Assembly (NCBI GenBank): GCA_020637195.1
Contig: JACJWK010000002.1
Coordinates: 2,299-66,298 of the forward strand
Length of the DNA: 64,000 nt
Reading direction: 5' to 3'
DNA from: Microthrixaceae bacterium
GTDB lineage: Bacteria > Actinomycetota > Acidimicrobiia > Acidimicrobiales > DATDAH01
The notes beneath the pieces were generated by a model, which ran no database searches, was not told the origin of the DNA, and saw only the letters and a list, made by a program, of their open reading frames with translations. The position numbers were made by a program, and so were the translations under genes. The stretch's first letter is position 1. Every line of letters begins with the position of its first letter. This document shows positions 1 through 64,000 of the stretch, one piece after another.

Positions 1-216
1 CTGGCCCCGGACGCGGCGGCGGACGTGATCGTGGTCGACGGCGACCCCGCCACCGACGTCTCGGTGCTCGGTGACAAGCGGCGCCTCCGCCACGTGTTCT
101 CCCGAGGGCGGGCGGTCGACCTCGACCGGCCGTGGCCCACCCGGGCGCCGCTGCCCGGGGAGAAGGTGGGCACGTGGTCGACCGAGCTGCTCACCTGGGA
201 CCTGGTGCACCCGTGA
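1..216 (+). CDS. amidohydrolase-family protein, C-terminal fragment (5' end outside window)
   Basis: Frame 1 is open from base 1 (LAPDAAADVIVVDGDPATDVSVLGDKRRLRHVFSRGRAV...). This is a typical C-terminal strand of metal-dependent amidohydrolases. Stop TGA 214-216 overlaps the next GTG. Confidence 0.5.
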   Translation: MAPDAAADVIVVDGDPATDVSVLGDKRRLRHVFSRGRAVDLDRPWPTRAPLPGEKVGTWSTELLTWDLVHP

Positions 217-1421
217 CCGGGGCCGGGCCCCGCGTGGTCACCGTCTCGACCTACGCCGAGGCACGCGACGCCTTCCGCCAGAAGCAGCTGCGCCAGGCCC
301 TCTACGACGACGGCGACGTCGTGATGGCCGACGTCCTGGTCAACCTGCACGGCGACGAGCACCGGGCCCGGCGCCGGCTCGAGAACCGGCTGTTCCGGCG
401 CGACACCCAGGTCCGCTACGAGCGGGAGCTGTTCCCGCCCATCGTCGAGGAGACACTCGCCCCCCACGTGGCCGCGGGCCGGGCCGAGCTGGTCAGCCTC
501 AGCCACCAGATGATGATGAACCTGTCGGCGTTCACCGCGGGGGTCGACCGGCCGCTCCGGACGGTCGAGGAGACCCACCGGCTCTACGAGTACCTCATGC
601 GCTTCATCGAGGGCGCCACCCTCGCCCACTACACCGGCGACCGGGAGGCCAAGCGGGCGCAGGTGGCCGCCGCGCTCGCGGCGTTCGACGAGGAGTTCCT
701 GCAGCCCTCGATCGCGCGGCGCCGCCGGGAGCTCGACCGGCTGGCCCGGGGCGAGATCGCCGAGGAGGAGCTGCCGCGCGACGTGCTCACCGTGCTGCTG
801 CGCAACCTGGACGACCTCTCGCTGCCCGACGAGGTGGTCCTGCGGGAGACGTGCTTCTACCTCCTCGCCGGGGCCCACACGTCCGCCACCGCCTTCGTGC
901 GGACCCTGCACCACCTGTTCGAGCTGGAGGCGGCGGACCCGGCCGGCGCCGCCTCGCGGCGCGACCTCGACGCCCTCCAGCGCTGCGTCCACGAGACCGT
1001 CCGGCTCCAGCCCTCCAGCCCGGTCGCGTTGCGGTGGGCGCTGGACGACCTCGAGCTCGCCGACGGTCGCCGGGTCACCCGGGGCGACCAGGTGGTCATC
1101 GACCTGATGGCGGCCAACCGCGACCCGGCCGCGTTCGGCGACGACGTCGAGGGCTTCGATCCCGACCGCGAGCTGCCCCCGGGGGTGGCGCGCTGGGGGC
1201 TCAGCTTCGGCCTGGGCATGCACGCCTGCATCGGCCAGGACCTCGCCGCCGGCGTCGAGCCGGGGCCCGACGGCCCGGGGGCCGACCACCTCTACGGGCT
1301 GGTGCCGGTCGCGGTGCGGGCCGCCCTCGACGCCGGCGCCCGACCCGACCCCGAGCACCCGGCGCGGCTCGACCCCGACTCGGCGCGGGGCTACTGGTCG
1401 GCTTACCCGGTGCTGCTGTAG
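213..1421 (+). CDS. cytochrome P450
   Basis: Heme-thiolate loop FGLGMHACIGQDLA (FxxGxHxCxG) and ExxR motif (ETVR). GTG 213 forms a GTGA overlap with the upstream stop. The ORF track start at 132 is probably too far upstream. Confidence 0.9.
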   Translation: MTGAGPRVVTVSTYAEARDAFRQKQLRQALYDDGDVVMADVLVNLHGDEHRARRRLENRLFRRDTQVRYERELFPPIVEETLAPHVAAGRAELVSLSHQMMMNLSAFTAGVDRPLRTVEETHRLYEYLMRFIEGATLAHYTGDREAKRAQVAAALAAFDEEFLQPSIARRRRELDRLARGEIAEEELPRDVLTVLLRNLDDLSLPDEVVLRETCFYLLAGAHTSATAFVRTLHHLFELEAADPAGAASRRDLDALQRCVHETVRLQPSSPVALRWALDDLELADGRRVTRGDQVVIDLMAANRDPAAFGDDVEGFDPDRELPPGVARWGLSFGLGMHACIGQDLAAGVEPGPDGPGADHLYGLVPVAVRAALDAGARPDPEHPARLDPDSARGYWSAYPVLL

Positions 1422-1439
1422 GGCCCGGCGCGAGCCCGG

Positions 1440-2382
1440 CTACGGCGCGAACGCGGCGTAGTACCCGTCGAGCAGGTGGGGCCGGCTGTCGCCCGGGTCG
1501 GGCATGAAGTCGACCGCCACGTAGTCGCCCGGCGGGAGGTCGAGGTGCACGTACCCCTCGAGTCCGGGCGAGATGGCGCCGAGGCCGCCGAGGGCCTCGA
1601 CCGGGACCGCCGGCGTGGCGTTGACCGCCAGGTCGTCCACGAGGGCGTCGACCTCGTCGGCCGAGGCCGACCGGCCGAGGCGCAGGATCGACAGCTCGTG
1701 GAGGCCCTCGCCGCCGTCGCCCTGGTCGGTGTTGCGCACGCGGTACCAGCCGGCCGGCATGGCGTCCGGGAGGCGGTAGCCGTCCTCGGCCAGCTCGATC
1801 GTGCCGGCGACCGGGTCCGGGTCCTGCTGCGCCGGGGGCGTGCCGCCGTCGCCCCCGCCGACGGTCAGCACCGACGACATGCCCCGCAGGGCGTGGGCCA
1901 CCCCGTCCGGGTCGGGCACGTAGCACATGGCCATGACCGTGCCCGCCGGCAGGTCGACCATCGCGTCGATGGTCTGGCCCGGGCCGATGTAGCTGACCCC
2001 GCCGATCATGTCGACGTACTCGATGGCCGCTGCGCCCGACGAGTCCTGGCCCGCGGCCGCGGCCAGCTCCGCGAGGTCGACGCCCTCCTTGGGTGCGGCG
2101 AACATCACCTGATGGGCCTCGGCGCCGTCGTTGCGGAACGAGACGGTGGTCCACCCGGGCTCGAGGTCGCCCGTGGGAGCCATCTCGAACGCGTACTCGG
2201 TGCCGCTGATGTCGAGGCGCTGCACCGCGGCGGGGACCGGGTCCGCCGGTTCGGCCGAGGTGGGCGGGGCCGCCTCGGCGGGGGCCGCCGCCGGTGTCCC
2301 CGGCCGAGCCGCAGGCGCCGGCGGCGAGCGCGCCGCCGGCCAGCAGGGCGGCCGCCGCCGCCAGGCGACGCGCCGCCCTCAC
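1440..2382 (-). CDS. exported lipoprotein with two tandem cupredoxin-like repeats; reading frame interrupted near 2280
   Basis: The mature part is ORF 1440-2225. Its two ~120-aa halves are internally similar (FRNDGAEAHQV...MCYVPDPDGVAHALRGM vs RNTDQG...GLHEL...DFMPDPGDSRPHLLDGY). A GTG at 2382 (GTGA overlap with the upstream stop) encodes a lipobox signal, VRAARRLAAAAALLAGGALAAGAC, but in another frame. The two frames meet around the G5 run at 2280-2284. Confidence 0.6.
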
Positions 2383-3245
2383 CAGTCCACCTCCGGCGTC
2401 GGCGGGAAGAGGGCGTCGCGCTCGGCCCGCAGCCGCTCGCAGTCCCACGAGCGGTCGACCGGGATCAACAGGATGGGGCTCTTGGCGGGGTCGGGGTACT
2501 GGGTCCACTGGCCGCCGGTCTCGAAGGCCGGGTCGGACGCGCCGATCACGAGCTGCTCGGAGTCGTCGTCGACCGTGCCGGTGAGTGACCCGTCGTCCTG
2601 CCGCTGCGCCTCGTAGGCGAAGATCTCCCGGCGGGCCAGGTAGATCTCGCCGCTGAGCTCGGGGGTCACGGTGATGGTGGCGGTGACCCCGGGGTTGCCG
2701 TCGCCGTCGTCGTCGGCGATGCGCGGGTCGTCCGGGTCGGTGGGCAGCGGGTCGTTCGCGGGGTCCTCCAGGCGGACGCCGATGCCGGTCGGCGTCGCCG
2801 GGCGGGAGACGTGGAGCACGCCGTCCTCCTCGGTCACCGTCACCGCCACCGGGACCGGGCGGATGGCCTGGGTGGCGGCGTCGGAGAACTCGACGCTGAT
2901 CGGCTGGTCGCTGCGGTGCTCGGAGAAGCAGAAGGAGTCGTCCGAGATGATCTCGCCGTCGACGAGGTCGTAGTCGGTGAAGCCGTACGAGATGATCAGG
3001 GTCTTCATGTCGTCCCCCTCGTAGGCGACGACGTCGTAGTGGGCGTAGCGGCCGGGCAGGTCCTCGGCGCCCGCGGGCAGGGCGGCGCCCGTCGTGGTGG
3101 TCGACGCGTCGCCGGTCGCCGACGAGTCGCCGGTCGCCGACGAGTCGCCGTCGTCGCTCCCGCACGCCGGGGCGACGAGGGCCAGCGCGAGCAGCGCCGC
3201 CGCGGTGGCCCGGCGGTGGCGGGGCGATCGTGCGGCGCCGCTCAT
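2379..3245 (-). CDS. exported lipoprotein, unknown function
   Basis: ATG 3245 (ATGA overlap with the stop of the upstream dioxygenase). Signal/lipobox MSGAARSPRHRRATAAALLALALVAPAC. Low-complexity linker (GDSSAT)x2, an acidic DDDGDGNPG stretch, and 2 Cys in the mature part. Confidence 0.7.
   Translation of the reverse strand: MSGAARSPRHRRATAAALLALALVAPACGSDDGDSSATGDSSATGDASTTTTGAALPAGAEDLPGRYAHYDVVAYEGDDMKTLIISYGFTDYDLVDGEIISDDSFCFSEHRSDQPISVEFSDAATQAIRPVPVAVTVTEEDGVLHVSRPATPTGIGVRLEDPANDPLPTDPDDPRIADDDGDGNPGVTATITVTPELSGEIYLARREIFAYEAQRQDDGSLTGTVDDDSEQLVIGASDPAFETGGQWTQYPDPAKSPILLIPVDRSWDCERLRAERDALFPPTPEVDW
3111..3146. repeat. 18-bp tandem duplication (GCCGGTCGCCGACGAGTC x2) inside the lipoprotein linker
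   Basis: Two perfect adjacent copies read directly from the sequence. They encode GDSSAT-GDSSAT on the minus strand. Confidence 0.9.
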
Positions 3246-4696
3246 GCCACGGCCTCCGGGAACCAGTTGGCGTGGAAGCCGAACGGCACGCGCCTCGGCA
3301 GGTGCACCCGAGCCACCGGTCCGGCGGCGAGGTCGCGGGCGTCGAGGACGACGAGGTCGGTGGCGTCGCGGTCGTCGTCGTACACGACGTTGAGCAGCCA
3401 GCCGTCGTCCTCGGCCGAGCCGCCCGGGTCGGCCGCGAAGACGCTCTCGCCGACGTGCCCGTGGGGGCCGGCGCTCCACACCGTCCGCTCGCCGGTGGCG
3501 TCGTCGTACTTGACGACGGCATCGAAGTCGCCGAGGTGCCGGTCGCGCCGGGTGAAGCCGGACAGGTACAGGTGGCGGACCGCCACGCCGTCGTAGGCGG
3601 GGTTGATGCGGTTGAAGTCGCCCTCCATGTCGTCCATGGGCTCCCAGCCGGCGGTGCCGGCGGCCAGGTCCACCCAGAAGCGGGCGGGCCGGGCGAAGTG
3701 GTCCTTGGCCGACCGGTCGCCGAGGGGCGTGGTGTTGTCGATGCCGAAGTCGGGGTCCTGGTAGCGACAGCCGTGGAACTCGATGCGGTCGCCGTCGGCC
3801 CAGCCCGACCAGAAGTGCTGCACGTGGCCGGGCTCGACGTCGAACCAGCGCAGCTCGTCGGCGGTGCCCCGCCGGGGCATCACGCCGATGCGGGCCCCCC
3901 GCTCGGGCATCCAGCGCACCATCGGCCCGTTGCCCAGGTTGGCGATGTCGAACACGAAGGGGGAGTCGAGGAAGACCGCGTGGTGCTCGGTCATCACCAT
4001 GTCGTGCATCATCACCGGTGCGGGCAGGTCGATGTCCACGCTGTGGGACAGGGTGCCGTCGGCGTCGACCACGTGGTAGCGCAGGTACGGCTCGAACAGC
4101 GAGTAGCCGAACATGAGCATCTCGCCGGTGCGGGGGTCGAGGCGGGGGTGCGCGGTCATGGCGCCCCGCAGGCGGCCGCCGAAGTCGTACTCGCCGACCG
4201 TGTCGAGCGAGGGGGTGACCTCGGTGGGGAGGCCACCCTCCCAGAGGGCGAGGCGGCGCCCGCCGTGCTCGATGACGTGGGTGTTGGCCGGGTTCTTGAC
4301 CGGCCCCGCGTCCCCGGTGAGGTCCCGGCTGGGGAAGTCCATCACCTCGCCGAGGCCCGGGTAGATCGCCGCCCCGTGGGCCAGCTCGGCGCCGAGGCCA
4401 CGCGACCGGATCCAGCGGTTGCGGTACGACACGCGCCCGTCGCCCCCGAAGGTGACGGCGTGGAGCATGCCGTCGCCGTCGAGCGCGCTGTAGCGGCCGA
4501 TGGGCTCGAAGGCGGGGTTGGGGCCGTTGCGGACGAAGCTCCCCCGCAGCCCCGCCGGCAGCTCGCCCGACACCGCGCAGTCGGGGGCGTCGAGCTCGTC
4601 GGCCACGGGGAAGCGGTTGCCCCGGAGGTCGGGTTGGTCGTCGGGGTTGGTGACGTGGCCGGTGACGGGCCCCGTGGCGGTGGTCGGGCTGGACAT
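3242..4696 (-). CDS. carotenoid/stilbene cleavage oxygenase family (RPE65/CCO/LSD-like) dioxygenase
   Basis: 484 aa starting at ATG 4696 (MSSPTTATG...). Four-His iron-ligand contexts are present: NTHVIEH, MTAHPRLD, MMHDMVMTE, FGFHANWF. The 926-aa ORF 3242-6022 is this gene plus an upstream wrong-frame extension. Confidence 0.9.
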   Translation of the reverse strand: MSSPTTATGPVTGHVTNPDDQPDLRGNRFPVADELDAPDCAVSGELPAGLRGSFVRNGPNPAFEPIGRYSALDGDGMLHAVTFGGDGRVSYRNRWIRSRGLGAELAHGAAIYPGLGEVMDFPSRDLTGDAGPVKNPANTHVIEHGGRRLALWEGGLPTEVTPSLDTVGEYDFGGRLRGAMTAHPRLDPRTGEMLMFGYSLFEPYLRYHVVDADGTLSHSVDIDLPAPVMMHDMVMTEHHAVFLDSPFVFDIANLGNGPMVRWMPERGARIGVMPRRGTADELRWFDVEPGHVQHFWSGWADGDRIEFHGCRYQDPDFGIDNTTPLGDRSAKDHFARPARFWVDLAAGTAGWEPMDDMEGDFNRINPAYDGVAVRHLYLSGFTRRDRHLGDFDAVVKYDDATGERTVWSAGPHGHVGESVFAADPGGSAEDDGWLLNVVYDDDRDATDLVVLDARDLAAGPVARVHLPRRVPFGFHANWFPEAVA

Positions 4697-4740
4697 GGTC
4701 GGGTGGGGCTCCCTCGGTGGGGCGACAGGGGTGGGCGGGG

Positions 4741-5952
4741 TCAGGCGCGCTCGACGTACCCGTCGAGCGCGGGGGAGACCCGGAGCTCGGCGGGGACCTC
4801 GTCGCCGATGGCGAGGTCGACGGCGCGGTGGAAGTGGTGGATCAGCCGCTCGTGCCAGCCGATCTGGAACGGCCGCGCCCCGCGGGACTCGACCGACCGC
4901 TGGATGCCGCCCATGTTGGCGGTGTCCTGGGCCATCACGGTCTCGAAGAGGGTCATGCGCAGCGTGTTCTCCTCGGGCGTGTCCCCGTCGCCCCAGTCGG
5001 GCGCGAACCACACCAGCTCCAGCTCGGTGGTGCGACGGTCGAGCGGCCACATGCACAGCAGGGGGAACGCCCCGGTGTCGAGCGGCGCCACGATGTTGGG
5101 GAACCACCCGAACGACGTGCTGGTCTCGCGCCAGAGCGCCCCGACCGACGGGTTGTCCGCCGCGGGCGACGGGTCCATCACGCCGAGGAGCTCGGGCTTG
5201 ACCGCGACCGAGAGCCGGCTGTGCCCGTTCGGGAGCATCGCCACGGTCGCGGTGGTGTCGTCGTAGAGCAGCGCGGCGTTGTCGGGGTGCACGGTGCGGA
5301 TGTGGTACACCTCGAGGAAGGCGTCGACCATGGCCTTCCAGTTGGCCGGGACCACGTGGCTCTGCGTGCCGATCTTGCGCAGCGAGGGCCCGTTCACCTC
5401 GAGCATCTGCTCGCACAGCGGGCCGAGGAACTCCACGAGGGGCGCGGCGTCGGGGTCCTCGTTGACGAACACCCAGCCCTCCCACACCTCGCAGCGGACC
5501 GGCACGAGGCCGAGCGCGTCGAGCTCGAGCCCCGCGAAGCTGCGGGCGTCGGGGACCGCCTTGAGGTGGCCGTCGAGCCCGTACGACCAGGAGTGGTACT
5601 GGCAGGTCAGGCGCTTGGCGGTGCCGCAGTCGTCGCGCACGACGGGCGCGCCACGGTGACGGCAGCTGTTGTAGAAGGCCCGGACCTCGCCGTCCTCGCC
5701 CGACACGACGACGATCGGTGCCCCCGACCGCTCGAAGGTGACGTACGCACCGGGCTCGGTCAGCTCGGACGTGTGGGCGGCGTACAGCCACGTCCGCCGC
5801 CACAGGTGCTCGCCCTCGAGGGCGAAGAGCCGCTCGTCGTGGTAGCGGCCGGCCGGGAGGGGCGGGACGGGGACGGCGTCGGGGGGCGGCGCGGTGCGGT
5901 CGCGGTTCTCGACCAGCTCCCGGCGGATCGTGGCTTCGAGGGTGGCGTCCAT
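4741..5952 (-). CDS. Rieske (2Fe-2S) aromatic ring-hydroxylating/demethylating oxygenase, alpha subunit
   Basis: Rieske motif CRHRG...CQYHSW and mononuclear-iron motif NWKAMVDAFLEVYHIRTVH. No beta subunit or reductase is adjacent. Confidence 0.9.
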   Translation of the reverse strand: MDATLEATIRRELVENRDRTAPPPDAVPVPPLPAGRYHDERLFALEGEHLWRRTWLYAAHTSELTEPGAYVTFERSGAPIVVVSGEDGEVRAFYNSCRHRGAPVVRDDCGTAKRLTCQYHSWSYGLDGHLKAVPDARSFAGLELDALGLVPVRCEVWEGWVFVNEDPDAAPLVEFLGPLCEQMLEVNGPSLRKIGTQSHVVPANWKAMVDAFLEVYHIRTVHPDNAALLYDDTTATVAMLPNGHSRLSVAVKPELLGVMDPSPAADNPSVGALWRETSTSFGWFPNIVAPLDTGAFPLLCMWPLDRRTTELELVWFAPDWGDGDTPEENTLRMTLFETVMAQDTANMGGIQRSVESRGARPFQIGWHERLIHHFHRAVDLAIGDEVPAELRVSPALDGYVERA

Positions 5953-6089
5953 GGGTCTCCCTGCGCTGGCGGCTCGGTGGCGCGAACCCCGGGTGGGCGG
6001 CAGCGGGTCCCGGGGCAGCCACGATCGTAGTAAACAGTGTTCACCCCTGCCGCCCGGGAGGCGGCGCCCGCCGGAGAGGAGCGACCGAC

Positions 6090-7802
6090 GTGCCGACGCC
6101 CGACTGCCTGACCACCGCCCCGCACCGGGACTTCGACCTGCGGGTCGTGTCCGGCGCGTGGCCCGCCGACGTGTCCGGCGAGATGCTGTTCTCGGCGCCC
6201 CGGCTGAGCGGCGGGCTGCCCTACGGGATCTTCGACTTCGGCGCGGTCGCGCGCCTGTCGCTGACCCCGGGCACCCACGGCGCCCCCGACGGCCGCTTCG
6301 CCTGGCGGGTCGCCAGCATCGAGACGCCCAGCAAGCGCATCTTCGACGCCGCGCCCGAGGCCTTCACCGCGGGCCCCGTCGGCTACACGTCGCCGTTCGG
6401 TGCCCCCAACGCGACGAACACCGCGCCGCTCCCGTGGGGCGACCGCCTGTTCACCACCTGGGACGCGGGCCGCCCGGTGGAGATCCACCCCGGCACGCTC
6501 GAGTACGTCGCCGAGGTCGGCCACATCGACAGCTGGGGCGGCCCGTCGATGTTCGGCGACACGGTGCTGCCGTTCCTGTTCTCCTCCGCGCACCCCGTCG
6601 CCGACCCCGACCGCGACGGGCTGTGGACCACCAAGCTGGAGCCGGTCATGGAGCCGACCTTCGGCATGCGGCCCTCGGTCGTGTGGTGGGACCGGGACGG
6701 CACCGAGGTGAAGTGGTGGCCGCTCGAGGGCATCGCCTTCGCCGGGTCCACCCACACGGTCAGCCAGACCCGCGACTGGGTCATCCTGTGCGACTCCGGC
6801 AACTTCCGGGCCGACCCCGACGAGATGTTCGGCGGCGAGCGCACCGTCACGGTCGACGACGCCGCTCCCGTGTGGCTCGTGCGCAAGGACGAGCTCCTCG
6901 CCCGCCCGTCGGGCACCCCGGTCACGCCGTCGTGCTTCACCGTCTCGCCCCCCAACGGCCACTTCTACGCCCGCTACGACGACACCGACGGCATCTCGGT
7001 CGTGTGGGAGGGCATGGACCTGATGGACCTGGCCCTGTACGTGCGCCCCGACGACGTCGACGTGCACGGCGCCCCGGTGCCGCCCGCGTCGGTGGGCCTC
7101 TACAACATGGCGATGGCCCCGGAGACCATCGCCGAGGTCGTCTTCGACCCCGAGTCGGGCAAGTTGCTCGACCAGGGCCGCTGCCGGGAGGACTGGACCT
7201 TCAACCTGCAGCTCTCGGCCATGGACTGGAGCACCGAGGGCATGAGCGCCCCGACCCTCCACCACGTCAGCTACCAGGGCTGCCGTCCCGGCCGGGTCAC
7301 TGCGCGGGCGGCCCGGCTGTACGAGGGCCGCATCGACCTCGACGACGTCGCCGAGGAGACGCCGGGCTACCTGGCGACCTTCGAGCGGGGGAGCATGGCG
7401 CTGAAGAGCCGCTGGGAGTACGCCGACACGTCCGACCTCATCACCTCGCCGACCTTCGCCCCGCGGAGCAACGGTGCCGACCCCTCCGCCAGCGCGTACG
7501 CCGGGGGCGAGCCCGGCGGGCACGACGGCTACGTGGTGCAGCCCGTCCTCAGCGACGACGGCTTCCGGGTGGAGCTCTTCGACGCCGCCCAGGTGGGCGC
7601 CGGCCCGATCGCAGTGCTCGAGGGCACCGCGAACGAGTGCGTGCCCCTGCTGTTGCACTCGGCCTGGATGCCGACCGTCGACGAGCTCGCCGACGCCGAC
7701 CGCCTGCGCTTCAGCGACGAGCTGACCGAGGCCCGCCTCGCCGGCCTCGACGACGACCAGCGCCGGGTGGTGGCGGCGGTGGCCGAGGAGCTCGATGGCT
7801 GA
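6090..7802 (+). CDS. divergent carotenoid-oxygenase-family (CCO/LSD-like) protein
   Basis: 570 aa. SD GGAGAGGAG lies 8 nt upstream of GTG 6090. His-containing contexts spaced as in CCOs: FSSAHPVAD, GSTHTVSQT, NGHFYAR, LLLHSAWM. Clearly more divergent than the 3242-4696 product. Confidence 0.75.
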   Translation: MPTPDCLTTAPHRDFDLRVVSGAWPADVSGEMLFSAPRLSGGLPYGIFDFGAVARLSLTPGTHGAPDGRFAWRVASIETPSKRIFDAAPEAFTAGPVGYTSPFGAPNATNTAPLPWGDRLFTTWDAGRPVEIHPGTLEYVAEVGHIDSWGGPSMFGDTVLPFLFSSAHPVADPDRDGLWTTKLEPVMEPTFGMRPSVVWWDRDGTEVKWWPLEGIAFAGSTHTVSQTRDWVILCDSGNFRADPDEMFGGERTVTVDDAAPVWLVRKDELLARPSGTPVTPSCFTVSPPNGHFYARYDDTDGISVVWEGMDLMDLALYVRPDDVDVHGAPVPPASVGLYNMAMAPETIAEVVFDPESGKLLDQGRCREDWTFNLQLSAMDWSTEGMSAPTLHHVSYQGCRPGRVTARAARLYEGRIDLDDVAEETPGYLATFERGSMALKSRWEYADTSDLITSPTFAPRSNGADPSASAYAGGEPGGHDGYVVQPVLSDDGFRVELFDAAQVGAGPIAVLEGTANECVPLLLHSAWMPTVDELADADRLRFSDELTEARLAGLDDDQRRVVAAVAEELDG

Positions 7803-8622
7803 CCACGCCGGTCCGGGCCGCACCGTGCTCGTCACGGGTGCGGGTCGGGGCCTGGGCGCGGCGATCGCCGCCGCCGCGGCGGGCGACGGGTGGACCGTCG
7901 CCGTGCTCGACCGGGACGGCGCCGCCGCCGCGGCCGTCGCCGCCTCCCTCGGGGCGCGGGCGGTCCCGCTGGCGTGCGACACCACCGACGCCCACGCGGT
8001 CGACCAGGCGCTCGACCGGTTGGCCGAGGCCACCGGGCGCGACGCCCCCGAGGGACTGGTGGCCAACGCCGGCGTCGTGCGCTTCGGCCCGCTGCTGGAC
8101 CTGGCGCTCGACGACTGGCGCGCCGTGGTGGACGTGAACCTCACCGGCACCTTCGTCACCGCCCGGGCGGTCGCCCGCCGGATGGTGGCGGCCGACGGGG
8201 CGGGGTCGATCGTCACCGTGACCTCCATGAACGGCGTCGCGCCGGGGCCCAACGCCGGCGCCTACGGCGCCACGAAGGCGGCAGTGGCCCTGCTCACGCA
8301 GCAGATGGCCCTCGAGTGGGGCGGGCGGGGCATCCGGGTGAACGCGGTGGCCCCCGGCCTGATCGACGCCGGGATGTCCGAGCCGATCTACGCCGATCCG
8401 GCGATCCGGCGGCGGCGCTCCGACGCCGTGCCCCTCGGCCGGCTGGGCACCGGGGCGGACGTGGCCGCCGCCGTCCTGTTCCTGTTGTCCGACGCCGCCG
8501 CGTACGTCACCGGCACCGAGCTGCTCGTGGACGGCGGGGTGACCCGGAGCGTGATCGCGGGCCTGCCCCGGCCCGCCGCGGTCGACTCCGTCGGGCCGGG
8601 TGGCGACGGGCCGCCGGGGTGA
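7795..8622 (+). CDS. short-chain dehydrogenase/reductase (SDR)
   Basis: TGAGRGLG cofactor motif and YGATK (YxxxK) catalytic motif. 8-nt overlap with the upstream gene. Confidence 0.9.
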   Translation: MADHAGPGRTVLVTGAGRGLGAAIAAAAAGDGWTVAVLDRDGAAAAAVAASLGARAVPLACDTTDAHAVDQALDRLAEATGRDAPEGLVANAGVVRFGPLLDLALDDWRAVVDVNLTGTFVTARAVARRMVAADGAGSIVTVTSMNGVAPGPNAGAYGATKAAVALLTQQMALEWGGRGIRVNAVAPGLIDAGMSEPIYADPAIRRRRSDAVPLGRLGTGADVAAAVLFLLSDAAAYVTGTELLVDGGVTRSVIAGLPRPAAVDSVGPGGDGPPG

Positions 8623-9335
8623 CCCGCCACCTGCTGCTCGGCGGCGGCCCGCTCCACGACTTCGCCGCCACGACCGCGGTGGTCGAGCGGGTGGCCGAGG
8701 AGCAGGGCCTGCGCACCACCACGGTGACGGAGCCCGACGAGGCCGTGGCCCTGCTCACCGACGCGGCCGCCGGCGGCGCCGAGCCGTTCGGCCTGCTCAC
8801 CGTCGACGCGCTGCGTTGGGCCATGGCGGCACCGGCCTACGCGGCCCAGCGGCACGAGCACGCCTACCGCATCACCGACGCCGCGGCGGCGGCGCTCGAC
8901 CGCCACGTGCGCGCCGGGGGCGGGCTGCTCGCCCTGCACACCGCGGTGATCTGCTTCGACGGCCATCCCCACTGGAAGGCCCTGTGCGGCGCCGCCTGGG
9001 CGTGGGGGACCAGCGCCCACCCGCCGCTCGGTCCCGCCCACGTCCGGCTGACCGCCGACGGCCGTCGCCACCCGGTCACCGCGGGCGTGGGCGACTTCAC
9101 CGTGGACGACGAGGTGTACGGCTTCCTCGACGAGGAGGACGGGCTCACCCCCCTGCTCACCAGCGCGCACGGCGGGCGCGACCACCCCGTGGTCTGGGCC
9201 CGCGAGGTGGGCGCCGGTCGGGTGGTGACCGACGTGCTCGGCCACGGGCCCGCCTCCCTCGAGCACCCCGCCCACCGGCGGCTGCTCGCGCAGGCCATGG
9301 CGTGGGCGCGGCGCGACCGCGCGGCGTCACCGTGA
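8619..9335 (+). CDS. ThuA-like (class-I glutamine-amidotransferase-like fold) protein
   Basis: GTG 8619 in a GTGA overlap with the SDR stop. LLALHTAVICFDGHPHWKALCGAAW...HPVTAGVGDFTVDDEVYGFL resembles the ThuA domain. Confidence 0.65.
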   Translation: MTRHLLLGGGPLHDFAATTAVVERVAEEQGLRTTTVTEPDEAVALLTDAAAGGAEPFGLLTVDALRWAMAAPAYAAQRHEHAYRITDAAAAALDRHVRAGGGLLALHTAVICFDGHPHWKALCGAAWAWGTSAHPPLGPAHVRLTADGRRHPVTAGVGDFTVDDEVYGFLDEEDGLTPLLTSAHGGRDHPVVWAREVGAGRVVTDVLGHGPASLEHPAHRRLLAQAMAWARRDRAASP

Positions 9336-10324
9336 TCGACCTGCACGCCCACGTGGTGCTCGAGTCCGTGCTCGGCGCGGCCGGGCCCCTCGGCCCCGAG
9401 CTCGACGACGGCGATCCTGCGACCGGGCGACCGCCCTGCTTCCGCGTCGGTGACTACACCCTGGTGGGGGTCCGCTACCGCGGCACCCCGTTCATGGACC
9501 TCGACGCCCGCCTGGCGGCGATGGACGCCGCCGGCATCGGGCTCCAGGTGCTCTCGCCCAACCCGCTCACGCTGTTCGCCCGCGCCGAGCCCGACTGGGC
9601 CGACGCGTTCTGTCGCCGCCACAACGACGAGCTGGCCGCCCTCGTGGCGCGGGCGCCCGACCGTCTCCGGGGGTTCGCCCAGGTGCCGATGCAGGACCCC
9701 GTCCGCGCCGTCGCCGAGCTGCGTCGAGCCGTGACCGAGCTGGGTCTCGTGGCGCCCTACCTCGCCACCGACCTCGGTCGGCCGCTCGACGACCCGGCCT
9801 TCGACCCCTTCTGGTCCTGCTGCGTCGACCTCGACGTCCCGGTGCTGTTCCACCCCGTGCCCGACGGGGTCGACGGCCCGCGGCGCGACGAGCGCCTTGC
9901 CCGCTTCGACGCGGACCTGTGGCTCGGCTTCCTCCACGAGGAGAGCCTGGCCGTCGCCACGCTCGTGCTCGGCGGGGTGCTCGACCGCTTCCCGACGCTG
10001 GACGTGTGCATGAGCCACGGCGGCGGCGCCACGTCGTGGCTGGCCGAGCGCATGGAGCACGCGGCCCGGACCCGGCCCTGGAGCCCGCCCGAGCTCGCCG
10101 CCGAGGGCGCGGTGCGCGACCGCCTGCGCCACCTGTGGTGGGACGCCCACGTGGGTGGGCCGCTGGCGCTCGCCGCGCTCGTGGCCGCGTTCGGTGCGGA
10201 CCGCATCGTCGCCGGCACGAACCTCGCGGGGTGGGACGAGGACACCGACCCGGCCCACGGGGACGCGGTGCGGGCGGCGACGCTCGACGCCAACGCCCGC
10301 CGCCTGCTGCGCCTCGACCGCTGA
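9332..10324 (+). CDS. amidohydrolase_2 family protein (ACMSD/LigW-type metal-dependent hydrolase/decarboxylase)
   Basis: GTG 9332 in a GTGA overlap. N-terminal IDLHAHVV (HxH), later FHPV, MSHGGG and GTNLAGWD, consistent with the TIM-barrel amidohydrolase_2 family. Confidence 0.8.
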   Translation: MIDLHAHVVLESVLGAAGPLGPELDDGDPATGRPPCFRVGDYTLVGVRYRGTPFMDLDARLAAMDAAGIGLQVLSPNPLTLFARAEPDWADAFCRRHNDELAALVARAPDRLRGFAQVPMQDPVRAVAELRRAVTELGLVAPYLATDLGRPLDDPAFDPFWSCCVDLDVPVLFHPVPDGVDGPRRDERLARFDADLWLGFLHEESLAVATLVLGGVLDRFPTLDVCMSHGGGATSWLAERMEHAARTRPWSPPELAAEGAVRDRLRHLWWDAHVGGPLALAALVAAFGADRIVAGTNLAGWDEDTDPAHGDAVRAATLDANARRLLRLDR

Positions 10325-10401
10325 TCCGCGGGTGGGCGCCCGGTCGCCCGCCCGAGGCGCTCGTCCCCTTCAGGCTCGGCGCGATCGAACGGCGGGGGGC
10401 G

Positions 10402-10920
10402 TCACGGCACGAAGTTCTCGAACAGCGGGACCGAGAGCCCGCACGCCTCGTCGGCGAAGTCGACGAGGGTCTGACCGGCGGCCGCCTGCTCGTCCTCGGT
10501 GGCGATGTCGTCCAGGCCGGCGAAGGCCTCCGGGTCGTCGAGGTCGTCCGGCCCGAGGTCGGCGATGAACTGCCCGACGTCGGCGATCGTCGCGAACGAA
10601 TCGGCGACGTCGCCCGAGGTGTCGTCGGCCAGGCCGCGGACCAGGTCGACGTCGCCCTGGGTGGGTTGGACCGACGGGTCGATCTCGGCGACGGCGGCGA
10701 GGTCGCCGCACAACGTGTCGCTGCGGTCCTCGTCCGCGGCGACCGTGGTGGCCGGCACGTCGTCCGTGGCCGACGTCTCGTCCGGGAGCTCCGCGTCGAT
10801 GCTGTCGGCGGTGGGGTCACCTTCGTCCACCCCCACGTCACCGCCGCCGTCGTCGCCGCAGGCGGCGATCAGCAGGAGGAGGGACACGACGAGACTCAGC
10901 GGGGTGAGGGTGCGGCGCAC
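10402..10920 (-). CDS. very acidic exported lipoprotein, unknown function
   Basis: GTG 10920. Signal and lipobox MRRTLTPLSLVVSLLLLIAAC. The mature part is about 30% Asp/Glu and has 2 further Cys. Confidence 0.7.
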   Translation of the reverse strand: MRRTLTPLSLVVSLLLLIAACGDDGGGDVGVDEGDPTADSIDAELPDETSATDDVPATTVAADEDRSDTLCGDLAAVAEIDPSVQPTQGDVDLVRGLADDTSGDVADSFATIADVGQFIADLGPDDLDDPEAFAGLDDIATEDEQAAAGQTLVDFADEACGLSVPLFENFVP

Positions 10921-11176
10921 GGTGGTTCCCTTCGTTCGCTCGCTGCGGTCGAACCTACCTCACCGCCCCGACCGAGGGGACTGCCGCAATCGTCTCCGCA
11001 GGCCGGCGGGAGTACCCTCGCCGGTGCTCCCGCCGCTGGGGATGGCGTGCGGCACAGGTGGCGTCGGAGCGGAATCGCGAAAGTTCGGCGGGTGAGCGAC
11101 CGTTGCCCACACGGGACCGTCAACACGAGTGAGTGAGCGTGCGCCGGGCGCACGAGAGGGAACGAGGCTGATCCGA

Positions 11177-13813
11177 ATGCGCCGGTCGACCACCACTTCC
11201 GGGATCGCCGTGGCCCTCGCCGCGCTCCTGGCCATGCCCGCGGCGCTCGCCCAGACCGGGCCGGGGGCCGACCCGGCCACGGAGCCCGCGCCCGCCGCGC
11301 ACGGGATGCAGGCCGTCGAGCAACTCGGTCCCCGGCTGGACGACGTCGCCCGCGACTACGGCATCAGCGAGAAGCGGCTCGAGTCGCTGCTGCTCACCGA
11401 CCCGACGCTGGCGGTCGATCCCGATGGCGAGCTGTTGTACGTCGACGAGCCCGCCCCGGGCGAGGGGGCCGGTCCCGCGCCCGAGGTGGACCCGGGCCCC
11501 GAGCCGGCGCCGCCGACCGACGACGCGGTGTTCGAGCTCCACAGCCTCCCCGGCGCGAGCCACGTGATCTACCTCGACTTCGACGGCAGCACCACCACGG
11601 GCACGAGCTGGAACTCGTCGAGCGGCATCGACCCGATCGTGTCGCCGCCCTACGACCTCGACGGGTCACCGGACTCGTGGTCGGCCACCGAGCTGTCCCG
11701 CATCGGCCTCGTGTGGGCGTACGTCGCCGAGGACTTCGCGCCGTTCGCGGTCGACGTCACCACGGAGGAGCCGCCGGTGGCCGACCTCCGGCGCAGCGGC
11801 GCCGGCGACGCGCGGTGGGGGGTGCGGGTCGTCGTCACCGACGACACCTGGGCGGACTGCGGCTGCGGCGGCCACGCCTACATCGGCTCGTTCGACGACG
11901 CCACCGACGAGCCCGTCTTCGTGTACAACAGCTCGCTCAGCGGGGTCAGCGAGGCCTCGTCCCACGAGGTGGGCCACTCGATGAACCTGGCCCACGACGG
12001 CAAGGGCACGTCGACCTACTACGGGGGCCACGGCTCCGGGACGACGAGCTGGGGCCCCATCATGGGCGCCGCCTACAACCGCTCGGTCACCCAGTGGAGC
12101 CGGGGCGAGTACCTCGACGCGACGAACAACGGCTCGTCGGCCAACTACGGCAACGGCCCCGACGACCTCGCCGTCATCGCCAGCCTCACCAACGGCAACG
12201 GGTTCGGCCTGCGCCCGGACGACCACGGCGACACGACGGCGACGGCGACGCCCTTGAGCGGGCTCACCCCGGTCGCCACCGGCCGCATTGGCACCACCGC
12301 GGACGTCGACGTGTTCCGCTTCACGACGGGGGCCGGGCCGGTCACGGTCCAGGTCGACCCGTTCCTGCCGGTGAAGAACCTGGACGTCCGCGCGCAACTG
12401 CTCGACCAGGGCGGCGGGGTGGTGGCCGTGTCCGACGGCGCCGCCACCCTGTCGGCCGGCTTCACCCAGACGCTGCCCGCCGGGACCTACTACGTGACGG
12501 TGGAGGGCACCGGCGTGGGCGATCCGTTCGCCGCGTCGCCGACGGGCTACACGTCGTACGCCTCGCTCGGCCAGTACGCGCTGTCGGCCACCACGCTGCC
12601 GGTCCCGGCGGGGTCGATCTCGGGGACCGTCACCGACGACGGTTCGGGTGACCCGGTTGCGGGCGCGTGGGTGCTCGCGCTGGACACCGCCACCGGTGCA
12701 CCGGTGGCGGCGACGGCGGACGCGTCCGGCGCGTTCTCGGCGGTGGTGGGCCCCGGCACCCACCACGTGCTCACCCTCGACCCCTCCGGCACGCACGCCG
12801 GCGAGTGGTACGACGACCGGGCCCTCGACGGCGACCCGACGCCGGTGGACGCCGGCGCCTCCGGTCTCGACATCGGCCTGGCGCCCGCCGGCGCCACCGC
12901 GTCGGTGTCGGGGGTGGTCACCGACGCGGCGACGGGCCAGCCCCTGCCCGGCGTGTGGGTGGCCGCCGTGGGTCCCTTCCCGGACTCGGCGGCGCTCGCC
13001 GGCGGCACGCAGACCGATGCGTCCGGCCGATACACCATCAGCGGACTCGAGGCGGGCGACCACCTCCTCGCCTTCATCGACCCCGCTCGGGACCACGCCG
13101 TCGAGTTCCACGACGACGCCGCGGTCCCGAGCGGGGCGACGCTCGTCCCGCTCTCGCCGGGCACGACGGCGACCGCGGACGCGGCGTTGGCGCCGGTGGC
13201 GGCCGGCGCCCCGGGCACGGCACCGCTGACCGGCCGGGTCACCGCGACGGGAACGGGTGCGCCCATCGAGGGGGCCTGGGTGGTCGCCCTCGACAGCACC
13301 GGCACCGTCGCCGACGCCACGGTGACCGACGCAGCCGGCGACTACGCGCTGGCCGTCGTGCCGGGGGGCTACTTCGTCGAGTTCGTCGATCCGACCGCCA
13401 CCCACCGCGGCGAGTGGAACCTCGACCACCCCACCCAGGACCTGGGGGCCGCGGACCAGGTGGTCGTCGGGCCCACCGGCGCCGTCGTCGACGCCGACCT
13501 CGACCCGGCCGGGCCCACCGCGGCGCTGAGCGGCACCGTGACCGGGGTGGGCGGCCTCCCGGTGCCCGGCGCGTGGGTGGTCGTGCTCGACCCGGCCACC
13601 GGCGGCCTGGTGAAGGGCGCGGTCACCGGGCTCGACGGCAGCTACACCGTCGGCGGGTTGCGGACCGGCCCGGTCGTCGTCGCCTTCCTCGACCCCTCCG
13701 GGGTGCACGCGCTCGAGTACCACGACGGCGCGGCCGGCTTCGGTCAGGCCGACCCCGTCGCGCTCGTGGCCGGATCCACCACGGCCGTGTCGGCCACGCT
13801 CGACCCACCCTGA
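11177..13813 (+). CDS. secreted zinc metalloprotease (metzincin-like) with PPC domain and four CarboxypepD_reg-like repeats
   Basis: Signal peptide MRRSTTTSGIAVALAALLAMPAALAQ. Zinc motif HEVGHSMNLAHD. Pre-peptidase C-terminal-like segment (DDHGDTTATATPL...DVDVFRF...YYVTVEG). Four ~100-aa repeats begin near 12610, 12899, 13226 and 13526 (e.g. SGTVTDDGSGDPVAGAWVLALD). Confidence 0.85.
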   Translation: MRRSTTTSGIAVALAALLAMPAALAQTGPGADPATEPAPAAHGMQAVEQLGPRLDDVARDYGISEKRLESLLLTDPTLAVDPDGELLYVDEPAPGEGAGPAPEVDPGPEPAPPTDDAVFELHSLPGASHVIYLDFDGSTTTGTSWNSSSGIDPIVSPPYDLDGSPDSWSATELSRIGLVWAYVAEDFAPFAVDVTTEEPPVADLRRSGAGDARWGVRVVVTDDTWADCGCGGHAYIGSFDDATDEPVFVYNSSLSGVSEASSHEVGHSMNLAHDGKGTSTYYGGHGSGTTSWGPIMGAAYNRSVTQWSRGEYLDATNNGSSANYGNGPDDLAVIASLTNGNGFGLRPDDHGDTTATATPLSGLTPVATGRIGTTADVDVFRFTTGAGPVTVQVDPFLPVKNLDVRAQLLDQGGGVVAVSDGAATLSAGFTQTLPAGTYYVTVEGTGVGDPFAASPTGYTSYASLGQYALSATTLPVPAGSISGTVTDDGSGDPVAGAWVLALDTATGAPVAATADASGAFSAVVGPGTHHVLTLDPSGTHAGEWYDDRALDGDPTPVDAGASGLDIGLAPAGATASVSGVVTDAATGQPLPGVWVAAVGPFPDSAALAGGTQTDASGRYTISGLEAGDHLLAFIDPARDHAVEFHDDAAVPSGATLVPLSPGTTATADAALAPVAAGAPGTAPLTGRVTATGTGAPIEGAWVVALDSTGTVADATVTDAAGDYALAVVPGGYFVEFVDPTATHRGEWNLDHPTQDLGAADQVVVGPTGAVVDADLDPAGPTAALSGTVTGVGGLPVPGAWVVVLDPATGGLVKGAVTGLDGSYTVGGLRTGPVVVAFLDPSGVHALEYHDGAAGFGQADPVALVAGSTTAVSATLDPP

Positions 13814-14376
13814 CCGGGGTCGGCGTGGGCCGGCCGGCCCTCGTCGAGCACGGCGGCGAAGCGCCGGCGCAGCAGCGCCCGGTTGTAGCGCTGGAGCATC
13901 ACGGGGTAGCCGTTCAGCGCCACGTCGAAGATCAGCGTCAGCAGCGCCGCGGTCCACCAGCCGCGCGCCGCGGCGTGGAGGACGACGCCGAGCGTGGCGA
14001 CGAGCAGGAGGGCATGGGCCGCCTCGGCGTCGCGCATCCGCCCCTCGAGGTGGGCGAGCGACGCGGGCGACGGCTCGGCGGGCAGGTGCAGGTCCGGGTT
14101 GAAGCGGGCGAGGGGGCCGCGGCGCAGCAGGCGCTTGACGATGCGCACCCCGAGCCGCTCGTACACCCGGCCGTCGCGCTCGCCGGCGCGGAGCTCGTGG
14201 TAGCGGGCGGGGAGGCGGGGCCGGACGACCCGGCTGATCGTGCCCAGCCAGGTCATGGGGACCCACACCACCAGGAACGCGAACCCGGCGCCGTCGGCGC
14301 CGAGCACGCGGGCGCCGCCCACGAGCACCGCCGCGGCGACGCCCGTCGCGACCGGCACCAGCACTGCCTTGCGCAC
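13744..14376 (-). CDS. integral membrane protein, possibly glycosyl-4,4'-diaponeurosporenoate acyltransferase (CrtO)-like
   Basis: About 4 hydrophobic segments. The C-terminal motif LNGYPVMLQRYNRALL resembles, from memory, the xYPxxxQRYNR signature of that family. The 3' 70 nt overlap the convergent protease gene. Confidence 0.5.
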   Translation of the reverse strand: MRKAVLVPVATGVAAAVLVGGARVLGADGAGFAFLVVWVPMTWLGTISRVVRPRLPARYHELRAGERDGRVYERLGVRIVKRLLRRGPLARFNPDLHLPAEPSPASLAHLEGRMRDAEAAHALLLVATLGVVLHAAARGWWTAALLTLIFDVALNGYPVMLQRYNRALLRRRFAAVLDEGRPAHADPGQGGSSVADTAVVDPATSATGSA

Positions 14377-14498
14377 GGTGCCATCATCGCTGCGCCGAGG
14401 GCGCGCCGACAGGGGCCGAGGGCCCGAACCGTCGGTCGGGGCTCGCGGCCGCCGTGCCAGGATGGCGGGCGGAGACGGCCGGACCGGGAGGTGGCGCC

Positions 14499-14963
14499 GT
14501 GGGCATCGAGGTGGCGCCGATCGGGCACGTGCGGGGCGGGCGGGCCGCGGTCGAGGACGACGGGTGGGACGCCGAGACGTGTCGCATCGAGTTCGACGGC
14601 GGGCTGCTCGAGCCCGAGGCCACCCTCGGCCTCGACGGGTTCTCCCACGTCGAGGTCGTCTTCGTGTTCGACCGTGTCGACCCCACCAGCGTGTGCACCG
14701 GTGCCCGTCACCCCCGGGGGCGCCGGGACTGGCCCCGGGTCGGCATCCTGGCCCAGCGGGCCAAGGACCGGCCCAACCGGATCGGGGTGACGATCTGTCG
14801 CCTGGTCGGCGCCGGGCCCGGCTGGATCGACGTGCGCGGCCTCGACGCCGTCGACGGCACGCCCGTGCTCGACGTGAAGCCGCACCTGACGGGCTTCGCC
14901 CCCCGCGGCGAGGTCCGCGAGCCGGGCTGGGCGGTCGAGCTCATGGCCGGGTACTGGGACTGA
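14499..14963 (+). CDS. trmO: TsaA/YaeB-family tRNA (m6t6A37) methyltransferase TrmO-like
   Basis: GTG 14499, 7 nt after GGGAGG. IGHVRG..., RPNRIGVTICRL and DGTPVLDVKPH are characteristic of the family. Confidence 0.8.
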   Translation: MGIEVAPIGHVRGGRAAVEDDGWDAETCRIEFDGGLLEPEATLGLDGFSHVEVVFVFDRVDPTSVCTGARHPRGRRDWPRVGILAQRAKDRPNRIGVTICRLVGAGPGWIDVRGLDAVDGTPVLDVKPHLTGFAPRGEVREPGWAVELMAGYWD

Positions 14964-14977
14964 CGGGGGCTCCGCCC

Positions 14978-15952
14978 GTGGCCGACCGGGACCTCCCGAC
15001 CTTCGCCGACGTGCGGCGGGCCGCGGACCGCATCGCCCCGCACGCCCGGCGCACGCCGGTGATGACCAGCGCCTCGATCGACGAGCTCGCCGGCTGCCGG
15101 GTGCACTTCAAGGGTGAGCACCTCCAGCGGGCGGGTGCGTTCAAGTTCCGGGGGGCGACGAACGCGGTCCTCGCCCTCGACGACGCCACCGCCGCCCGAG
15201 GGGTGGCGGCGCACTCCTCGGGCAACCACGCCGCCGCGCTGGCCCTGGCGGCCCGCACCCGGGGCGTGCCCTGCCACGTGGTGATGCCGCGGGACGCCCC
15301 TCGAGCGAAGCGGGCGGCCACCGAGGCGTACGGCGCGACGGTCGTGCTGTGCGAGCCCACCCTCGAAGCGCGCGACGCCCGCCTCGCCGAGGTGATCGCC
15401 CGCACGGGAGCGGTCGAGATCCATCCCTACGACCGTCCCGCGGTGATCGCCGGGCAGGGCACCGCCGCCCTCGAGCTGCTCGCGGCGGTGCCCGCCATCG
15501 GCGCGGTGGTGGCCCCGGTCAGCGGAGGCGGCCTCCTGGCCGGCACCGCCATCGCCGCCCACGGCGTCGACCCCGTCGTGACTGTCTACGGCGCCGAGCC
15601 GGTGGCGGTCGACGACGCGGCCCGCTCCCTGGCGGCCGGGCGGCGCACGTCCGAGGGGAACACCACCTCGATCGCCGACGGGCTGCTGGCCGTGCTCAGC
15701 GACCGCACCTTCGCCATCCTGCGGGCCCACGACGTCGGCATCGTCACCGTCACCGAGGACGAGATCGTCGACGCCATGGCCCTGCTGTACGGCCGGCTCA
15801 AGCAGGTGGTCGAGCCCAGCGGGGCCACCGCCCTGGCGGGGCTGCTCGCCCTCGCGCGGGCCGGCGCGGACCTGCCCGACGACGTCGGGGTGATCCTGTC
15901 GGGAGGCAACGTGGACCTCGACCGCCTGCCCTTCTGCGCCGCTCGGCGCTGA
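14978..15952 (+). CDS. PLP-dependent threonine/serine dehydratase (serine racemase-like fold type II)
   Basis: PLP-lysine context GAFKFRGA, HSSGNHA, and glycine loop PVSGGGLLAG. Start at GTG 14978. Confidence 0.85.
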   Translation: MADRDLPTFADVRRAADRIAPHARRTPVMTSASIDELAGCRVHFKGEHLQRAGAFKFRGATNAVLALDDATAARGVAAHSSGNHAAALALAARTRGVPCHVVMPRDAPRAKRAATEAYGATVVLCEPTLEARDARLAEVIARTGAVEIHPYDRPAVIAGQGTAALELLAAVPAIGAVVAPVSGGGLLAGTAIAAHGVDPVVTVYGAEPVAVDDAARSLAAGRRTSEGNTTSIADGLLAVLSDRTFAILRAHDVGIVTVTEDEIVDAMALLYGRLKQVVEPSGATALAGLLALARAGADLPDDVGVILSGGNVDLDRLPFCAARR

Positions 15953-15996
15953 CCGCCCCGTCGAGACCGCGCGTCCGGCGCTCCTAGGCTCGCCCC

Positions 15997-16908
15997 GTGG
16001 CAGTCGGCCGGTTCGCCCCCACGCCGTCGGGCGAGCTGCACCTCGGGAGCCTGCGCACCGCCGCCGCGGCCTGGTTGTTCGCCCGGCACGCCGGCAGCCG
16101 GTTCCTGCTCCGGGTGGAGGACCTCGACCCCACCATCAGCCGGCACGGCTTCGAGGCCGGCCAGCTCGCCGATCTGGAGGCCATCGGGCTCGACTGGGAC
16201 GGGCCCGTCGTGCACCAGTCCGAACGGCGCGACCGGTACGACCGGGCGCTGGCCGAGCTGGTCGACCGGGGCCTCACCTACGAGTGCTACTGCACCCGCC
16301 GGGAGATCCGGGAGGCGAGCACGGCCCCGCACGTCCGTCCGGGCGCGTACCCCGGCACCTGCCGGGAGGCGGGTGCCCGCCGGGTCGCGGCCGCTCGGCG
16401 CGAAGGACGCCCACCGGCCGTGCGCCTGCGGGGCGCCGCCACCGTGGTCTCGATCACCGACGACGTGCACGGGACGGTGGAGGCCGCGGTCGACGACGTC
16501 GTGCTGCGCCGCAACGACGGCGTGGCCGCCTACAACCTCGCGGTGGTGGTGGACGACGCCGACCAGGGCGTCGAGCAGGTGGTCCGGGGCGCCGACCTGC
16601 TGGACGTCACCCCGACCCAGGCCCACCTCTGCGACCTGCTCGGCCTCGACCGGCCCCGCTGGGCCCACGTGCCGCTCGTGGTCGGCCCCGACGGCGCGCG
16701 CCTGGCCAAGCGCCACGGCTCGGTGACCCTGGCCGACCTCGCCCGCGACGGGCTGACCGCGTCGGACGTGGTGCGCTGGATCGGTCGGGGCCTCGGGGCG
16801 GAGGCACCGGCCCCGGGGGTGGCGGCGACCGTCGCCGACCTGCTCGGCGGCTTCGCTCCGGACCGGGTGCCGGCGACGGCGACCGCCGAGCTGCCCCGGC
16901 CGGGCTGA
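15997..16908 (+). CDS. gluQ: glutamyl-Q tRNA(Asp) synthetase
   Basis: GRFAPTPSGELHLGSL (HIGH-like), DDADQGVEQVVRGADLL, LAKRHGS (KMSKS-like). About 300 aa and no anticodon-binding domain, which is typical of GluQRS. Confidence 0.9.
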   Translation: MAVGRFAPTPSGELHLGSLRTAAAAWLFARHAGSRFLLRVEDLDPTISRHGFEAGQLADLEAIGLDWDGPVVHQSERRDRYDRALAELVDRGLTYECYCTRREIREASTAPHVRPGAYPGTCREAGARRVAAARREGRPPAVRLRGAATVVSITDDVHGTVEAAVDDVVLRRNDGVAAYNLAVVVDDADQGVEQVVRGADLLDVTPTQAHLCDLLGLDRPRWAHVPLVVGPDGARLAKRHGSVTLADLARDGLTASDVVRWIGRGLGAEAPAPGVAATVADLLGGFAPDRVPATATAELPRPG

Positions 16909-16963
16909 CCGGCGGTCGGTACGCTGCCGGGGGCGGCGCGACGAGGGGGAGTCGGACCAGGCC

Positions 16964-18658
16964 ATGATCGAACGAGTCGGCAAGGGCGCGCTCTGGGCGT
17001 CGATGGTGCTCGTCGTCGTCGCGGCCGTGCTGGCCGTGGTCATCCACCCCCGGTGGCTGTGGGCCGAGGTCGTCCTCGTGCCGGCCGTCGTCGTCGGCGT
17101 CTGGGACCTGGCCCAGACCCGGCACAGCATCCTGCGCAACTTCCCCGTGATCGGGCACTTCCGGTTCCTGCTCGAGGGTGTCGGACCGGAGCTGCACCAG
17201 TACCTGGTCGAGAGCGACACCGACGGCCGTCCCTTCGACCGCGACACCCGGTCGCTCATCTACCAGCGGGCGAAGAGCGTCCCCGACAAGAAGCCCTTCG
17301 GCACCGAGATCGACGTCTACGCCGCCGGCTACACCTGGCTGGCCCACTCGATCGCTCCCCGGCCCGTCCCCGACGACCCGGTCGCCGCGCTGCGGGTCGT
17401 GGTCGGCGGTGAGCAGTGCGACCAGCCCTACTCGCTGTCGGTGCTCAACATCTCGGCCATGAGCTTCGGGGCACTCGGCGGGCACGCCGTGCGGGCGATG
17501 AACAAGGGCGCGAAGGAGGGTCACTTCGCCCACGACACCGGTGAGGGCGGCATCTCGCGCTACCACCGGGAGCACGGGGGCGACCTCATCTGGCAGATCG
17601 GGACGGGCTACTTCGGGTGCCGGGCGCCGGACGGCACCTTCGACCCGGACCTGTTCGCGCGCACCGCCACCGACCCCCAGGTCAAGATGATCGAGATCAA
17701 GGTGTCGCAGGGCGCCAAGCCCGGGCACGGGGGCATCCTGCCCGCGGCCAAGGTCACCGACGAGATCGCCGAGGCCCGCCACGTCCCCGCCGGTCGGGAC
17801 GTGTTCTCGCCGACCTACCACCAGGCCTTCTCCACCCCCGACGAGATGATCGACTTCGTCGTCACCCTCCGCGAGCTGTCCGAGGGCAAGCCCGTGGGCT
17901 TCAAGATCTGCATCGGCGATCCCCGCGAGTTCATCGCCATCGCCAAGGCGATGCTCGAGCGCGACACCTACCCGGACTTCGTCGTGGTGGACGGCGGCGA
18001 GGGCGGGACGGGGGCCGCGCCCCTCGAGTTCTCCGACCACCTGGGCATGCCGCTGGTGGAGGGGCTCATGCTCGTGCAGAACGTGCTGATCGGCGCCGGG
18101 ATCCGGGACCGGCTGCGGGTCGGGGCCAGCGGCAAGATGGTGACGGCCTCGGCCATCGCCCAGTCGATGGCCCTCGGCGCGGACTGGTGCAACTCGGCGC
18201 GCGCCTTCATGATGGCGGTCGGCTGCATCCAGGCCCAGCAGTGCCACACCAACCGCTGTCCCGTCGGGGTGGCCACCCAGGACGAGCGGCTGCAACGGGC
18301 GCTGGTGGTCGACGACAAGGCCACCCGGGTGCGGCAGTTCCACCACAACACCATCCACGCCCTGGCCGAGATCGTGGCCGCGATGGGCCTCGACCACCCC
18401 GGCCAGCTCGAGCCCGACCACGTGCTGCGGCGCATCGACCAGTCGAAGGTCATGACCTTCGGCGAGCTGCACCCGACGTTGGCGTCGGGGGCCTTCCTCG
18501 ACGGCACCGCGCCGGAGCGCTTCCAGCGGGCCTGGGACAACGCGCGGCGCGACCGCTTCCGGCCCGCGACGGGCCGCTACCACGGTGCCGAGCGCCAGGC
18601 CCCCCTCGCCGGGCCGCCCCGCGGGGCCCGCCTCACCCTGCCCGGCGACGCCGGCTGA
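16964..18658 (+). CDS. FMN-binding glutamate synthase-family protein (GltB domain-2-like), membrane-anchored
   Basis: Two N-terminal hydrophobic helices, then SAMSFGALG, KVSQGAKPGHGGILP, VVVDGGEGGTGAAP and CHTNRCPVGVATQD, all typical of this family. Confidence 0.85.
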   Translation: MIERVGKGALWASMVLVVVAAVLAVVIHPRWLWAEVVLVPAVVVGVWDLAQTRHSILRNFPVIGHFRFLLEGVGPELHQYLVESDTDGRPFDRDTRSLIYQRAKSVPDKKPFGTEIDVYAAGYTWLAHSIAPRPVPDDPVAALRVVVGGEQCDQPYSLSVLNISAMSFGALGGHAVRAMNKGAKEGHFAHDTGEGGISRYHREHGGDLIWQIGTGYFGCRAPDGTFDPDLFARTATDPQVKMIEIKVSQGAKPGHGGILPAAKVTDEIAEARHVPAGRDVFSPTYHQAFSTPDEMIDFVVTLRELSEGKPVGFKICIGDPREFIAIAKAMLERDTYPDFVVVDGGEGGTGAAPLEFSDHLGMPLVEGLMLVQNVLIGAGIRDRLRVGASGKMVTASAIAQSMALGADWCNSARAFMMAVGCIQAQQCHTNRCPVGVATQDERLQRALVVDDKATRVRQFHHNTIHALAEIVAAMGLDHPGQLEPDHVLRRIDQSKVMTFGELHPTLASGAFLDGTAPERFQRAWDNARRDRFRPATGRYHGAERQAPLAGPPRGARLTLPGDAG

Positions 18659-18694
18659 CGCGGCGCCGGCGTGGCCCGCCGGCGCCGCGGCGTC
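18657..18694. terminator. GC-rich hairpin between convergent genes (candidate bidirectional terminator)
   Basis: GACGCGGCGCCGGCG-tggcc-CGCCGGCGCCGCG(gc)GTC, a ~15-bp stem with one 2-nt bulge. It spans the stop codons of both convergent genes and has no U-tract. Confidence 0.4.
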
Positions 18695-19934
18695 AATCGA
18701 ACACGTGGCCGTGCTCGTAGCGCTCGTCGGCGCCGGCGGCCTCGGTGAGCGCGGCGACGTTCGAGCGGGTGAAGAACCCCTCGTAGCCGTGGCAGCGCTC
18801 GACGTACTCGGTGATGAGCAGCGAGTAGCGGCTCGACTTCGAGAAGATCTGCTTCAGGTTGGGGTCGTCCTTGCACTCGCCGACGACGTGCGCGAGGAAC
18901 GCCGTGCCGAGCGCCGCGAGCTGACCGACGACGAAGTCCACGTTCTTCTCGCCCCCGACGTCGCCGTCGGCCACCTCGTACGCCATGTGGTGCATGCGGC
19001 GGCCGAAGTTGCGCACGAAGTCCTCGGTGGGCATGGGCCGACCCTCGAACGAGTTCACGAAGGCGGGCGTGTTGTTGGCGGTGAACACCCGGGCGGGTGA
19101 CACCTTGTCGTCGTGGACCGACGGGCTGCGGGTGACGTTGGTCGAGGAGTTCATCTCGTCGATGTTGTAGGCGCCCCAGAAGTAGTACGGGACCATCGTC
19201 AGGTACTCGAGGATGGCGTCCTCCCGGTCGGCGGCGAGGATGCGTGTGGCCATGTGGTCGAGGCCCTTCACCCGATCGGCGATCCCGTGCTCGGCCTGGA
19301 GCCGGGCCGCTCCGTCGAGCACCTCCCGCTCCGCCGGGGTCAGCGTGAGCCGTTCACCGAGGCCCACCGCGTCGAGGTCGTCGAGGTCGACGTCCACGTA
19401 CCCCACCCGGTTGTAGGTGTAGTCGGACAGGAAGCTGAACAGGAGGTGGTCGGTGGCGTAGAGGGGAGCCTCGGCGTCGTCGGCGTACACGAAGCGGATC
19501 GACTGCGGCTCGAGGGCGGCGCGCACCGCGTCGAGGTCCGTGGCGCGGTAGATCTCGCCGACGTAGCGGGCGTTGGCCTTGGCCGCCGCCAGCGGGTACA
19601 GCCGGTTGAAGCGGGTGCCCTGGTCCTCGTAGGTGGGCGACAGCGGCTCGATCACCACGAGGCGCGGGAACGCCGGATCGGACCGGAGCAGGAACACCTT
19701 GTGGGTGTCGGTGAGCCGGGCCTCGGTGAGGCGGTACGGCCCCATCACCGCCAGCTCCGCCAGGTACGGCACGGCGTCGCCGTGCTCGACCTGGATCACC
19801 ACGCCGGCCATGTGGCCCACCAGGTCGTCGAGCCCGCAGGCGGCCCGACGCTCGTAGATGCGCGGCAGGTACTCCTCGAAGAACCGGGAGTTCTCCTTGT
19901 CCCCCTTGGGCCGGTAGGTGGCGAGGTCGATCAT
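18693..19934 (-). CDS. 4-hydroxyphenylpyruvate dioxygenase-like VOC-superfamily protein
   Basis: Candidate metal ligands are in HPPD-like contexts: GLDHMATRI, RRMHHMAYEV, LKQIFSK...LITEYVERC...GFFTRSNVAALTEAAG (compare the HPPD C-terminus QIFT...E.IQR...GFGxGNFxALFE). Confidence 0.6.
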   Translation of the reverse strand: MIDLATYRPKGDKENSRFFEEYLPRIYERRAACGLDDLVGHMAGVVIQVEHGDAVPYLAELAVMGPYRLTEARLTDTHKVFLLRSDPAFPRLVVIEPLSPTYEDQGTRFNRLYPLAAAKANARYVGEIYRATDLDAVRAALEPQSIRFVYADDAEAPLYATDHLLFSFLSDYTYNRVGYVDVDLDDLDAVGLGERLTLTPAEREVLDGAARLQAEHGIADRVKGLDHMATRILAADREDAILEYLTMVPYYFWGAYNIDEMNSSTNVTRSPSVHDDKVSPARVFTANNTPAFVNSFEGRPMPTEDFVRNFGRRMHHMAYEVADGDVGGEKNVDFVVGQLAALGTAFLAHVVGECKDDPNLKQIFSKSSRYSLLITEYVERCHGYEGFFTRSNVAALTEAAGADERYEHGHVFD

Positions 19935-19994
19935 GGTCCGCTCCTGGACGGTGGGTGGATGGGTCGGGGTCGGCGGGCCCGGCGCGCGGGCCGG

Positions 19995-21281
19995 TCAGGA
20001 GCCGGCGTCGTCCCAGTCGATCCCGTCGGTGGACTCGACGATCGACGGCGCCCGGTTCTTGGTGAAGTAGTCCCACGCCCACGAGACGAAGAGGTCGACC
20101 CGCTCGCGGGTGCCGCTCATCAACAGCGCGTGCACGCCGAGCCAGGCGGTGAAGGCGAGGTGGCCGTGCAGCTCGTGGCGGTGGGCGCCGAGCTCGGCGA
20201 TCGCCGCGTTGCGGCCGATCATTGCCATGATCCCCTTGTCGTGGTACCGGAACGGCTCGGTGTCGCGGCCCGCGGCGTGGCGGCGGATGTTGTGGCCCGC
20301 GTGCGTGCCGGCCTGCAGCGCCACCGACCCCAGCTGCGGGAGCACGGTCCCGTCGTGGTCGGCGATCTGTGCCACGTCGCCGATCGCGTACACGCGGGGG
20401 TGGCCGACGAGGGTGAGGTCGGCGGCGGTGGCGAGCCGTGGCCCGCGGCCCGTGGTCAGCTCGTCGGCGAGGCCCAGGGGCGTGGGGGAGACCCCACCGG
20501 CCCACACCACGCACCGGGTGGGGATCGAGGTGCCGTCGGCGAGCTCGACCCGGTCGGCGTGGACCGCGGCGACGCCCCGACCCAGCCAGAGCTCTACGCC
20601 GCGGTCCTCGAGGACACGGGCGACGTACTCGTGGGCCGACTCGGAGAAGGGGCGCAGCAGGGCCTCGCCGTGGTCCACCACGACCACGCGGGCCGCCGTG
20701 GCGACGTCCAGGTCGTGGAAGCGGGCGGCCAGGACGTCGTCGACGAGGTCGATGAGCGCGCCCGCGGTCTCGACCCCGGTGGGCCCGCCCCCCACGATCA
20801 CGAAGGTGAGGGCGCCCTGCTCGATCACCTCGGGGGTGGTGTCGGCCTCCTCGAACAGCTCGAACACCCGGTCGCGCAGGCGGGTGGCGTCGCGCAGCGC
20901 GTACAGGGGCAGCGCGTGCTCGTCGGCGCCGGGCACCCCGAAGAAGTTCGGGCCGGTCCCCGCCGCCAGCACGAGGTAGTCGCCGGAGAACTCGGCACCC
21001 TCGGCGGTGGACACCGTCCTCGTGGCCGGGTCGACGTGGGTGACGGTGGCCTTCTTGACCGTCACCCGCGGGTGCTTGCGGAACAGGTCGCGGAGCGGGG
21101 TGGCCACGTCGGCGGGGGAGGCCTGCGCGGTGGCCACCTGGTAGAGCAGCGGCTGGAACTGGTGGAAGTTGTTGCGGTCGATCAGCGTGACGTCGACGTC
21201 GTGCTCCGCCAGCGCCTTGGCGCACCCGACGCCGGCGAAGCCCCCGCCCACGATGACCACGGACGGGTTGGGCTCGGCCAC
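19995..21281 (-). CDS. ndh: type II NADH:quinone oxidoreductase (NDH-2)
   Basis: Two Rossmann motifs, VVIVGGGFAGV and FVIVGGGPTGVE. GDVA...P.LG.VALQAG segment. Start at GTG 21281. Confidence 0.9.
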   Translation of the reverse strand: MAEPNPSVVIVGGGFAGVGCAKALAEHDVDVTLIDRNNFHQFQPLLYQVATAQASPADVATPLRDLFRKHPRVTVKKATVTHVDPATRTVSTAEGAEFSGDYLVLAAGTGPNFFGVPGADEHALPLYALRDATRLRDRVFELFEEADTTPEVIEQGALTFVIVGGGPTGVETAGALIDLVDDVLAARFHDLDVATAARVVVVDHGEALLRPFSESAHEYVARVLEDRGVELWLGRGVAAVHADRVELADGTSIPTRCVVWAGGVSPTPLGLADELTTGRGPRLATAADLTLVGHPRVYAIGDVAQIADHDGTVLPQLGSVALQAGTHAGHNIRRHAAGRDTEPFRYHDKGIMAMIGRNAAIAELGAHRHELHGHLAFTAWLGVHALLMSGTRERVDLFVSWAWDYFTKNRAPSIVESTDGIDWDDAGS

Positions 21282-21315
21282 GACCGAAGCTTGGCACGCG
21301 GGGCGAGGGTGCGGG

Positions 21316-22068
21316 TCAGGGCCCGTGCTCGCCAAGGAGCGCGGGCAGCACGGGATCGTGGCCGAAGACGAGCGTCGTGCCGGTCGCCTCCCGGCGGGCG
21401 AAGTCCCGCAGCACGGCGCGCTGGCGATCGAGGTCCCACCCGAACGCCGGCAGCGCCATGGCCTCCAGCGAGGCCCGCAGGTAGCAGGCGTCCGCGGTGA
21501 GCAGGACGTCGCCGGTGTCGAGTCGCACGAGCAGCGACTGGTGGCCCGGGGTGTGCCCGAAGGTGGGCAGGCACACGACCCGACCGTCCCCGAACAGGTC
21601 GTGCTCGCCGTCGACGAGCTCGAGGTCCTGGCCGGTGTCCCAGTCGGCGTGGGCGTAGCCGCTGCCCTCCTCGTCGCGGGCGTGCTCCCACTCGCGGCGC
21701 TGCACGACGATGCGGGCGTCCCCGACGAGCGACGTGCCGCCGGCGTGGTCGAAGTGCAGGTGCGAGCAGACGACCCGGTCGATGGTGGTGGGGTCCACGC
21801 CGACCCCGACGAGGCGGGCGTGGACGTCGTCGTCCTCCGTGTACTCGATGCGGAAGAGGTCGGCGACGCCGCCGAGGTGCCCCCGCGCGTCGTCGCGCAC
21901 GTCAGGGTGCATGCCGGTGTCGAACAGCACGGTGCCGCCGGGGTGGTGGACCACGAAGGCCCACACCTGGAGGTCGAGGTCGCCGGCCATGCCCTCGACG
22001 AAGCCGGCCGCATCGCTGCGCAGCACCCCGCAGCGCAGGGGACGGATCGAGAGGCCCTCGGTGGTCAT
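21316..22068 (-). CDS. MBL-fold hydrolase (N-acyl-homoserine-lactonase-like)
   Basis: HLHFDHAGG (HxHxDH), later GHTPGH and FGHD. Confidence 0.8.
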   Translation of the reverse strand: MTTEGLSIRPLRCGVLRSDAAGFVEGMAGDLDLQVWAFVVHHPGGTVLFDTGMHPDVRDDARGHLGGVADLFRIEYTEDDDVHARLVGVGVDPTTIDRVVCSHLHFDHAGGTSLVGDARIVVQRREWEHARDEEGSGYAHADWDTGQDLELVDGEHDLFGDGRVVCLPTFGHTPGHQSLLVRLDTGDVLLTADACYLRASLEAMALPAFGWDLDRQRAVLRDFARREATGTTLVFGHDPVLPALLGEHGP

Positions 22069-22110
22069 GGCCGGACGGTACCGAATCGGGGTCGAGGCCG
22101 GGGCGGGAGC

Positions 22111-23805
22111 TCAGCCGAACGCGGTCGTGAACGCGGCGGAGAGCGCCGCGGCGGGATCGGCCGGCGGTGCGTCGCTCCGCCAGGCCACGTGCTGGTCCGG
22201 TCGCACGAGCAGCGCCCCGCCGTCACCGAGGGCGGCGAGGGCCCGCCACTCGTCGCTCACCACCGCGTCCTCGCCGAGCCGCACGTGGTGGACCGGCGCG
22301 GCGAGCCGCGTGGCGGCCTCCCCCCAGGCCTCGTGGGCGCCGGCGGTGATCAGGGTGAGTCCCTCCGCGGGGACGAGGTCGAGCGTCGAGCGTCCGTCGG
22401 CCAGCCAGCCGTGGGGCAGGCGGGCCCCCACCTCGCCCCGGGGAGCGAACCGCCGCGGATCGTCGATCGGCGCGGGCGGCTCGCCGTCGCGGGCGAGGGC
22501 CCCGTCGGCGTAGACGTAGCCGAGCTGGAGCCCGAGCATGTCGAAGTGGGTGGCCTGCGCCTGCACGGCGGCGTCGATCGCGGGGCGGCGGGCGGGGTCG
22601 GCGAGCACGGCGGCGAGGTCGCCGCCGGTGGTGCCGGCCTGCACGCCCAGGGCCTCGTAGAGGTGGATCATCTCGAGCGCGTTCGTCGTGCTCTGGTGGC
22701 AGTTGGCCTGCGCGACGGGTCGCCGCTCGGTCTCGTACGTCCCGAGCAGGGCCGGCGACGCCCATCCGTCCTCGACCGCGTGCAGCTTCCACGCCAGGTT
22801 GTGGACGTCGGCGACGCCGGTGTTGAGCCCCATCCCGCCGGTGGGCGGGAAGCGGTGGGCGGCGTCGCCGATCAGGAAGGCCCGGCCCTCGCGCAGGTGC
22901 TCGGCGACCTGGGCGGTCATGTGCCAGGTGCCGGCGCCGACGACGTCGACGGTGGCCTCGTCGTCGCCGATCGCGGCGCGCAGGATCGCGGTGCACCGCT
23001 CGTCGTCGTAGTCCCGCGCGGACTCGGCGTCGGGGTCGAAAGCGACCATGAAGACCCACTCGCGGTCGAGGTCGTGGGCGACGAACGTGCCCTGGGCCTC
23101 GGGGGCCATCACGAAGTGCAGCACCCCGAGGCGATCGGCCACGTAGGGGCGCAGGTTCGCCTTCGCGTGGATCGCCACGAAGCTCTGGATGCGGGCGGGG
23201 CCGTCCATGGGGATGCCGAGCCACTTGCGCACCCCGCTGCCGGCGCCATCGGCGCCCAGCAGGTAGGCGCTGCGCACCGTGGTCTCGGCGCCCGTCGTGC
23301 GATCGCGGACCACCGACGTCACGCCGTCGGCGTCCTGGGTCGCCGAGACCCACTCGGTGCCGTAGCGGAGGTCGACCGCGGGCCCGAGTCCCTGGGCGAG
23401 GAGCGGCTCGAGGCGGTGCTGGCTGATGTTGCGCAGCGGGGTGGGGGTGTGGGCGAGGCACTCGTCGCCCTGACGCTCGAAGGGCAGGCGCCCGATGAGC
23501 TCGCCGCCCAGGTGGGTCACGAAGTTGACGTGGCCGGCGTCGGCGGGGTCCGTGGCGATGGCCGCCAGGGCGTCCCCGTCGACGCCGGCCTGTCGGAGGA
23601 TCTCGAGGGTGCGGGCGTTGACGACGTGCGCCGCCGGGTCGCGCTGGGGGCCGTCCCGACGCTCGACGACCAGGCAGCGCCGGCCGGCGCCCGCGAGCAG
23701 CCGGGCCGCGGTCAGGCCGACCGGGCCCGCGCCCACGATCAGCACCGTCGTGTGGGCCCCGTCGGGGGCGGGCGTTGGGGTCGCGGCGGTGGGCGTGGCG
23801 CTCAT
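22111..23805 (-). CDS. FAD-dependent aromatic monooxygenase (PheA/TfdB-type)
   Basis: VLIVGAGPVGL dinucleotide fold, GDAAHRFPPTGGMGLNTG motif, 564 aa with a thioredoxin-like C-terminal extension. ATG 23805 lies 1 nt from the upstream stop. Confidence 0.85.
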   Translation of the reverse strand: MSATPTAATPTPAPDGAHTTVLIVGAGPVGLTAARLLAGAGRRCLVVERRDGPQRDPAAHVVNARTLEILRQAGVDGDALAAIATDPADAGHVNFVTHLGGELIGRLPFERQGDECLAHTPTPLRNISQHRLEPLLAQGLGPAVDLRYGTEWVSATQDADGVTSVVRDRTTGAETTVRSAYLLGADGAGSGVRKWLGIPMDGPARIQSFVAIHAKANLRPYVADRLGVLHFVMAPEAQGTFVAHDLDREWVFMVAFDPDAESARDYDDERCTAILRAAIGDDEATVDVVGAGTWHMTAQVAEHLREGRAFLIGDAAHRFPPTGGMGLNTGVADVHNLAWKLHAVEDGWASPALLGTYETERRPVAQANCHQSTTNALEMIHLYEALGVQAGTTGGDLAAVLADPARRPAIDAAVQAQATHFDMLGLQLGYVYADGALARDGEPPAPIDDPRRFAPRGEVGARLPHGWLADGRSTLDLVPAEGLTLITAGAHEAWGEAATRLAAPVHHVRLGEDAVVSDEWRALAALGDGGALLVRPDQHVAWRSDAPPADPAAALSAAFTTAFG

Positions 23806-23806
23806 G

Positions 23807-24586
23807 TCAGAGCAGCCCGGTGTAGCTGCCGCCGTCGAGCTGCAGGCTCTGGCCGCTGATGTAGCCCGCCCGGGCGCTGCACAGGAATGCGCAGGCGTCG
23901 CCCACCTCCTCGGGCCGACCGAGGCGGCCGGCGGCGATGGTCGAGGCCATGTGCGCGTACGCCTCCTCGACGGTGATGTCGGCGAGGGAGGCGTGCAGCT
24001 CGGCCATCTGGCGCTGGCGGTCGGTGTCGATGCGCTCGGGCAGCAGCTGGTTGATGGTCACGCCGGCCCGGGCCACGTCCCGGGAGAGGGCCTTGGCCAC
24101 CGAGGTGAGGCCGGTGCGGGCGCCGGTGGACAGGCCCATGGGGGAGAGCGGCGTCTTCACCATGGCCGACGTGATGTTGACGATGCGGCCGAAGCCCCGC
24201 TCGACCATGCCGTCGAGCACGGCCCGGATCATGGCCAGCGGGGCCAGCATGTTGGCGTCCAGGGCCGCGATCCAGGCGTCGCGGTCCCAGTCCGCGAACC
24301 GGCCGGGCGCCGGCCCGCCGTTGTTGGTGACGAGGATGTCGGGCTCGGGGCAGGCCGCCAGCAGCGCCGCCCGGGTCGCCGGGTCGGCGATGTCGCCGGC
24401 CACCGAGCCGATGTCCACGGCGTGGCGCCCGGTGAGGCGAGCGACCGCGGCGGCGAGCGGGTCGGGGTCTCGCCCGTTGAGGACGACGTGCACGCCCTCC
24501 CGGGCCAACGCGTCCGCGCAGGCGAGGCCGAGGCCACGGCTGGAGGCGCAGACGATGGCGTGGCGGCCGGCGATGCCCAGGTCCAC
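23807..24586 (-). CDS. short-chain dehydrogenase/reductase (SDR)
   Basis: GTG 24586. CASSRGLG cofactor loop and NITS...(S/Y)...K pattern. The upstream part of ORF 23807-24781 is wrong-frame-like. Confidence 0.8.
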   Translation of the reverse strand: MDLGIAGRHAIVCASSRGLGLACADALAREGVHVVLNGRDPDPLAAAVARLTGRHAVDIGSVAGDIADPATRAALLAACPEPDILVTNNGGPAPGRFADWDRDAWIAALDANMLAPLAMIRAVLDGMVERGFGRIVNITSAMVKTPLSPMGLSTGARTGLTSVAKALSRDVARAGVTINQLLPERIDTDRQRQMAELHASLADITVEEAYAHMASTIAAGRLGRPEEVGDACAFLCSARAGYISGQSLQLDGGSYTGLL

Positions 24587-24597
24587 GTCGGCCGCCC

Positions 24598-25158
24598 TCA
24601 GGCCCCGGTCGCGAGCCCGAGCCGCGCCGCCAGGTCCGCCCGCCACTCGTCGACGGGCTGGAACCCGGGGAGCGACTCGAGCTCGGCGCGCGTCGCGGCC
24701 TCGATCTCCTCGTCCGTGGTCGAGAGATCGAGGGCGCCTCCCGCGGGCTGGGCCACGTGGAACGGCGTGTCCACGAAGCACTCGAGCCCGTTGCCCTCGG
24801 GGTCGGTGAAGTAGAGCGACCAGGCGTTGCCGTGCGAGACGGGGATCACCGTGTCGACCTCGGCGGCCGCCAGCCGCTCACCGACGGCCCGGAGGTCGTC
24901 GAGCGTGCCGGTGCGGAAGGCCAGGTGGTCGGCCAGCAGGAACGCCCGTGGCGGCGGGTCCGGGGTCGCCACCAGCACGATCTGGTGGTGGGCGGTCGGG
25001 TCCTGGGAGAGGAAGGCCATCTCCCCCATCCCGGGCGCGGGCTCGCCGCGATCGGTCACGACGAAGCCGAGGACCTCGGTGTAGAAGGCGACCATCGGGT
25101 CGAGGTCGCGCACCGCGAGGGTGGCGTGGCCGAGGGTCAGTCGCGTGGGGGCGGTCAT
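24598..25158 (-). CDS. VOC/glyoxalase-family (extradiol-dioxygenase-like) protein
   Basis: ATG 25158. LGHATLAVRDLDPMVAFYTEVLGF... and HLAF...SLYFTDPEGNGLE are typical VOC beta-alpha-beta-beta-beta modules. Confidence 0.8.
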   Translation of the reverse strand: MTAPTRLTLGHATLAVRDLDPMVAFYTEVLGFVVTDRGEPAPGMGEMAFLSQDPTAHHQIVLVATPDPPPRAFLLADHLAFRTGTLDDLRAVGERLAAAEVDTVIPVSHGNAWSLYFTDPEGNGLECFVDTPFHVAQPAGGALDLSTTDEEIEAATRAELESLPGFQPVDEWRADLAARLGLATGA

Positions 25159-25161
25159 GAC

Positions 25162-25193
25162 TGACACTCTGTCCAATATTGGACAGAGTGTCA
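25162..25193. promoter_or_regulatory. 32-bp perfect palindrome, putative TetR operator embedded in divergent promoters
   Basis: TGACACTCTGTCCAAT|ATTGGACAGAGTGTCA read directly from the sequence. It lies in the 55-bp gap between ATG 25158 (-) and GTG 25214 (+). Confidence 0.7.
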
Positions 25194-25213
25194 ACAAGCG
25201 GTAGGATGCGGGG

Positions 25214-25864
25214 GTGGCGTCGGTCGAGGCGCCCCGCACCCGGGGGCACAAGAAGAAGGCCCGCACCCGCCGCCAGCTGCTCGACGCGGCGGTGGTGGCG
25301 CTCGCCGAGGAGGGCGAGGGGTTCGGCGTCGTGGACGTCGTGGCGCGTGCCGGGGTGTCGCATGGCACCTTCTACAACTACTTCGCCGACCGCGACGCGC
25401 TGGTGGCCGCGCTCGTCCCCGTGCTGGTGGAGGCGTTCGCGGCCCAGGCCGCGGCCGAGGTCGACGAGGACGACCCGGCCGCCCGGTTCGCGGTCATCTC
25501 CGCGCGGGCCCTCGCGGTGGCCGCGGCCGCCCCCGATCTCGTGCGGGCGTCGCTGCGGCTCGACGCGGTCCAGCGGGCCCTGCTGGTCGACGGTCCGCTC
25601 GCCTACCTCCGCGACGACCTCGTCGCCGGGCACGCCCGCGGCCGCTTCGACGGGCCGCCGGACGACGGCACGGTCGACGTCGTGCTGGGGGCCCTGTTGC
25701 TGGCGGCCCGCCGCATCGTCGACGGCGAAGCCGGCCTCGACCACCGGCGGGTCGTCATCCGGCGGCTCCTGGTCGCCCTCGGGGTCGAGACCGGCGAGGC
25801 CGGTGAGCTCGCCGACCGTGCGGTCGCCCGTTCGACGCCACCGACGCCGCAACCGGCCGGCTGA
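25214..25864 (+). CDS. TetR-family transcriptional regulator
   Basis: N-terminal HTH ...RRQLLDAAVVALAEEGEGFGVVDVVARAGVSHGTFYNYFADRDAL. TAGGAT box 6 nt before GTG 25214, so it is probably leaderless. Confidence 0.9.
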   Translation: MASVEAPRTRGHKKKARTRRQLLDAAVVALAEEGEGFGVVDVVARAGVSHGTFYNYFADRDALVAALVPVLVEAFAAQAAAEVDEDDPAARFAVISARALAVAAAAPDLVRASLRLDAVQRALLVDGPLAYLRDDLVAGHARGRFDGPPDDGTVDVVLGALLLAARRIVDGEAGLDHRRVVIRRLLVALGVETGEAGELADRAVARSTPPTPQPAG

Positions 25865-25944
25865 GCGCTCGCGGCCCCGTCGCCGTCACCTTCGCGGTCG
25901 TCGTGGGTAGGAACCGGGTTCCGCCACCGAGAGGAGACAGATCG

Positions 25945-26112
25945 ATGCCGAACGCCGATGACATGAAGGGTCGGGCCAAGGAAGCCGCCGGCGACCTCAC
26001 CGATGACGACGACCTCAAGCGCGAGGGCAAGGCCGACCAGGTGACCGGCAAGGTCAAGGACGCGGTCGACTCGGCGCGTGACAAGGTCAAGGACGTCCTG
26101 CACAAGGACTGA
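25945..26112 (+). CDS. CsbD-family general stress protein
   Basis: 55 aa MPNADDMKGRAKEAAGDLTDDDDLKREGKADQVTGKVKDAVDSARDKVKD. SD GAGGAG lies 8 nt upstream of ATG 25945. Confidence 0.8.
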   Translation: MPNADDMKGRAKEAAGDLTDDDDLKREGKADQVTGKVKDAVDSARDKVKDVLHKD

Positions 26113-26120
26113 CCCCCGTC

Positions 26121-26151
26121 GGCGGGACCGGCCGACCGGGCCGGTCCCGCC
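26121..26151. terminator. perfect 13-bp-stem hairpin between convergent genes (bidirectional terminator candidate)
   Basis: GGCGGGACCGGCC-gaccg-GGCCGGTCCCGCC, 9 nt after the csbD stop and 18 nt before the stop of the convergent SDR. Confidence 0.55.
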
Positions 26152-26168
26152 CCCGAGGGCGGCCGCCG

Positions 26169-26981
26169 TCAGGCGACGACGGCGCCGCCGTCCAGGGCGA
26201 TGACCTCGCCCACCACGTACGCGCCGGCGCGCGAGGCCAGGAAGATGGCGAGGCCGGCGACGTCCTCGGGCGTGCCGACGCGACCGCGCGGCACCGAGCG
26301 GCCGACCGCCTCCCAGTCGGTGCCCTCCACGTCGCCACCGGTGCCGACGCCGGTGCTGAGCATCCAGGTCGGGAACGGGCCGGGAGCGATGGCGTTGGCG
26401 ACGACGTTGCGCTTGGTGAGCCGGTTGCCCAGCTGGCGGGTCAGCGCGTGCAGCGCCGCCTTCGACGCGCCGTACGACCAGGTGTCGAAGGTCGGCGTGC
26501 GGATCCCGTCGATCGAGCCGATGTTGATGATGCGGGCGGGGTCGTCGGCGGTCCCCGCGGCCTCGAGCTTGGGCAGCAGGCGCTGGGTCAGGAAGAACAC
26601 GCCCTTGACGTTGGTGTCCATCACCTTGTCCCACCCGATCTCGGGGAACTCCTCGATCGATGCGCCCCACGAGGCGCCGGCGTTGTTGACGAGCACGTCG
26701 AGGCGGGCGACGTCGGCCAGGGCCCCGACGAGGGCGTCGATGCCCTCGAGCGTGGAGAGGTCCGCCGGGATCGACACGCAGGTGCCGCCGTAGGTGTCGG
26801 CCAGCCGGGCGGCGGTGGCGTCGCAGGCGTCGGCCTTGCGGGAGCTGATGTAGACGGTGGCACCGTTGGCGAGGAAGCCGGCGGCGATCATCTCGCCGAT
26901 GCCGCGCGAGCCACCGGTGACCAGCACGGTCTTGCCGGCGACGGAGAAGAGGCTCGGGACGGAGAGGTCGGTGTCGGGCAT
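26169..26981 (-). CDS. short-chain dehydrogenase/reductase (RhlG-like)
   Basis: VTGGSRGIG, NNAG, YGASKAAL motifs. Confidence 0.9.
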   Translation of the reverse strand: MPDTDLSVPSLFSVAGKTVLVTGGSRGIGEMIAAGFLANGATVYISSRKADACDATAARLADTYGGTCVSIPADLSTLEGIDALVGALADVARLDVLVNNAGASWGASIEEFPEIGWDKVMDTNVKGVFFLTQRLLPKLEAAGTADDPARIINIGSIDGIRTPTFDTWSYGASKAALHALTRQLGNRLTKRNVVANAIAPGPFPTWMLSTGVGTGGDVEGTDWEAVGRSVPRGRVGTPEDVAGLAIFLASRAGAYVVGEVIALDGGAVVA

Positions 26982-27056
26982 GGGTCCTCGCTGGGGTCGA
27001 TCGGGGCGGCTGCCCGGCGACGATAGGGGACCGGCGCCGGCGGGGGCGCCCCGGAG

Positions 27057-28802
27057 CTAGTGGCGGCGGACGCCGTCCATCCAGGTCTCGAGCACCTCGA
27101 TCTCGGCGAGGTCGCCCGGGTCGACGGTGCGCGGATCGCCGCCCAGCACGACGAGGTCGGCCCGCTTGCCCACCTCGAGCGTGCCGATCTCGTGGTCGCT
27201 GTGGCACTGCCAGGCCGCGTCGGCGGTGACGGCCCGGAGGGCGGACTCGACCGGCACCCGCTCGCCCGGGGTGAGGACGGTCCCGGGCTCGCGCCAGAGC
27301 TCGCGGGTGACCGCGTTGTGGACGCAGCGCAGCGGCCCCATGGCGGTGACCATCTCGTCGGAGTGGACCGTCCAGCGGATCCCGGCCGCCGAGCAGGACG
27401 CGGTGCGGTCGAGCAGGTCGGCCCGCTCGGAACCCAGGATCTCGTCGCGGAACGCCTGGCCCCAGTAGTGGACGTGGCCGATGAGGAACGACGGCGAGAC
27501 GCCGAGCTCGGCGATGCGGGCGATCTGGTCGTCGTGGAGCAGCGAGCAGTGCTCGATGCGGTGGCGCCGATCGGGGCCGCCGGCGTCGACCGCCCCGGCG
27601 AGGGCGGCCAGGGTGTCGTCGATGGCCTGGTCGCCGTTGGCGTGGATCACGACCTGCCAACCCTGGGCGGCACGGTGCCGGGCCCGGGCCGCCAGCTCGG
27701 CGGGCTCGACGTAGGGCAGGCCCCGGTCGGTCGAGCCCAGGTACGGCGTGCGCTGGTGCCCCGTCCGGCCCTGGTTGGACCCGTCGGAGATGATCTTCCA
27801 GCCCGTGGCCCGGATGCGGTCGTCGCCGTCGCCCGGCGCCAGCCCGACGAGGTCCCAGGCGTCGGCGCGGTTGTCGAGGGCCGAGTAGCGGAGCCGGGTG
27901 GCCAGGCCGTCGTCGTCGGCCATGGCCCGGTAGAGGTCGGCGTCCTCGGGACCGAGCACCATCCCGGTGCCCTGGTCGCAGATGGTGGTGATCCCCACCG
28001 ACGCGGCCCGGCGGGCCACCGCCCGTCCCTCGGCGACCAGGTCGGTCGCGAGCATCCGGGGGTCGTGGGTGGCGACGCTGAGCATGGCGGCCTGGCCCAC
28101 GAGCACGCCGTTGGGCGTGCCGTCGGCGTACCGCCCGTAGGGCGAGTGCTCGGGGTCGGGCGTGTCCCGGTCGACGCCGGCGACTCGCAGCGCCGCCGAG
28201 TTCGCGTACGCGAAGTGCAGCGAGGCGTTCAGCACCAGCACCGGGACCTCGGTGGACGCCCGGTCGAGCAGGTCGGTGGTGAGCTCGGACGGACCGGCCT
28301 GGAGCGACGGGTCGAACTGGCGGGCGGTCAGCCAACCGCCGCGGGGCACGTCGGCCGCGAGCCCGGCCAGGTGCTCGATGACCGAGTCGACCGTGGGGAA
28401 GCGGGCCGCGCCCACGTCGTGCCAGCCCCCGAGCAGGGCGGTCGGGACGAGGTGGGCGTGGGGCTCGATGAACCCGGGGAGCACCACGGCGCCGTCGGCG
28501 TCGACGACCCGGGCGTCGCGGCCGGCGGCGGCCGCCACCTCGTCCCCGTCGCCGACCGCCACGATGCGGCCGTCGCGGAACGCGATCGCGCCGGCGACCG
28601 TCGACGCCGGGTCCATGGTCAGGACCGTCGCGCCCCGCACGACGGTGGCTCGGCCGTCGTGGGCGCGGTGGGTCGGGACCGGGGGGAGTGCGGTGGGGCG
28701 CGGCGCGAGGGCGCCGAGGCCGGCGACGAACGGGCCGCCGCAGCCGCAGGAGGCGGGCGGCGAGCCCGGGTGGTGGGGGCGGACGGCGGTCGCTCGGGCC
28801 AC
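27057..28802 (-). CDS. amidohydrolase family 3 (YtcJ-like) metal-dependent hydrolase
   Basis: VLPGFIEPHAHL (HxH), VVIHANGD, HRIEHCS, WTVHSDEM, ADLVVLGGDP. Start is uncertain: GTG 28802 or GTG 28640 (VRGATVLTMDP). Confidence 0.8.
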   Translation of the reverse strand: MARATAVRPHHPGSPPASCGCGGPFVAGLGALAPRPTALPPVPTHRAHDGRATVVRGATVLTMDPASTVAGAIAFRDGRIVAVGDGDEVAAAAGRDARVVDADGAVVLPGFIEPHAHLVPTALLGGWHDVGAARFPTVDSVIEHLAGLAADVPRGGWLTARQFDPSLQAGPSELTTDLLDRASTEVPVLVLNASLHFAYANSAALRVAGVDRDTPDPEHSPYGRYADGTPNGVLVGQAAMLSVATHDPRMLATDLVAEGRAVARRAASVGITTICDQGTGMVLGPEDADLYRAMADDDGLATRLRYSALDNRADAWDLVGLAPGDGDDRIRATGWKIISDGSNQGRTGHQRTPYLGSTDRGLPYVEPAELAARARHRAAQGWQVVIHANGDQAIDDTLAALAGAVDAGGPDRRHRIEHCSLLHDDQIARIAELGVSPSFLIGHVHYWGQAFRDEILGSERADLLDRTASCSAAGIRWTVHSDEMVTAMGPLRCVHNAVTRELWREPGTVLTPGERVPVESALRAVTADAAWQCHSDHEIGTLEVGKRADLVVLGGDPRTVDPGDLAEIEVLETWMDGVRRH

Positions 28803-28837
28803 CCGCGGACGGTAGCCCGCGGCGCGGCCGGCGTCGC

Positions 28838-30016
28838 CTACGCGGCGCCGAGGAGCAGCGCGGAGGTGGGCACCCCGGTGCCGCCGGTGACGAGGACGTG
28901 CTCGGCGCCGTCGACCTGGTTGACCGACGTGCCCCGCACCTGGCGGACGCCCTCCGCGATGCCGTTCATCCCGTGCAGGTAGCCCTCGCCGAGTTGGCCG
29001 CCGTGGGTGTTGACGGGGAGGCGGCCGCCGAGCTCGATGTTGCCGTCGGCGATGAAGTCCTTCGCCTCACCGCGGGCGCAGAAGCCGAACTCCTCGAGCT
29101 GCGGGAGCACGAACGGGGTGAAGTGGTCGTAGACGACCGCGGTCTGGACGTCGTCGGGGCCGAGCCCCGACGTCTCCCAGATCTGGCGGGCGCACACGCC
29201 CATCTCGGGCAGGCCGGTGATCTCGTCCCGGAAGAACGAGCGCATCATCTGCTGGTCCTCGGCCATACCCTGCGCGGCGCCCTCGATCACGACCGGGGGC
29301 CGGCGCAGGTCGCGGGCCCGCTCGAGCGACGTGACGAGGATGGCCTGGCCCCCGTCGGTCTCCTGGCAGCAGTCGAGCAGGTGCAGGGGCTCGACGATCC
29401 AGCGGCTGTTCTGGTGGTCCTCGAGGGTGATGGGCTGCTCGTAGAACCAGGCCCGGGGGTTGGTGGCGGCGTGGCGCCGGTCGGCCACCGCCACCCGGCC
29501 GAAGTCCTCGGAGGTGACGCCGAACTCGTGCATCATGCGGGTGGCGAACATGGCGATCCACGAGGCCGGGGTGAGCAGGCCGAACGGCGAGGTCCACGCG
29601 TAGGCGACCTCCTCGGCCGTGTGCCCGGGCACCCGGTCCTGGACACCCGTGCCGAAGCGGTGCCCGCTGCGCTCGTTGAACGCCCGGTAGCACAGGACGT
29701 AGTCGGCCACGCCCTCGTGGACCGCCATCGCCGCCAGCTGGACCGTGCCGCACGGGGCGCCGCCGCCGAAGTGGACCCGGCTGAAGTGGGTGAGCTCCTT
29801 GATGCCGAGGCTGCGCATGACGTCGCTCTCGGGGTTGGTGTCCATGGTGAACGTCGACAGGCCGCTGACCTGCTCGGGGGCCACGCCGGCGTCGTCCAGC
29901 GCGGCCACGCACGCCTCGAGGGCGAGCCGGAGCTCGCTGCGGCCCGACCGCTTGGAGAACTCGGTGGCGCCGATGCCGGCGATGGCCGTGCGTCCGGCGT
30001 AGGCGTGGGCGGTCAT
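28838..30016 (-). CDS. thiolase-fold lipid-transfer-protein-like enzyme (SCP-x/Ltp type)
   Basis: 392 aa with thiolase-like N- and C-terminal halves (IAGIGATEF..., ...HGGQLGEGYLHGMNGIAE...). ATGA overlap (30013-30016) with the upstream hotdog fusion gene. Confidence 0.8.
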   Translation of the reverse strand: MTAHAYAGRTAIAGIGATEFSKRSGRSELRLALEACVAALDDAGVAPEQVSGLSTFTMDTNPESDVMRSLGIKELTHFSRVHFGGGAPCGTVQLAAMAVHEGVADYVLCYRAFNERSGHRFGTGVQDRVPGHTAEEVAYAWTSPFGLLTPASWIAMFATRMMHEFGVTSEDFGRVAVADRRHAATNPRAWFYEQPITLEDHQNSRWIVEPLHLLDCCQETDGGQAILVTSLERARDLRRPPVVIEGAAQGMAEDQQMMRSFFRDEITGLPEMGVCARQIWETSGLGPDDVQTAVVYDHFTPFVLPQLEEFGFCARGEAKDFIADGNIELGGRLPVNTHGGQLGEGYLHGMNGIAEGVRQVRGTSVNQVDGAEHVLVTGGTGVPTSALLLGAA

Positions 30017-31473
30017 CGGGAGGCCTCCTGGGTCGGGGTCGACGCGGTGGGCAGCGTGAGCTCCACCGTGCCGGTGACGTGGGCCCCGAGGCCGTTGGCG
30101 CCCTGGAGGGCGACGACCACCGCACCCGTGGCCGGGTCGACGGACTGCACCGAGCCGGAGAAGGCCAGGATGTCGCCGGGGTGGTTGGGGGCGCCGAGGC
30201 GGACCCGCAGCGCCCGCACGACCGCGTCGGGACCGGCCCAGTCGGTGACGTAGCGCTCGGTCAGCCCGAGGGTGGTGTTGATGTTCATGAAGACGTCCGG
30301 CGAGCCCGCCCGGACGGCGGCGTCCCGGTCGTGGTGCACGTCGGTGAAGTCCCGGGTGGCGAGGGCGCCCGCCACGATCAGCGTCGTGGTGACCGGGACC
30401 GCGAACAGCGGCAGGGCGTCGCCCTCGGCGACGTCCGCCGCGGCGAGCGTGGCCTCCCGGCGGGGCGGTGTGGCGGGGCGGAACTGCGGGAGCGTGATCG
30501 GGCCGCGGGCGTCGGTCTCACCCTCCACCTGGGCCGGGTGGCTGTCGAGCCAGCACACCTCGAGGGGCATGCCCACCGAGAGCTGCTCCCGGGTGACCCC
30601 CACGACGTTGGACACCAGCCGGGCGCCCTCCTCGAGCTCGACGAGGCCGACCAGCACCGGGTAGCGGAACCCGCGCACCTGGGGGTACCGGGGGACGGCG
30701 AACGAGTAGAGGTGCCCGCGACCGGACGCGACGATCCAGCCCTGGTCGAAGCTGCCGCAGTCGGGGCAGCGCGGCGTGGGCGGGTTGTGCAGGGCCTGGC
30801 AGCCCCGGCACTGCTGGATGCGCAGCTCGTGGCGGCGGGCCCCCTCCCAGAAGAACTCGTTGTCGAGGTTGATGGCGGGACGCGGCCGCAGCGCGGGGTC
30901 CGGGTCGGGGGGTGGGGGCGCGCCCTCGCCGGGCCCGGGCGCGGGCCGACCGGTGCCGGGCTTGAACTTCAGGACCCGGAACAACAGGTCACCGACGTGC
31001 TCGCCGTCGGCCGTCGAGTAGCGGTGGCGGGTGGTGACGAAGTGCCCGACGCCGAGACCCGTGGCCTTCTCCTCGGAGACGGCGTCGAGGATCTCGACGT
31101 TGGACAGCAGCTCGCCCGGCCGGACGTAGCGCCGCAGCTCGAGCTCGGAGTTCACCGCCACCACCGAGGTGAACCCCGCCGCCTCGAGCAGCGCCAGCGC
31201 CCGGCCCCGCGGGCTGTCGGCGCTGCGGGCGTGCTTCAGCCCGCCCCGGTCCCAGATGTCGAGCGTGGCCGGTGGGGCGACCAGGCCGCCGTGGACCGAC
31301 GCCGCGGCCGCGTCGGGGTCGACGTACACGGGATGGTCGTCTCCCATGGCGTCGCACCAGTGCGCGACGAGGGTCTCGTCCACCGGGTGCCGCGGCGTGG
31401 TGGGCGGGCCCTCGGTGCCGACGAGGGCCCGGAGCGCGGCCAGCAGGTCGTCGGGCTCGGTCGTGTCGGTCAC
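30013..31473 (-). CDS. hotdog(MaoC N-terminal-like)-DUF35(Zn-ribbon+OB-fold)-hotdog(MaoC-like) fusion protein
   Basis: N-terminal segment HPVDETLVAHWCDAMGDDHPVYVD...HFVTTRHRY. Middle segment CRGCQALHNPPTPRCPDCGS plus an OB-like LYSFAVPRYP...LVGLVELEEGARLVSNV. C-terminal segment ATRDFTDVHHDRDAAVRAG...GDILAFSGSV. Confidence 0.8.
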   Translation of the reverse strand: MTDTTEPDDLLAALRALVGTEGPPTTPRHPVDETLVAHWCDAMGDDHPVYVDPDAAAASVHGGLVAPPATLDIWDRGGLKHARSADSPRGRALALLEAAGFTSVVAVNSELELRRYVRPGELLSNVEILDAVSEEKATGLGVGHFVTTRHRYSTADGEHVGDLLFRVLKFKPGTGRPAPGPGEGAPPPPDPDPALRPRPAINLDNEFFWEGARRHELRIQQCRGCQALHNPPTPRCPDCGSFDQGWIVASGRGHLYSFAVPRYPQVRGFRYPVLVGLVELEEGARLVSNVVGVTREQLSVGMPLEVCWLDSHPAQVEGETDARGPITLPQFRPATPPRREATLAAADVAEGDALPLFAVPVTTTLIVAGALATRDFTDVHHDRDAAVRAGSPDVFMNINTTLGLTERYVTDWAGPDAVVRALRVRLGAPNHPGDILAFSGSVQSVDPATGAVVVALQGANGLGAHVTGTVELTLPTASTPTQEASR

Positions 31474-31576
31474 GGGGCTCCTCGTGGTCGGACGGGCGGG
31501 CTCTCGATCCTGTCACGGCCGCGCCCCCCGGATCGCGGTCCGGGCACCGCCGACCGCGACTCGGTACGGTGCCGGA

Positions 31577-32557
31577 ATGGCCCGCGCTGCCGGGGGCGAG
31601 TCGAGGGCGGGCGTGCCCCTCACGAACCTGGACCAGCCGCTGTTCGACGGGGCCGACGCCACCAAGCGCGACCTCGTCGACTACCTCGACGGCGTCCGCG
31701 GGCGCCTGCTGCCCGTCCTCGCCGAGCGGCCGTTGTCGGTCGTGCGGGTGCACCGGGGCCAGGACGCCTTCATGCAGAAGAACGTCCCGAGGGGCACGCC
31801 GGAGTGGGTGCGGACGGTGGGCCTCTGGGCCGAGACCTCGAAGCGGGAGGTCCACTACGCCGTGTGCGACGACCGCCGGACCCTCGTGTGGCTCGGGAAC
31901 CAGCGCGCGGTCGAGCTGCACCCGTCGATGGGCCGCCTCCCCCACCTCGACCGGCCGACCCACCTGGTCGTCGACCTCGACCCGCCCGAGGGCGACGGCT
32001 TCCGCGCCGCGGCGGCGGTCGCCCACCTGGTGCGGCGGGTGCTGGACGACGCCGGCCTCGCCGGCGCGGTCAAGACCAGCGGTGCCAAGGGCCTGCACGT
32101 CTTCGTCCCCGTGTCGTCGTCGGTCGACGGCGCGTCCGCGGCCGCCGCGACCCGGGCCCTCGCGGCGCGGGTCGAGCGCCTCGACCCCTCGCTCGCCACC
32201 ACGGCCTTCGTGAAGGACGAGCGCGGGGGCAAGGTGTTCGTCGACGCCACCCGCGGCGCGGGCTCCACGGTGGTCGCGGCGTACAGCCCCCGCCTGCGGC
32301 CGGGCGTGCCGGTGTCGTTCCCGGTGGCGTGGGGCGATCTCGACGACGTGGCGCCCGGTGACTTCACGATCCACGGCGCGCTCGACCGGCTGGGCGACCG
32401 CGACCCCTGGTCCGAGGCGATGCCCGAGCCCCAGGCGCTGCCCGACGACCTCGTCGTCGAGGGGAGCGAGATCCCCGCCCCGCGCGTGGCGGCCCTGCAC
32501 GAGGGCCGGCGGCGGGCGCGCCGCGCCCGGGACGGCGGCGGGTCGGCCCGCCCCTAG
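31577..32557 (+). CDS. stand-alone NHEJ polymerase/primase domain (LigD PolDom-like)
   Basis: TNLDQPLF...KRDLVDYL, HLVVDLDP, KTSGAKGLHVFVP, YSPRLRPGVPVSFPVAW. There is no ligase or nuclease domain in the ORF. TACGGT box 6 nt before ATG 31577. Confidence 0.85.
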   Translation: MARAAGGESRAGVPLTNLDQPLFDGADATKRDLVDYLDGVRGRLLPVLAERPLSVVRVHRGQDAFMQKNVPRGTPEWVRTVGLWAETSKREVHYAVCDDRRTLVWLGNQRAVELHPSMGRLPHLDRPTHLVVDLDPPEGDGFRAAAAVAHLVRRVLDDAGLAGAVKTSGAKGLHVFVPVSSSVDGASAAAATRALAARVERLDPSLATTAFVKDERGGKVFVDATRGAGSTVVAAYSPRLRPGVPVSFPVAWGDLDDVAPGDFTIHGALDRLGDRDPWSEAMPEPQALPDDLVVEGSEIPAPRVAALHEGRRRARRARDGGGSARP

Positions 32558-32603
32558 GCTGCGGACCGACCGGTCACGGACCGGGTGCGAGAGGAGCGAA
32601 CAC

Positions 32604-34499
32604 ATGAGCGACGAGCGCGGCGCCACGGAGGCCACCCGGCGGTCCATCGACGAGGCGTCCGCCTCGTTGCCTTGGGAGGACCGCCAGGACTTCGAGGACG
32701 CCACCCGCGGCTTCGTGGGTCGGTCCGACGAGCGTCAGGTCCGGGCCGCCGACGGCCGGGTCGTGTGGGACCTCGACGCCTACGACTTCCTGCGCGACGC
32801 GGACGCGCCCGACACCGCCCACCCCAGCCTGTGGCGCCAGGGCCAGCTCCTCGTCGAGGACGGCCTGTACGAGGTCGTGCCCGGCATCTACCAGCTGCGC
32901 GGCTTCGACCTCTCGGTGATGAGCGTGATCGAGGGTGAGACCGGCGTCATCGTGATCGACCCCCTCATCAGCACCGAGACCGCCGCGGCCGCGTTCGCGC
33001 TCTACCAGGCCCACCGCGGCCCGCGTCCGGTGACGGGGATGATCTACACGCACTCCCACGTGGACCACTTCGGTGGGGTGAAGGGCATCATCACCGAGGA
33101 GCAGGTGACGTCGGGCGAGGTGCCGGTCGTCGCCCCCGAGGGCTTCCTCCACCACGCCATCGCCGAGAACGTCTTCGCGGGTACCGCCATGGCGCGGCGG
33201 GCGGCCTTCATGTACGGCGCCGCGCTCGAGCGCGGCCCCGCCGCCCAGATCGGCGCCGGCCTGGGCCAGACGACGTCGACCGGGTCGGTGTCGCTGATCC
33301 CGCCGACGGTGCACATCGCCGAGACCGGCACCCGGCTCACCATCGACGGGGTCGAGATCGAGTTCCAGGTGACGCCGGGCACCGAGGCCCCGGCGGAGAT
33401 GAACTTCTACTTCCCCCAGCACCGGGCCCTGTGCACCGCCGAGAACACGTCGCACACGCTGCACAACATCCTCACCATCCGGGGCGCACTCGTCCGCGAC
33501 GCCCACGCCTGGGCCCACTACCTGACCGAGACCATCGACCGCTGGGGCGACGAGCTCGACGTGGTCTTCGCGTCCCACCACTGGCCCACCTGGGGCCGGG
33601 AGCGGGCGGTCGAGTTCCTGGCCATGCAGCGCGACCTCTACCTGTACCTGCACGACCAGACCCTGCGCCTGTTGAACACGGGGCTGACGGGCGCCGAGAT
33701 CGCCGAGGTGCTGGAGCTGCCGCCCGCGCTCGCCCAGCAGTGGCACACCCACGGCTACTACGGCTCGGTGAGCCACAACGTGAAGGCGGTGTACCAGCGC
33801 TACATGGGGTGGTACGACGCCAACCCCGCCAACCTCTGGCCCCATCCCCCGGAAGCCTCCGCGGCGCGCTACGTCGAGGCGATGGGCGGTCGCGACGGCG
33901 CGCTCGCCGTCGCCCGGCGGGCCTGGGACGACGGCGACTACCGGTGGTGCGCCGAGGTGGGCAAGCACCTCGTGTTCGCCGACGACGGCGACACCGAGGC
34001 CCGTGAGCTGCTGGCCGCCGCCCTCGAGCAACTCGGCTTCGGGGCCGAGTGCGGCACGTGGCGCAACGCGTACCTCGTCGGTGCCGCCGAGCTGCGGCAC
34101 GGCAACACGGGCACGCCCATCAGCACGGCCGGCACCGACGTCCTCGACGCCCTCACCGTGGACCAGGTGTTCGACGGCATCGCCGTCCGCATCGACGGCC
34201 CGGCCGCGTGGGACGACCACCTCCGGATCGCGTGGCGCATCACCGACGAGGGCACCGTGCACCTCACCGAGCTGCGCAACGGCGCACTCCACCATCGCGA
34301 GGTCGCCGAGGTGCCCGACGGCGTCACCACGTTCTCGCTCGCCCGGCTGGTGCTCGTGGGGCTGGTGACCCGCCAGATCGACGCCGCCACGGCGATCGGC
34401 GACGGCTCGATCACCTTCGAGGGCGACCCGTCGGTGCTCGCCCGCCTCGTCGGCTACGTGGCCTCGGGAAGCCCCGCCTTCGACATCGTCACGCCCTGA
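32604..34499 (+). CDS. MBL-fold alkyl/aryl-sulfatase (SdsA1/BDS1-type)
   Basis: YTHSHVDHFGG zinc motif, a dimerisation region and an SCP2-like C-terminus. SD GAGGAG lies 7 nt before ATG 32604. Confidence 0.85.
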   Translation: MSDERGATEATRRSIDEASASLPWEDRQDFEDATRGFVGRSDERQVRAADGRVVWDLDAYDFLRDADAPDTAHPSLWRQGQLLVEDGLYEVVPGIYQLRGFDLSVMSVIEGETGVIVIDPLISTETAAAAFALYQAHRGPRPVTGMIYTHSHVDHFGGVKGIITEEQVTSGEVPVVAPEGFLHHAIAENVFAGTAMARRAAFMYGAALERGPAAQIGAGLGQTTSTGSVSLIPPTVHIAETGTRLTIDGVEIEFQVTPGTEAPAEMNFYFPQHRALCTAENTSHTLHNILTIRGALVRDAHAWAHYLTETIDRWGDELDVVFASHHWPTWGRERAVEFLAMQRDLYLYLHDQTLRLLNTGLTGAEIAEVLELPPALAQQWHTHGYYGSVSHNVKAVYQRYMGWYDANPANLWPHPPEASAARYVEAMGGRDGALAVARRAWDDGDYRWCAEVGKHLVFADDGDTEARELLAAALEQLGFGAECGTWRNAYLVGAAELRHGNTGTPISTAGTDVLDALTVDQVFDGIAVRIDGPAAWDDHLRIAWRITDEGTVHLTELRNGALHHREVAEVPDGVTTFSLARLVLVGLVTRQIDAATAIGDGSITFEGDPSVLARLVGYVASGSPAFDIVTP

Positions 34500-34596
34500 C
34501 CCGCGCGGCGCCGGTGCGGCGGGGCCGTGTCACGAGGCGGTACCAGACGCGGCCGGGCGGGGCGGGGACGGTCGGCGGACGTCTACCTTCGCCCGC

Positions 34597-35634
34597 ATGG
34601 ACGAGCACGCCACCAGCACCGACGCGACCGGGGGCGGGACCGCCCCGGCCCGGATGCAGGCCCTCCACCAGGGCGCGTACGGGCCGCCCGAGGTCCTCTC
34701 GGTCACGGAGGTCGACCGGCCCGAGGCGGGACCGGGTCAGGTCCTCGTGCGGGTGCGCGCCGCCGGGCTGGACCGCGGCACGTGGCACCTGGTGGCCGGG
34801 CTGCCGTACCTCATCCGGCCCATCGAGGGATGGCGACGGCCGCGCCACGAGATCCTCGGGCTCGACCTGTCGGGGGAGGTCGTCGCCGTGGGGGAGGGCG
34901 TCGACGGCCTGCGCCCGGGAACGGAGGTGTACGGGACGGCGCGCGGTGCGCTGGCCGAGTACGTCGTCGCGGACCCCGCCCGCCTGGCCCCCAAGCCGGC
35001 GGGGATCTCGTTCGAGGCCGCCGCCGCCGTGCCGGTCTCGGCGCTGACCGCCCTCCAGGCCCTGCGGGACCAGGCCGACGTGGTGGCGGGGCAGCGGGTG
35101 CTGATCCTGGGTGCCTCGGGCGGCGTGGGCTCGTACGCGGTCCAGCTCGCGAAGGCCCTGGGCGCCCACGTCACCGGGGTGTGCAGTGCCGCCAAGGCGG
35201 AGCTCGTGGCCGGCCTCGGCGCCGACGAGGTGATCGACTACCGCACCACCGATCCCGTGGACGGCTCGACGCGCTACGACGCGATCCTCGACATCGGCGG
35301 CAACCGGCCCCTCCGGGCGCTGCGGCGTGCCCTGACCCCTCGCGGCACCCTGGTCATCGTCGGCGGCGAAGGGGGCGGCCGCCTGCTCGGTGGGACCGAG
35401 CGCCTGCTGCGCGCCCTGCTCTGGTCGCCCCTGCTGCGCCAGCGCATGCGCACGTTCATCTCCTCCGAGAACCGCGCCGACCTCGAGGCGCTGTCGGCCC
35501 ACCTCGAGTCGGGCGCGGTCGTCCCCGCGGTCGAGCGGGTGGTGGCGCTCGGGGACGTGGCCGCCGAGCTGGCGCGCCTGGAGCGGGGCGAGGTCAGGGG
35601 CAAGGTCGTCGTCGCCGTCGGCGCGGCCGGCTGA
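34597..35634 (+). CDS. zinc-type alcohol dehydrogenase / NADPH:quinone reductase family protein
   Basis: PEVL...VLVRVRAAGL, ILGASGGVGSYAVQLAK. TACCTT box 7 nt before ATG 34597; an alternative start is ATG 34654. Confidence 0.85.
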   Translation: MDEHATSTDATGGGTAPARMQALHQGAYGPPEVLSVTEVDRPEAGPGQVLVRVRAAGLDRGTWHLVAGLPYLIRPIEGWRRPRHEILGLDLSGEVVAVGEGVDGLRPGTEVYGTARGALAEYVVADPARLAPKPAGISFEAAAAVPVSALTALQALRDQADVVAGQRVLILGASGGVGSYAVQLAKALGAHVTGVCSAAKAELVAGLGADEVIDYRTTDPVDGSTRYDAILDIGGNRPLRALRRALTPRGTLVIVGGEGGGRLLGGTERLLRALLWSPLLRQRMRTFISSENRADLEALSAHLESGAVVPAVERVVALGDVAAELARLERGEVRGKVVVAVGAAG

Positions 35635-35646
35635 CCGGGGCGGGCG

Positions 35647-36240
35647 TCAGCGGAGCCCCTGCTGGAGCCGCCGGAAGCCCGCCGAGGCCTCGGTGGCGAG
35701 ATCGCTCCCGTCCGGTTCGTCGACCCAGTGGCGGAACACGGCGAGCACGGTCCCCATGACCGCGGTGGCGGTCTGGCGGGCGACGGGCGCGTCGGGCCGG
35801 ACGCCGAGGCGGCGGGCGAAGTCCACGGTGAGGCGATCGGCGGCCTCGTCGAACACCTGGACGACGCCGGCCCGCAAGGGCGCGCTGGTGCGCAGCCGGC
35901 GCAGCTCCTCGGCGGCGCCGGGGGCGGGGGCGAGGCCGTGCTCGTCCGCGGCGGCGACGACCGCGAGGCAGGCGACGATCGGGGCCTCGTCCGCCGGGCG
36001 CCCCTCGACGGCATCGAGGGCGAGCGCGATCGCATCGGTGACGGGGGCGAGGGCCACGGCCACCTTGGAGGGGTAGTAGCGGAAGAACGTGGGTTCGCTC
36101 ACCTCGGCGGCCGCGGCGATCTGGGCGACGGTGGTGGTGTCGTAGCCCTGGGCGGCGAACAGCGCGCGGGCGCGCTCGCGCAGCAGCAGGCGGGTCAGGG
36201 CCTTCTTGCGCTCCCGCAGGCCCGGGCGGTCCTCGGTCAT
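35647..36240 (-). CDS. TetR-family transcriptional regulator
   Basis: ATG 36240. HTH ...ARALFAAQGYDTTTVAQIAAAAEVSEPTFFRYYPSK. TACGGT box 7 nt upstream of the ATG. Confidence 0.85.
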   Translation of the reverse strand: MTEDRPGLRERKKALTRLLLRERARALFAAQGYDTTTVAQIAAAAEVSEPTFFRYYPSKVAVALAPVTDAIALALDAVEGRPADEAPIVACLAVVAAADEHGLAPAPGAAEELRRLRTSAPLRAGVVQVFDEAADRLTVDFARRLGVRPDAPVARQTATAVMGTVLAVFRHWVDEPDGSDLATEASAGFRRLQQGLR

Positions 36241-36263
36241 GCACGCCACCGTAGCGCAGGTCC

Positions 36264-36279
36264 GACACGAAATTGTGTC
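36264..36279. promoter_or_regulatory. candidate TetR operator GACAC-GAAATT-GTGTC in an AT-rich divergent promoter region
   Basis: An inverted 5-mer pair read from the sequence. A second small dyad, GTAAG-TCA-CTTAC, lies at 36290-36302. Both are in the 82-bp gap between divergent starts. Confidence 0.35.
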
Positions 36280-36322
36280 ACTCATACTTGTAAGTCACTT
36301 ACGTTATTGGTACGGTGCCCCC

Positions 36323-37054
36323 GTGACCACCAGGCCCGGGACCCTCGACGCAGGCGGGACCGTCGACGCGGCGTCACCCGCGATCGAGGCGGTGGAGCTG
36401 CGCCGCGAGTACGGCCAGGGGGCGACCGCGGTCGTCGCGGTCGACGGCGTGTCGTTCACCGTCGCCGCCGGGGCGATGGTCTGCATCATGGGCAAGAGCG
36501 GCTCGGGCAAGTCGACGCTGCTCCGCCAGCTCGGGCTGATCGACGTGCCCACGTCGGGCACCCTGCGGCTCGAGGGCGCCGACGTGGCGGCACTCGACGA
36601 ACGGCGCCGCTCGGCGCTGCGCCTCGACCGGCTCGGGTACGTGTTCCAGGAGTACGCGTTGCTCCCGGAGCTGACCGCGGCCGAGAACGTGGCCCTCCCC
36701 GCCCTGATGCGCGGCGCACGGCGTTGGTCGGCGCGGGCCCGTGCCGACGACCTCCTCGCCCTCGTCGACCTCGGCGACCGCGCCGACCACCGCCCCAACG
36801 AGATGTCCGGAGGCCAGCAGCAGCGGGTGGCCATCGCCCGGGCGCTCGTCAACCGCCCGGGGATCCTCTTCGCCGACGAGCCCACCGGCAACCTCGACTC
36901 GCGGGCCACCGAGACCGTCATGGAGGCGCTCGTGCGCATGAACCAGGAGCTCGGGGTGACGATCGTCTTCGTGTCGCACGACCCCGACCACCGCGACTAC
37001 GCGTCCGACCTCGTGTACCTGCGCGACGGCCGCCTCGTGGAGCCGTACTTCTGA
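36323..37054 (+). CDS. ABC transporter ATP-binding protein (MacB/LolD-like)
   Basis: Walker A GKSGSGKST, signature MSGGQQQRV, Walker B ILFADEPT. TACGGT box 6 nt before GTG 36323. Confidence 0.9.
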   Translation: MTTRPGTLDAGGTVDAASPAIEAVELRREYGQGATAVVAVDGVSFTVAAGAMVCIMGKSGSGKSTLLRQLGLIDVPTSGTLRLEGADVAALDERRRSALRLDRLGYVFQEYALLPELTAAENVALPALMRGARRWSARARADDLLALVDLGDRADHRPNEMSGGQQQRVAIARALVNRPGILFADEPTGNLDSRATETVMEALVRMNQELGVTIVFVSHDPDHRDYASDLVYLRDGRLVEPYF

Positions 37055-38328
37055 TGGGTGCGCCCGCCGCCCTCCGGCCCGACGGCATCGACGCCGGCCC
37101 GGTCGCGGAGGTGGCCGTCGCCCCTCCGGTCCGGTGGCGGTCGGGCCGCACCGCGCTGTTCCTCGGGACCCGCTCGATCACCCGGGGCAACCTCGGCGTG
37201 CTGGCCCTGACCGTGGCGATGATGGCCCTCGTCTACGCCCAGCTGCTCTTCATCCCGGCCCTCATCCAGGGGGCGATCGAGGGCATCGAGGGCGAGTTGC
37301 GCTCGACGGTCACCGGCGACCTCGTGGTCACCCCGACCGGCGAGGACCTGGTCCTCGAGGACGCCGCGGGCGTGACGGACGCGCTGCGCTCGGTCCCCGG
37401 GGTCGAGGCGGCCACCGCCGCGATGCTCGCGGGCAACCAGGTGTCGTCGGGCACCCGCACCAACTCCTGGCCGGTGCTGGCCGTCGACCCCGATGGCTAC
37501 GGCCGGGTGTTCGCCACGCCGGAGCACCTGGTCGAGGGTCGCTTCCTCGAGCCCGGCGACCGGGACCGCGTCGTGCTCGGCATCGGCATCGCCGGCGCGG
37601 ACCGGGAGGGCCTCCAGGCATCGCTGCGCTCGGTGCACGCCGGTGACGTCGTCACCCTCACCCTCGTCGACGGCTCCCGCCACGAGTACGAGGTGGTCGG
37701 CATCTACGAGGACGAGCTGGTTCAGGCCAACGCCCGGGCGTTCGTGACCGCCGGCGACGCCACCGCCAAGGTGCCCGCGCTGGCCGGGCGGGCCACGTCG
37801 GTCGCGGTGCGCGCGGACGGCACCGACGTCGCGACCGTGGCGGCGGCGGTGGCCGACCGGGTCGACGGCGTCCGCGTCGACACCTGGGAGGAACTGGGCG
37901 GCAGCCTCGACGAGCAGGTGGCGTCGTTCCGGCTCATCGGCCGCATCCTCGGCGGCGTGTCGCTCTTCGTCGCCGCCATCACGGTCTTCATCGTCACCTA
38001 CGTCGATCTCGCCGCGAAGCGGCGCACCATCGGCATCGAGCGGGCCATCGGCATCACGCCCCGGGCGGTGGTCGGCAGCTACGCCCTGCGGGCCGTCGTG
38101 TTCGGGCTGTCCGGTGTGTCCCTGGGCGCGGCCCTCGTGCTGCTCGGCGTGGTGCCGTTCTTCGAGCGCCACCCGCTGTCGTTCCCCACCGGGCCCGTCT
38201 CGCTGTCGGTCACGGGCGAGGTGCTGCGCCGGAACGCGGCGGTCATGCTGGCGGTGGCGGTCGTCGGTGCGCTGCTGCCGGCCTGGCGGGCCGTGCGCAC
38301 CCGCCTGTTCGACGCGATCTGGGGCTGA
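37054..38328 (+). CDS. ABC transporter permease (FtsX/MacB-type)
   Basis: ATG 37054 overlaps the stop by 1 nt (TGATG). An N-terminal TM helix, a large periplasmic loop and a C-terminal FtsX-like 3-TM bundle (...RRTIGIERAIGITPR...). Confidence 0.85.
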   Translation: MGAPAALRPDGIDAGPVAEVAVAPPVRWRSGRTALFLGTRSITRGNLGVLALTVAMMALVYAQLLFIPALIQGAIEGIEGELRSTVTGDLVVTPTGEDLVLEDAAGVTDALRSVPGVEAATAAMLAGNQVSSGTRTNSWPVLAVDPDGYGRVFATPEHLVEGRFLEPGDRDRVVLGIGIAGADREGLQASLRSVHAGDVVTLTLVDGSRHEYEVVGIYEDELVQANARAFVTAGDATAKVPALAGRATSVAVRADGTDVATVAAAVADRVDGVRVDTWEELGGSLDEQVASFRLIGRILGGVSLFVAAITVFIVTYVDLAAKRRTIGIERAIGITPRAVVGSYALRAVVFGLSGVSLGAALVLLGVVPFFERHPLSFPTGPVSLSVTGEVLRRNAAVMLAVAVVGALLPAWRAVRTRLFDAIWG

Positions 38329-38365
38329 GCGCCCGGGCCCGCCCGCGCCCCGGCGCGGTGCCACC

Positions 38366-38833
38366 ATGGGTGGGACGACCGAGGAGGACGCGCGTGGGCA
38401 CGGGCAGACGGGTGAGGGGCGACCGGGCGGTGCGACGGTGATCGACGACGCCACCGTCGCGCGGCTGGGCCGCCACTGGGAGCAGGGCTGGAACGGACCC
38501 GACCTCGAGGTGATCATGGCGCCGTTCGCCGAGGACGTCGTGTTCAGCTCGCCGTTCGTGCCCCGGATGACGGGCGATCCCGAGGACGACACGATCGTGG
38601 GGCGGGTGATGCTGCGGGCGTACCTGACCGCGGCGCTCGAGCGCGCGTCGGACGTCCGCTACACCCTCCACGCCGCCTACGCGGGCACCGACACCGTGGT
38701 GCTCGTGTACACCTGCCACCTCCCGGGCGGTGTGGACCAGCCCGGCGCCGACCTGATGCGGGTCGACGCCGCGGGCCGGGTGGTCGAGTGGCGCTGCCAC
38801 TACGGCACCGACCCCACCGGCTGGCGGCCGTAG
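38366..38833 (+). CDS. SnoaL-like/NTF2-fold protein
   Basis: About 155 aa. WEQGWNGPDLEVIMAPFAEDVVF...VVEWRCHY fits the NTF2-like pattern. Start is uncertain. Confidence 0.5.
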   Translation: MGGTTEEDARGHGQTGEGRPGGATVIDDATVARLGRHWEQGWNGPDLEVIMAPFAEDVVFSSPFVPRMTGDPEDDTIVGRVMLRAYLTAALERASDVRYTLHAAYAGTDTVVLVYTCHLPGGVDQPGADLMRVDAAGRVVEWRCHYGTDPTGWRP

Positions 38834-38857
38834 CGCCGGCGGCACCGACGGGCCGCG

Positions 38858-40441
38858 TCAGCCGATCAGGGAGTCGTGGCCCTCCCAGTAGCGCGCCCGG
38901 AGGCGGCGCTTGTAGAGCTTGCCGTTCGGGTCCCGGGGCAGCTCGTCCACGAGGTCGACCGACCTCGGGCACTTGTAGTCGGCGAGCTCCGCGCGGCAGT
39001 GGGCGAGCAGCTCCCCCTCGACCTCGGGGCCCGCCGCCGACGGGTCGGCGAGCTGCACGACCGCCTTCACGACCTCGCCCCGGTCGGGGTCGGGCACGCC
39101 GATGACGGCCACGTCGAGCACGGCCGGGTGGGCGGCGAGGACGTTCTCGGCCTCCTGGGGATAGATGTTGACCCCGCCGGAGATGATCATGTGGGCCTGG
39201 CGGTCGGTGAGGTACAAGAAGCCGTCGTCGTCGAGGCGGCCGATGTCGCCGAGCGTGCGCCAGCCCCGCTCGTTGGCGATCGACGCGGTCTTCTCGGGGT
39301 CGCCGTGGTACTCGAAGGGCCGCCCCCCGGCGAAGTAGACGACGCCGGTCTCACCCGTCGGAACCTCCTCGCCGTCGGGGCCGACGATGTGGCAGGCCTC
39401 CCGGGGCCGGCCCACCGATCCCGGGTGCGCGAGCCACTCCTCGGGGCCGATGGCGGTGCTTCCGATGTCCTCGGTGCCGGCGTAGTACTCGTGGATGATC
39501 GGTCCCCACCAGTCGAGCATCTGGCGCTTGACCGGGACGGGGCACGGTGCCGCCGCGTGCGACACGTGCCGGAGGCTCGACACGTCGTAGCGGTCGCGCA
39601 CCTCGGGCGGCAGGCGCAGGAGTCGCACGAACATGGTCGGGACGAACTGGGCGTGGGTCACCCGGTGGCGCTCGATCAGGGCGAGGCAGTCCTCGGGATC
39701 GAAGCGCTCCATGACCACCACGGCGGCCCCCAGGCGGTGCATCGACTGGGAGAAGACCAGCGGGGCCGAGTGGTACAGCGGTGCGGGGCACAGGTACACG
39801 GAGTCCGCGCCGACGCCCATGGCGGCGATGCCCATCGTGATCTGCACGGGCGCCGCCGTCGGGTCGCCGAGAGGGGTGCCGGGCCGGGGCTTGCGCACGC
39901 CCTTGGGGCGGCCCGTGGTGCCGGAGGAGTAGAGCATCTCCCGCCCCTCCTGCTCGTCCTCGAGGGGGCCGGGGGCGGTGGCGGCGAGCACGTCGTCGTA
40001 CGCCTCGAAGCCCTGGAGGGGCCCGGTGGTGGCGATGCGGACGGGGACCCGGTCGAGGTCCAGGCCCTCGACCACGTCGGCGAGGGCCTCGCCCGTCACG
40101 AGGGCGGTGGCCCCGCAGTCGTCGAGGACGTACTGCACCTCGGCGGTGGTGAGGTGGCGGTTGACGGCGGTGTAGTGCAGCCCCGAGCGCTGGGCCGCCC
40201 AGGCGACCTCGAGGTAGGCCCGCTCGTTGGGCAGCAGGATCGCGATCGAGTCGCCGACGGCGAGACCTCGCTCGCGGAGGGCCCGGGCGAGCCGGATCGA
40301 GCGGTCCTCCAGCTGCGCGTACGTCGTCACCTCGCCGGTACCGCCCATCACGATGGCGGCCGCGTCGGGGGTACGCGTCGCGTGGCTCGCCGGTGAGAGC
40401 GCCCCGCCGTCCCCCTCGGTCGTCGGCCCCCGGCTGGGCAA
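38858..40441 (-). CDS. acyl-CoA synthetase (AMP-forming, ANL superfamily)
   Basis: YSSGTTGRPKGV, YYAGTE, GDIGRLDDDGFLYLTDR, PRDPNGK. Start is uncertain: TTG 40441 or a later ATG. Confidence 0.85.
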   Translation of the reverse strand: MPSRGPTTEGDGGALSPASHATRTPDAAAIVMGGTGEVTTYAQLEDRSIRLARALRERGLAVGDSIAILLPNERAYLEVAWAAQRSGLHYTAVNRHLTTAEVQYVLDDCGATALVTGEALADVVEGLDLDRVPVRIATTGPLQGFEAYDDVLAATAPGPLEDEQEGREMLYSSGTTGRPKGVRKPRPGTPLGDPTAAPVQITMGIAAMGVGADSVYLCPAPLYHSAPLVFSQSMHRLGAAVVVMERFDPEDCLALIERHRVTHAQFVPTMFVRLLRLPPEVRDRYDVSSLRHVSHAAAPCPVPVKRQMLDWWGPIIHEYYAGTEDIGSTAIGPEEWLAHPGSVGRPREACHIVGPDGEEVPTGETGVVYFAGGRPFEYHGDPEKTASIANERGWRTLGDIGRLDDDGFLYLTDRQAHMIISGGVNIYPQEAENVLAAHPAVLDVAVIGVPDPDRGEVVKAVVQLADPSAAGPEVEGELLAHCRAELADYKCPRSVDLVDELPRDPNGKLYKRRLRARYWEGHDSLIG

Positions 40442-40455
40442 CTGGCCGGTCCCGG

Positions 40456-40683
40456 TCAGCCGGGGTAGCAGGCGCACCCGCCGCCGCACGGGCCCGCGGG
40501 CGGGCCGGCGCTGGGCGAGGGGCCCGCGGCGGTGGCCGAGCCGACCGAGGCGAACACGCTCAGCAGGCGGGTGGTGTCGTCGTGGCCGGCAGGGCACGGC
40601 GCGGGCTCGTCCGCGGCGGCCATGGCCCGGCGGAGCTCGAACGTGTCCCCGCAGGCGCGGCAGCGGTACTCGTAGGTCGGCAT
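40456..40683 (-). CDS. FmdB-family zinc-ribbon protein
   Basis: MPTYEYRCRACGDTFE...CPAGH..., with a Gly/Cys-rich tail GPCGGGCACYPG. 75 aa. Confidence 0.8.
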   Translation of the reverse strand: MPTYEYRCRACGDTFELRRAMAAADEPAPCPAGHDDTTRLLSVFASVGSATAAGPSPSAGPPAGPCGGGCACYPG

Positions 40684-40783
40684 CGGCCGCGATGCTACCG
40701 GCGACCCACACCCGCCACCGGTTCGGCCGGGCCCGACCGGCGGTGCGAGACTCGCCCGACGCGCACGGACGGAGGAAGGCCGG

Positions 40784-41545
40784 ATGGGAGCTCGCTTCGA
40801 GGGCAAGGTGGCGCTGGTCACGGGGGCCGGGTCGGGGATCGGCCGGGCGGTCACCCTGCGCCTGCTCGACGAGGGCGCGTCGGTGCTCGCCGTCGACGTC
40901 GACCCCGCCGGCCTCGAGGACACCGCCGGCTTCGGCGCCCTGGCCGAGGGTGCGGGCGAGCTGGCCACCGCGGTCGCGGACCTGCGTGACCCCGACACGT
41001 GCGTGTCGACGGTCCACACCGCCGTCGGGCGCTTCGGTCGACTCGACGTGCTCGGCAACGTGGCCGGCGTCCTCGTCGCATCGCATGCGACCGACCTCAC
41101 CCGCGAGCAGTACCGGACGGTCATGGCGGTCAACCTCGACGCGCCCTTCTTCCTGTCGCAGGCGGCCATCCCGCACCTGCTCCAGTCCGAGGGCAACATC
41201 GTCAACATCGCGTCGAACGCCGGGCTGCAGGGCGTGCCCTACGTCGTGGCCTACTGCATGAGCAAGGGCGGCCTCGTGCAGCTCACCCGGGCCCTCGCCA
41301 CCGAGTACCTGAAGACGCCGCTGCGGGTGAACGCCATCGCGCCGGCGGGCACCCGCACCAACATCGCCGCCACCGCAGCCTTCCCCGCAGACCTCGACGC
41401 CGAGCTGGCCGGGCGCATGGTGGGTCACCGGGGGATGACCGAGCCGGAGGAGGTCGCGGCGCTGTTCGCCTACCTGGCGTCGGACGAGGCCCGGTCGGTC
41501 ACCGGCGCGGTCTACACCATCGACAACGGCCTCACCGCGAGCTGA
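40784..41545 (+). CDS. short-chain dehydrogenase/reductase (SDR)
   Basis: VTGAGSGIG and YCMSKGG (YxxxK). Confidence 0.9.
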   Translation: MGARFEGKVALVTGAGSGIGRAVTLRLLDEGASVLAVDVDPAGLEDTAGFGALAEGAGELATAVADLRDPDTCVSTVHTAVGRFGRLDVLGNVAGVLVASHATDLTREQYRTVMAVNLDAPFFLSQAAIPHLLQSEGNIVNIASNAGLQGVPYVVAYCMSKGGLVQLTRALATEYLKTPLRVNAIAPAGTRTNIAATAAFPADLDAELAGRMVGHRGMTEPEEVAALFAYLASDEARSVTGAVYTIDNGLTAS

Positions 41546-41547
41546 CC

Positions 41548-42471
41548 GTGAAGATCGTCGTGGTCGGGACCGGGGCCATGGGCTCGGTCTACGCCGGGCT
41601 GCTCGCCGCGGCCGGCAACGAGGTGTGGGCCGTCGACCGGTGGGTGGAGCACACCGACGCCATCGCCTCGTCGGGCCTGCGGGTGTCGGGCGCCAGCGGC
41701 GACCGGGTCGTCGAGGGCCTCGCGACGGGCGGCCGGCCCGCCGACGCCGGGTCGGCCGACCTGTGGCTGGTCGCCACCAAGGCCGCCGACGTCGACGCCG
41801 CGGCGGCCGAGATCGCCCCGCAGTTGCGCCCGGACGACCTCGTCGTCGCCTTCCAGAACGGGCTCGGCGCCGGCGAGCGCGTGGCCCGCCACGTTCCCGC
41901 CGACCAGGTGCTGATCGGCATCGCCGAGGGCTTCGGCTCGTCGATCCCCGAGCCGGGTCACGTCCACCACGAGGGCATGCGGCTGATCCGGCTGGGCGAG
42001 CTCCACGGCGGGCTCACCGACCGGCTCCTGGCGGTGGAGGCGGTGTGGCGCGAGGCGGGCTTCGAGGTGAAGGCCTACGAGGACCTCACCCTCATGATCT
42101 GGGAGAAGTTCCTCTGCAACGTCACCCTGAGCGCTCCCACCGCGGTCTTCGACATGACCGTCGGCGAGCTCATGGCCGACGAGGCGGCGTGGGCGGTCGC
42201 CCTCGGCTGCACCGCGGAGGCGTACCGCGCCGGTGTCGCCGCGGGAGTGGCGTTCCCCTTCGACGACCCCGTCCGCTACGTCAGCGAGTTCGCCGCCACC
42301 ATCCCCGACGCCAGCCCGTCGATGCGCCTCGACCACCGGGCCGGGCGCCGCTCCGAGGTCGACGTCATCAACGGCGCCGTGGTCGACCTGAGCCGGGAGC
42401 TCGGCCTCGAGGCGCCGTACAACCAGACGCTGTGCGCCGTCCTGCGCCGGCGCGAGGCGGCGTTCGGCTGA
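41548..42471 (+). CDS. panE: 2-dehydropantoate 2-reductase (ApbA/PanE family)
   Basis: IVVVGTGAMGS, ...WEKFLCN..., SMRLDHRAGRRSEVDVINGAVV. Confidence 0.8.
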   Translation: MKIVVVGTGAMGSVYAGLLAAAGNEVWAVDRWVEHTDAIASSGLRVSGASGDRVVEGLATGGRPADAGSADLWLVATKAADVDAAAAEIAPQLRPDDLVVAFQNGLGAGERVARHVPADQVLIGIAEGFGSSIPEPGHVHHEGMRLIRLGELHGGLTDRLLAVEAVWREAGFEVKAYEDLTLMIWEKFLCNVTLSAPTAVFDMTVGELMADEAAWAVALGCTAEAYRAGVAAGVAFPFDDPVRYVSEFAATIPDASPSMRLDHRAGRRSEVDVINGAVVDLSRELGLEAPYNQTLCAVLRRREAAFG

Positions 42472-42568
42472 GCGACGCCACGGCCCGATGAGCCTCGGGC
42501 TCGTGCTCCGTCGGAGCAGCGTGAGCACCCGAGCGCCGACCCGGCCGCGCTCCCTACCCTGGGACGCG

Positions 42569-43567
42569 ATGGCCCTCCCCGAGACCGACACCACGCTGGA
42601 CCTCGAGCCGTTCCGCCGCGAGCTGACCGGCTACTGCTACCGGATGCTGGGGTCGGGCTCGGAGGCCGAGGACGCCGTCCAGGAGACGATGGTGCGCGCC
42701 TGGCGCAACGCCGATCGCTTCGAGGGGCGTTCCAGCCTGCGGACCTGGGTGTACCGCATCGCCACCAACGTGTGCATCGACATGAGCCGCCAGGTGCAGC
42801 GCCGCGCCCGGCCGATGGAGCTCGGGCCGTCGTCGCCGCCCGACGAGCGGCTGCTCGGGCCGCCCACGCCCGAGGCGATGTGGGTGACGCCGATGGCGGA
42901 CGACCGCGTCGCGCCGGAGACATCGGACCCGGCCGACGTGGCCCACCACCGCGAGACGATCCGCCTGGCCTTCGTCACCGCGCTCCAGCACCTCCCCGCC
43001 AAGCAGCGGGCCGCCCTGATCCTCTGCGAGGTCCTGCGCTGGCCGGCGGCCGAGGCCGCGGAGCTGCTCGAGACGACCGTGGCGTCGGTCAACAGCGCAC
43101 TGCAGCGGGCGCGGGCGACCATGGCGTCGCTGCCCGACCCGTCCGCCCACCCCGTCGACCTCGGCGACGTCGACGCCGCCCTGCTCGCGCGCTACGTCGA
43201 CGCCTTCGAGCGCTACGACATCGAGACGCTGGTGACCCTGCTGCACGAGGACGCCATCCAGTCGATGCCCCCGTTCGAGCTCTGGCTCCAGGGGGCCCGC
43301 GACATCGGCGCCTGGATGGTCGAGCCGGGGCCGAGCGGGTGCCGGGGCTCGCGCCTGGTGGCGACCCGGGCCAACGGGTGCCCCGCGTTCGGCCAGTACC
43401 GCCCCGACCCCGCCGGCGGGTGGGCGCCGTGGGCCATCCAGGTGCTGCACGTGTCAGGCGGGCGGATCGCCGAGATGAGCTTCTTCCTCGACCTGCTCGA
43501 CCCCGGCCGGGTGTTCCCCGAGTTCGGGCTGCCCGCCCACCTCGACGCATCGCCACTCGACGGATAG
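42569..43567 (+). CDS. ECF sigma factor with SnoaL-like C-terminal domain (SigJ/SigG-type)
   Basis: Region 2 DAVQETMVRAWRNADRF...WVYRIATNVCID. Region 4 LPAKQRAALILCEVLRWPAAEAAELL. C-terminal NTF2-like extension. Confidence 0.85.
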   Translation: MALPETDTTLDLEPFRRELTGYCYRMLGSGSEAEDAVQETMVRAWRNADRFEGRSSLRTWVYRIATNVCIDMSRQVQRRARPMELGPSSPPDERLLGPPTPEAMWVTPMADDRVAPETSDPADVAHHRETIRLAFVTALQHLPAKQRAALILCEVLRWPAAEAAELLETTVASVNSALQRARATMASLPDPSAHPVDLGDVDAALLARYVDAFERYDIETLVTLLHEDAIQSMPPFELWLQGARDIGAWMVEPGPSGCRGSRLVATRANGCPAFGQYRPDPAGGWAPWAIQVLHVSGGRIAEMSFFLDLLDPGRVFPEFGLPAHLDASPLDG

Positions 43568-43816
43568 GGACAGGCCCGCCAGCTCCACGAGCTCGCGGAG
43601 CTCGGGCCGCGCCTCCTCGACCATCAAGCGGGCGCCGCGGCGTCGAGCCACCAGCGCCAGCCGGGCCACGACGTCGACCGCGTCGAGGTCGGGTGGGCCG
43701 AAGCCGCGCAGCGTGCGTCGTGCCACCACGCGCCCGTCGGGCGTCACCACCCGCAGGCGGCACCAGGGTCGGGGTGCGGCCACGAGAGAGGGACGGCGCC
43801 CACCGCCGTCGCTCAT
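43454..43816 (-). CDS. small STAS-like (anti-sigma-antagonist-like) protein, tentative
   Basis: ATG 43816, 6 nt after GAGGTG. ...PPDLDAVDVVARLALVARRRGARLMVEEARPELRELVELAGL... resembles small actinobacterial STAS-domain proteins (from memory). The 3' 114 nt run antisense through the end of the sigma gene. Confidence 0.4.
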   Translation of the reverse strand: MSDGGGRRPSLVAAPRPWCRLRVVTPDGRVVARRTLRGFGPPDLDAVDVVARLALVARRRGARLMVEEARPELRELVELAGLSLSVEWRCVEVGGQPELGEHPAGVEQVEEEAHLGDPPA

Positions 43817-43846
43817 CGGTGACACCTCGGGTCCTACGGTGGCCCG

Positions 43847-44575
43847 GTGGCCGAGCGCGACCTCTACCTGCACGAGGTGATCGACATCGTCGGGCAGGGC
43901 CAGTACGAGTACATGGCCCACGCCGCCCGCGAGCCGACGAACGCGATGCCCGACATGCTCACGCTCCAGGGCACGTTCTTCGTGTGCGCCGTCGGCGGTG
44001 GGCGCTGGCCCCAGGTCGTCAACCTCTGGGACGTGGGCGAGGCCGGCTGGGACGGCTGGGCCGCCAACGTCGACCGCCTCAACCTGAAGCGGCGCGCGGC
44101 CTTCTACGGGGACTGGTGGGACGAGGCCGCCCAGTGGCGCACCGGCGGACTCGACCGGCTGTGCGGCGGCGTGGCGGGCAGCCCGACGACCGCGTCGCTC
44201 GCCGCCGCCGGGGTGCGGGGCACGCTGTTCGTGCACCAGCTGCTGACGGTGCGCCCGGGCGCGGCCCTCGACTACCTCGACGCCGTCGTCGCCGAGCAGG
44301 TGCCCGTGTGGCGTGACCACGGCCACGAGCCGACCGGGATCTACGAGGTGCTCTCCAACCAGCACGAGGTCGTGGTGGTCTGGGCGACCTCGATCGCGGC
44401 GCAGACCGGGTTGCGGCGGTCCCGTGACGCGCCCGGGGGCTCCTGTCCGGCCAGGCGGGTGCGCCTGAGGGCGACGAGCGCCTCGTGGCCTGGGAGCGCA
44501 CCGCCGCCGAGTACGTCACCGGCGGCGACACTCCACCCCATGACCCCATGCCCGGCACCGCTCCATAGCCCCTGA
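43847..44575 (+). CDS. hypothetical protein (possibly NIPSNAP/dimeric alpha-beta-barrel-like); 3' end appears frame-disturbed
   Basis: TACGGT box 6 nt before GTG 43847. The sequence is protein-like up to about aa 190 (...VVVVWATS...). After that the called frame becomes Arg/Ser/Pro-rich, while another frame reads ...GDERLVAWERTAAEYVTGG... Confidence 0.5.
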   Translation: MAERDLYLHEVIDIVGQGQYEYMAHAAREPTNAMPDMLTLQGTFFVCAVGGGRWPQVVNLWDVGEAGWDGWAANVDRLNLKRRAAFYGDWWDEAAQWRTGGLDRLCGGVAGSPTTASLAAAGVRGTLFVHQLLTVRPGAALDYLDAVVAEQVPVWRDHGHEPTGIYEVLSNQHEVVVVWATSIAAQTGLRRSRDAPGGSCPARRVRLRATSASWPGSAPPPSTSPAATLHPMTPCPAPLHSP

Positions 44576-44626
44576 CGACTGGGAAGAGGCCGACCTCGCC
44601 GACTGGCTCGGGTGAGGCAGCGGACA

Positions 44627-44674
44627 CGTTCTGGCTCCCCGATTTCGGTGCCAGGGCACCGAAATCGGAGCCAG
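44627..44674. repeat. palindromic element copy 1 (core GATTTCGGTGCC-AG-GGCACCGAAATC at 44641-44666)
   Basis: Read directly from the sequence. The 26-nt core is identical to 54446-54471. Outer arms CTGGCTCC/GGAGCCAG extend the stem. Confidence 0.9.
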
Positions 44675-44799
44675 TCCGGTGGACGGTGACGGATCGGTCG
44701 GGCCGGTTCCGGCCGACGGCACCGCAGGCGCCGCCGACGAGCAGGGGCTGGCGGTCGGCGTCGTCCTGGGGCCGTGGTTGCGCGCGCCGGTGCCGGTCG

Positions 44800-45474
44800 C
44801 CGGAGGCCGCCGACCGCGCCGGCGTGGCAGCAGTACCGGACGATGTAGGCCTTGCGGACCGTGCCGGTGGTGTTGACCCGGGTGGCGTGGGGCTGGTTGA
44901 CGAGAACACCACGACGTCGCCGGCGCTCGTGGGCACGTCGACCGCGGTGTCGTGGTCACCCCAGCACTCGAAGCCGATCGGCGTGTCGGCGTGGGCGAGG
45001 GGCCGCTGTCGCGGTGGGCGCCGGCGGCATGACCGACACGCAGCCGTTCTCGGGGTGGCGTCGGTGAGCGACACCCAGAAGGTCAGGTACGCCTGGGGCC
45101 TCGATGAACGTGTAGCTGTCCTGGTGCCACAGCACCGGCTCGGCGCCGTGGGGCACCTTGTAGACGGCCTGCTCCCAGTAGAGGCGCACGTCGTCGCCCA
45201 TGAGGTCCCGGCAGACCCCGGCGAGGACCGGGCTGCGGCAGAACGCCTTGGCGGCCCCGGAGCGCAGCACGACGTGCGGCGCGACCACCTGGGTGTCGAG
45301 CCCGGCGACCGAGAGGCGCCCGCCCTCCACCTGCTCGAGCAGCCCGGCGACGAGCTCGACCGCCTCGTCGCACGCCGCCTCGACCGGGGCCAGCTCGTCG
45401 GGGGTGAAGGCGCCCCGCAGCACGAAGAAGCCGTCCCGGTCGAACTGCCGGCGCTGCTCGTCGGTGATCGTCAT
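44800..45474 (-). pseudogene. phytanoyl-CoA dioxygenase (PhyH)-family Fe(II)/2OG oxygenase, multiply frameshifted
   Basis: ATG 45474 (MTITDEQRRQFDRDGFFVLRG...WHQDSYTF). The rest is readable only by hopping between all three frames: YLTFWVSLTDATP / ENGCVSVMP / GAHRDSGP / LAHADTPIGFECWGDHDTAVDVPTSAGDVVVFSS / ...HATRVNTTGTVRKAYIVRY. The 3' end is undefined. Confidence 0.75.
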
Positions 45475-45789
45475 CGGCGCCCGGTCGGGCAGCGCCCACG
45501 TGAACCCGTCGTTCCACCGATGGGGCGCTCGCTCCCGGGCCACGCGGTCACCGTAGCGACCCGGCGGCGGTGCTCATGGGTGCGGATGGTCGGCCTGCCG
45601 ACGGTGACGACCTGAGCACCAGCGCCGCTGGGCGGCGACCCTGGCCAAGGTCATGATGTGGGGGTACGTTGCGCTGACCGGCGTCGATCGTCGAACCTTC
45701 GATCGCCGCACGGCTCGAAGCCCGGTGCTTCCGCGAGGCCCCCGACCCGGGAGGCCCGCTCGTCCGACCTGACGAGAAGGAGGCACGAC

Positions 45790-46164
45790 GTGCCCAGCAT
45801 CGACGACCTGTCCCTGCCCGGCGACCCCGACTTCCCGGCCGAGGCGTTCTCGGTCGGCTGCGACGGCGACCTGGTCGAGCGGCGCTGGCTCGGCGGCGAG
45901 CCGTACTACGTCCACCACATGGACGTGCCGCCGTCCGACATCACGGTGCACCGGGGCATCCCGTGCACGACGCCGATCCGCGCCGTGATCGACATCGCCT
46001 GCGACACCGAGCCCGACCACCTCGACGCCGTCATCGGCGACTGCCTGGGGAGGGGGCTGTTCACCGTCGAGGAGGCCTGGCACCGCCTCGGCCAGCCCGA
46101 CATGGCCCAGCGCCACGGCGCCGAGATCGTCCGCCAGGCCCTCCGTCGGCTCGGCCTCGGTTGA
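45790..46164 (+). CDS. AbiEi-antitoxin-like/DUF559-associated N-terminal domain fragment protein
   Basis: Strong SD AAGGAGG 6 nt before GTG 45790. ...ITVHRGIPCTTPIRAVIDIACDTEPDHLDAVIGDCLGRGLFTVEEAW... resembles the middle of AbiEi-type/DUF559-linked proteins, but only about 124 aa are present. Confidence 0.45.
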   Translation: MPSIDDLSLPGDPDFPAEAFSVGCDGDLVERRWLGGEPYYVHHMDVPPSDITVHRGIPCTTPIRAVIDIACDTEPDHLDAVIGDCLGRGLFTVEEAWHRLGQPDMAQRHGAEIVRQALRRLGLG

Positions 46165-46397
46165 TATTCGAGTGGCTTCCGATGCCGGACGAGGTGTGGT
46201 CGCGGGCCCTCGAGCTGCAGCGCGCCGTCAGCGCACGGGGCCGGCTCCGGTCGGCGCGCCTCCCGGACCTGCTGATCGCCGCGACCGCCGAGCGCCACGG
46301 CGTGACGGTGCTGCACTACGACGCGGACTTCGACCTGCTCGCCGAGGTGTCCGACCTTCGGGCCGAGTGGGTCGTTCCCGCCGGCTCGGTGCCGTGA
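46161..46397 (+). pseudogene. N-terminally truncated PIN-domain VapC toxin remnant
   Basis: ...DEVWSRALELQRAVSARGRLRSARLPDLLIAATAERHGVTVLHYDADFDLLAEV...WVVPAGS is the C-terminal about 60% of a VapC. The N-terminal acidic-residue strand and any VapB partner are missing. Confidence 0.6.
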
Positions 46398-46489
46398 GCA
46401 CCACGAAGGCCGCCGCCGCGATGAGTTCCGCCGCCACCCGCCGTCGCACCCACCGACGCAACCGTCCGCGATGAACGAGGAGCACGACC

Positions 46490-47275
46490 GTGCCGCACCG
46501 TGAGCACGCCCCGGCCGGGGCGCCCTGCTGGACCGACCTCTGGACCTCCGACGTGGCGGGCAGCCGCCGCTTCTACTCCGAGCTGTTCGGGTGGGAGGCC
46601 GCCGAGCCGAGCGAGGAGTTCGGCGGGTACTTCATGTTCCTGCGCGACGGCGTGCCCGTCGCCGGCGGGATGGGGCCGATGGGGGACATGCCCGCCGGCG
46701 ACGTGTGGACGATCTACCTGGCCACGCCGGACATCGCCACCGCGGCCACCACCGCCGAGGGCGCCGGCGCCAGCCTGTTCATGCAGCCCGAGCCCGTCGC
46801 CGACCTCGGCAGCCAGCTGCAGATGGCCGACCCGCAGGGTGCCACCGTCGGCGCCTGGCAGGAGGGCACCTTCCCCGGCTTCACCGTGCTCGACGAGCCC
46901 GGCGCCCCGAGCTGGTGCGAGCTGCACACCCGTGACTTCCAGGGCTCGCTCGAGTTCTACCGCACGGTGTTCGGCTGGGAGACCCAGATGGTCGGCGACA
47001 CCGACGAGTTCCGCTACGCCGTCGTGCTGGCCGAGGCGGGCAGCGAGGAGCAGGTCGGGGGGATCATGGACGCCGGCGCCTGGCTGCCCGAGGGCGTCGA
47101 CGCGGTCTGGTCGATCTACTTCCTGGTGGAGGACGCCCAGGTGGCCGCCGACCGGGTCGTCGAGCTGGGTGGCTCGGTGATCGACCCGCCCGCCGAGACC
47201 CCGTACGGCGTGCTCGCGACGGTCGCCGACCCCGCCGGCGCCGTGTTCAAGCTGCGCACGGCGCCGAATGAGTAA
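46490..47275 (+). CDS. two-domain VOC/glyoxalase-family protein
   Basis: SD GAGGAG 7 nt before GTG 46490. A duplicated module (FYSELFGWE... and FYRTVFGWE...). Ends in the rare stop TAA. Confidence 0.8.
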   Translation: MPHREHAPAGAPCWTDLWTSDVAGSRRFYSELFGWEAAEPSEEFGGYFMFLRDGVPVAGGMGPMGDMPAGDVWTIYLATPDIATAATTAEGAGASLFMQPEPVADLGSQLQMADPQGATVGAWQEGTFPGFTVLDEPGAPSWCELHTRDFQGSLEFYRTVFGWETQMVGDTDEFRYAVVLAEAGSEEQVGGIMDAGAWLPEGVDAVWSIYFLVEDAQVAADRVVELGGSVIDPPAETPYGVLATVADPAGAVFKLRTAPNE

Positions 47276-47285
47276 GGATCTCCCC

Positions 47286-47314
47286 TTGACAGAGTAAGGA
47301 TTAATCCTTACTCT
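47286..47314 (+). promoter_or_regulatory. promoter (TTGACA-17 nt-TACTCT) with embedded 24-bp perfect palindromic operator AGAGTAAGGATT|AATCCTTACTCT
   Basis: Read directly: -35 at 47286-47291, -10 at 47309-47314, palindrome at 47291-47314. GTG 47321 lies 6 nt after the -10, so the TetR mRNA is probably leaderless. Confidence 0.6.
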
Positions 47315-47320
47315 GGCCCC

Positions 47321-48843
<1,523 letters not shown>

Positions 48844-48888
48844 GCGCCCCTCGGGAATCCTCGCCGGCGCCGACCGGTTGGGGCCGGC

Positions 48889-49326
48889 ATGGGATACACG
48901 GATGCCCCCGAGGGCTGGTGGAAGTCGTTCATCACCGAGCGGCGGCCCGCGCCGACCGGCAAGCTCGCCGTGGTGCGGGCGGACGGGAGCCCGCACGTGG
49001 CCCCGGTGTGGGTGGACGTCGACGGCGACGACGTGGTGTTCATGACCGCGGCGGACACCCTGAAGGGCAAGGCGATCCGGCGCGACCCCCGGGTGGCCCT
49101 GTGCTTCGACGACGAGCGGCCGCCGTTCAGCTTCGTGACGATCCGGGGCACGGCCACGACGAGCACCGACCCCGACGAGCTCCTCCACTGGGGCACGCGC
49201 ATCGCCGGGCGGTACATGGGCGCGGAGCAGGCCGAGGCCTACGGGCGGCGCAACGCCGTCCCGCCGGAGATGGTGGTGCGGGTCACCGTCGACCGGGTCG
49301 TCGCCAAGGTGGACGTGGCCGACTGA
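48889..49326 (+). CDS. pyridoxamine 5'-phosphate oxidase-fold (PPOX-class, probably F420-dependent) protein
   Basis: About 145 aa. ...GKLAVVRADGSPHVAPVWVDVDGDDVVFMTAADTLKGKAIRRDPRVALCFDDE... is a typical split-barrel pattern. Confidence 0.7.
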   Translation: MGYTDAPEGWWKSFITERRPAPTGKLAVVRADGSPHVAPVWVDVDGDDVVFMTAADTLKGKAIRRDPRVALCFDDERPPFSFVTIRGTATTSTDPDELLHWGTRIAGRYMGAEQAEAYGRRNAVPPEMVVRVTVDRVVAKVDVAD

Positions 49327-49365
49327 CGCGGCTCGACCCGTCCGCGAGGGGGTAGGAGCGCCACC

Positions 49366-50865
49366 GTGGCCACCGGCACGGTCGAACCGACCGGCGACCT
49401 GCTCGTGCTCGGCTCGGCCCGGGGGAGGATCGCCCTCGCGGCCTCGGTGGCGGCGAGCGCCTCGTCGATGCTCGACGGCACCGTCGTCAACGTCGCGCTG
49501 CCCGCCCTCGGCGACGAGCTCGGCGCCGACGTGGTCGGGCTCCAGTGGGTGATCACCGGCTACCTGCTCACCCTCGCGTCGTTCATCCTCCTCGGCGGCG
49601 CGCTCGGCGACCACCTGGGGCGGCGTCGGGTGTTCGTCGTGGGCGCCGTGTGGTTCGGACTGGCCTCGCTGCTCTGCGGCGTTGCGCCCACCCTGCCGGT
49701 GCTCCTCGTGGCCCGCATCCTCCAGGGGGTCGGCGCCGCGCTGTTGACGCCCACGTCGCTCGCGCTCCTCCAGGCGGGGTTCCGCTCCGGCGACCGCGCG
49801 GCCGCGGTCGGGGCCTGGTCGGGCCTCGGGGGCCTGGCCGGCGCCGTCGGCCCCTTCGTCGGCGGCTGGCTCGTGGACGGCCCCGGCTGGCGCTGGGCGT
49901 TCCTCGTGAACCTCCCGCTGCTCGCCGTGGCCGTCGTGGCGTCACGCGTGTTCCCCGAGAGCCGCGACCCCGACGCCGACCCCCGCTTCGACGTGATGGG
50001 CTCGGCCCTCGCCGTCCTGGCGCTCGCCCCGCTGACGTGGGCGCTGACGCAGGGACCCGAGCGCGGGTGGACCGACCCGCTCGTCCTCGCGGCGGCCGTC
50101 GTCGCGGTGCTCGCCGCCGCAGGCTTCGTCGTGCGCCAGCGGCGGGCGCCGGCCCCGCTGGTCCCCCGCGTCGTGTTCGCCCGCCGCGAGTTCACCGTCC
50201 TCAACGTGGTCACGTTCCTGCTCTACGGCGCGCTCGGCGTGGAGTTCTTCCTCGTGGTCGTGCAGCTCCAGGTCAGCGCCGGCTGGACCGCGCTCTCCGC
50301 CGGCACCGCGTTGCTGCCGGCCACCGTGCTCATGCTCGTGGGCTCGGCCCGCTCCGGGCGACTTGCCGCCCGCATCGGCCCCCGACCCCAGCTCGTCGCC
50401 GGTCCGCTGCTGGTGGCCGCCGGTCTCGTGCTGCTGGCCCGGATCGACGCGGACGCCCGGTGGCTCACCGACGTCGCACCCGGGGCGGTCCTGTTCGGCC
50501 TCGGCCTGGTGACGTTCGTGGCGCCCCTCACCGCCTCGGTGATGGGCAGCGTCGACGAGGCGCTCGTCAGCACCGCGAGCGGTGTGAACAACGCCGTGGC
50601 CCGCACCGGGGGCCTGCTCGCGGTGGCCGTCGTGCCCGGGGTCGCCGGCCTGGCGGTGACCGCCGGCCCCGCCGAGGTCACCGCGGCGTACGTGACCGCG
50701 ATGCACCTCACGGCCGGGCTCGCCGTCGCCGCGGCGGTCGTGAGCGCGGTGGGCCTGCGACGCACCCGGGTGGCGGCCTCGTCCCGTGAGCAGGTGTGCC
50801 CGGTCGACGGCGCGCCGCTCCAGCCCGACCCCCGACGCTGCCCGGCGGCGGCGGCCGCCGATTGA
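49366..50865 (+). CDS. MFS transporter (DHA2/EmrB-like, about 14 TMS)
   Basis: LDGTVVNVALP, GALGDHLGRRRVF (motif A-like), and repeated hydrophobic segments over 499 aa. Confidence 0.85.
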   Translation: MATGTVEPTGDLLVLGSARGRIALAASVAASASSMLDGTVVNVALPALGDELGADVVGLQWVITGYLLTLASFILLGGALGDHLGRRRVFVVGAVWFGLASLLCGVAPTLPVLLVARILQGVGAALLTPTSLALLQAGFRSGDRAAAVGAWSGLGGLAGAVGPFVGGWLVDGPGWRWAFLVNLPLLAVAVVASRVFPESRDPDADPRFDVMGSALAVLALAPLTWALTQGPERGWTDPLVLAAAVVAVLAAAGFVVRQRRAPAPLVPRVVFARREFTVLNVVTFLLYGALGVEFFLVVVQLQVSAGWTALSAGTALLPATVLMLVGSARSGRLAARIGPRPQLVAGPLLVAAGLVLLARIDADARWLTDVAPGAVLFGLGLVTFVAPLTASVMGSVDEALVSTASGVNNAVARTGGLLAVAVVPGVAGLAVTAGPAEVTAAYVTAMHLTAGLAVAAAVVSAVGLRRTRVAASSREQVCPVDGAPLQPDPRRCPAAAAAD

Positions 50866-50887
50866 CCGCGGGCGCCCGGCGGCCCGC

Positions 50888-51328
50888 TCAGGTGCGGCGG
50901 GCGACGAACATCGGGATCCGGCGCTCGGTGGCGTCCTGGTAGGTCTGGTAGTCGGAGTAGGCCGCGACGGCGCGGTCCCACCAGGCGGCCCGCTCGTCGC
51001 CGTCGACCTCCTCGGCCACCGCGTCGATCACCTCGGCGCCGTCCTGCACCGTGACGTGGGGGTCGGCCTTCACGTTGTGGTACCAGCCGGGGTTGGAGGG
51101 GGCGCCGCCGACCGAGGCGATCAGCGCGTACTCGCCCCCGTGCTCGACCCGCATCAGCGGGGTCTTGCGCAGCTTGCCGCTCTTGTGGCCCCGGTTGGTC
51201 ATGACGATGATCGGCAGCCCGGTGTCGGCGAAGGTGTTGGCCCGCTCGCCGCCGGACGCCTCGAACTCCTCGACCTGCTCGCGGACCCAGTCCCAGCTGC
51301 TCGGCTCGTACTCACCTTCGAGGGGCAT
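50888..51328 (-). CDS. deazaflavin (F420H2)-dependent nitroreductase-family protein (Ddn-like)
   Basis: ...IIVMTNRGHKSGKLRKTPLMRVEHGGEYALIASVGGAPSNPGWYHNV... Probable start ATG 51328; the track start 51337 is a TTG. Confidence 0.8.
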   Translation of the reverse strand: MPLEGEYEPSSWDWVREQVEEFEASGGERANTFADTGLPIIVMTNRGHKSGKLRKTPLMRVEHGGEYALIASVGGAPSNPGWYHNVKADPHVTVQDGAEVIDAVAEEVDGDERAAWWDRAVAAYSDYQTYQDATERRIPMFVARRT

Positions 51329-51344
51329 GGCCCGCAAGCTACCC

Positions 51345-52988
51345 CTACTTCCGGGCCAGGCGCTCGGCCACCTCGAGGCGCTTCTCGAGCTGGCGCACCG
51401 TGGCCTCCGAGATCCGTCCCACGCCCGACAGGCGGTTGAGCTCGGCGTTCACCTGCGCGTGGGTCTGGCCGGTGCGGCGCACCAGCACCGCGACGATCTC
51501 GGCGTTGCGCTCGCGGAGCCGACGCTTCTGCTGGCTGCGGGTGCGGGCCGTCGCCGCGTCGTCGTCGCCCAGCGCGGCCCGCGCGTCGGCCAGGAACCGC
51601 CGGTCACCGGCCAGTGGCGGCGGCGGGCCGAGGTCGATCAGGAGGCTGTCGTCGTCGCCGACGTCGAGATCGTCGTCGACGTCGTCGCCGCTCTCGAACG
51701 GAGCGTGCGTCTGGTGCTCGGTGGCCACCGCCGACAGCGCGGCGAACAGCGACATCTGCTCCTCGACGCCCGGGTCGAGGGCGGCCGGGTCGCGCTCGGG
51801 GCGATCGACCGCGCGCTTGGCCAGGCTGTGGCGGCGCTGGTCGGCGATCTGGAACGCCCGGGCCCGCAGGCGCGGGTCGTCGGGGATGAACAGGTACGCC
51901 TTCTGGTCCACGACGCCCGGCGTCCACCGCACGAAGCGCCCGACCGCCTGGCGGAAGAACAGCTCGGTGGTCGTGGTGGTGGCGTACACGCCCACCCGCA
52001 GCCGGGGGATGTCGACGCCCTCGGACACCATGCGCACCGCCACGAGCCAGGGGGCGGTGCCCGCGGCGAACCGGGCGATCGCCGCGGACGCGTCGGGGTC
52101 GTCGGAGGTGACCACCACCGCCGGGCGATCGAAGCGTCGTTGCAGGAGGTCGGCGACGCCCCGGGCGTGGTCCTGGTCGATGGCGATCACGAGGCCGGCG
52201 GCGTCGGGTTGGCGCTCGCGCACGGCGTCGAGCTGGGCCACGGCCTGGCGCAGCACGGTGGGGAGCCACTCACCCTCGAGGGAGAGCGCGGTGCGGAGGC
52301 GCTGGCTGGCGCGCGTCTGGTCGAGCGCGTCGTCGAAGGTGGCCTCGTGGATCGCACCGTCGGGTGCCGTCCACTCCATGTGGCCGCCGGTGCGGGGGAA
52401 GTAGACGGGGCGCACCACCCGGCGGTCGGCCAGGGCCTCGCTGTAGCCGTACTCGAAGTCGGGCACGGCCTCGTCGGCCACGTAGGTGACGAACGGGATC
52501 GCCCGGGTGTCGCTGCGGAACGGCGTGCCCGAGATGCACAGCCGGCGGGGCGCGCGCTCGAAGGCGGCGCGGATCGAGTCGCCCCACGCCCGGTCGTCGC
52601 CGGCGTGGTGGATCTCGTCGAACACCACGAAGGCCCGCTCGGCGAGCCCCGACAGCACCGCGGCGCTGCTCGCCACCTGCTGGTAGGTGGTCACGATGCC
52701 GTGCATGTCCGCCGGCAGGCGCCCGTCGGTGGCCGCCCAGGCCGGGTCGAGGTGGATGCCGAACGGCGCGGCGGCCCGCTCCCACTGGACCTTCAGGTGG
52801 GCGGTGGGCGCCACCACGACGACGCGGCGCTCGGGGTGCTCGGCGAGGACGTGGCGCGCCGCGGTGAGCGCGAAGGTGGTCTTGCCCGCTCCCGGCGTGG
52901 CCACGGTGAGGAAGTCGGCGGCCTCGCTGGCCCGGAACTTCTCGAAGGCCACCTTCTGCCAGGGCCGCAGGCGGATGCGGCGGATCAT
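51345..52988 (-). CDS. SF2 DEAD/DEAH-box (res-subunit-like) helicase with acidic linker and basic helical tail
   Basis: Walker A ATPGAGKT, DEIH box VFDEIHHAG, SGTPFR, VRMVSEGVDIP, FRQAVGRFVR. The C-terminus has DDVDDDLDVGDDD followed by a Lys/Arg-rich helical segment. Confidence 0.85.
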   Translation of the reverse strand: MIRRIRLRPWQKVAFEKFRASEAADFLTVATPGAGKTTFALTAARHVLAEHPERRVVVVAPTAHLKVQWERAAAPFGIHLDPAWAATDGRLPADMHGIVTTYQQVASSAAVLSGLAERAFVVFDEIHHAGDDRAWGDSIRAAFERAPRRLCISGTPFRSDTRAIPFVTYVADEAVPDFEYGYSEALADRRVVRPVYFPRTGGHMEWTAPDGAIHEATFDDALDQTRASQRLRTALSLEGEWLPTVLRQAVAQLDAVRERQPDAAGLVIAIDQDHARGVADLLQRRFDRPAVVVTSDDPDASAAIARFAAGTAPWLVAVRMVSEGVDIPRLRVGVYATTTTTELFFRQAVGRFVRWTPGVVDQKAYLFIPDDPRLRARAFQIADQRRHSLAKRAVDRPERDPAALDPGVEEQMSLFAALSAVATEHQTHAPFESGDDVDDDLDVGDDDSLLIDLGPPPPLAGDRRFLADARAALGDDDAATARTRSQQKRRLRERNAEIVAVLVRRTGQTHAQVNAELNRLSGVGRISEATVRQLEKRLEVAERLARK

Positions 52989-55012
52989 GCGGCGTCGGCG
53001 GCGGGCTCGGTTCCGGCGGGGAGGGCGGGCGGAGCAAGTCGCTCAAGGTAGCGGCGGGTCGGGCCCGATCGGGACATGCCCGAGAGACACCGACCTTCCG
53101 CTCGGCGGGGCTCGGCATGGGTCAGGGGCGTCGCCGGCGGCGAGGGCGTCGGTGAGGCCGCTGGCCCGGGCGACGGGCGGGCGACGGCGGCCCGCACCGC
53201 GTCCTCGGTGCCGAGCACGGTGAGCCGGTGCTGCGCCCTCGTGACCGCGGTGTAGAGCAGCTCGCGGGTCAGCACCGGCGACGGCGGCCGGGGAGGCGCA
53301 CGACGACGTGGCCGAACTGCGAGCCCTGCGCCTTGTGGATGGTGATGGCGTACAGGAGTCGACCGCGGCCAGCCGCGTGGGCCGGACGAGCAGCGGCTCG
53401 CCCCGGCGCTCAGGCACGGCCTGGAGGCGCCCGCCGCCGACGTCGACGACCACCCCGGTGTCGCCGTTGAACACGCCGAGGCGTAGTCGTTCTCGGTCAC
53501 GATCAGCGGCCGGCCCGGGTACCAGGCGCCGGCGCCGTAGCCCGGGATCGTCGAGCGCAGCCAGCGCTCGATCGCCAGCCGCCACCTGGCGGCACCGGCC
53601 GGCCTGCGGCGGTGGGCGCAGAGCACCTGGACCTCGCTCAGGGCGGTGAGCGCACCCGGCGTCACCGGCCGAGGCGGCGGCGCGACCACCGAGCGGGCGG
53701 TGTCGACCGCACCGCACGGCGCGGAGCTCCGGGGCGGTGGTGGGGTCGGCGTCCGCCGACCTCCGCCACGTGACGTCGTCGCCGGCGGTCGCAGGGCGTC
53801 GACCACCGCGTCGGCGTCCCCCGACTCGATCGCGGCGGCGACGGTGGCGATGCCCCCGCCGAAGCGGTGCACGCGGCGCAGCTCGACGATGCCGGGCAGC
53901 GGCGACGCCACGATGTCGCCGAGGACGGCACCCGCCTCGACCGGGCGAGCTGGCGAGGTCGCCGACGAGGACCAGGCGGGCGGTGGGGCGCACCGCGTCG
54001 AGCAGGCGGGCCATGAGCGAGAGCCCGACCATCGAGCACTCGTCGACGATCACCACGTTGTGCGGGAGCTGGTTCGCCCGGTCGTGGCGGAAGCGGCTGC
54101 GGTGGTCGGGCCGCCATCCGAGCAGGCGGTGCAGCGTGGAGGTGGGCGTCGCCAACAGCGCGCCCGGACGGCCTCGCCGGTGTCAGGCGGCGGGCCTCCG
54201 CCTGCACCGCCTCGCCCAGGCGGGCGGCGCCTTGCCCGTCGGCGGCCAGTGCCACCCGGGGTGGTGGCTGACCGAGGGCGGCGGCCTGCTCGTGGAGCAG
54301 CGCCAGCAGGCGCGACCGTCGTGGTCTTGCCGGTGCCGGCCCGCCGGCGACCACCGAGAAGCGGCGCTCGACCGCGGTCGCCGCCGCGACCCGCTGCCGG
54401 TCGTCCTCCCCGCCCGAGATCGGCGTCCACCCTCCAACGGCTCCCGATTTCGGTGCCAGGGCACCGAAATCAGGGCCAGAACGGACGAGGAAGAGGCGGT
54501 CAGGCCGTCAGCCAGCGCAGCAGTGTCGACGGTGGGGCGGCCCGCCGGCGGGCGAGCAGGTCGGCGGTGATGGCCCGCTCGTGGCGCCAGTAGCGGTCGA
54601 GGTACAGGCGCGTGCGGCGAGGCGCAGCGGGCGGTCGTGGGCCCGCCGCCGCCCACCGCGGTGAGCGGGTGGGTGGCCCGCGGCGACCCAGGCGTCGGGG
54701 TCGGGCCAGGCGAGGGCGGCGACGTCGACGGCGACCTCCTCGTCCTCGGGGGCGATGGTGGTCGGCGCGGTGGCCAGGTCGGCGAAGACGTGGCCGGGCG
54801 CACGGCCCGCACGGCGAGCGCCGCGGCGGGCGACCTGTCCGTCGGGGTCCGAGCGCCGCCGGCAGGTCGGTGAGCGCCAGCGACGCGCACGTCGGCGGCG
54901 GCGAGGACGGTGGCGTCGCCCAGGGCCTGCGGAGCCCGGCGCCCACGGTGGGTCGCCGCCCGGCGTGGAGGTCGACGCCGCCGGCCGGCGTCGGCGGGGT
55001 CGCGGCGGTCAC
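52985..55012 (-). pseudogene. recD: RecD (exodeoxyribonuclease V alpha) gene, multiply frameshifted
   Basis: GTG 55012 forms a GTGA overlap with the recB stop. Motifs are scattered over three frames: RLYLDRYW, VVAGGP/GTGKTTTV/RLLALL, TLHRLLG, VVIVDECSMV, LVLVGD, VQVLCAHR, RLGVFNGDTGVV, YAITIHKAQGSQF, LLYTAVTRAQHRL. The 3' end could be 52985 or 53043. Confidence 0.8.
54439..54483. repeat. palindromic element copy 2 (core at 54446-54471), inside recD
   Basis: Identical 26-nt core GATTTCGGTGCC-AG-GGCACCGAAATC. The right outer arm AGGGCCAGAACG mirrors the left arm CGTTCTGGCTCC of copy 1. Confidence 0.9.
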
Positions 55013-58000
55013 AGGGCGCCCCGGTCGAGAGGTCGGAGAGGTCGGTGACGAAGGCCACCGGCGGCTGCCAGGTGAACACCCGGCGGGGCGCCGCCGACCC
55101 GCGGGGTGTCGGGGCCCACCATGCCCCGCAGGAACAGGTACGCCACGCCGCCGAGGTGGCGGCCCGGGTCGTACGCGGGGAGGCGCCACCGCAGGAACCG
55201 GTGCAGGCCACGCGTAGAGCGCCGCCTGCAGCGGTAGTGGGCGTCGGCCATGGCGGCGAGCGCCTCGGGACGGTAGTGGGCGGTCAAGCCGACCTCGCCG
55301 TGGGGCACCAGGTGGTTGGTCTTGTAGTCGACCACCACGTGGCGGGCGTCGCCCCCGGGCCCGTCGGCGAGGCGGGCGACGAGGTCGATCGAGCCGGAGA
55401 GGAAGCCTCGGACCTCGGCGGTGAGCAGCGGGTCGCAGAGGCGCTCGTGGTAGCCGGCCAGCGGGTCGCCGGCGGGCAGGCCCGCGAACACGTCGGCGAC
55501 GGCGGCCATGGTGACGAGCCGGTCGTGGGGCGGTCGCCGCCGGCGAGGGGCAGGTCGAAGGCGAGCTCGTCGAGTCGGTCGTGGCGGGTGAGGTCGCACA
55601 GGCGCGTCGTCCCAGGCCTCGCCCACGGCGTCCGCAGCGCCTGGGCGACGCCCGCGACCAGCGGGCTCGTGGCCCTCGACCAACCGTGGCGCACCGGCCT
55701 CGGTCGCCGCGACCAGCTCGGCGTCGAGGTCGGCGGCGGCGAAGTCGATCTGCTCCGAGCACCTCGTGCACGAGGGTGCCGACGCAGGCGCCGCGGGGAC
55801 GTCGGCGAGCGGTAGGCGCAGGGCCTCGGCGTCGGCGGCGGCGCCCTGACTCGAGCCAGGGCTCGTCGACCGTGGCCGCCTCCTCGCGCTCGGCGTCGGC
55901 GGCCGCCACTGGTGCCCTCGCCGCCCAGGTCACGCCCCAGGTCGACGTCGAGGCGGGGGCCGGTCTCGTGGGCCTCCCGCGTGAGGCCGCTGTAGGACGT
56001 CCGCACCCAGCAGCGGTCGAAGCCGCGATCGAAGCGGGCCACGGACAGGGCCGCCGCGTCGAGCGCCGGAGGGTCGTAGCGCTCGCCCGTCGCCCCCGTG
56101 GCCTCGACGGTGGGCAGCAGCCGGGCGGTGAGCTCGACGGTGATCTCGTCCTCGGTGGGCACGTGGTCGAGGCACCGGGCGACCGCTCCGGTGGCCGGGT
56201 CGGCGGCGAGCAGCACCCGGGCCAGCGGTGAGCGGTCGCTGTCGGAGGCGCTCGCCCACCAGGCGACCACGCGGTGGCGGGCCCGGGTCAGGGCCACGTA
56301 GAGCAGGCGCAGCTCCTCCTGGTCGCGCTCGTCCTCGGCGCGGTCGAGTTGCCAGCGGCGCAGGTCGCCGCCGCCGCCGACGCTGAGCGCCCGGTGGCCG
56401 TCGGTGTCGTGGAAGGTGCACACGTCGTCGTCGTCCTGGCGGCGGGCGTCCCAGAGGCTGGGCAGGAGCACGATCGGGAACTCGAGGCCCTTCGCGCTGT
56501 GGATCGTGTGCACGGCGACCGCGTCGGCATCGGTCTCCAGGCGCCGCCGGGCCGACTCGGCGCCGGACTCGGCGCCCGGCTCGGCGGCCGCGGCGCGCTG
56601 CTCCGCCACCCAGCCCGAGAGCGCGGTCAGCGACGACGGATGGTCGGCCTGGCGGGCGTGCAGCAGCTCGGCCAGGTGGCGCAGGTCGCTCAACAGGCGG
56701 TCGCCGCCGACCGTGCCCAGCAGCCGCTCGCTGAGGCGCGTGCCGGCTTCGACGCGTCGCAGCACGCCGGCCACCGTGTGGGCCCGCGCCGTGGCGGCCC
56801 AGTCGTGCAGGAGGGCGTCGAGCGCCTCCCAGTCGGCCTCGCGGGCGGCTGCCAGGCGCGCGGCGTCCCAGCCCACGAAGGGGCCGATGGCCACCGCGCG
56901 CACCCGGGCGGGGCGGGCCGGCTGCTCCAGCGCGTCGAGCAGCTCGCCCCAGTGGCGGGCGGCGTCGGTGCGCCACACGCTGCCGGCGCCGTGGACGACC
57001 GCGGGCACCCCGACGCCGTGCAGCGCGTCGCGGGACACGGTGGCCTCGTGGTGCGTGCGGGTCAGCACGGCCAGGTCGCCCGGCCCCACCGGTCGGCCGT
57101 CGAGGGTGCTCCCGCTGTTGAGCAGGCGCACGGCCTCGGCCGCGAGGTCCTCGGCGAGGAAGGCCCGCACGGCGCCCTTCGCGGCGACCCGGGTCCTCTT
57201 GGTCAGGGCGAACCGCCCGCTGTCGTTGCGGGCCACCTTGACGAGCAGCGGCGGCCCGGCGGCGGGACCGTCGAGGCCGGGGCCCTCGGCCCCGGGCCGG
57301 GCCTGGACCGGTCGGTGGCGGATGGCTTCGTCGCCGAGCTGGGCACCGGCGAGCACGGCGTCGAGCGCGGTCAGCAGCGGCCGGTCGGCCCGCCAACTCG
57401 TCGACAGGCCGCTCCGGTGGTCGGCGCGCCGGGTGGCGGCGAGGTAGGCGTGCACGTCGCCGCCGCGGAAGGCGTAGATCGCCTGCTTGGGATCGCCGAC
57501 GAGCACGAGCCGGCAGGGCGGCTCCCCGAAGGCCCGCTCGAGGATCCGCCACTGGATGGTGTCGGTGTCCTGGAACTCGTCGACCACCGCCATCGAGAAG
57601 CGGGCCCGCAGGCGCTCGGCCACGATGTCGCCGCGGCGACCCTCGGCCAGGCTGGCGTCGAGGCGGTCGAGCAGGTCGTCGTAGGTGAGGAGCCGACCCT
57701 CGCGCTTCTGGTCGGCGATGCGGGCCCGCACGGCGCGGGCGAAGGCGCGCCGCTGGCGATCGACGGGGTGGTCGTCCACGGGGGCGATGGCGCAGTCGGG
57801 GTGCTCGACCACCGCCCGGGCGATGGCGGCGGCCGTGCCCGGCTCGAAGTGGATCTCGTCGCCGGCCAGGACCCGGCGCACGTAGAGGTCGCGGACGGCG
57901 TCGTCGACGAGGTCCCGCACGTCCTCGACGAGCTCGACGTCGCGCTCGGCGTCGCCGGCCACTCCGAGCCCGGCCAGCACCTGCTGGCAGAAGCCGTGGG

Positions 58001-58373
58001 TGGTGGCGATCGTCGCGGCGTCGAAGTCGGACAGGGCCACCCGCAGGTTGCGCCGGCGGACCGCGCGCTCGTCCTCGGTGCCCCGGCCCAGGTGGGCGAG
58101 CAGGGGGTCGAGGCCGGTCTCCACCGGCGGCGCGCCGGGCGCCAGCGCCTCCGCGGCCTGGGCCAGGCGCTGCCACACCCGCTCGCGCAGCTCGCCGGTG
58201 GCCTTGCGGGTGAACGTGACGACGAGCAGCTCGTCGAGGGGACGCCCCTCGGCGACCTCGGCCACCACGAGGGACGCCACCGCGTGGGTCTTGCCCGTGC
58301 CGGCGCTGGCCTCGAGCACGGTGACGCCCTCGGCCACGGGCGTCGTCGGGTCGAACTCCACCATCGCGGTCAC
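55009..58373 (-). pseudogene. recB: RecB (exodeoxyribonuclease V beta); helicase part intact, C-terminal nuclease part multiply frameshifted
   Basis: GTG 58373 (GTGA overlap with the recC stop). One frame is intact down to about 55925: LEASAGTGKTH, VVDEFQDTD, LVGDPKQAIYAFRG, TIHSAKGLEFP, LLYVALTRAR. The nuclease motifs are readable only by frame hopping: GTLVHEVL, GSIDLV...VVVDYKTN, HYPLQAALYA. The GTG-to-TGA span is 3365 nt, not a multiple of 3. Confidence 0.85.
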
Positions 58374-61300
58374 GACGCCGCCCACCGCCGGTGGGCGTCC
58401 AGCGCCGGCGTCCACACCTCGCGGGCGAGCACGGCGAACCGGGGATCGGTGATCACGTCGTCGAAGGGCCGCACGCCGCCGTACAGGAGCACGTGCTCGG
58501 CGTCGTGGCCCTCGCCGGGGCGGTGGAAGTCGCCGTCCCACTCCCTGGCCGCGGCCGCGCCCGGGTCCTCGTCGCCCTCTCGCTGGCGGGTGAGCCAGGC
58601 GTGGGACGTCTTCGAGGCGAGCGGGACCGGGCCACAGAGGACCTCGTCGCGCAGGGCCACGAGCGCGGCCAGGTGGCCGACGGCCTGCTCGGCGGTGATG
58701 GGTGGGAGCCCGAACCGGCGCGACCTCCCGCCCCAGCGGGCCACCAGCACCGAGGTCAGGCCGCCGTCGGTGGCGGCGCTCGCGGCCAGGTGGCGCACCC
58801 ACGTCGCCAGCTGCCGCTTCGCCGACATCGAGGAGAACGTGACCGGGCGGATGGTGGCGGCTCCGGCGAACACGTCGGCGACGGTGCCCACCAGGTGTCG
58901 GCCGTCGGGGAGCGCCACGTCGACCTCGATCGAACCCGGTCGCCCGTCGGCGACCTCGCGGGCGCTGTCGGCGAGGCGCTCGGCCTTCTGCCGGGCATCG
59001 GCCAGGACCCGCTCGCCGAGCAACCCGGGCGGCAGCTGGCCGCGGGCACGCTCGGCCGCGACCACGACGTCCGGGTCGGCGCCGGCGAGCAGGGCGTCGA
59101 GGAGGCGCCGGCCCACCTGCCACCGGCTCAGGCCGTCGAGCTCGAGCGCGAGGGCGTCGGCGTGGCGGTCGTCGTCGTCGAAGAGGCCGAGCCCGAGCCG
59201 CTGGCGCAGGAAGGCCCGGGCCGGGTGGTCGACGGCGGCCACGAGCGCCGCGAGCTCGATGACGCCCTCGTCCACCACGGGCGGCAGTGGGACGTGGGGG
59301 TCGAGGAAGGGTGCCGGCGGCGCGGGCGGTCGGGCGGCGGCCTCGGCGCCGGCGAGGAGGCGGTCGTCGAAGCTCCACGGGCCGTCGGTGCCGAGCGCGC
59401 CCGGCTCGAAGCTGCGTCGGTCCGCGGGCTGCAGCGGATGGTGGCGGACGACCTGGTGGCGGGCCAGGCGGCCGTCGGCGGTGACGGCGGTGTCGTCGAG
59501 CACGTCGAGCAGCTCGTTGACCGGCACCGCCGGCGGCAGGGGCTCGTTGGTGCGCGGGTCGTGCCCGTCGTAGGTGACGACGAGGTGGTCGCCGGCGGCG
59601 AGGACGGCGTCGAGCAGCAGCTGGCGGTCCTCGGCGCGGCGGTCGTGGTCGCCGGGGTGGCGGGCGGCCACGAGCAGGTCGTCGCCGTCGGGTGCGCCGC
59701 CGCGGGGGAAGGCACCGTCGTCGAGGCCGACGAGGCACACGACCCGGTGGGGCACCGAGCGCATCGGCACGAGGGTGCACATGGTCATCTCGCCCGTGCG
59801 GAAGGCGGCGCGGCTGGGGCGACCCTTCAGGCGGTCGGCCAGCAGGTCCCGGAGCTCGGCCAGGCGCAGCGGCGTGGCGCGGGAGCCGTCACCGTCGTCG
59901 CCGCCGGCCTCCTGGACGACCTCGGCGAGGAGCTGGTCGAGCTGGCTGCGCTGCCACGCGTCCTCCCAGCGGGTGTCCAGGAGCTGGTCGGCGGCGGCGT
60001 CCAGCGCGTGGACCCAGGCGGCGACGGGCCGGGGGTCGCGAAGCGAGCGCACCGCGCCGCCGAGGCGGCCGACGAGCTCGGCGAAGCGGCCGGCCAGGTC
60101 GATGTCGCCCGAGTCGACGTCGTCGAGGGGGAGCACGCCGCCCACGAGGCGCAGCTCGTCCTCGGACATGGCCACGCCCAGGAGCACCCGCCGCAGCCCG
60201 GCGGCCCAGGTGCCGGTGTCGACCGCCGCGAGGTCGTAGGGGGCGCGGTGGTCGCCGTCGAGGCCCCAGCGGGTGCCGGTCTGGTCGACCCAGCGGGCCA
60301 GGCGCTCGAGGTCGTCCTCGTCGAAGCCGAAGCGCTGGCGCACCGGGGGCAGGGCGGCGAACGCGAGCACCTGGGTGGCGGTGAGGCGGGCGTCGACCAG
60401 CGCGAGCAGCTCGGCCACGGCGCCGAGGACCGGGTTGGTCTGGCGGAGCGAGCGGTCGGCCAGCCGGTGGGGGATGGCGCGGGGGTGGTCGGGCTCGTCG
60501 TCGAAGGCCGCCCGGAGGAGCGGTGCCAGGTCGTCGATGTCCGGGCACATGACCACCACGTCGCGCGGCTCGAGGGTGGGGTCGTCGGCGAGGAGGTGGG
60601 TGATCGCGTCGCGGAGCACCTCGGCCTGGCGGGCCCGTCCGTGGCAGGCGTGCACCTGGACCGACCGGTCACCGGGGTCGAGCCGTGCCCGGTCGTCCGG
60701 GTCGGTGGGGGGCGGCTCGTCGGCCCGGATGGCGGCCTGGAGGCGGCGCAGCAGGGTGGGCCTCGCCGGGTCGTCGTCGGGGAGCGGGTGGTGGCGGTCC
60801 TCGGTGGTGGCGTGCGGCGCCACGGCCAGCCGGCGCCGCAGGACGACGCCCATCTCGTGGCTGTCGCGCCCCCAGGCCCGCAGCAGGGGGTGGCGCAGCG
60901 CGACCTGGTCGCCGGTGCCCCAGCTCGCCGGCGACGGGTGCAGGGCCAGCACGTGGACGTCGCGGTGCGCCGCGAGCGCCTCGAGCACGTCGAGGTAGCT
61001 GGCGGGCAGTCGGGTGAGCCCGAACAGGAACAGGCGCTCGGGGAGGTCGCCGGCGAGGTCGCGGTCGGCGGCCAGCGCCGCGCAGCCGGCGGCGGTGCGC
61101 TCGGCCGGGCTGGGCTGGTCGACCGCGGCCCGGAGGCGCCGCCACAGCTCGGCCTGCCAGGCCACGTGGGGGTCGAGCGCCTGTCCGTCGCCGTCTTCGT
61201 CCCTGCCCTGGTGCCAGGCCCGGACCATGGCCGGTCGGTGCACGGCGTAGCGGTCGTAGAGGTCGGCGAGGTGGCGGACCGCGGCGAAGCGGCGGTCCCG

Positions 61301-61705
61301 GCGGGCCAGGTCGTCCTCGGCGCCGGCGCCGGCGCCGAGGTGGCCGGCGAGGACGAAGAGCCAGTCCTCGTCGAGGCAGGCGTCGACCACGTCGAGCAGC
61401 GGCCAGGCCAGGCGCTCGGGGCGCCACGGGTCGGTGTCGGGGTCGACGCCGGTGACCGTGGCGAGGGCGGACTGCACGAGGCGGCCGGGGAAGGGGAACT
61501 CCAGGTTCGCGCACACGCCGTCGGCCCGGCCGGGGCTGGTGCCCAGGTGGGCGGACAGGCGGTGGGCCAGCCACCGCTCGACGCCCCGGGAGTGGACGGC
61601 GACGACCTCGCGGGTGAACGGGTCGGCCGGCGGGACGGCCAGCTCGGCGGCCAGGACCTCGGCGAGCACATCGGCGCGCTCCGCTCGGTGGAGGACGAGG
61701 GTCAT
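58370..61705 (-). CDS. recC: RecC (exodeoxyribonuclease V gamma)
   Basis: Uninterrupted 1111 codons from ATG 61705 (MTLVLHRAERADVLAEVLAAEL...FTREVVAVHSRGVERWL). It is first in a recC-recB-recD order, as in other actinobacteria. Confidence 0.85.
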   Translation of the reverse strand: MTLVLHRAERADVLAEVLAAELAVPPADPFTREVVAVHSRGVERWLAHRLSAHLGTSPGRADGVCANLEFPFPGRLVQSALATVTGVDPDTDPWRPERLAWPLLDVVDACLDEDWLFVLAGHLGAGAGAEDDLARRDRRFAAVRHLADLYDRYAVHRPAMVRAWHQGRDEDGDGQALDPHVAWQAELWRRLRAAVDQPSPAERTAAGCAALAADRDLAGDLPERLFLFGLTRLPASYLDVLEALAAHRDVHVLALHPSPASWGTGDQVALRHPLLRAWGRDSHEMGVVLRRRLAVAPHATTEDRHHPLPDDDPARPTLLRRLQAAIRADEPPPTDPDDRARLDPGDRSVQVHACHGRARQAEVLRDAITHLLADDPTLEPRDVVVMCPDIDDLAPLLRAAFDDEPDHPRAIPHRLADRSLRQTNPVLGAVAELLALVDARLTATQVLAFAALPPVRQRFGFDEDDLERLARWVDQTGTRWGLDGDHRAPYDLAAVDTGTWAAGLRRVLLGVAMSEDELRLVGGVLPLDDVDSGDIDLAGRFAELVGRLGGAVRSLRDPRPVAAWVHALDAAADQLLDTRWEDAWQRSQLDQLLAEVVQEAGGDDGDGSRATPLRLAELRDLLADRLKGRPSRAAFRTGEMTMCTLVPMRSVPHRVVCLVGLDDGAFPRGGAPDGDDLLVAARHPGDHDRRAEDRQLLLDAVLAAGDHLVVTYDGHDPRTNEPLPPAVPVNELLDVLDDTAVTADGRLARHQVVRHHPLQPADRRSFEPGALGTDGPWSFDDRLLAGAEAAARPPAPPAPFLDPHVPLPPVVDEGVIELAALVAAVDHPARAFLRQRLGLGLFDDDDRHADALALELDGLSRWQVGRRLLDALLAGADPDVVVAAERARGQLPPGLLGERVLADARQKAERLADSAREVADGRPGSIEVDVALPDGRHLVGTVADVFAGAATIRPVTFSSMSAKRQLATWVRHLAASAATDGGLTSVLVARWGGRSRRFGLPPITAEQAVGHLAALVALRDEVLCGPVPLASKTSHAWLTRQREGDEDPGAAAAREWDGDFHRPGEGHDAEHVLLYGGVRPFDDVITDPRFAVLAREVWTPALDAHRRWAAS

Positions 61706-61802
61706 CCTCCGGTCACCGGGCCAGGGGTCGCGACGGGCATCACCGGGGACGGTACGCCACCGCCGTGACGCCCATGACGTGGCGGGGAGGTAGAACGTCG
61801 GC

Positions 61803-62300
61803 GTGGGCCTGCTGGGCGGCGAGACGCCGCGGGAGACGACGATCGCCTGGGCGTTCGTGGTGGTGCAGGCGGCGCTGATCCTCGCCGTGCTGCTCCTGCC
61901 CGCCGGCGACGCCTGGGCGCTCTCGCCCGCCGCCGACACCGTGGCGACGCTGCTCGAGTGGGTCGGCATGCTGATCCTGGTCGCCGGCCTGGTGAACCTG
62001 GGCCGCTCGCTCACCGCCCTGCCCACGCCCGTGCCCCACGGCGAGCTGAAGGTGGGTGGCCTGTACCGGCTGGTCCGCCACCCGATCTACACGGGCGTGA
62101 TGGCCCTGGTCCTCGGTGCCGGGGCCCGCTCGGGCAACCCGTGGGCCGCGCTCGCCGCCGGCGGCCTCGTGGCCTGGTTCGCGGCCAAGGCCCGCTGGGA
62201 GGAGGGGCGCCTGCGGGCCCGGTACCCCGGCTACGACGAGTACGCCGCGGCCACGCCCCGCTTCGTCCCCGGCTGGCCCTTCGGCGCGGACCGCACCTGA
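61803..62300 (+). CDS. isoprenylcysteine carboxyl methyltransferase (ICMT/PEMT)-family membrane protein
   Basis: About 4 TM helices. GLYRLVRHPIYTGVMALVLG and ...EEGRLRARYPGYDEYAAATPRFVP. Confidence 0.75.
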   Translation: MGLLGGETPRETTIAWAFVVVQAALILAVLLLPAGDAWALSPAADTVATLLEWVGMLILVAGLVNLGRSLTALPTPVPHGELKVGGLYRLVRHPIYTGVMALVLGAGARSGNPWAALAAGGLVAWFAAKARWEEGRLRARYPGYDEYAAATPRFVPGWPFGADRT

Positions 62301-62310
62301 CCGCCGCCGA

Positions 62311-63837
62311 TCAGCCAGCGAGGGGGAAGGTGGCCGCCACGAGCGAGAGCGGCGGGATGTGGAGCTCGGCGCTGCCCGCCGTGCACGAGAGCCCGGCGAA
62401 GGGCGCCGCCTCCACGACGTGCGGGTCGTCCCACGTGTTGCGGGCGCGCGGGTGCGGGCCGGTGAGCACCTCGCACGGGCCGATGCGGTCGAGGGATCGG
62501 CCCGCCAGGCCAACCTCGAGTGGGGCGGTCGCGGTGAGGTTGCGGTTCACCGCGAAGACGTGCAGGGCCTCGGGGCCGAGCACCGCGGCGAGGTCCACCT
62601 CCGGGACCGTGCCGAACCGCCGGGTCTCGTAGGCGGGGCCGACCGCGGTGACCCGCAGCGAGTCCCCCGCCCGGCGGCTGCTGAACATCCGGAAGGTGTG
62701 GAAGATCGACTGCACGAGCAGGTCGTCGCCCTTCGTGAGCAGCGGCGCGATGACGTTGACCATCTGGGCGAGGTTGGCCACGCGGACGACGTCGGCATGG
62801 CGCAGGAAGCTGGTGAGGAAGCCGGCCGCCACGAGGGCGTCCTCCAGGTTGAAGACCTCCTCGATGAGGTGCGGGGCGCGACCGCCGAAGCGGGCGGGCA
62901 GGGCCATGCGGGCGAGGGTCTGCGGCGCGGTCTTGTACCAGACGTTCCACTCGTCGAAGCTGATCCGCGCGGCCCGATCGAGGCCGTGGCGGGCGCGGGC
63001 CTCCTCGCACAGCCGGGCGCTCTCCTCGATCTGGGCGTCCACACCGACCCCGAAGCCGAGGTACTCGCGCGGGCGACGCCCGAAGTTGCGGGCGTAGCGG
63101 TGCAGGCTGAGGTAGTCGAGTCCCTCGCCGAACTCGTCGAGGACGGTCAGCGACCACGCGGGGTGGCTGGGCAGGTTGGGGTCGGACGACCCGCAGGCCA
63201 CCACCTCGATGTCGGGTGACACCTCCCGCATGGCGGCGGCGGCCTCGCGGGCCCGGCGGGTGTACTCGGACGCATCGGTGTGGCCGAGCTGCCACGGGCC
63301 GTCCATCTCGTTGCCCAGGCACCACAGGTCGACCCCGTACGCCGCGGCCCGGCCGTTGCGGCCCCGCCAGTCGCCGGCGTGCGTGCCGGCGGGCTCGTTG
63401 ACGTAGCCGACGAGGTCGCGGGCGTCGTCGGCGGTGCCGGTCCCGAGGTTGACCGCCATCATCGGGGTCCACCCCATGCGCTCGCAGAGGGGGAGGAACT
63501 CGTCGGTGCCGAACTGGTTGCTCTCGGTGCAGCGCCACGCCCGGTCCAGGCGCTCGGGTCGCTGGTCGCGGGGGCCGACGCCGTCGCGCCAGTCGTAGCC
63601 CGAGACGAAATTGCCGCCGGGGTAGCGCACGGCGGTGAACGACAGCTCTCGGAGGGCGTCGAGCACGTCGGTACGGCACCCGTGCTCGTCGGCGTGGGCG
63701 CTCGTGGGCTCGTACACGCCCTCGTAGACGCAGCGCCCCATGTGCTCGAGCAGGCCGCCGAACACGCGGGGGTCGACGTCGGCGACCACGTCGCCGGCGT
63801 CGAGCTCGAGCGTCGTCGGAGTGAGGGTCGCTCCCAT
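62311..63837 (-). CDS. abfA: alpha-L-arabinofuranosidase (GH51)
   Basis: VRYPGGNFVSGYDW, CLGNEMDGPWQ (acid/base Glu), SFDEWNVW (nucleophile Glu). ATG 63837. Confidence 0.85.
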   Translation of the reverse strand: MGATLTPTTLELDAGDVVADVDPRVFGGLLEHMGRCVYEGVYEPTSAHADEHGCRTDVLDALRELSFTAVRYPGGNFVSGYDWRDGVGPRDQRPERLDRAWRCTESNQFGTDEFLPLCERMGWTPMMAVNLGTGTADDARDLVGYVNEPAGTHAGDWRGRNGRAAAYGVDLWCLGNEMDGPWQLGHTDASEYTRRAREAAAAMREVSPDIEVVACGSSDPNLPSHPAWSLTVLDEFGEGLDYLSLHRYARNFGRRPREYLGFGVGVDAQIEESARLCEEARARHGLDRAARISFDEWNVWYKTAPQTLARMALPARFGGRAPHLIEEVFNLEDALVAAGFLTSFLRHADVVRVANLAQMVNVIAPLLTKGDDLLVQSIFHTFRMFSSRRAGDSLRVTAVGPAYETRRFGTVPEVDLAAVLGPEALHVFAVNRNLTATAPLEVGLAGRSLDRIGPCEVLTGPHPRARNTWDDPHVVEAAPFAGLSCTAGSAELHIPPLSLVAATFPLAG

Positions 63838-63884
63838 CCCGCCGACGGTAGCGGCGCCACCGCGAGGGGTCGGGCCCCTCGCAC

Positions 63885-64000
63885 TCACTCGGGTTGGCGT
63901 GGTGGTGACTCGGCGCCGACGAGGCCGCGCAGCACCCCGGCCACGTTGGTGCCGAGGGCCTCGACCGCGTAGCCGCCCTCGAGCACGACGAGGGTCGGCA
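63885..64000 (-). CDS. histone-deacetylase/acetoin-utilisation (arginase-deacetylase) family protein, C-terminal fragment
   Basis: ...PTLVVLEGGYAVEALGTNVAGVLRGL... followed by stop at 63885-63887. The 5' part lies outside the window. Confidence 0.45.
   Translation of the reverse strand, partial: PTLVVLEGGYAVEALGTNVAGVLRGLVGAESPPRQPE

Follow-up and report, generated by a model that had tools for sequence, protein, structure and literature searches.

A conserved Acidimicrobiia gene set encoding two CCO-family proteins and sharing one operator-like palindrome

Lignin-dimer catabolism in Sphingobium sp. SYK-6 and Novosphingobium aromaticivorans combines alkene dioxygenases of the carotenoid-cleavage-oxygenase (CCO) family, among them lignostilbene dioxygenases (LSD), with LigW/LigW2, the Rieske O-demethylase LigXa, SDRs and CoA ligases (PMC12997858). 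In the CCO family, three second-sphere Glu/Asp residues hydrogen-bond to the His ligands (PMC12051055). We analysed a 64,000-nucleotide stretch of DNA from a Microthrixaceae bacterium (GCA_020637195.1 JACJWK010000002.1:2299-66298; hereafter the window), in which enzymes of several of these families are encoded side by side; a literature search returned no paper on this gene cluster. The window carries one copy of a conserved, co-regulated Acidimicrobiia gene set with one palindromic operator and, as judged from sequence, this set most likely breaks down a double-bond-containing compound.

Gene content and conservation of the cluster

An earlier note on this DNA had described two divergent arms encoding two CCO-family proteins, a Rieske oxygenase and a LigW/ACMSD-type amidohydrolase. 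GC3 frame plots and Pfam searches upheld all of its gene calls, and Pfam all of its family assignments. The features are:

1..216, plus strand: AH1, 3' end of an Amidohydro_1 gene of about 430 aa (tblastn of conserved family c3)
213..1421, plus strand: cytochrome P450 (PF00067, 5.5e-17)
1440..2382, minus strand: lipo1, lipoprotein (lipobox signal; no match in Pfam or NCBIfam searches)
2379..3245, minus strand: lipo2, lipoprotein (lipobox LVAPAC; no match in the Pfam search)
3242..4696, minus strand: CCO1 (PF03055, 8.7e-130)
4741..5952, minus strand: Rieske non-heme iron oxygenase alpha subunit, alpha-only type (PF00355, 3.6e-20, and PF00848, 8.6e-23)
5953..6089, no strand: 137-bp control region between the divergent Rieske and CCO2 genes (sequence read)
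6030..6044, no strand: operator-like palindrome GTAAACAGTGTTCAC (family consensus GTGAACAnTGTTCAC)
6090..7802, plus strand: CCO2 (PF03055, 6e-17)
7795..8622, plus strand: SDR (PF13561, 5.5e-60)
8619..9335, plus strand: ThuA-like protein (PF06283, 8.5e-30)
9332..10324, plus strand: Amidohydro_2 protein of the ACMSD / gamma-resorcylate decarboxylase / LigW superfamily (PF04909, 1.1e-32)

The 8-, 4- and 4-nt overlaps reported for the plus arm were seen when the junctions were read directly (ATGGCTGA, GTGA and GTGA), the Amidohydro_2 start being the GTG at 9332, which overlaps the ThuA stop. Direct reading also showed that 4-nt overlaps join CCO1 to lipo2 and the AH1 stop to the P450 start (GTGA). 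The operons are translationally coupled through these overlapping junctions. Both minus-strand lipoproteins proposed earlier have lipobox signals, and lipo1 is apparently frameshifted here between signal peptide and mature domain: the signal peptide starts at 2382 in a frame other than that of the mature domain (1440 to about 2300), while five orthologs (L005, L014, L019, L023 and L047) have the lipobox signal in frame. For lipo2, every one of more than 1000 homologs is named hypothetical, and the AlphaFold model (pLDDT 86) is a beta-barrel without a significant match among PDB folds (best E 0.03).

The extent first given to the cluster was too small. Bases 1-216 of the plus strand encode the C-terminal part of a conserved Amidohydro_1 protein, so the cluster continues past the left edge of the window; positions 1-210 correspond to residues 359-428 of the AH1 family, with 81% identity. 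Relatives also carry genes that had been missed: those for a TetR regulator, for the binding protein and permease of a Liv-type ABC importer, for acyl-CoA ligases of two families and for a Dabb protein.

A search for conserved synteny, which the earlier note had proposed as a check and whose failure would have counted against it, showed that the neighbourhood recurs in relatives. Co-occurrence was counted in 48 related Acidimicrobiia loci around CCO2 orthologs with full 10-kb flanks: at least one partner family was present in 42 of the 48 and at least four in 33. The partners were the Rieske protein (37 loci), CCO1 (35), SDR (34), ThuA (33), P450 (33), AH1 (31) and Amidohydro_2 (30), followed by lipo2 (26; lipo2 or unk16, 32) and lipo1 (only 9). 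The P450 gene and its family had been recognised correctly; with these orthologs it is a conserved member of the cluster and does not merely abut it, as had been stated. In dozens of genomes, about ten families are found again and again near CCO2 orthologs, in many gene orders; one carrier in culture is Actinospongicola halichondriae Hal317. ThuA sits almost always directly 3' of the SDR, and the order AH1-P450 recurs in loci L005, L006 and L012. Since gene order and orientation vary widely among the loci, the linkage has been maintained rather than simply inherited.

The palindrome and its candidate regulator

The AT-rich dyad pointed out earlier in the divergent region is present (string GTAGTAAACAGTGTTCAC, 6027-6044), and its proposed role as a regulatory element gained support, as it is a conserved operator-like palindrome of related loci, 15 bp long and of 7-1-7 form. 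The core occurs only once in the window, where 0.01 matches are expected. In 1.44 Mb of related loci we counted 83 sites, compared with 0-1 in shuffles, and 82 of the 83 are intergenic. They lie upstream of CCO2 (41), Rieske (25), CCO1 (9), unk16 (9), TetR (8) and AH1 (6) genes, and also of AMP-ligase genes, with a median distance of 56 bp to the CCO2 start. Because CCO2, Rieske, CCO1, AH1 and TetR upstream regions have the palindrome in common, the modules form one regulon. Within the 137-bp region, the Shine-Dalgarno-like sequences GGAGAGGAG and GGGAG precede the Rieske and CCO2 starts; the region matched no Rfam family and contained no sigma-70 consensus promoter.

A TetR family (PF00440 with TetR_C_33) occurs in 29 related loci. 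The earlier remark that no regulator gene is adjacent holds, and it extends to all 64 kb: the window contains no cluster-type regulator, and neither the cognate TetR gene nor the ABC importer. From the co-occurrence and the shape of the palindrome, we infer that the cluster TetR is its repressor.

These data bear on two alternatives. The first, that unrelated oxygenase genes came together by chance in a catabolic region dense with genes, could draw on the unrelated catabolic genes that lie elsewhere in the window, at 22-31 kb. It is hardly credible and is contradicted both by the recurrence of the families together in 33-42 of 48 independent loci that are extensively rearranged and by the common operator with its excess of sites over shuffles. 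The second, a biosynthetic cluster for an apocarotenoid-derived or other oxidised small molecule, is improbable. Plants make strigolactones with CCD7, CCD8 and a P450, and abscisic acid with NCED and an SDR, and the two CCOs, P450 and SDR echo these routes. However, the recurrent neighbour families include no scaffold-building enzyme (PKS, NRPS, terpene or crt), and the importer, the CoA ligases and the TetR-operator arrangement are typical of catabolism. The Liv-type binding protein and permease, the two acyl-CoA ligase families, the coupled operons and the lack of scaffold-building enzymes together suggest a catabolic gene set. The conserved families include no aldehyde dehydrogenase (vanillin dehydrogenase included), no ring-cleavage dioxygenase, and no ferredoxin or reductase. 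It counts against this reading that the aldehydes formed by CCOs thus have no dehydrogenase in the set, and that the Rieske and P450 enzymes, which require electron donors, have no redox partner there.

Candidate activities of the encoded proteins

CCO1 is a canonical CCO-family enzyme in which His183, His231, His294 and His475 are invariant. Its matches in the PDB are plant CCD1 (2.8e-68), ACO (4e-56), NOV1 (4e-51) and LsdA (7e-43). Against NCBIfam it scored 282 bits with the 8'-apo-carotenoid 13,14-cleaving dioxygenase family NF052295 (equivalog cutoff 675), and 232 and 210 bits with the lignostilbene alpha,beta-dioxygenase families NF053778 (cutoff 800) and NF053780 (cutoff 650), all below cutoff; CCO2 matched neither lignostilbene family, and none of the cluster's proteins reached a curated equivalog cutoff. 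The substrate-tunnel segment aligned without gaps to that of ACO (2.7e-6), while alignments to NOV1 and LSD were marginal (0.4-0.8). CCO1 thus appears to lean towards the apocarotenoid rather than the stilbene type.

One reading that follows this lean is turnover of carotenoids or apocarotenoids, external or self-made: CCO1 and CCO2 would cut polyene double bonds one after another, ionone-type or hydroxylated end groups would be oxidised by the P450 and SDR, and the CoA ligases would take apocarotenoic acids. We regard it as possible, if on the unlikely side. It agrees with the nearest curated family of CCO1, which is mycobacterial-type, and with CCD1 and ACO as nearest structures, but all scores are far under the equivalog cutoffs. 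The lipoproteins could handle hydrophobic ligands, lipo2 being a modelled barrel, although its match to lipid-binding barrels is not significant. A gene for a CrtO-family carotenoid acyltransferase lies 3.4 kb from the cluster in the same genome; it is not among the conserved neighbour families of related loci. Moreover, neither a Liv-type ABC importer nor a peptidase-like amidohydrolase would be expected for substrates as lipophilic as carotenoids, and a CntA-like Rieske protein has no known role in carotenoid metabolism.

The second family member, CCO2, had been called divergent, and a loss of its four conserved His would have spoken against the earlier reading as a whole. In the alignment, H168, H222, H291 and H523 of CCO2 fall in the same columns as the four ligands of CCO1 in 64 of 64 sequences; hhalign independently paired the first two, and phmmer paired the fourth with the LHGSW motif of ACO. 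Since CCO2 keeps all four His together with the CCO propeller fold, the objection fails. The PF03055 match (62.3 bits against a gathering cutoff of 27) covers residues 17-528 and model positions 14-469. The AlphaFold model (pTM 0.77) has the seven-bladed beta-propeller fold of the family, its mean pLDDT of only 69 making the loops unreliable. Among the Foldseek matches listed against the PDB, 50 of 50 were CCO-family structures (E 8.6e-18 to 8e-13, TM 0.5-0.65), including carotenoid, apocarotenoid and stilbene/aromatic oxygenases, RPE65 and NinaB, yet identity to any solved CCO is only 13-16%. CCO2 has a C-terminal extension of about 45 aa; its orthologs are 67-86% identical, and at E<1e-3 it matched only 526 50%-identity clusters among 1.84 billion.

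Of the second-sphere carboxylates, the alignment, which is uncertain in these regions, shows one retained as Asp (D125) throughout the 48 clade members; CCO1 E417 corresponds to Ser (S453), and the position of D356 varies. CCO2 therefore appears to be without two of the three usual second-sphere carboxylates, and its chemistry may differ from alkene cleavage. CCO2 belongs to a small clade that branches deeply among the CCOs and whose second-sphere residues look changed. More tentatively, the clade may be a functionally new branch with the 4-His site kept, the second sphere remodelled (Asp/Ser for Glu) and a C-terminal extension, acting as partner of the CntA-like Rieske protein on a substrate neither carotenoid nor stilbenoid. 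If so, the operator-linked regulon would be a previously unknown catabolic pathway, widespread in Acidimicrobiia, with lipo2 and unk16 as accessory proteins without known fold or family.

Both Pfam domains of the Rieske protein score over cutoff. The ligand motifs are C97-R-H99 and C117-Q-Y-H120 for the [2Fe-2S] cluster and, for the mononuclear iron, H217 and H222 in DAFLEVYHxRTVH; C97/H99, C117/H120, E214, H217 and H222 are invariant in 41 aligned family members, including that of the window. The nearest solved structure is CntA (7.8e-34) and the nearest NCBIfam family GbcA (NF058607, 7e-39), where 133 bits over residues 32-235 only fall below the cutoff of 670. By these scores the protein is nearest to the CntA/GbcA/stachydrine-demethylase type rather than to ring-hydroxylating, VanA- or LigXa-like enzymes. 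With the four His in both CCOs, the CCO2 fold, and the Rieske and mononuclear-iron ligands invariant, these oxygenases are predicted to be catalytically competent. The translated P450 has the heme motif FGLGMHACIG, the I-helix AGAHTS and an ETVR motif, and the SDR has TGxxxGxG and YxxxK; these motifs, and the HxH of the Amidohydro_2 protein (N-terminal DLHAHV), look intact.

The AH1 family (PF01979, 3.1e-29) has as nearest solved relatives the Cc2672 carboxypeptidase, prolidases and ochratoxin amidohydrolases. The Amidohydro_2 protein (114 bits against a cutoff of 26) gave no NCBIfam match and in the PDB is related to ACMSD (2.4e-28), gamma-resorcylate decarboxylase (7e-23) and LigW2 (8e-19); a sequence search found no solved relative of the ThuA-like protein. 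The Amidohydro_2 matches, which extend to salicylate decarboxylases, would suit the breakdown of stilbenoids or aromatic dimers derived from lignin, with the CCOs as lignostilbene dioxygenases, the Rieske protein and/or the P450 as O-demethylases and the Amidohydro_2 protein as a LigW-like decarboxylase. The Liv-type binding proteins and CoA ligases would likewise suit uptake and activation of aromatic acids, and the sphingomonad pathways combine such enzymes (PMC12997858). We nevertheless consider this route doubtful: CCO1 scores higher with carotenoid and apocarotenoid cleavers than with LSDs (282 versus 232 bits; CCD1 and ACO above LsdA), its tunnel segment is nearer to ACO than to NOV1 or LSD, the Rieske protein is of another type, and the ring-cleavage and vanillin/aldehyde dehydrogenase families are lacking from the conserved set.

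Proposed pathway and comparison with known systems

We propose, with a little more confidence than doubt, that the cell imports an acid or amide bearing an alkene and breaks it down through a pathway under repressor control. The TetR protein would bind the palindrome at 6030-6044 and shut off the divergent Rieske-CCO1-lipoprotein and CCO2-SDR-ThuA-Amidohydro_2 operons; the AH1-P450 operon would be shut off likewise, from an operator expected beyond the window's left edge. The substrate or an intermediate would release the repressor. An organic acid or amide would be imported by the Liv-type ABC system in relatives, and through the surface lipoproteins here. AH1 would hydrolyse an amide bond, the Rieske and P450 monooxygenases would hydroxylate or demethylate the compound, and CCO1 and CCO2, as 4-His iron dioxygenases, would each split a conjugated C=C bond into carbonyl products. 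The SDR could then interconvert alcohol and carbonyl groups, the Amidohydro_2 enzyme decarboxylate or hydrate an intermediate, and the acyl-CoA ligases of relatives feed the acids into CoA metabolism. Catabolism, as the earlier note had proposed, remains the best fit; the substrate class it named (stilbenoid, lignin-dimer or apocarotenoid) is a candidate at most, the CCO1 scores leaning away from lignostilbene dioxygenases, the Rieske scores away from LigXa-like enzymes, and all of them falling below the equivalog cutoffs. We give slightly over a third of the weight to an apocarotenoid or other polyene, slightly under a third to a phenylpropanoid or stilbenoid, possibly amide-conjugated, and slightly over a third to something else.

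Compared with Synechocystis ACO and NF052295, its best structural and curated matches, CCO1 has in common the fold, the 4-His site, the second-sphere carboxylates and the tunnel motifs IYxG and LKNxANT, yet its score is far under the equivalog cutoff. The alpha-only monooxygenases CntA, GbcA and stachydrine demethylase are the best structural and NCBIfam matches of the Rieske protein, which has a Glu three residues ahead of the first iron-binding His (LEVYH); CntA has a Glu at this bridging position as well. Here, however, the context implies no quaternary-amine substrate, and the cluster is without a reductase partner. The ThuAB trehalose 3-dehydrogenase (3-keto-disaccharide) system has the ThuA domain in common with the cluster (Pfam), but the partner here is an SDR, and no ThuB-type GFO/IDH/MocA protein is among the recurrent neighbours. 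The gene set resembles TetR-repressed catabolic operons in having a 15-bp inverted repeat both between divergent operons and ahead of the TetR gene; binding here is putative, and the TetR gene is missing from all 64 kb of the window. The lignin-dimer pathways of sphingomonads use the same enzyme families, a likeness at family level, and have no counterparts of ThuA, AH1, the P450, lipo2 or the CCO2 clade; the locus tags of their genes are spread over the genome, whereas the gene set described here is one operator-linked regulon (PMC12997858).

Gene content and conservation of the cluster

The GC content of the window is about 75%, so raw ORF lists were noisy; the gene series obtained from third-position GC frame plots was clean and agreed with the coordinates in the earlier note, whose family assignments were each matched by Pfam. 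The 8-, 4- and 4-nt overlaps it had described were seen directly in the sequence, together with a 4-nt overlap between CCO1, a canonical carotenoid-cleavage-oxygenase (CCO) family enzyme, and the lipoprotein gene lipo2. The Amidohydro_2 gene starts at GTG 9332, as the note had implied.

Cluster genes in the window and their Pfam matches.
213-1421, plus strand: P450 (PF00067, 5.5e-17)
3242-4696, minus strand: CCO1 (PF03055, 8.7e-130)
4741-5952, minus strand: Rieske alpha subunit (PF00355 and PF00848)
6090-7802, plus strand: CCO2, a deep-branching CCO-superfamily protein (PF03055, 6e-17, 62 bits against a cutoff of 27)
7795-8622, plus strand: SDR (PF13561, 5.5e-60)
8619-9335, plus strand: ThuA-like protein (PF06283, 8.5e-30)
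9332-10324, plus strand: Amidohydro_2 (PF04909, 1.1e-32)

A scan of representative genomes yielded 80 loci, all from Acidimicrobiia by title except one MAG labelled Bifidobacteriaceae, and one of the cluster carriers is the cultured Actinospongicola halichondriae Hal317. Using the window proteins in tblastn against these loci, the Rieske protein was found in 54, SDR in 51, CCO1 in 49, P450 in 39, ThuA in 39, Amidohydro_2 in 37 and lipo2 in 36. Where full 10-kb flanks were available (48 loci), at least one partner family was present in 42 and at least four in 33, and the gene neighbourhood is thus conserved among relatives; its absence from all relatives would have refuted the earlier note. Gene order and orientation vary strongly from locus to locus, an argument that linkage is being maintained and is not just inherited.

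When all genes of the loci were clustered de novo and assigned with Pfam and NCBIfam, further recurrent families emerged: AH1, an Amidohydro_1 protein of about 430 aa (40 loci), a TetR regulator (29 loci), a Liv-type ABC importer comprising a binding protein, a permease and two ATPases (13-14 loci), a Dabb protein, a second SDR (SDR2), two acyl-CoA ligase families and unk16, a 250-aa protein with no known domain. Window bases 1-210 correspond, with 81% identity, to the last 70 residues of AH1, and the stop codon of this gene runs into the start of the P450 gene (GTGA); the cluster is thus truncated by the left edge of the window. The nearest relatives (L005, L006 and L012) share the order AH1>P450> lipo1< lipo2< CCO1< Rieske< CCO2> SDR> ThuA> AH2>, where AH2 is Amidohydro_2. 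The P450, which the earlier note took to abut the cluster, is therefore a member of it. In sum, the cluster is real, and its first description was accurate as far as it went but lacked AH1, the membership of the P450 and the families found in relatives.

A sister MAG contig (L086, GCA_020439545.1) encoding an identical CCO2 protein matches window positions 2377-17802 at 98.1% identity. Homology ends exactly at the lipo2/lipo1 junction (window 2377; L086 3691), and HD-domain, luciferase-like and MFS genes stand where the window has lipo1-P450-AH1; the breakpoint reflects a rearrangement between strains or else a chimeric assembly. A tblastn search of CCO2 against 72,556 plasmids returned one marginal cyanobacterial match only and so gave no catabolic-plasmid lead.

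Several other features lie nearby. A CrtO-family gene (13744-14364, minus strand; PF18927, glycosyl-4,4'-diaponeurosporenoate acyltransferase, 4.5e-19), 3.4 kb from the cluster, is carotenoid-related yet outside the conserved gene set. A secreted 878-aa protein (11177-13813, plus strand) has four CarboxypepD_reg repeats and a metalloprotease-like motif, HEVGHSMNLAHDG, and is adjoined by a small acidic lipoprotein without known domain (10402-10920, minus strand). A second catabolic island (22111-31473), unrelated to the cluster, encodes an FAD aromatic-ring hydroxylase, a glyoxalase/extradiol-type protein, a TetR, two SDRs, an Amidohydro_3, a thiolase-like protein and a ChsH2-like hydratase.

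The CCO proteins and their partners

CCO enzymes cleave carotenoids, retinoids, stilbenoids and lignin fragments. CCO1 is a canonical member. Structurally it is closest to plant CCD1 (2.8e-68), the Synechocystis apocarotenoid oxygenase ACO (4e-56) and VP14; NOV1 (4e-51) and LsdA (7e-43) follow. Its best curated family is 8'-apo-carotenoid 13,14-cleaving dioxygenase (282 bits), with lignostilbene dioxygenase (LSD) at 232, both far under the cutoffs; indeed, no protein of the set attains any NCBIfam equivalog cutoff. In its substrate-tunnel segment, CCO1 can be aligned to ACO without a gap (2.7e-6), with the IYxG and LKNxANT motifs in common, and its alignment to NOV1 and LSD is marginal (0.4-0.8). 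Taken together, these matches lean modestly towards a polyene or apocarotenoid as the probable substrate of CCO1.

A database entry from an Acidimicrobiales MAG is identical to CCO2 and bears the name carotenoid oxygenase family protein. The earlier note would have been refuted by the absence of the four conserved His from CCO2. In a MAFFT alignment of 21 CCO2 orthologs, 27 distant clade members and 16 CCO1 orthologs, H168, H222, H291 and H523 of CCO2 share columns with H183, H231, H294 and H475 of CCO1, and these columns are His in 64/64 sequences. The first two His pairs were recovered independently by profile-profile alignment, and phmmer paired LLLHSAW of CCO2 with the LHGSW motif of ACO. 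The PDB structures listed for the CCO2 AlphaFold model (pTM 0.77, pLDDT 69) were all of the CCO family (ACO, LSDs, NOV1, CCD1, VP14, CAO1, NinaB and RPE65), with E about 1e-17 to 1e-13 and 11-16% identity. An occluding Thr described for CCOs (PMC12051055) is present in CCO2 as the invariant T111. The aligned His and the CCO-only fold matches indicate, at the level of sequence and model, that CCO2 is a structurally genuine CCO whose predicted metal site is intact. Of the three second-sphere carboxylates, in a region where the alignment is weak, one is kept, as Asp (D125, in 48/48 clade members), the column of CCO1 E417 (GESVF) is Ser (TSPTF) in CCO2, and that of CCO1 D356 is variable. We tentatively regard the second sphere of CCO2 as altered, which may entail a different chemistry; E307, E345, D310 and D313 are candidates for carboxylates that might take the place of the usual ones.

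CCO2 shows the strongest conservation in the set, with 67-86% identity throughout the class. Its clade is nevertheless small: HMMER, run exhaustively against 1.84 billion representatives, found 526 clusters at E<1e-3, and 82 of these passed E<1e-30. Tat or lipoprotein signals are frequent on its distant members; P0175, P0178, P0186, P0191, P0204, P0206 and others are proteins of 600-650 aa carrying such signal peptides, which suggests that they are exported CCO-like enzymes. The genomic contexts of the distant members P0175 and P0128 are unrelated to the cluster, which confines the association with the cluster to the Acidimicrobiia clade. In some loci (L041 ~13199 and L042 ~19722, both minus strand) the TetR gene is adjoined by a second paralog of the CCO2 clade (42% identity), and orphan CCO2 paralogs of about 50% identity (L070-L083) lie without any cluster genes.

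In the Rieske protein every cluster and iron ligand is invariant. Its closest relatives are alpha-only enzymes, namely CntA, GbcA and stachydrine demethylase, and a Glu stands three residues ahead of the first His ligand, as in CntA. The nearest relatives of Amidohydro_2 are ACMSD and gamma-resorcylate decarboxylase. Those of AH1 among solved structures are amide and peptide hydrolases (Cc2672 carboxypeptidase, N-acyl-Pro prolidases, ochratoxin amidohydrolases, and phenylurea and molinate hydrolases). PDB sequence searches with ThuA and the Liv-type binding protein gave no matches, and hence no ligand hint.

Both small minus-strand genes, lipo1 and lipo2, encode lipobox signal peptides, and neither has a known domain. 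At window 2290-2382, the lipo1 signal peptide, starting at a GTG at 2382 that overlaps the lipo2 stop, is in another frame than the mature domain, whereas the two are in frame in the orthologs of L005, L014, L019, L023 and L047; the pattern resembles a 1-nt frameshift within a G/C run, reflecting either an assembly error or a pseudogene. The AlphaFold model of lipo2 (2379-3245) is a confident beta-barrel (pLDDT 86), for which a fold search of the PDB returned only non-significant barrels (FABP, AttH and lipocalin; best E 0.03), and we base no function on this likeness. As modelled, lipo2 may represent a new or very divergent barrel family of more than 1000 members, and a homolog is carried by the cultured Rhabdothermincola salaria. 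lipo2 and unk16 fill the same slot beside Rieske/CCO2 and are nearly mutually exclusive (lipo2 only in 31 loci, unk16 only in 9, both in 2); their comparison detected no sequence similarity. The loci set against the lipo2-bearing ones were L023, L041, L042, L044, L048-L050, L067-L069 and L080.

A shared operator-like palindrome

The AT-rich string GTAGTAAACAGTGTTCAC that the earlier note had pointed out was located at 6027-6044. The same motif lies upstream of CCO2 in related loci, irrespective of the gene on the opposite side, with GTGAACAnTGTTCAC, a perfect palindrome of 7-1-7 layout, as the consensus. With up to two mismatches, 83 sites were found in 1.44 Mb of loci, compared with 0-1 in block shuffles, and 82 of them are intergenic. 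Sites lie within 300 bp upstream of CCO2 (41), Rieske (25), CCO1 (9), unk16 (9), the TetR gene (8) and AH1 (6), and also of Dabb, AMP-ligase and SDR2; for CCO2, the start follows at a median of 56 bp. Within the window the palindrome at 6030-6044 is unique (0.01 expected).

Because physically separable modules share one palindrome, they are linked into one regulon, and the presence of sites before both the modules and the TetR gene makes the co-travelling TetR the obvious candidate for an autoregulating repressor that would bind it. L004 11220-11828 is one copy of this TetR gene, and Hal317 has an ortholog. The window's own TetR genes, at 25.2 kb and 35.6 kb, are of other types: neither belongs to the TetR family of the cluster or has an operator close by, and we therefore discount both as its regulator. 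Rfam gave no match in window 1-11200 (E<=0.1); the intergenic element is therefore none of the known RNAs. A sigma-70 promoter and terminator scan of 5900-6150 also found nothing, such a scan being uninformative in a 75% GC actinobacterium.

Proposed pathway and known systems

A conserved set of intact oxygenases and hydrolases is joined by a common operator-like palindrome. We read it as a repressor-controlled oxidative catabolic cluster. A catabolic role is suggested by the importer and the CoA ligases, by the translational coupling of the operons and by the lack of scaffold-building enzymes in the recurrent neighbour families. In our model, TetR would keep the divergent operons off until a pathway ligand is present. 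After uptake, AH1 would hydrolyse an amide, the Rieske protein and P450 would hydroxylate or demethylate, and CCO1 and CCO2 would cleave a C=C bond; the SDR would then adjust the redox state, Amidohydro_2 would decarboxylate or hydrate, and CoA activation would come last. We consider this general model slightly likelier to hold than to fail. Its weak points are that the conserved set contains no aldehyde dehydrogenase, ferredoxin or reductase, that ThuA, lipo1, lipo2, unk16 and Dabb have no place in the scheme, and that CCO2 may differ in chemistry. Within it, an apocarotenoid or polyene is a possible substrate, roughly on a par with some compound of another kind; a phenylpropanoid or stilbenoid is a little less probable, and in view of AH1 it might be conjugated as an amide.

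Searches of the literature on CCO with Rieske, ThuA or amidohydrolase, on Acidimicrobiia carotenoid oxygenases and on CCO similarity networks did not find this gene set described. What sets the cluster apart is its deep-branching CCO clade, a pair of accessory proteins not assigned to any family or fold, and the clear signature of a regulon throughout the class. A CCO2 clade conserved at 67-86% class-wide and operator-tied to Rieske, P450, SDR, ThuA and two amidohydrolases points to a previously undescribed pathway. Experiments could start from the defined sequence of the operator, from ligand screens with the candidate repressor and the binding protein, and from the cultured carriers. Once identified, the substrate would widen the reaction and substrate space of CCOs and clarify the diet of largely uncultured actinobacteria.

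The cluster does not match the ThuAB system, as a ThuB-type partner is absent. The closest pathway analogy is sphingomonad lignin-dimer catabolism, which involves LSD, LigW, LigXa and SDRs, with the genes listed under locus tags scattered across the genome (PMC12997858). Since the equivalog tests fail, the lignin-dimer-type parallel drawn in the earlier note holds for enzyme families only. Among single enzymes, CCO1 is most nearly analogous to ACO and the apocarotenoid oxygenases of mycobacterial type, the Rieske protein to CntA/GbcA, and the regulatory layout is that of a standard TetR-operator design.

Follow-up and report, generated by a model that had tools for sequence, protein, structure and literature searches.

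Repetitive extragenic palindromes (REP/BIME) and Rickettsia palindromic elements (RPE), the latter being in-frame elements inside genes, are the described elements closest to the repeat treated here. For runs of frame changes such as those beside this repeat, the closest described system is technical. In hybrid assembly, bridging by long-read consensus is a documented mechanism (Unicycler, PMC5481147); such bridges, and the false pseudogenes of long-read MAGs, appear as sharp, indel-rich patches at breaks of the short-read graph, and in long-read or hybrid MAGs the affected genes are split into truncated deposited ORFs. A pipeline of this type was used by Liu et al. 2021 (PMC8518188), who obtained activated-sludge MAGs with metaFlye followed by Unicycler on each bin, based on ONT reads with an accuracy of 86.7%.

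Here, we present an analysis of a 64-kb stretch of DNA (the window) from a Microthrixaceae MAG, in which an earlier note, made from the sequence alone, had described frame-hopping in a PhyH-family gene and in the 3' end of its convergent neighbor. We found that the frame changes are present at ~44429-45118, and that a second tract of the same kind lies at 53013-55910. Both tracts are sharp, indel-rich patches at short-read breaks that split genes into truncated deposited ORFs, as Unicycler bridges and false pseudogenes do; they differ from Unicycler bridges in that they run 0.2-1.45 kb past the repeat, into sequence that the short reads of other samples assembled. We conclude that both tracts are, very probably, uncorrected patches of error-prone long-read consensus in the MAG and not biology.

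Frame changes in the PhyH gene and its convergent neighbor

The gene for the PhyH-family Fe(II)/2-oxoglutarate dioxygenase lies on the minus strand at 44700..45543, with an approximate 3' end. Using frameshift-aware protein-to-DNA alignment of five PhyH homologs (P0001-P0004 and P0007; 277-305 aa, 79-88% identical) against the minus strand, we found that 6-7 frameshifts of both signs, together with several whole-codon indels, are demanded between 45120 and 44720, in agreement with the previous claim of at least five frame changes. The shift sites are +1 at ~45099, −1 at ~45049-45055, +2 at ~45026, −1 at ~45000, −1 at ~44896, +1 at ~44802, and +1 at ~44723. The loss of 1 nt that had been read in a G/C run near 45050 was also recovered, as a run of five G read as four at 45055. 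Two details require revision. As homologs share the conserved N-terminal sequence MARER..HxWN, translation likely starts at GTG 45543 rather than at ATG 45474, and, counted from this start, the clean stretch comprises ~142 codons instead of ~125.

None of the PhyH homologs, hundreds of which are ~277 aa long (range 277-305 aa), needs any shift. Similarly, L171, a same-strain contig that extends across the entire gene, has an uninterrupted PhyH frame of at least 310 codons. The PF05721 profile aligns to this same-strain ORF over its full length (1-213/213) with 93.3 bits (cut-off 22; E = 3e-26), while the ORF in the window reaches 36 bits and covers profile positions 1-147 only. Thus, once the errors are removed, the gene encodes an ordinary member of the PhyH/phytanoyl-CoA dioxygenase family (PF05721, including the ectoine-hydroxylase-related dioxygenases). 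The deposited version differs from this family in being truncated: ORF 44956-45543 corresponds to MCB9371498.1 (identical to P0033; 'MAG: PhyH family protein [Microthrixaceae bacterium]'; 260,316-bp contig) and has only 195 aa. In an exact look-up of P0033, no contig encoding this product was on record.

The motifs WHQDNGY and SPHATRVN, which we take to hold the Fe(II)-binding HxD...H metal ligands of PhyH, occur in every homolog as well as in the same-strain translation. In the window, WHQDNGY is changed to WHQDSY by the loss of 3 nt at 45116, and SPHATRVN is read in another frame. These observations bear on the idea that the gene is functional as deposited through programmed ribosomal frameshifting or recoding. 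This would call for at least 6-7 shifts of both signs in 400 nt in addition to codon-level indels inside the iron-binding motif; moreover, there is no single shared shift site, and homologs and same-species DNA have one open frame. We consider the probability of recoding negligible.

The convergent gene (gene A; 43847..44615 on the plus strand, stop TGA at 44613-44615) encodes a conserved hypothetical protein for which a Pfam profile search returned no family. It was deposited as MCB9371497.1 (H6518_01785) with 242 aa, compared with ~254 aa for intact homologs. The gene was said to lose its protein-like character after ~44420, and this is what we observed: the sequence matches 95%-identical homologs perfectly to ~44428, and frameshifts relative to these homologs start at ~44430. 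The lesions comprise a −1 shift at ~44430, an extra codon, a scrambled stretch (THLMTP..TVYGP), and a +2 shift at ~44564; the C-terminus PDDWE.ADL.DWL is regained in a different frame, which stops at TGA 44613-44615. Up to 44423, gene A is identical to same-species contigs; no same-strain contig covers 44424-44613, and the lesions in that interval are placed by comparison with the 95%-identical homologs. A homolog search and a cluster listing returned no same-strain, full-length gene A, but only the contig-end partials P0432 and P0433.

Gene A belongs to protein clusters of 15 and 37 members, and relatives with 90-95% identity are present in public assemblies. Just past 44423 (ARGLLSG..EGDERL), the length of the protein differs between relatives. 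If co-occurring strains or species that share the gene ends and the palindrome had been collapsed into one consensus, these many relatives could have contributed to it, and the length-variable stretch could also account for the short-read contig ends at this place. However, most lesions correspond to no relative's allele, and frame-breaking indels of 1-2 nt fall in invariant motifs such as WHQDNGY. Also, the substitutions in the first tract do not match the orthologous loci L003-L005. A mixed consensus is, therefore, improbable, and it would still be an artifact.

These three loci, which come from short-read assemblies with ~80% DNA identity to the window, carry the same gene pair, neither gene being broken (305 and 285 aa), and their spacers contain the palindrome core as well. 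In a global alignment to L004, the window has no indels in 989 nt of clean coding sequence and ~15 within 44426-45120, while substitution identity in the PhyH core (90.8%) is not below that of the clean part (85.6%). Judged from these alignments, natural decay would not leave the PhyH core as conserved as the clean part.

As an approach without references, we used a codon-position HMM. The reading frame is legible from composition, with GC3 at 98-100% in clean genes and the window at 75% G+C. All 10 frameshift-like switches of the window fell into the two tracts (44.4-45.1 kb and 53.2-55.9 kb), while 510 kb of related short-read loci yielded 12. The concentration of frame switches in the window is far above chance.

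The two tracts compared with same-species contigs

By exact-sequence look-ups of clean neighboring proteins, we identified same-species contigs in the NCBI MAGs GCA_020439545.1 and GCA_020439165.1, several ENA assemblies, and one Logan contig, all of them short-read. Apart from the tracts, the window shares 99.8-99.9% identity with these contigs. Two further queries were used in a metagenome scan: with ORF 48075-49355, no relative was returned, and with the TauD-like protein, only relatives of ≤81% identity and no same-species contig were returned. ORF 48075-49355 is a spurious wrong-frame ORF.

Error tract 1 (44429..45118) includes the 3' end of gene A, the first palindrome copy, and the distal 60% of the PhyH gene, and contains ~27 small indels and excess substitutions. 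To its left, the 7936 nt of 36488-44423 align to L161 with 12 substitutions and no indels; to its right, the 7878 nt of 45119-52996 align to L171 with 10 substitutions and, again, no indels. Between them, the 492 nt of 44627-45118 differ from L171 by 18 indels of 1-3 nt (9 insertions and 9 deletions) and 13 substitutions. Thus, contrary to what had been proposed, the damage is not restricted to indels: substitutions are also elevated ~20-fold (13 in 492 nt versus ~1.3-1.5/kb outside). Overall, tract 1 has ~6% error with insertions equal to deletions. At each lesion in 44627-45118, the five independent contigs L170-L174, taken from one NCBI MAG and four ENA assemblies, share one sequence that differs from the window, and the PhyH frame is restored in them. 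The PhyH gene of L170 appears split, which is only apparent and caused by a run of N in the record. Single open frames on re-sequencing had been named as the mark of an artifact, and for PhyH these were found in independent assemblies rather than in the original reads.

Error tract 2 (53013..55910) surrounds the second palindrome copy, and its 56 indels disrupt both recD and the 3' third of recB. The 1347 nt of 53000-54346 differ from L170 (GCA_020439545.1) by 25 indels, of which 22 are deletions, and 6 substitutions; the 1485 nt of 54446-55930 differ from L158 by 31 indels, of which 29 are deletions, and 14 substitutions. Immediately beyond, 55931-58959 (3029 nt) aligns to L158 with 4 substitutions and no indels. 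Every lesion of tract 2 is absent from L158 and L170. Consistently, L158 encodes an intact RecB of 1127 aa (P0121), and the orthologous locus L159 has an intact recD of 649 aa that carries the palindrome. Tract 2 extends nearly symmetrically from the center of the palindrome (1445 + 1452 nt). Its error is ~3%. Deletions account for 51 of its 56 indels, with ~30 located in runs of G or C, and G>A changes make up 9 of 14 substitutions. Deletions concentrated in homopolymers together with G>A changes are the typical profile of low-depth Nanopore consensus, and the platform was probably Nanopore. The difference in error profile between the tracts may reflect different bridging depth.

The earlier note had weighed two explanations, very recent inactivation and a local failure of base calling or polishing. 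The second stands, while the first is in effect ruled out, for the PhyH side at least. Real recent pseudogenization, e.g., by error-prone repair of hairpin breaks, would mean that PhyH, its neighbor, recB, and recD are dead, and it would be in line with the clustering of lesions around two hairpin-forming palindromes. However, the two tracts together contain 74 indels in 3.3 kb, while the 18.8 kb of flanks (36488-44423, 45119-52996, and 55931-58959), which are 99.85% identical to the references, contain none, and the lesions are missing from all covering same-species contigs, i.e., from at least five other assemblies. Moreover, the normal excess of substitutions over indels is absent, with 74 indels versus 33 substitutions inside the tracts, and the lesions lie in sharp patches, at the edges of which indel density changes from zero in 7.9-kb flanks to 19-37/kb. 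We know of no biological process that gives an indel density of 2-4% in sharply bounded kilobase patches. Finally, the spectrum is error-like (homopolymer deletions, slips of 1-3 nt, and G>A), four genes are hit at once, and the hairpins of both copies are damaged. Together, these observations make recent inactivation very improbable.

The palindromic repeat and the ends of short-read contigs

The first palindrome copy (44628..44674; 47 nt) lies between the convergent genes. In the window, its left arm has an extra C and its right arm lacks one G, while the same-species contigs have the perfect form GGCTCCCGATTTCGGTGCC AG GGCACCGAAATCGGGAGCC; the predicted RNA folding energies are −36 and −44 kcal/mol, respectively. 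The second copy, which is the only other one in the window (54439..54482), is in frame within recD and occupies the linker from the RecD_N domain to the helicase domain. Both are copies of a dispersed 50-bp repeat: in five related MAGs (Acidimicrobiales, Microthrixaceae, and Iamiaceae; all short-read assemblies), the exact core GATTTCGGTGCCNNGGCACCGAAATC is present in 75 copies at 72 loci. The consensus forms a perfect hairpin (24-nt arms), for which folding at ~−46 kcal/mol is predicted. The copies lie mostly in spacers 3' of genes (median spacer length 107 nt), in 24 convergent, 37 tandem, and only 6 divergent contexts.

With many copies of one short hairpin sequence that is mainly extragenic, the repeat qualifies as REP-like; as in REP/BIME, it is short, strongly folding, dispersed, and mostly located in spacers. 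The in-frame copy in the variable linker of recD is, in addition, reminiscent of RPE. To our knowledge, the sequence is unrelated to any known REP or RPE.

In relatives, the flanks of the palindrome have 6 frameshift-like calls in 179 kb; the window tracts, by comparison, have 10 in 3.4 kb. Therefore, the palindrome by itself does not damage adjoining genes, and the 75 copies with clean flanks further argue against pseudogenization. Accordingly, the association between frame changes and palindrome that was described previously is real, but technical and not biological. It can be imagined that the window represents a sub-population in which hairpins at the palindromes were broken repeatedly, with error-prone repair over 0.2-1.5 kb on each side and destruction of recBCD. 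If true, this would be a new kind of localized hypermutation around palindromic repeats; we consider it extremely unlikely.

The ends of same-species contigs support a technical origin. L161, L166, and L167, from three assemblies, end at 44423, 44414, and 44363, i.e., 6-66 nt before the first lesion at ~44430, and L170, L171, and L173 start at 44614-44627, 1-14 nt before the first palindrome copy. L158 ends inside the second copy, at 54446, and L170 runs from the first copy to 54346, ~90 nt short of the second. Thus, short reads assemble the clean parts of the window, and the tracts sit at the short-read breaks of the species. At the outer edges (45118, 53013, and 55910), there are no matching contig ends elsewhere except the stop of the L171 alignment at 52996. 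Dropout of Illumina reads driven by GC content was rejected as a cause, as the tracts have a GC content of 0.72-0.75, the same as their surroundings. Likewise, we rejected that the stretch between the palindromes was inverted or misassembled on a large scale because gene order and orientation match L004 and L159, which cross palindromes.

Origin of the tracts and meaning for the annotation

Altogether, the tracts have the features of long-read patches, namely small indels of which many are homopolymeric, sharp boundaries, and breaks in short-read assemblies. We suggest that the strongly folding 50-bp palindrome would act as the trigger, causing short-read assemblies to be interrupted at its copies or close to them. 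An assembler of the long-read or hybrid type would then cross the break using long-read consensus, in which small insertions, deletions, and some miscalls would remain that gene callers would read as frameshifts. Because the 260-kb contig crosses such breaks, long reads must have been used.

Regarding the step at which the patches were introduced, we lean toward bridging with long reads, as in Unicycler, where the graph of the short reads would have come to a dead end. Alternatively, the assembly could have been long-read-first (Flye/Canu type), with short-read polishing failing locally around the hairpins. Failed polishing would give the same localization and the same error profile. Moreover, the candidate pipeline (PMC8518188) has long-read-first assembly as its second step, and split genes are observed in long-read-style assemblies of relatives: L001 has a split ATPase (702+249 aa) and a split peroxidase (378+314 aa), while the ATPase of L002 is intact with 935 aa. 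However, the edges of the tracts are very sharp, and that of tract 1 on the left lies within 6-66 nt of three independent contig ends, which suits a join at a contig bridge better than polishing that fades out gradually; the GC content of the tracts is ordinary. Based on these considerations, failed polishing is possible but the less probable of the two. It is possible that the MAG originates from the study by Liu et al. (PMC8518188), for which the circumstantial evidence is the accession era, the habitat, and the same-species contigs from samples that may be related.

A few observations weigh against the artifact account, namely the patch width, the near symmetry of tract 2, and the difference in error profile. 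In other samples, short-read contigs extend to 44614 (L170-L174) and 54446 (L158), and a simple failure of short reads to cover the tracts would not give patch widths of 0.7 and 2.9 kb. Nevertheless, none of the three argues for biology. The run of frameshifts is, therefore, a true observation of an assembly artifact and not a real feature of the organism.

Through the two patches, at least four genes of the deposited MAG (PhyH, H6518_01785, recD, and recB) are truncated or split, and counts of pseudogenes, gene losses ('RecBCD absent'), or frameshift sites based on this MAG would be misled. The practical value of the finding lies in quality control and as a curation flag for MAG annotation, and the signature, kilobase indel patches around copies of a dispersed palindrome while the rest of the contig is clean, is usable as a filter in genome scans. 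The only real biology that we met is the palindrome family with its in-frame copy in recD, a small feature that could be described separately. As for the organism itself, it most probably carries an intact PhyH gene, an intact convergent neighbor, and intact recB and recD.

Second error tract and comparable breaks in related assemblies

Another error tract, similar in kind to the first, occupies 53013-55910, where it disrupts recD as well as the nuclease end of recB. Relative to same-species contigs, it contains 56 indels, of which 51 are deletions, and it reaches 1445 nt to one side of the palindrome centre and 1452 nt to the other, an almost perfectly symmetric arrangement. In the comparison of 54472-55927 with L158, a same-species short-read contig, 9 of the 14 substitutions were plus-strand G>A changes, most of which convert CCG to CTG on the gene strand; this excess could reflect a methylation-related base-calling bias. 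Two near-identical public contigs of one relative, L001 (ENA contig_59330) and L002 (ENA contig_25363), differ in gene integrity: the P-type ATPase is broken into 702 and 249 aa in L001, while it is whole (935 aa) in L002, and a peroxidase of L001 is broken into 378 and 314 aa. Therefore, similar frameshift artefacts are present in other long-read-style assemblies of the group.

Gene boundaries near palindrome copy 1

In each of three different assemblies, the same-species short-read contig stops within 44363-44423, and 44424-44613 is covered by no short-read contig of the species. The gene segment directly past these ends (ARGLLSG..EGDERL) varies in length among relatives, and we suggest that it may tangle short-read assembly graphs. 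On the other side, the PhyH frame of the same-strain contig L171 (1-930, minus strand, corresponding to 44614-45543) is open across palindrome copy 1, which in this frame encodes LAPDFGALAPKSGA, the same peptide as the recD copy. The frame reaches the contig end without a stop codon; PhyH homologues terminate ~30 codons before that end.

Separately, at 47950-47990 the TauD-like dioxygenase gene seemingly opens with 13 consecutive threonine codons (MTTTTTTTTTTTTTAPST...). Because the exact 297-aa product from this start is absent from the protein collection, the annotated start may be a different one.

A dispersed palindrome family and its in-frame copy in recD

The perfect 50-bp palindrome belongs to a dispersed repeat family with the consensus GTTCTGGCTCCCGATTTCGGTGCC CT GGCACCGAAATCGGGAGCCAGAAC and a predicted RNA folding energy of ~ -46 kcal/mol. 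In addition to the copies at 44628-44674 and 54439-54482, 75 copies were found in loci L006-L077 of five related MAGs (Acidimicrobiales, Microthrixaceae, Iamiaceae). The copies lie chiefly downstream of genes (37 in tandem, 24 in convergent and 6 in divergent contexts), and the family looks REP-like or terminator-like.

The recD copy (54439-54482, with recD on the minus strand; L158:4520-4553) is in frame and encodes VLAPDFGA(L/R)APKSG in the linker that joins RecD_N to the helicase domain. The intact recD orthologue (649 aa) on L159, a contig of a relative, also carries the palindrome in frame (10020-10070), while the palindrome is degenerate in L176 and absent from L175. Given this distribution among the compared sequences, the recD copy appears to be an in-frame insertion specific to the lineage and recalls the Rickettsia palindromic elements.

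Follow-up and report, generated by a model that had tools for sequence, protein, structure and literature searches.

Dispersed palindromic repeats are common in bacteria, and the REPs among them are targeted by insertion sequences. To our knowledge a cognate enzyme has been found for one class alone, the REP/REPIN elements with their RAYT, and we know of no partner for the CGTC-tagged REPs, for the Rickettsia palindromic elements (RPEs), which are 100-150 nt long, or for TRIT. According to Di Nocera et al., REPs lie 3' of genes and occasionally within them, including within a repair gene (PMC3733652). TRIT, with about 150 copies, is reported to be restricted to Mycobacterium and centred ~8 nt inside the coding sequence (PMC3152330). 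The DNA analysed here, a 64-kb stretch of a Microthrixaceae genome that we call the window, carries two sequences that are solo members of a dispersed ~52-bp palindromic repeat family of Acidimicrobiales.

The two sequences share a core of 26 nt, GATTTCGGTGCCAGGGCACCGAAATC, made of perfect 12-bp arms and a 2-nt loop. The initial annotation had noticed it at two sites, and indeed it is exact at 44641-44666 (copy 1) and 54446-54471 (copy 2), with no strand assigned to either core. Beyond the self-complementary reads of both sites, the window has no third site even with as many as 3 mismatches allowed; chance would give 0 matches, and none of 100 dinucleotide-preserving shuffles had one. Copy 1 (44627-44678, plus strand, polarity +) reads CGTTCTGGCTCCCC GATTTCGGTGCC AG GGCACCGAAATC GGAGCCAGTCCG; against the family consensus its left arm is longer by a C and its right arm shorter by a G. 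Copy 2 (54434-54483, minus strand) reads on that strand CGTTCTGGCCCT GATTTCGGTGCC CT GGCACCGAAATC GGGAGCCGTTGG; its outer arms are degenerate and appear on the plus strand as CCAACGGCTCCC...AGGGCCAGAACG. For both copies the outer arms are those first described. The short flank that the copies had been said to share is real: G-rich GGTGGACG stands at 44679-44686 (plus) beside copy 1, and again at 54424-54431 (minus; CGTCCACC on the plus strand) beside copy 2. It matches, however, only when copy 2 is taken on the minus strand, and the window copies are therefore mutually inverted, not direct, although the loop reads AG on the plus strand in both. This flank belongs to an outer inverted repeat, CCACCC...GGGTGG, which is weak but reappears around members of the family. 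The ancestral palindrome reconstructed from the two copies needs correction in its arms, which were one base short (CTCC/GGAG versus CTCCC/GGGAG), and its right terminus AACG is only a minority form, the usual one being TTCG.

A covariance model built solely from copies in other genomes found in the 64 kb exactly both known sites, at 44623-44682 (66.9 bits on the plus strand, 58.7 on the minus) and at 54430-54487 (53.5 bits on the minus strand, 46.6 on the plus); the next-best match, of 22 bits, is an unrelated hairpin. Folding, which had been proposed as a check, gave -42 and -41 kcal/mol for the two copies as RNA, far stabler than shuffles (z -4.5 to -5.5), and z of about -6.5 as DNA. We rejected a composite transposon between the inverted copies, 9.8 kb apart, and likewise the attL/attR ends of an island, because the flanks of each copy are independently colinear with relatives, L077 across copy 1 and L074, with an empty site, across copy 2; the dozens of solo copies in the family also speak against an island.

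In other genomes the exact core was found at 75 sites, which lie in 72 stretches from five MAGs of Acidimicrobiales (26, 32, 9, 7 and 1 copies), each with unrelated flanks, and at 61 more sites in metagenome contigs. The MAGs sampled include Microthrixaceae and Iamiaceae; about 18 further, diverged copies lie in the loci of the exact-core copies, and the viral contigs searched held no copy. The repeat is dispersed, as had been supposed from the two copies in the window, and with dozens of copies in unrelated flanks it is neither an adapter nor a conserved coding segment, which the initial annotation had named as the ways in which it might be wrong. Rfam 15 returned only noise at E up to 10, and a literature search for the motif yielded nothing relevant and no published description, in keeping with the earlier failure to place it in a named repeat family.

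The family unit of ~52 nt is CGTTCTGGC[TCCC]GATTTCGGTGCC-NN-GGCACCGAAATC[GGGA]GCCAGTTCG. Its ends are sharp, with an information content of ~0 beyond 52 nt, and the flanks, C-rich on the left and G-rich on the right, carry 0.2-0.4 bit. The foot of the hairpin, CTGGC/GCCAG, is invariant across the family, and the inner stem varies between genomes via compensatory changes: across variants, both-sided changes occur in 17 of the 24 stem pairs, and 86% of cells are paired versus 28-46% in slid controls. Such covariation fits a requirement for a DNA or RNA hairpin or, equally, two half-sites that co-evolve with a dimeric protein. Most copies have a TT/TT mismatch beside the foot, which gives the palindrome a polarity. 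Among the 75 MAG copies the termini are (TT,TT) or (AA,AA) in 54, (TT,AA) in 14 and (AA,TT) in 0, a pattern that the metagenome copies replicate (39, 9 and 1); the termini of one subfamily, C, are TT...AA. The loop is AG in 31 copies and CT in 32, independently of polarity, and the element has no stop codon in any frame.

Copy 1 lies between convergent 3' ends, as first claimed, and occupies the family's typical 3'-end position. Upstream of it is a conserved hypothetical gene (43847-44615, plus strand), the true stop of which, according to its homologues, is the TGA at 44613-44615; the element starts 11 nt past this codon. The final ~60 codons of the gene need two frame changes to match the homologues, which end in ...GPDDWE.A.LDDWL., an ending that the gene in the window has too, in a third frame. 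From the other side a PhyH-like dioxygenase gene (44690-45543, minus strand; PF05721, E 1e-8) converges on copy 1, with a frame-broken 3' half and an approximate 3' end. The relative L077 has an orthologous copy of this element. An AbiEi-like ORF near copy 1 (45616-46397) was considered as a local partner and dropped, as it has no Pfam DUF559 and its downstream part is a PIN domain; tblastn found no homologue of the nuclease gene described below in the 64-kb window.

Copy 2 lies in a coding region, again as first described: it is carried in the N-terminal part of a recD-like gene (exodeoxyribonuclease V alpha; 52985-55284, minus strand, ends approximate) that stands downstream of recC- and recB-like ORFs and is broken by many frame changes. 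In the colinear L074, positions 21-5953 correspond to 60481-54489 of the window and 5961-7234 to 54414-53163, so that the block 54415-54488 (minus strand), comprising the element and about 10 nt per side in the recD reading frame, is absent there, a net difference of about 67 nt. We found no element in L074, and its recD site is empty. Judged by this alignment copy 2 is an insertion within a frame-broken recD, and the gene that carries it looks non-functional. Homopolymer-type frame-change clusters adjoin both window copies, which makes the local sequence quality questionable.

Across the family, nearly all copies are intergenic and begin a median of ~13 nt past stop codons, mostly a few to ~35 nt. 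With E for the element and arrows for the genes on either side, the contexts are >E> (21), >E< (20), <E< (17) and <E> (4); in the studied loci copies are enriched between convergent genes, where 28% of the intergenic regions have one, and depleted between divergent genes, with 5.8%, tandem genes standing at 14.5% (chi-square p 0.003), and the orientation of the element is independent of gene direction. A true in-frame insertion occurs in a polyketide synthase linker (L034), and in L032 the 3' end of a ribD-like ORF runs into the element. Three of the five "inside gene" calls made by a GC3-based caller were artefacts, stop-free ORFs running through the element.

The element has been both gained or lost and retained among relatives. 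Filled and empty orthologous sites face each other in L031/L021, L015/L002, L002/L015 and window copy 2/L074, and two sister species differ at an orthologous convergent site, where the element in one is matched by a different palindrome in the other; copies are kept at orthologous sites across species in L048/L049, L014/L062, L025/L027, L028/L067 and window copy 1/L077. A comparison of the window with the loci by tblastx for orthologous contexts was abandoned, swamped by high-GC compositional matches. In the filled/empty pairs the intergenic flanks are too diverged for insertion junctions to be defined, and neither a target-site duplication nor a clean junction could be made out in them. Duplications of 4 bp (GTTC) or 2 bp (TT) were considered and are not supported, given the conserved complementary bases outside and the TT...AA of subfamily C. 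The TT...TT around the 46-nt perfect palindrome can be read as a 2-bp duplication, yet the complementary CG/CG and CCACCC/GGGTGG outside it are conserved. In one copy an IS21 element (IstA/IstB; ends TGTCAACGG) is inserted exactly in the loop.

The gene that recurs with the repeat is encoded outside the window. In its product of ~304 aa a Vsr/DUF559 (PD-(D/E)xK) nuclease domain is fused to an AbiEi-like wHTH module: Pfam reports DUF559 above the cut-off and AbiEi_4 weakly, and Foldseek, used with this protein (AF2 model, pLDDT 88), finds AbiEi (6Y8Q, E 5e-6) and the catalytic domain of the homing endonuclease I-Bth0305I (3R3P, E 9e-4). The D/E/H/D residues of the nuclease domain are invariant. 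In 12 of 12 loci copies of the element stand on either side of the gene, and they are of the variant found dispersed through that genome (A in JAYRFK and CAZYPY, B in JBGAOY, C in CAYTJS); CAZYPY has two element subfamilies, A and B, and one nuclease gene was seen there. Five of these loci were ascertained through the element (L033, L016/L132, L012, L081 and L059), so that the independent samples are the seven fetched via protein homologues, blind to the element (L134-L137 and L138-L140), all seven of which are bracketed. Extra covariance hits at E <0.05 in these seven were two marginal ones of about 13 bits, both in L140. A generic inverted-repeat finder had missed the diverged elements in L138-L140, which the covariance model found.

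The nuclease gene sits in at least six unrelated chromosomal contexts, its place differing between lineages: mscS/modE, MBL/FAD oxidoreductase, SnoaL/hydrolase, YajQ/HAD, sucA/M20 and ABC/baeRF. The paired flanking copies are direct in L033 and L012 and inverted in L135, and tandem pairs of the element were seen solely upstream of the gene (L136 and L137). The stop codon of the gene often lies within the downstream copy (CGT TCT GGC xCC TGA), and in at least 22 of 38 homologues the element arm encodes a C-terminal R-S/T-G-x. Near the copies there was no recurrent transposase: all-against-all clustering of 785 called genes gave ordinary paralogous families and the DUF559 family. Neither phmmer nor jackhmmer matched E. 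coli RayT, even at E 10, to any six-frame ORF of 70 aa or more in the 934 kb (574 kb plus 360 kb) that flank 136 copies.

We propose, with a probability that we put at roughly 0.6, that the family is a REPtron-like system whose partner is not a RAYT: the AbiEi-DUF559 nuclease would be to this element what RAYT is to REP, its cognate protein. The target of the nuclease would be the palindrome's conserved foot, whether in a duplex, a cruciform or a single-stranded hairpin, and it would make its cut there. After cutting, either the element would be spread to new sites, or the nuclease gene would, like that of a homing endonuclease, itself land at the dispersed elements. The strong hairpin would be tolerated after its insertion behind a gene; at the 3' end of the RNA it may shield the transcript or, between convergent genes, impede read-through. 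We are more hesitant, at slightly below even odds, about a more specific version: that the repeat is recognised and propagated by the wHTH/Vsr-like nuclease and not by a RAYT, with the gene travelling between copies of the repeat, which supply its stop, and that the T:T mismatches by CTGG/CCAG may signal cleavage to a nuclease of the mismatch type (Vsr-like). The elements could instead serve the nuclease gene, as operators or terminators.

Alternatively, the repeat might be an immobile 3'-end RNA element selected by the host, a TRIT-like terminator or an mRNA-stabilising hairpin, with which the nuclease is associated incidentally. Its median position ~13 nt past stop codons, its enrichment between convergent genes and the high stability of the hairpin on either strand would all follow from this, as would the copies retained at orthologous sites across species, that of window copy 1 in L077 included, and the different palindrome at the orthologous convergent site of a sister species; mycobacterial TRIT has a like pattern (PMC3152330). 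The element is, however, not a canonical intrinsic terminator: the hairpin is there, but no run of T/U comes after the stem, where the flank is G-rich and T is not enriched (+40 to +50). According to PMC3993855 mycobacterial RNA polymerase requires a U-tract at intrinsic terminators, few mapped 3' ends overlap TRIT predictions, and the terminator activity of TRIT is itself doubtful. Thus the bidirectional terminator that the initial annotation had expected between the convergent genes is borne out as to position and, for want of a U-tract after the hairpin, is a positional analogy only. Selection for a hairpin would preserve neither the unpaired TT/TT by the foot, present in 54 of 75 copies, nor a 52-mer almost unchanged across dozens of unrelated loci, and it leaves aside the copies within coding sequence, the differences in presence and absence among close relatives and the bracketing of one nuclease gene in 12 of 12 loci. 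We consider a purely host-selected RNA element unlikely, and such a role may be a secondary one that the element has acquired.

Two other readings keep the repeat mobile. That the AbiEi-DUF559 gene is a selfish gene of the homing type, landing on pre-existing palindromes that spread by another route, would agree with a nuclease domain closest to a homing endonuclease (3R3P; PMC3239194), with its occurrence in at least six contexts that are all typical element sites at gene ends, and with full copies on both sides, as expected of repair from an element-gene-element donor. We think it improbable, as it leaves the multiplication of solo copies and the homogeneity of the variant within each genome unexplained; it is hardly separable from the REPtron-like system, since both claim that the protein recognises the element. 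Mobilisation of a classical REP/REPIN by a RAYT, an HUH tyrosine transposase, encoded elsewhere in the genome is very improbable. The repeat is a short imperfect palindrome (52 nt) with many copies per genome, mainly extragenic and 3' of genes, occasionally intragenic, even in a repair gene, and the insertion sequence lodged in the loop of a copy is reminiscent of those that target REPs; but the consensus ends CGTTCTGGC/GCCAGTTCG hold neither GTAG nor CGTC, the copies are single palindromes without the inverted doublet that is the replicative unit of a REPIN, the flanks gave no RayT match and the bracketed gene has a different fold. As for an artefact, whether left over from an adapter or vector, produced in assembly or due to a palindrome arisen by chance, the frame-change clusters by both window copies might point that way, but the same 52-mer in assemblies made independently, by different projects and with different technologies, in unrelated contexts, and the conserved orthologous copy in L077 have already refuted it, and no shuffle reproduced the core.

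The present family offers a clear anatomy and a strong candidate partner from a different enzyme superfamily, in a partnership seen repeatedly and independently in uncultured Acidimicrobiales. If the REPtron-like system is real, the long-standing question of the spread and persistence of palindromes outside the RAYT class would become directly testable with one protein and one oligonucleotide, and part of the large, uncharacterised DUF559 family would gain a function. There are practical consequences as well: the repeat appears to break short-read assemblies, can lie in frame within genes and, in high-GC genomes, misleads ORF finders by the long stretches without a stop that it creates.

How the family stands among described systems can be read from its likenesses. 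With TRIT it shares behaviour, namely a palindromic hairpin of conserved sequence in a high-GC actinobacterial host, bidirectional, confined to a narrow window around stop codons and without a classical U-tail; its sequence is another one, it starts a median of ~13 nt past the stop, and for TRIT no partner gene has been described. The Rickettsia palindromic elements and intragenic REPs are likewise in-frame palindromes in genes, including those of recombination and repair (PMC3733652), to which the polyketide synthase linker (L034) and recD (window copy 2) are parallels here; the RPEs differ in being CGTC-tagged, in belonging to a different phylum and in having no known dedicated protein. Like MITEs (such as Correia, Nezha and RUP) the element is small, non-coding and dispersed, with inverted-repeat symmetry and presence/absence polymorphism, but the entire element is one 52-nt hairpin, no target-site duplication was seen, and its ends are shared by no parent insertion sequence, the sole IS found nearby, the IS21 inside a copy, having different ones. 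The bracketed protein keeps the C-terminal domain fold and the acidic and histidine residues of I-Bth0305I, an EDxHD/Vsr-like homing endonuclease, and of DUF559, with this type of nuclease fused to a sequence-specific DNA-binding module. I-Bth0305I sits in a group I intron of a phage recA gene, whereas the bracketed gene is free-standing, chromosomal and palindrome-bracketed, and has an AbiEi-type DNA-binding domain. With REP/REPIN-RAYT systems the family has in common a short palindrome that is repeated some tens of times, usually a little way past the end of a gene and at times inside one. The likeness to REPtrons extends to genome-specific variants, one repeat-bracketed protein gene per system and a conserved unpaired feature of the hairpin. 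REPtrons, however, belong to Proteobacteria and bracket an HUH tyrosine transposase; here the host is Acidimicrobiales (Actinomycetota), and the gene between the palindromes encodes an AbiEi-like wHTH joined to a Vsr/DUF559 nuclease.

The exact 26-mer GATTTCGGTGCCAGGGCACCGAAATC occurs twice in the window, which has a G+C content of 75%, at 44641-44666 and 54446-54471; it has no third site there with up to three mismatches allowed, and it was matched in 0 of 100 shuffled controls. Longer imperfect palindromes extend from both sites, as copy 1 at 44627-44678 (plus strand) and copy 2 at 54434-54483 (minus strand). Both are far more stable than shuffles when folded as RNA on the better strand (-42 kcal/mol, z -4.5, and -41 kcal/mol, z -5.5) and as DNA (z about -6.5). 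Flank alignment gives a better match between copies 1 and 2 if copy 2 is taken on the opposite strand (CGTTCTGGC flanks one end, GGTGGACG the other), and since the covariance model agrees, the two copies are inverted relative to each other, despite the loop bases reading AG on the plus strand in both. The covariance model R1, built from 75 copies, finds copies 1 and 2 as the only family sites in the window. Its best non-family match is an unrelated 58-nt hairpin at 13080-13137 (22 bits) within a large ORF at about 11,200-13,813; four direct repeats of ~300 nt in the same ORF (12,775-13,735), 67-76% identical to the reference copy, presumably represent a repeated protein domain.

The initial annotation had read these sites as a dispersed REP/MITE-like repeat that it did not recognise as a named family; its finding is real and its reading essentially right. 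A scan with GATTTCGGTGCCNNGGCACCGAAATC of a database holding one genome per prokaryotic species returned 75 sites in 72 stretches, all within five Acidimicrobiales MAGs: Microthrixaceae binchicken_co27_450 (CAZYPY, 32 sites), SH_SHASGE3bin.30 (JAYRFK, 26), an Iamiaceae MAG (CAYTJS, nine), MAG_AAO_AS.63 (JBGAOY, seven) and CAYYDZ (one). Metagenomes gave another 61 sites in 55 stretches and the viral contigs scanned gave none; the window itself is not among the loci from the genome or metagenome scans. Across 510 kb of loci R1 added ~18 more diverged copies. A search of Rfam 15 with the element found no matching family, and the motif turned up in no relevant paper of the literature searched. By information content the unit spans 52 nt and ends abruptly, with the consensus CG-WW-CTGGC-(TCCC/ACCG/CCTG)-GATTTCGGTGCC-NN-GGCACCGAAATC-(GGGA/CGGT/ACCG)-GCCAG-WW-CG. 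Its weak outer flanks are C-rich on the left and G-rich on the right, often CCACCC...GGGTGG, and the GGTGGACG common to both window copies is the outer arm of this flank. Compensatory stem changes set apart three subfamilies, A (CTCCC/GGGAG), B (CACCG/CGGTG) and the asymmetric C of the Iamiaceae MAG.

The near-perfect palindrome has a polarity. In 54 of the 75 copies both termini read TT on one strand (CGTTCTGG...CCAGTTCG); the hairpin of that strand has a 2x2 T:T mismatch, which becomes A:A in its complement. Fully paired TT...AA termini occur in 14 of 75 copies, nine of them from subfamily C, and the alternative paired form AA...TT in 0 of 75 genome copies and one of 59 scored metagenome copies. 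The loop dinucleotide is AG in 31 copies and CT in 32, independently of terminus polarity, which would fit a loop that often inverts between perfect arms. Hairpin selection alone would not yield the conserved TT asymmetry; such asymmetry is what one expects from the copying of a master sequence combined with recognition of one strand.

The family has sharp bounds and a bias towards gene 3' ends, and is at least gained and lost, if not mobile. By a GC3-based gene caller, 69 copies have a called gene to either side, and 58 of these adjoin at least one gene 3' end (arranged around the element E as >E> in 21, >E< in 20 and <E< in 17), and four copies lie between divergent genes. Where a stop codon precedes, the element mostly starts 4-35 nt beyond it (median about 13). 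The share of intergenic regions in the loci that carry a copy falls from 28% for convergent gene pairs through 14.5% for tandem to 5.8% for divergent pairs (chi-square p 0.003). Element polarity bears no relation to the direction of the neighbouring genes. No T-run follows the stem in the family alignment, which sets the element apart from canonical intrinsic terminators. Five copies were called inside genes, one of them (L032) overlapping the 3' end of a ribD-like ORF, and three of the five are ORF-calling artefacts; the consensus lacks stop codons in all six frames and naive ORFs therefore run through it. Genuine insertions into coding sequence exist nonetheless: at L034:1006-1057 (the same locus as L091:3583) a copy forms an in-frame insertion of ~17 residues, PAPDFGARAPKSGAS, in the linker between the KS and AT domains of a large polyketide synthase, with coding frame and GC3 signal unbroken on both sides.

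Some copies are kept at orthologous sites across species. At three orthologous intergenic positions one genome has a copy and the other has none: L031:593-644 against L021, L015:3764-3815 against L002 and, reciprocally, L002:291-342 against L015. The junctions are too diverged for a target-site duplication to show. One convergent site has the element in CAZYPY and a second-family palindrome in its place in the sister species JAYRFK. This second family, seen in one MAG (CGTTCCTCCAGCAGAAACGGAAGG-loop-CCTTCCGTTTCTGCTGGAGGAA; L034:7647-7700, L042:3811-3865, L050:2795-2850 and L019:~4379), shares the CGTTC start and the gene-end position with the main element.

Copy 1 had been proposed to occupy a bidirectional terminator site; the convergent 3' ends are borne out, and a canonical terminator, which would need a T-run, is not. 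The gene upstream is a conserved hypothetical of ~255 aa whose homologues end ...GPDDWE.A.LDDWL; the window encodes this ending too, provided that the frame is shifted twice within the final ~60 codons. Its true stop is the TGA at 44613-44615, and the element follows 11 nt further on. From the right converges a PhyH-like gene that is also frame-broken. A related short-read contig (L077, 85% identity over window 43190-44848) has the hypothetical gene intact, then an orthologous element with arms of consensus length. Three other relatives have no element at this site, and their downstream neighbours differ. At 45,616-46,397 an ORF without Pfam match is followed in another frame by a PIN C-terminal part (PF01850, E 5e-8), a candidate for a VapC-type toxin gene that has been split.

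Copy 2 is an insertion inside recD, in agreement with its earlier placement within a coding region. The minus-strand ORFs 62050-58370 and 58385-55284 align with the RecC and RecB genes of L074, the 620-kb contig that carries the best RecD homologue (P0001, 77% identity), and 55284-52988 on the same strand contains RecD motifs, among them GGPGTGKTTTVARLLALL, PTGKAAARL and VIVDECSMV, scattered over all three frames. L074 is colinear with the window on either side of copy 2, lacks about 67 nt there and has no element by the covariance model; it reads DGLARLFPGAAGDD against DGLTA-[insert]-PISGGEDD in the window. Synteny around copy 1 is independent of that around copy 2; the pair therefore cannot be the ends of a composite transposon or island.

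Frame changes cluster beside both copies, at 44,450-45,080 and 52,988-56,000, in a window that otherwise mostly codes cleanly, and break four genes: the conserved hypothetical, the PhyH-like gene, recD and the 3' end of recB. They resemble gains or losses of one base within runs of C or G, often in compensating pairs, as in ACTCCACCCCATGACCCC of the conserved hypothetical gene and in the recD Walker A sequence, GGGCC-GGCACC in place of GGGCCCGGCACC; copy 1 departs from consensus likewise, with C4 for C3 and G2 for G3. Sequencing error near strong hairpins may explain both the frame changes and the arm lengths of copy 1, or these may be real decay and the genes pseudogenes. Because recD and the recB 3' end are frame-broken, and both recD and recB are fragmented in the L074 gene calls, copy 2 probably lies in a recD that had lost its function beforehand; the other reading is low sequence quality in the copy 2 stretch. 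The 120 best RecD matches are all 155-378 aa long, even on contigs of 0.6-2.4 Mb, suggesting that recD is often called in fragments in high-GC actinobacterial assemblies. Elsewhere, 1.1 kb at 31,473-32,589 has no called gene by the GC3 criterion in densely coding surroundings.

Clustering of 785 called genes revealed no recurrent transposase near the copies and a single unusual recurrent family, a ~304-aa protein. Its gene has an element copy to either side in L033, L016/L132, L012, L081 and L059, loci from three unrelated neighbourhoods. Seven further homologues (45-65% identity) were fetched by protein query, blind to the element. In each of their loci (L134-L140) element variants flank the gene at both ends by the covariance model, which at E below 0.05 adds nothing else except two marginal matches in L140, of about 13 bits. 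The link to this one gene is thus physically constant, across at least six distinct neighbourhoods, and the variants that relatives carry co-vary: the foot CTGGC/GCCAG is constant and the inner stem rewritten, 17 of 24 stem pairs are changed on both sides, 86% of cells across variants are paired versus 28-46% with the partner slid, and 0 of 500 shuffles reach the observed covariation score. Within each genome, gene-flanking and dispersed copies belong to the same subfamily. The window has no partner gene and only its two solo copies.

The unit consists of one or two upstream elements, an inverted repeat, the gene and a second element. The inverted repeat, conserved as GCTTCCCC...(20-27 nt)...GGGGAAGCC with the ATG or GTG start directly after it (L033:1560-1602, L016, L134, L135, L012, L081), would mask the ribosome-binding site through pairing with an upstream anti-SD. 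In L136, L137 and L059 element copies lie within the loop of this hairpin. The 5' arm of the downstream element usually supplies the gene's last codons, CGT TCT GGC xCC TGA (R-S-G-x-stop), and at least 22 of 38 homologues have an end of this type. Many homologue-bearing contigs are just 1-2.5 kb long, as expected if the flanking repeats interrupt assembly. At L016:2527-5305 (also in L132) a 2.8-kb IS21-family element, encoding IstA (rve and Mu-transposase C-terminal domains) and IstB, with ends TGTCAACGG.../...CCGCCGACA and a CTGGAG duplication, has inserted precisely into the loop of the element copy that follows the nuclease gene; the same copy is intact and free of IS21 in a sister species (L033:2503-2554). 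REP loops in other bacteria are known insertion-sequence targets.

The partner protein matches DUF559 above the Pfam cut-off and AbiEi_4 and MTES_1575 weakly. In its confident structure model (pLDDT 88) the first ~200 residues match the AbiEi antitoxin (6Y8Q) and Rv2827c. The nuclease domain, of a fold known from T:G mismatch nicking (Vsr) and homing endonucleases, has the invariant residues D237, E248, H255, D260 and D264. The literature searched tied no DUF559/AbiEi-type nuclease to dispersed palindromes. The element is REP-like by behaviour and fails the features that define REP/RAYT systems: its ends carry no GTAG or CGTC tag, its copies are not doublets, unlike REP/REPIN, and E. coli RayT (NC_000913.3), queried against six-frame ORFs of at least 70 aa, had no match even at E 10 in 574 + 360 kb around the copies. 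A classical REP is thereby improbable.

These findings point to an undescribed partnership between the element and a candidate Vsr-like nuclease. We infer that the nuclease recognises the element, plausibly via the invariant foot CTGGC/GCCAG, with the T:T mismatches beside CTGG/CCAG as an attractive candidate signal for a Vsr-type enzyme, and that it would then either disperse the element, much as in a REPtron, or take it as a homing site. Secondarily, the 3'-end hairpin may stabilise transcripts or damp convergent read-through, as has been proposed for REP (PMC3733652) and TRIT (PMC3152330); for TRIT, the case for terminator activity is itself weak. The predicted hairpin over the ribosome-binding site of the partner gene, in turn, resembles the translational repression of some transposases.
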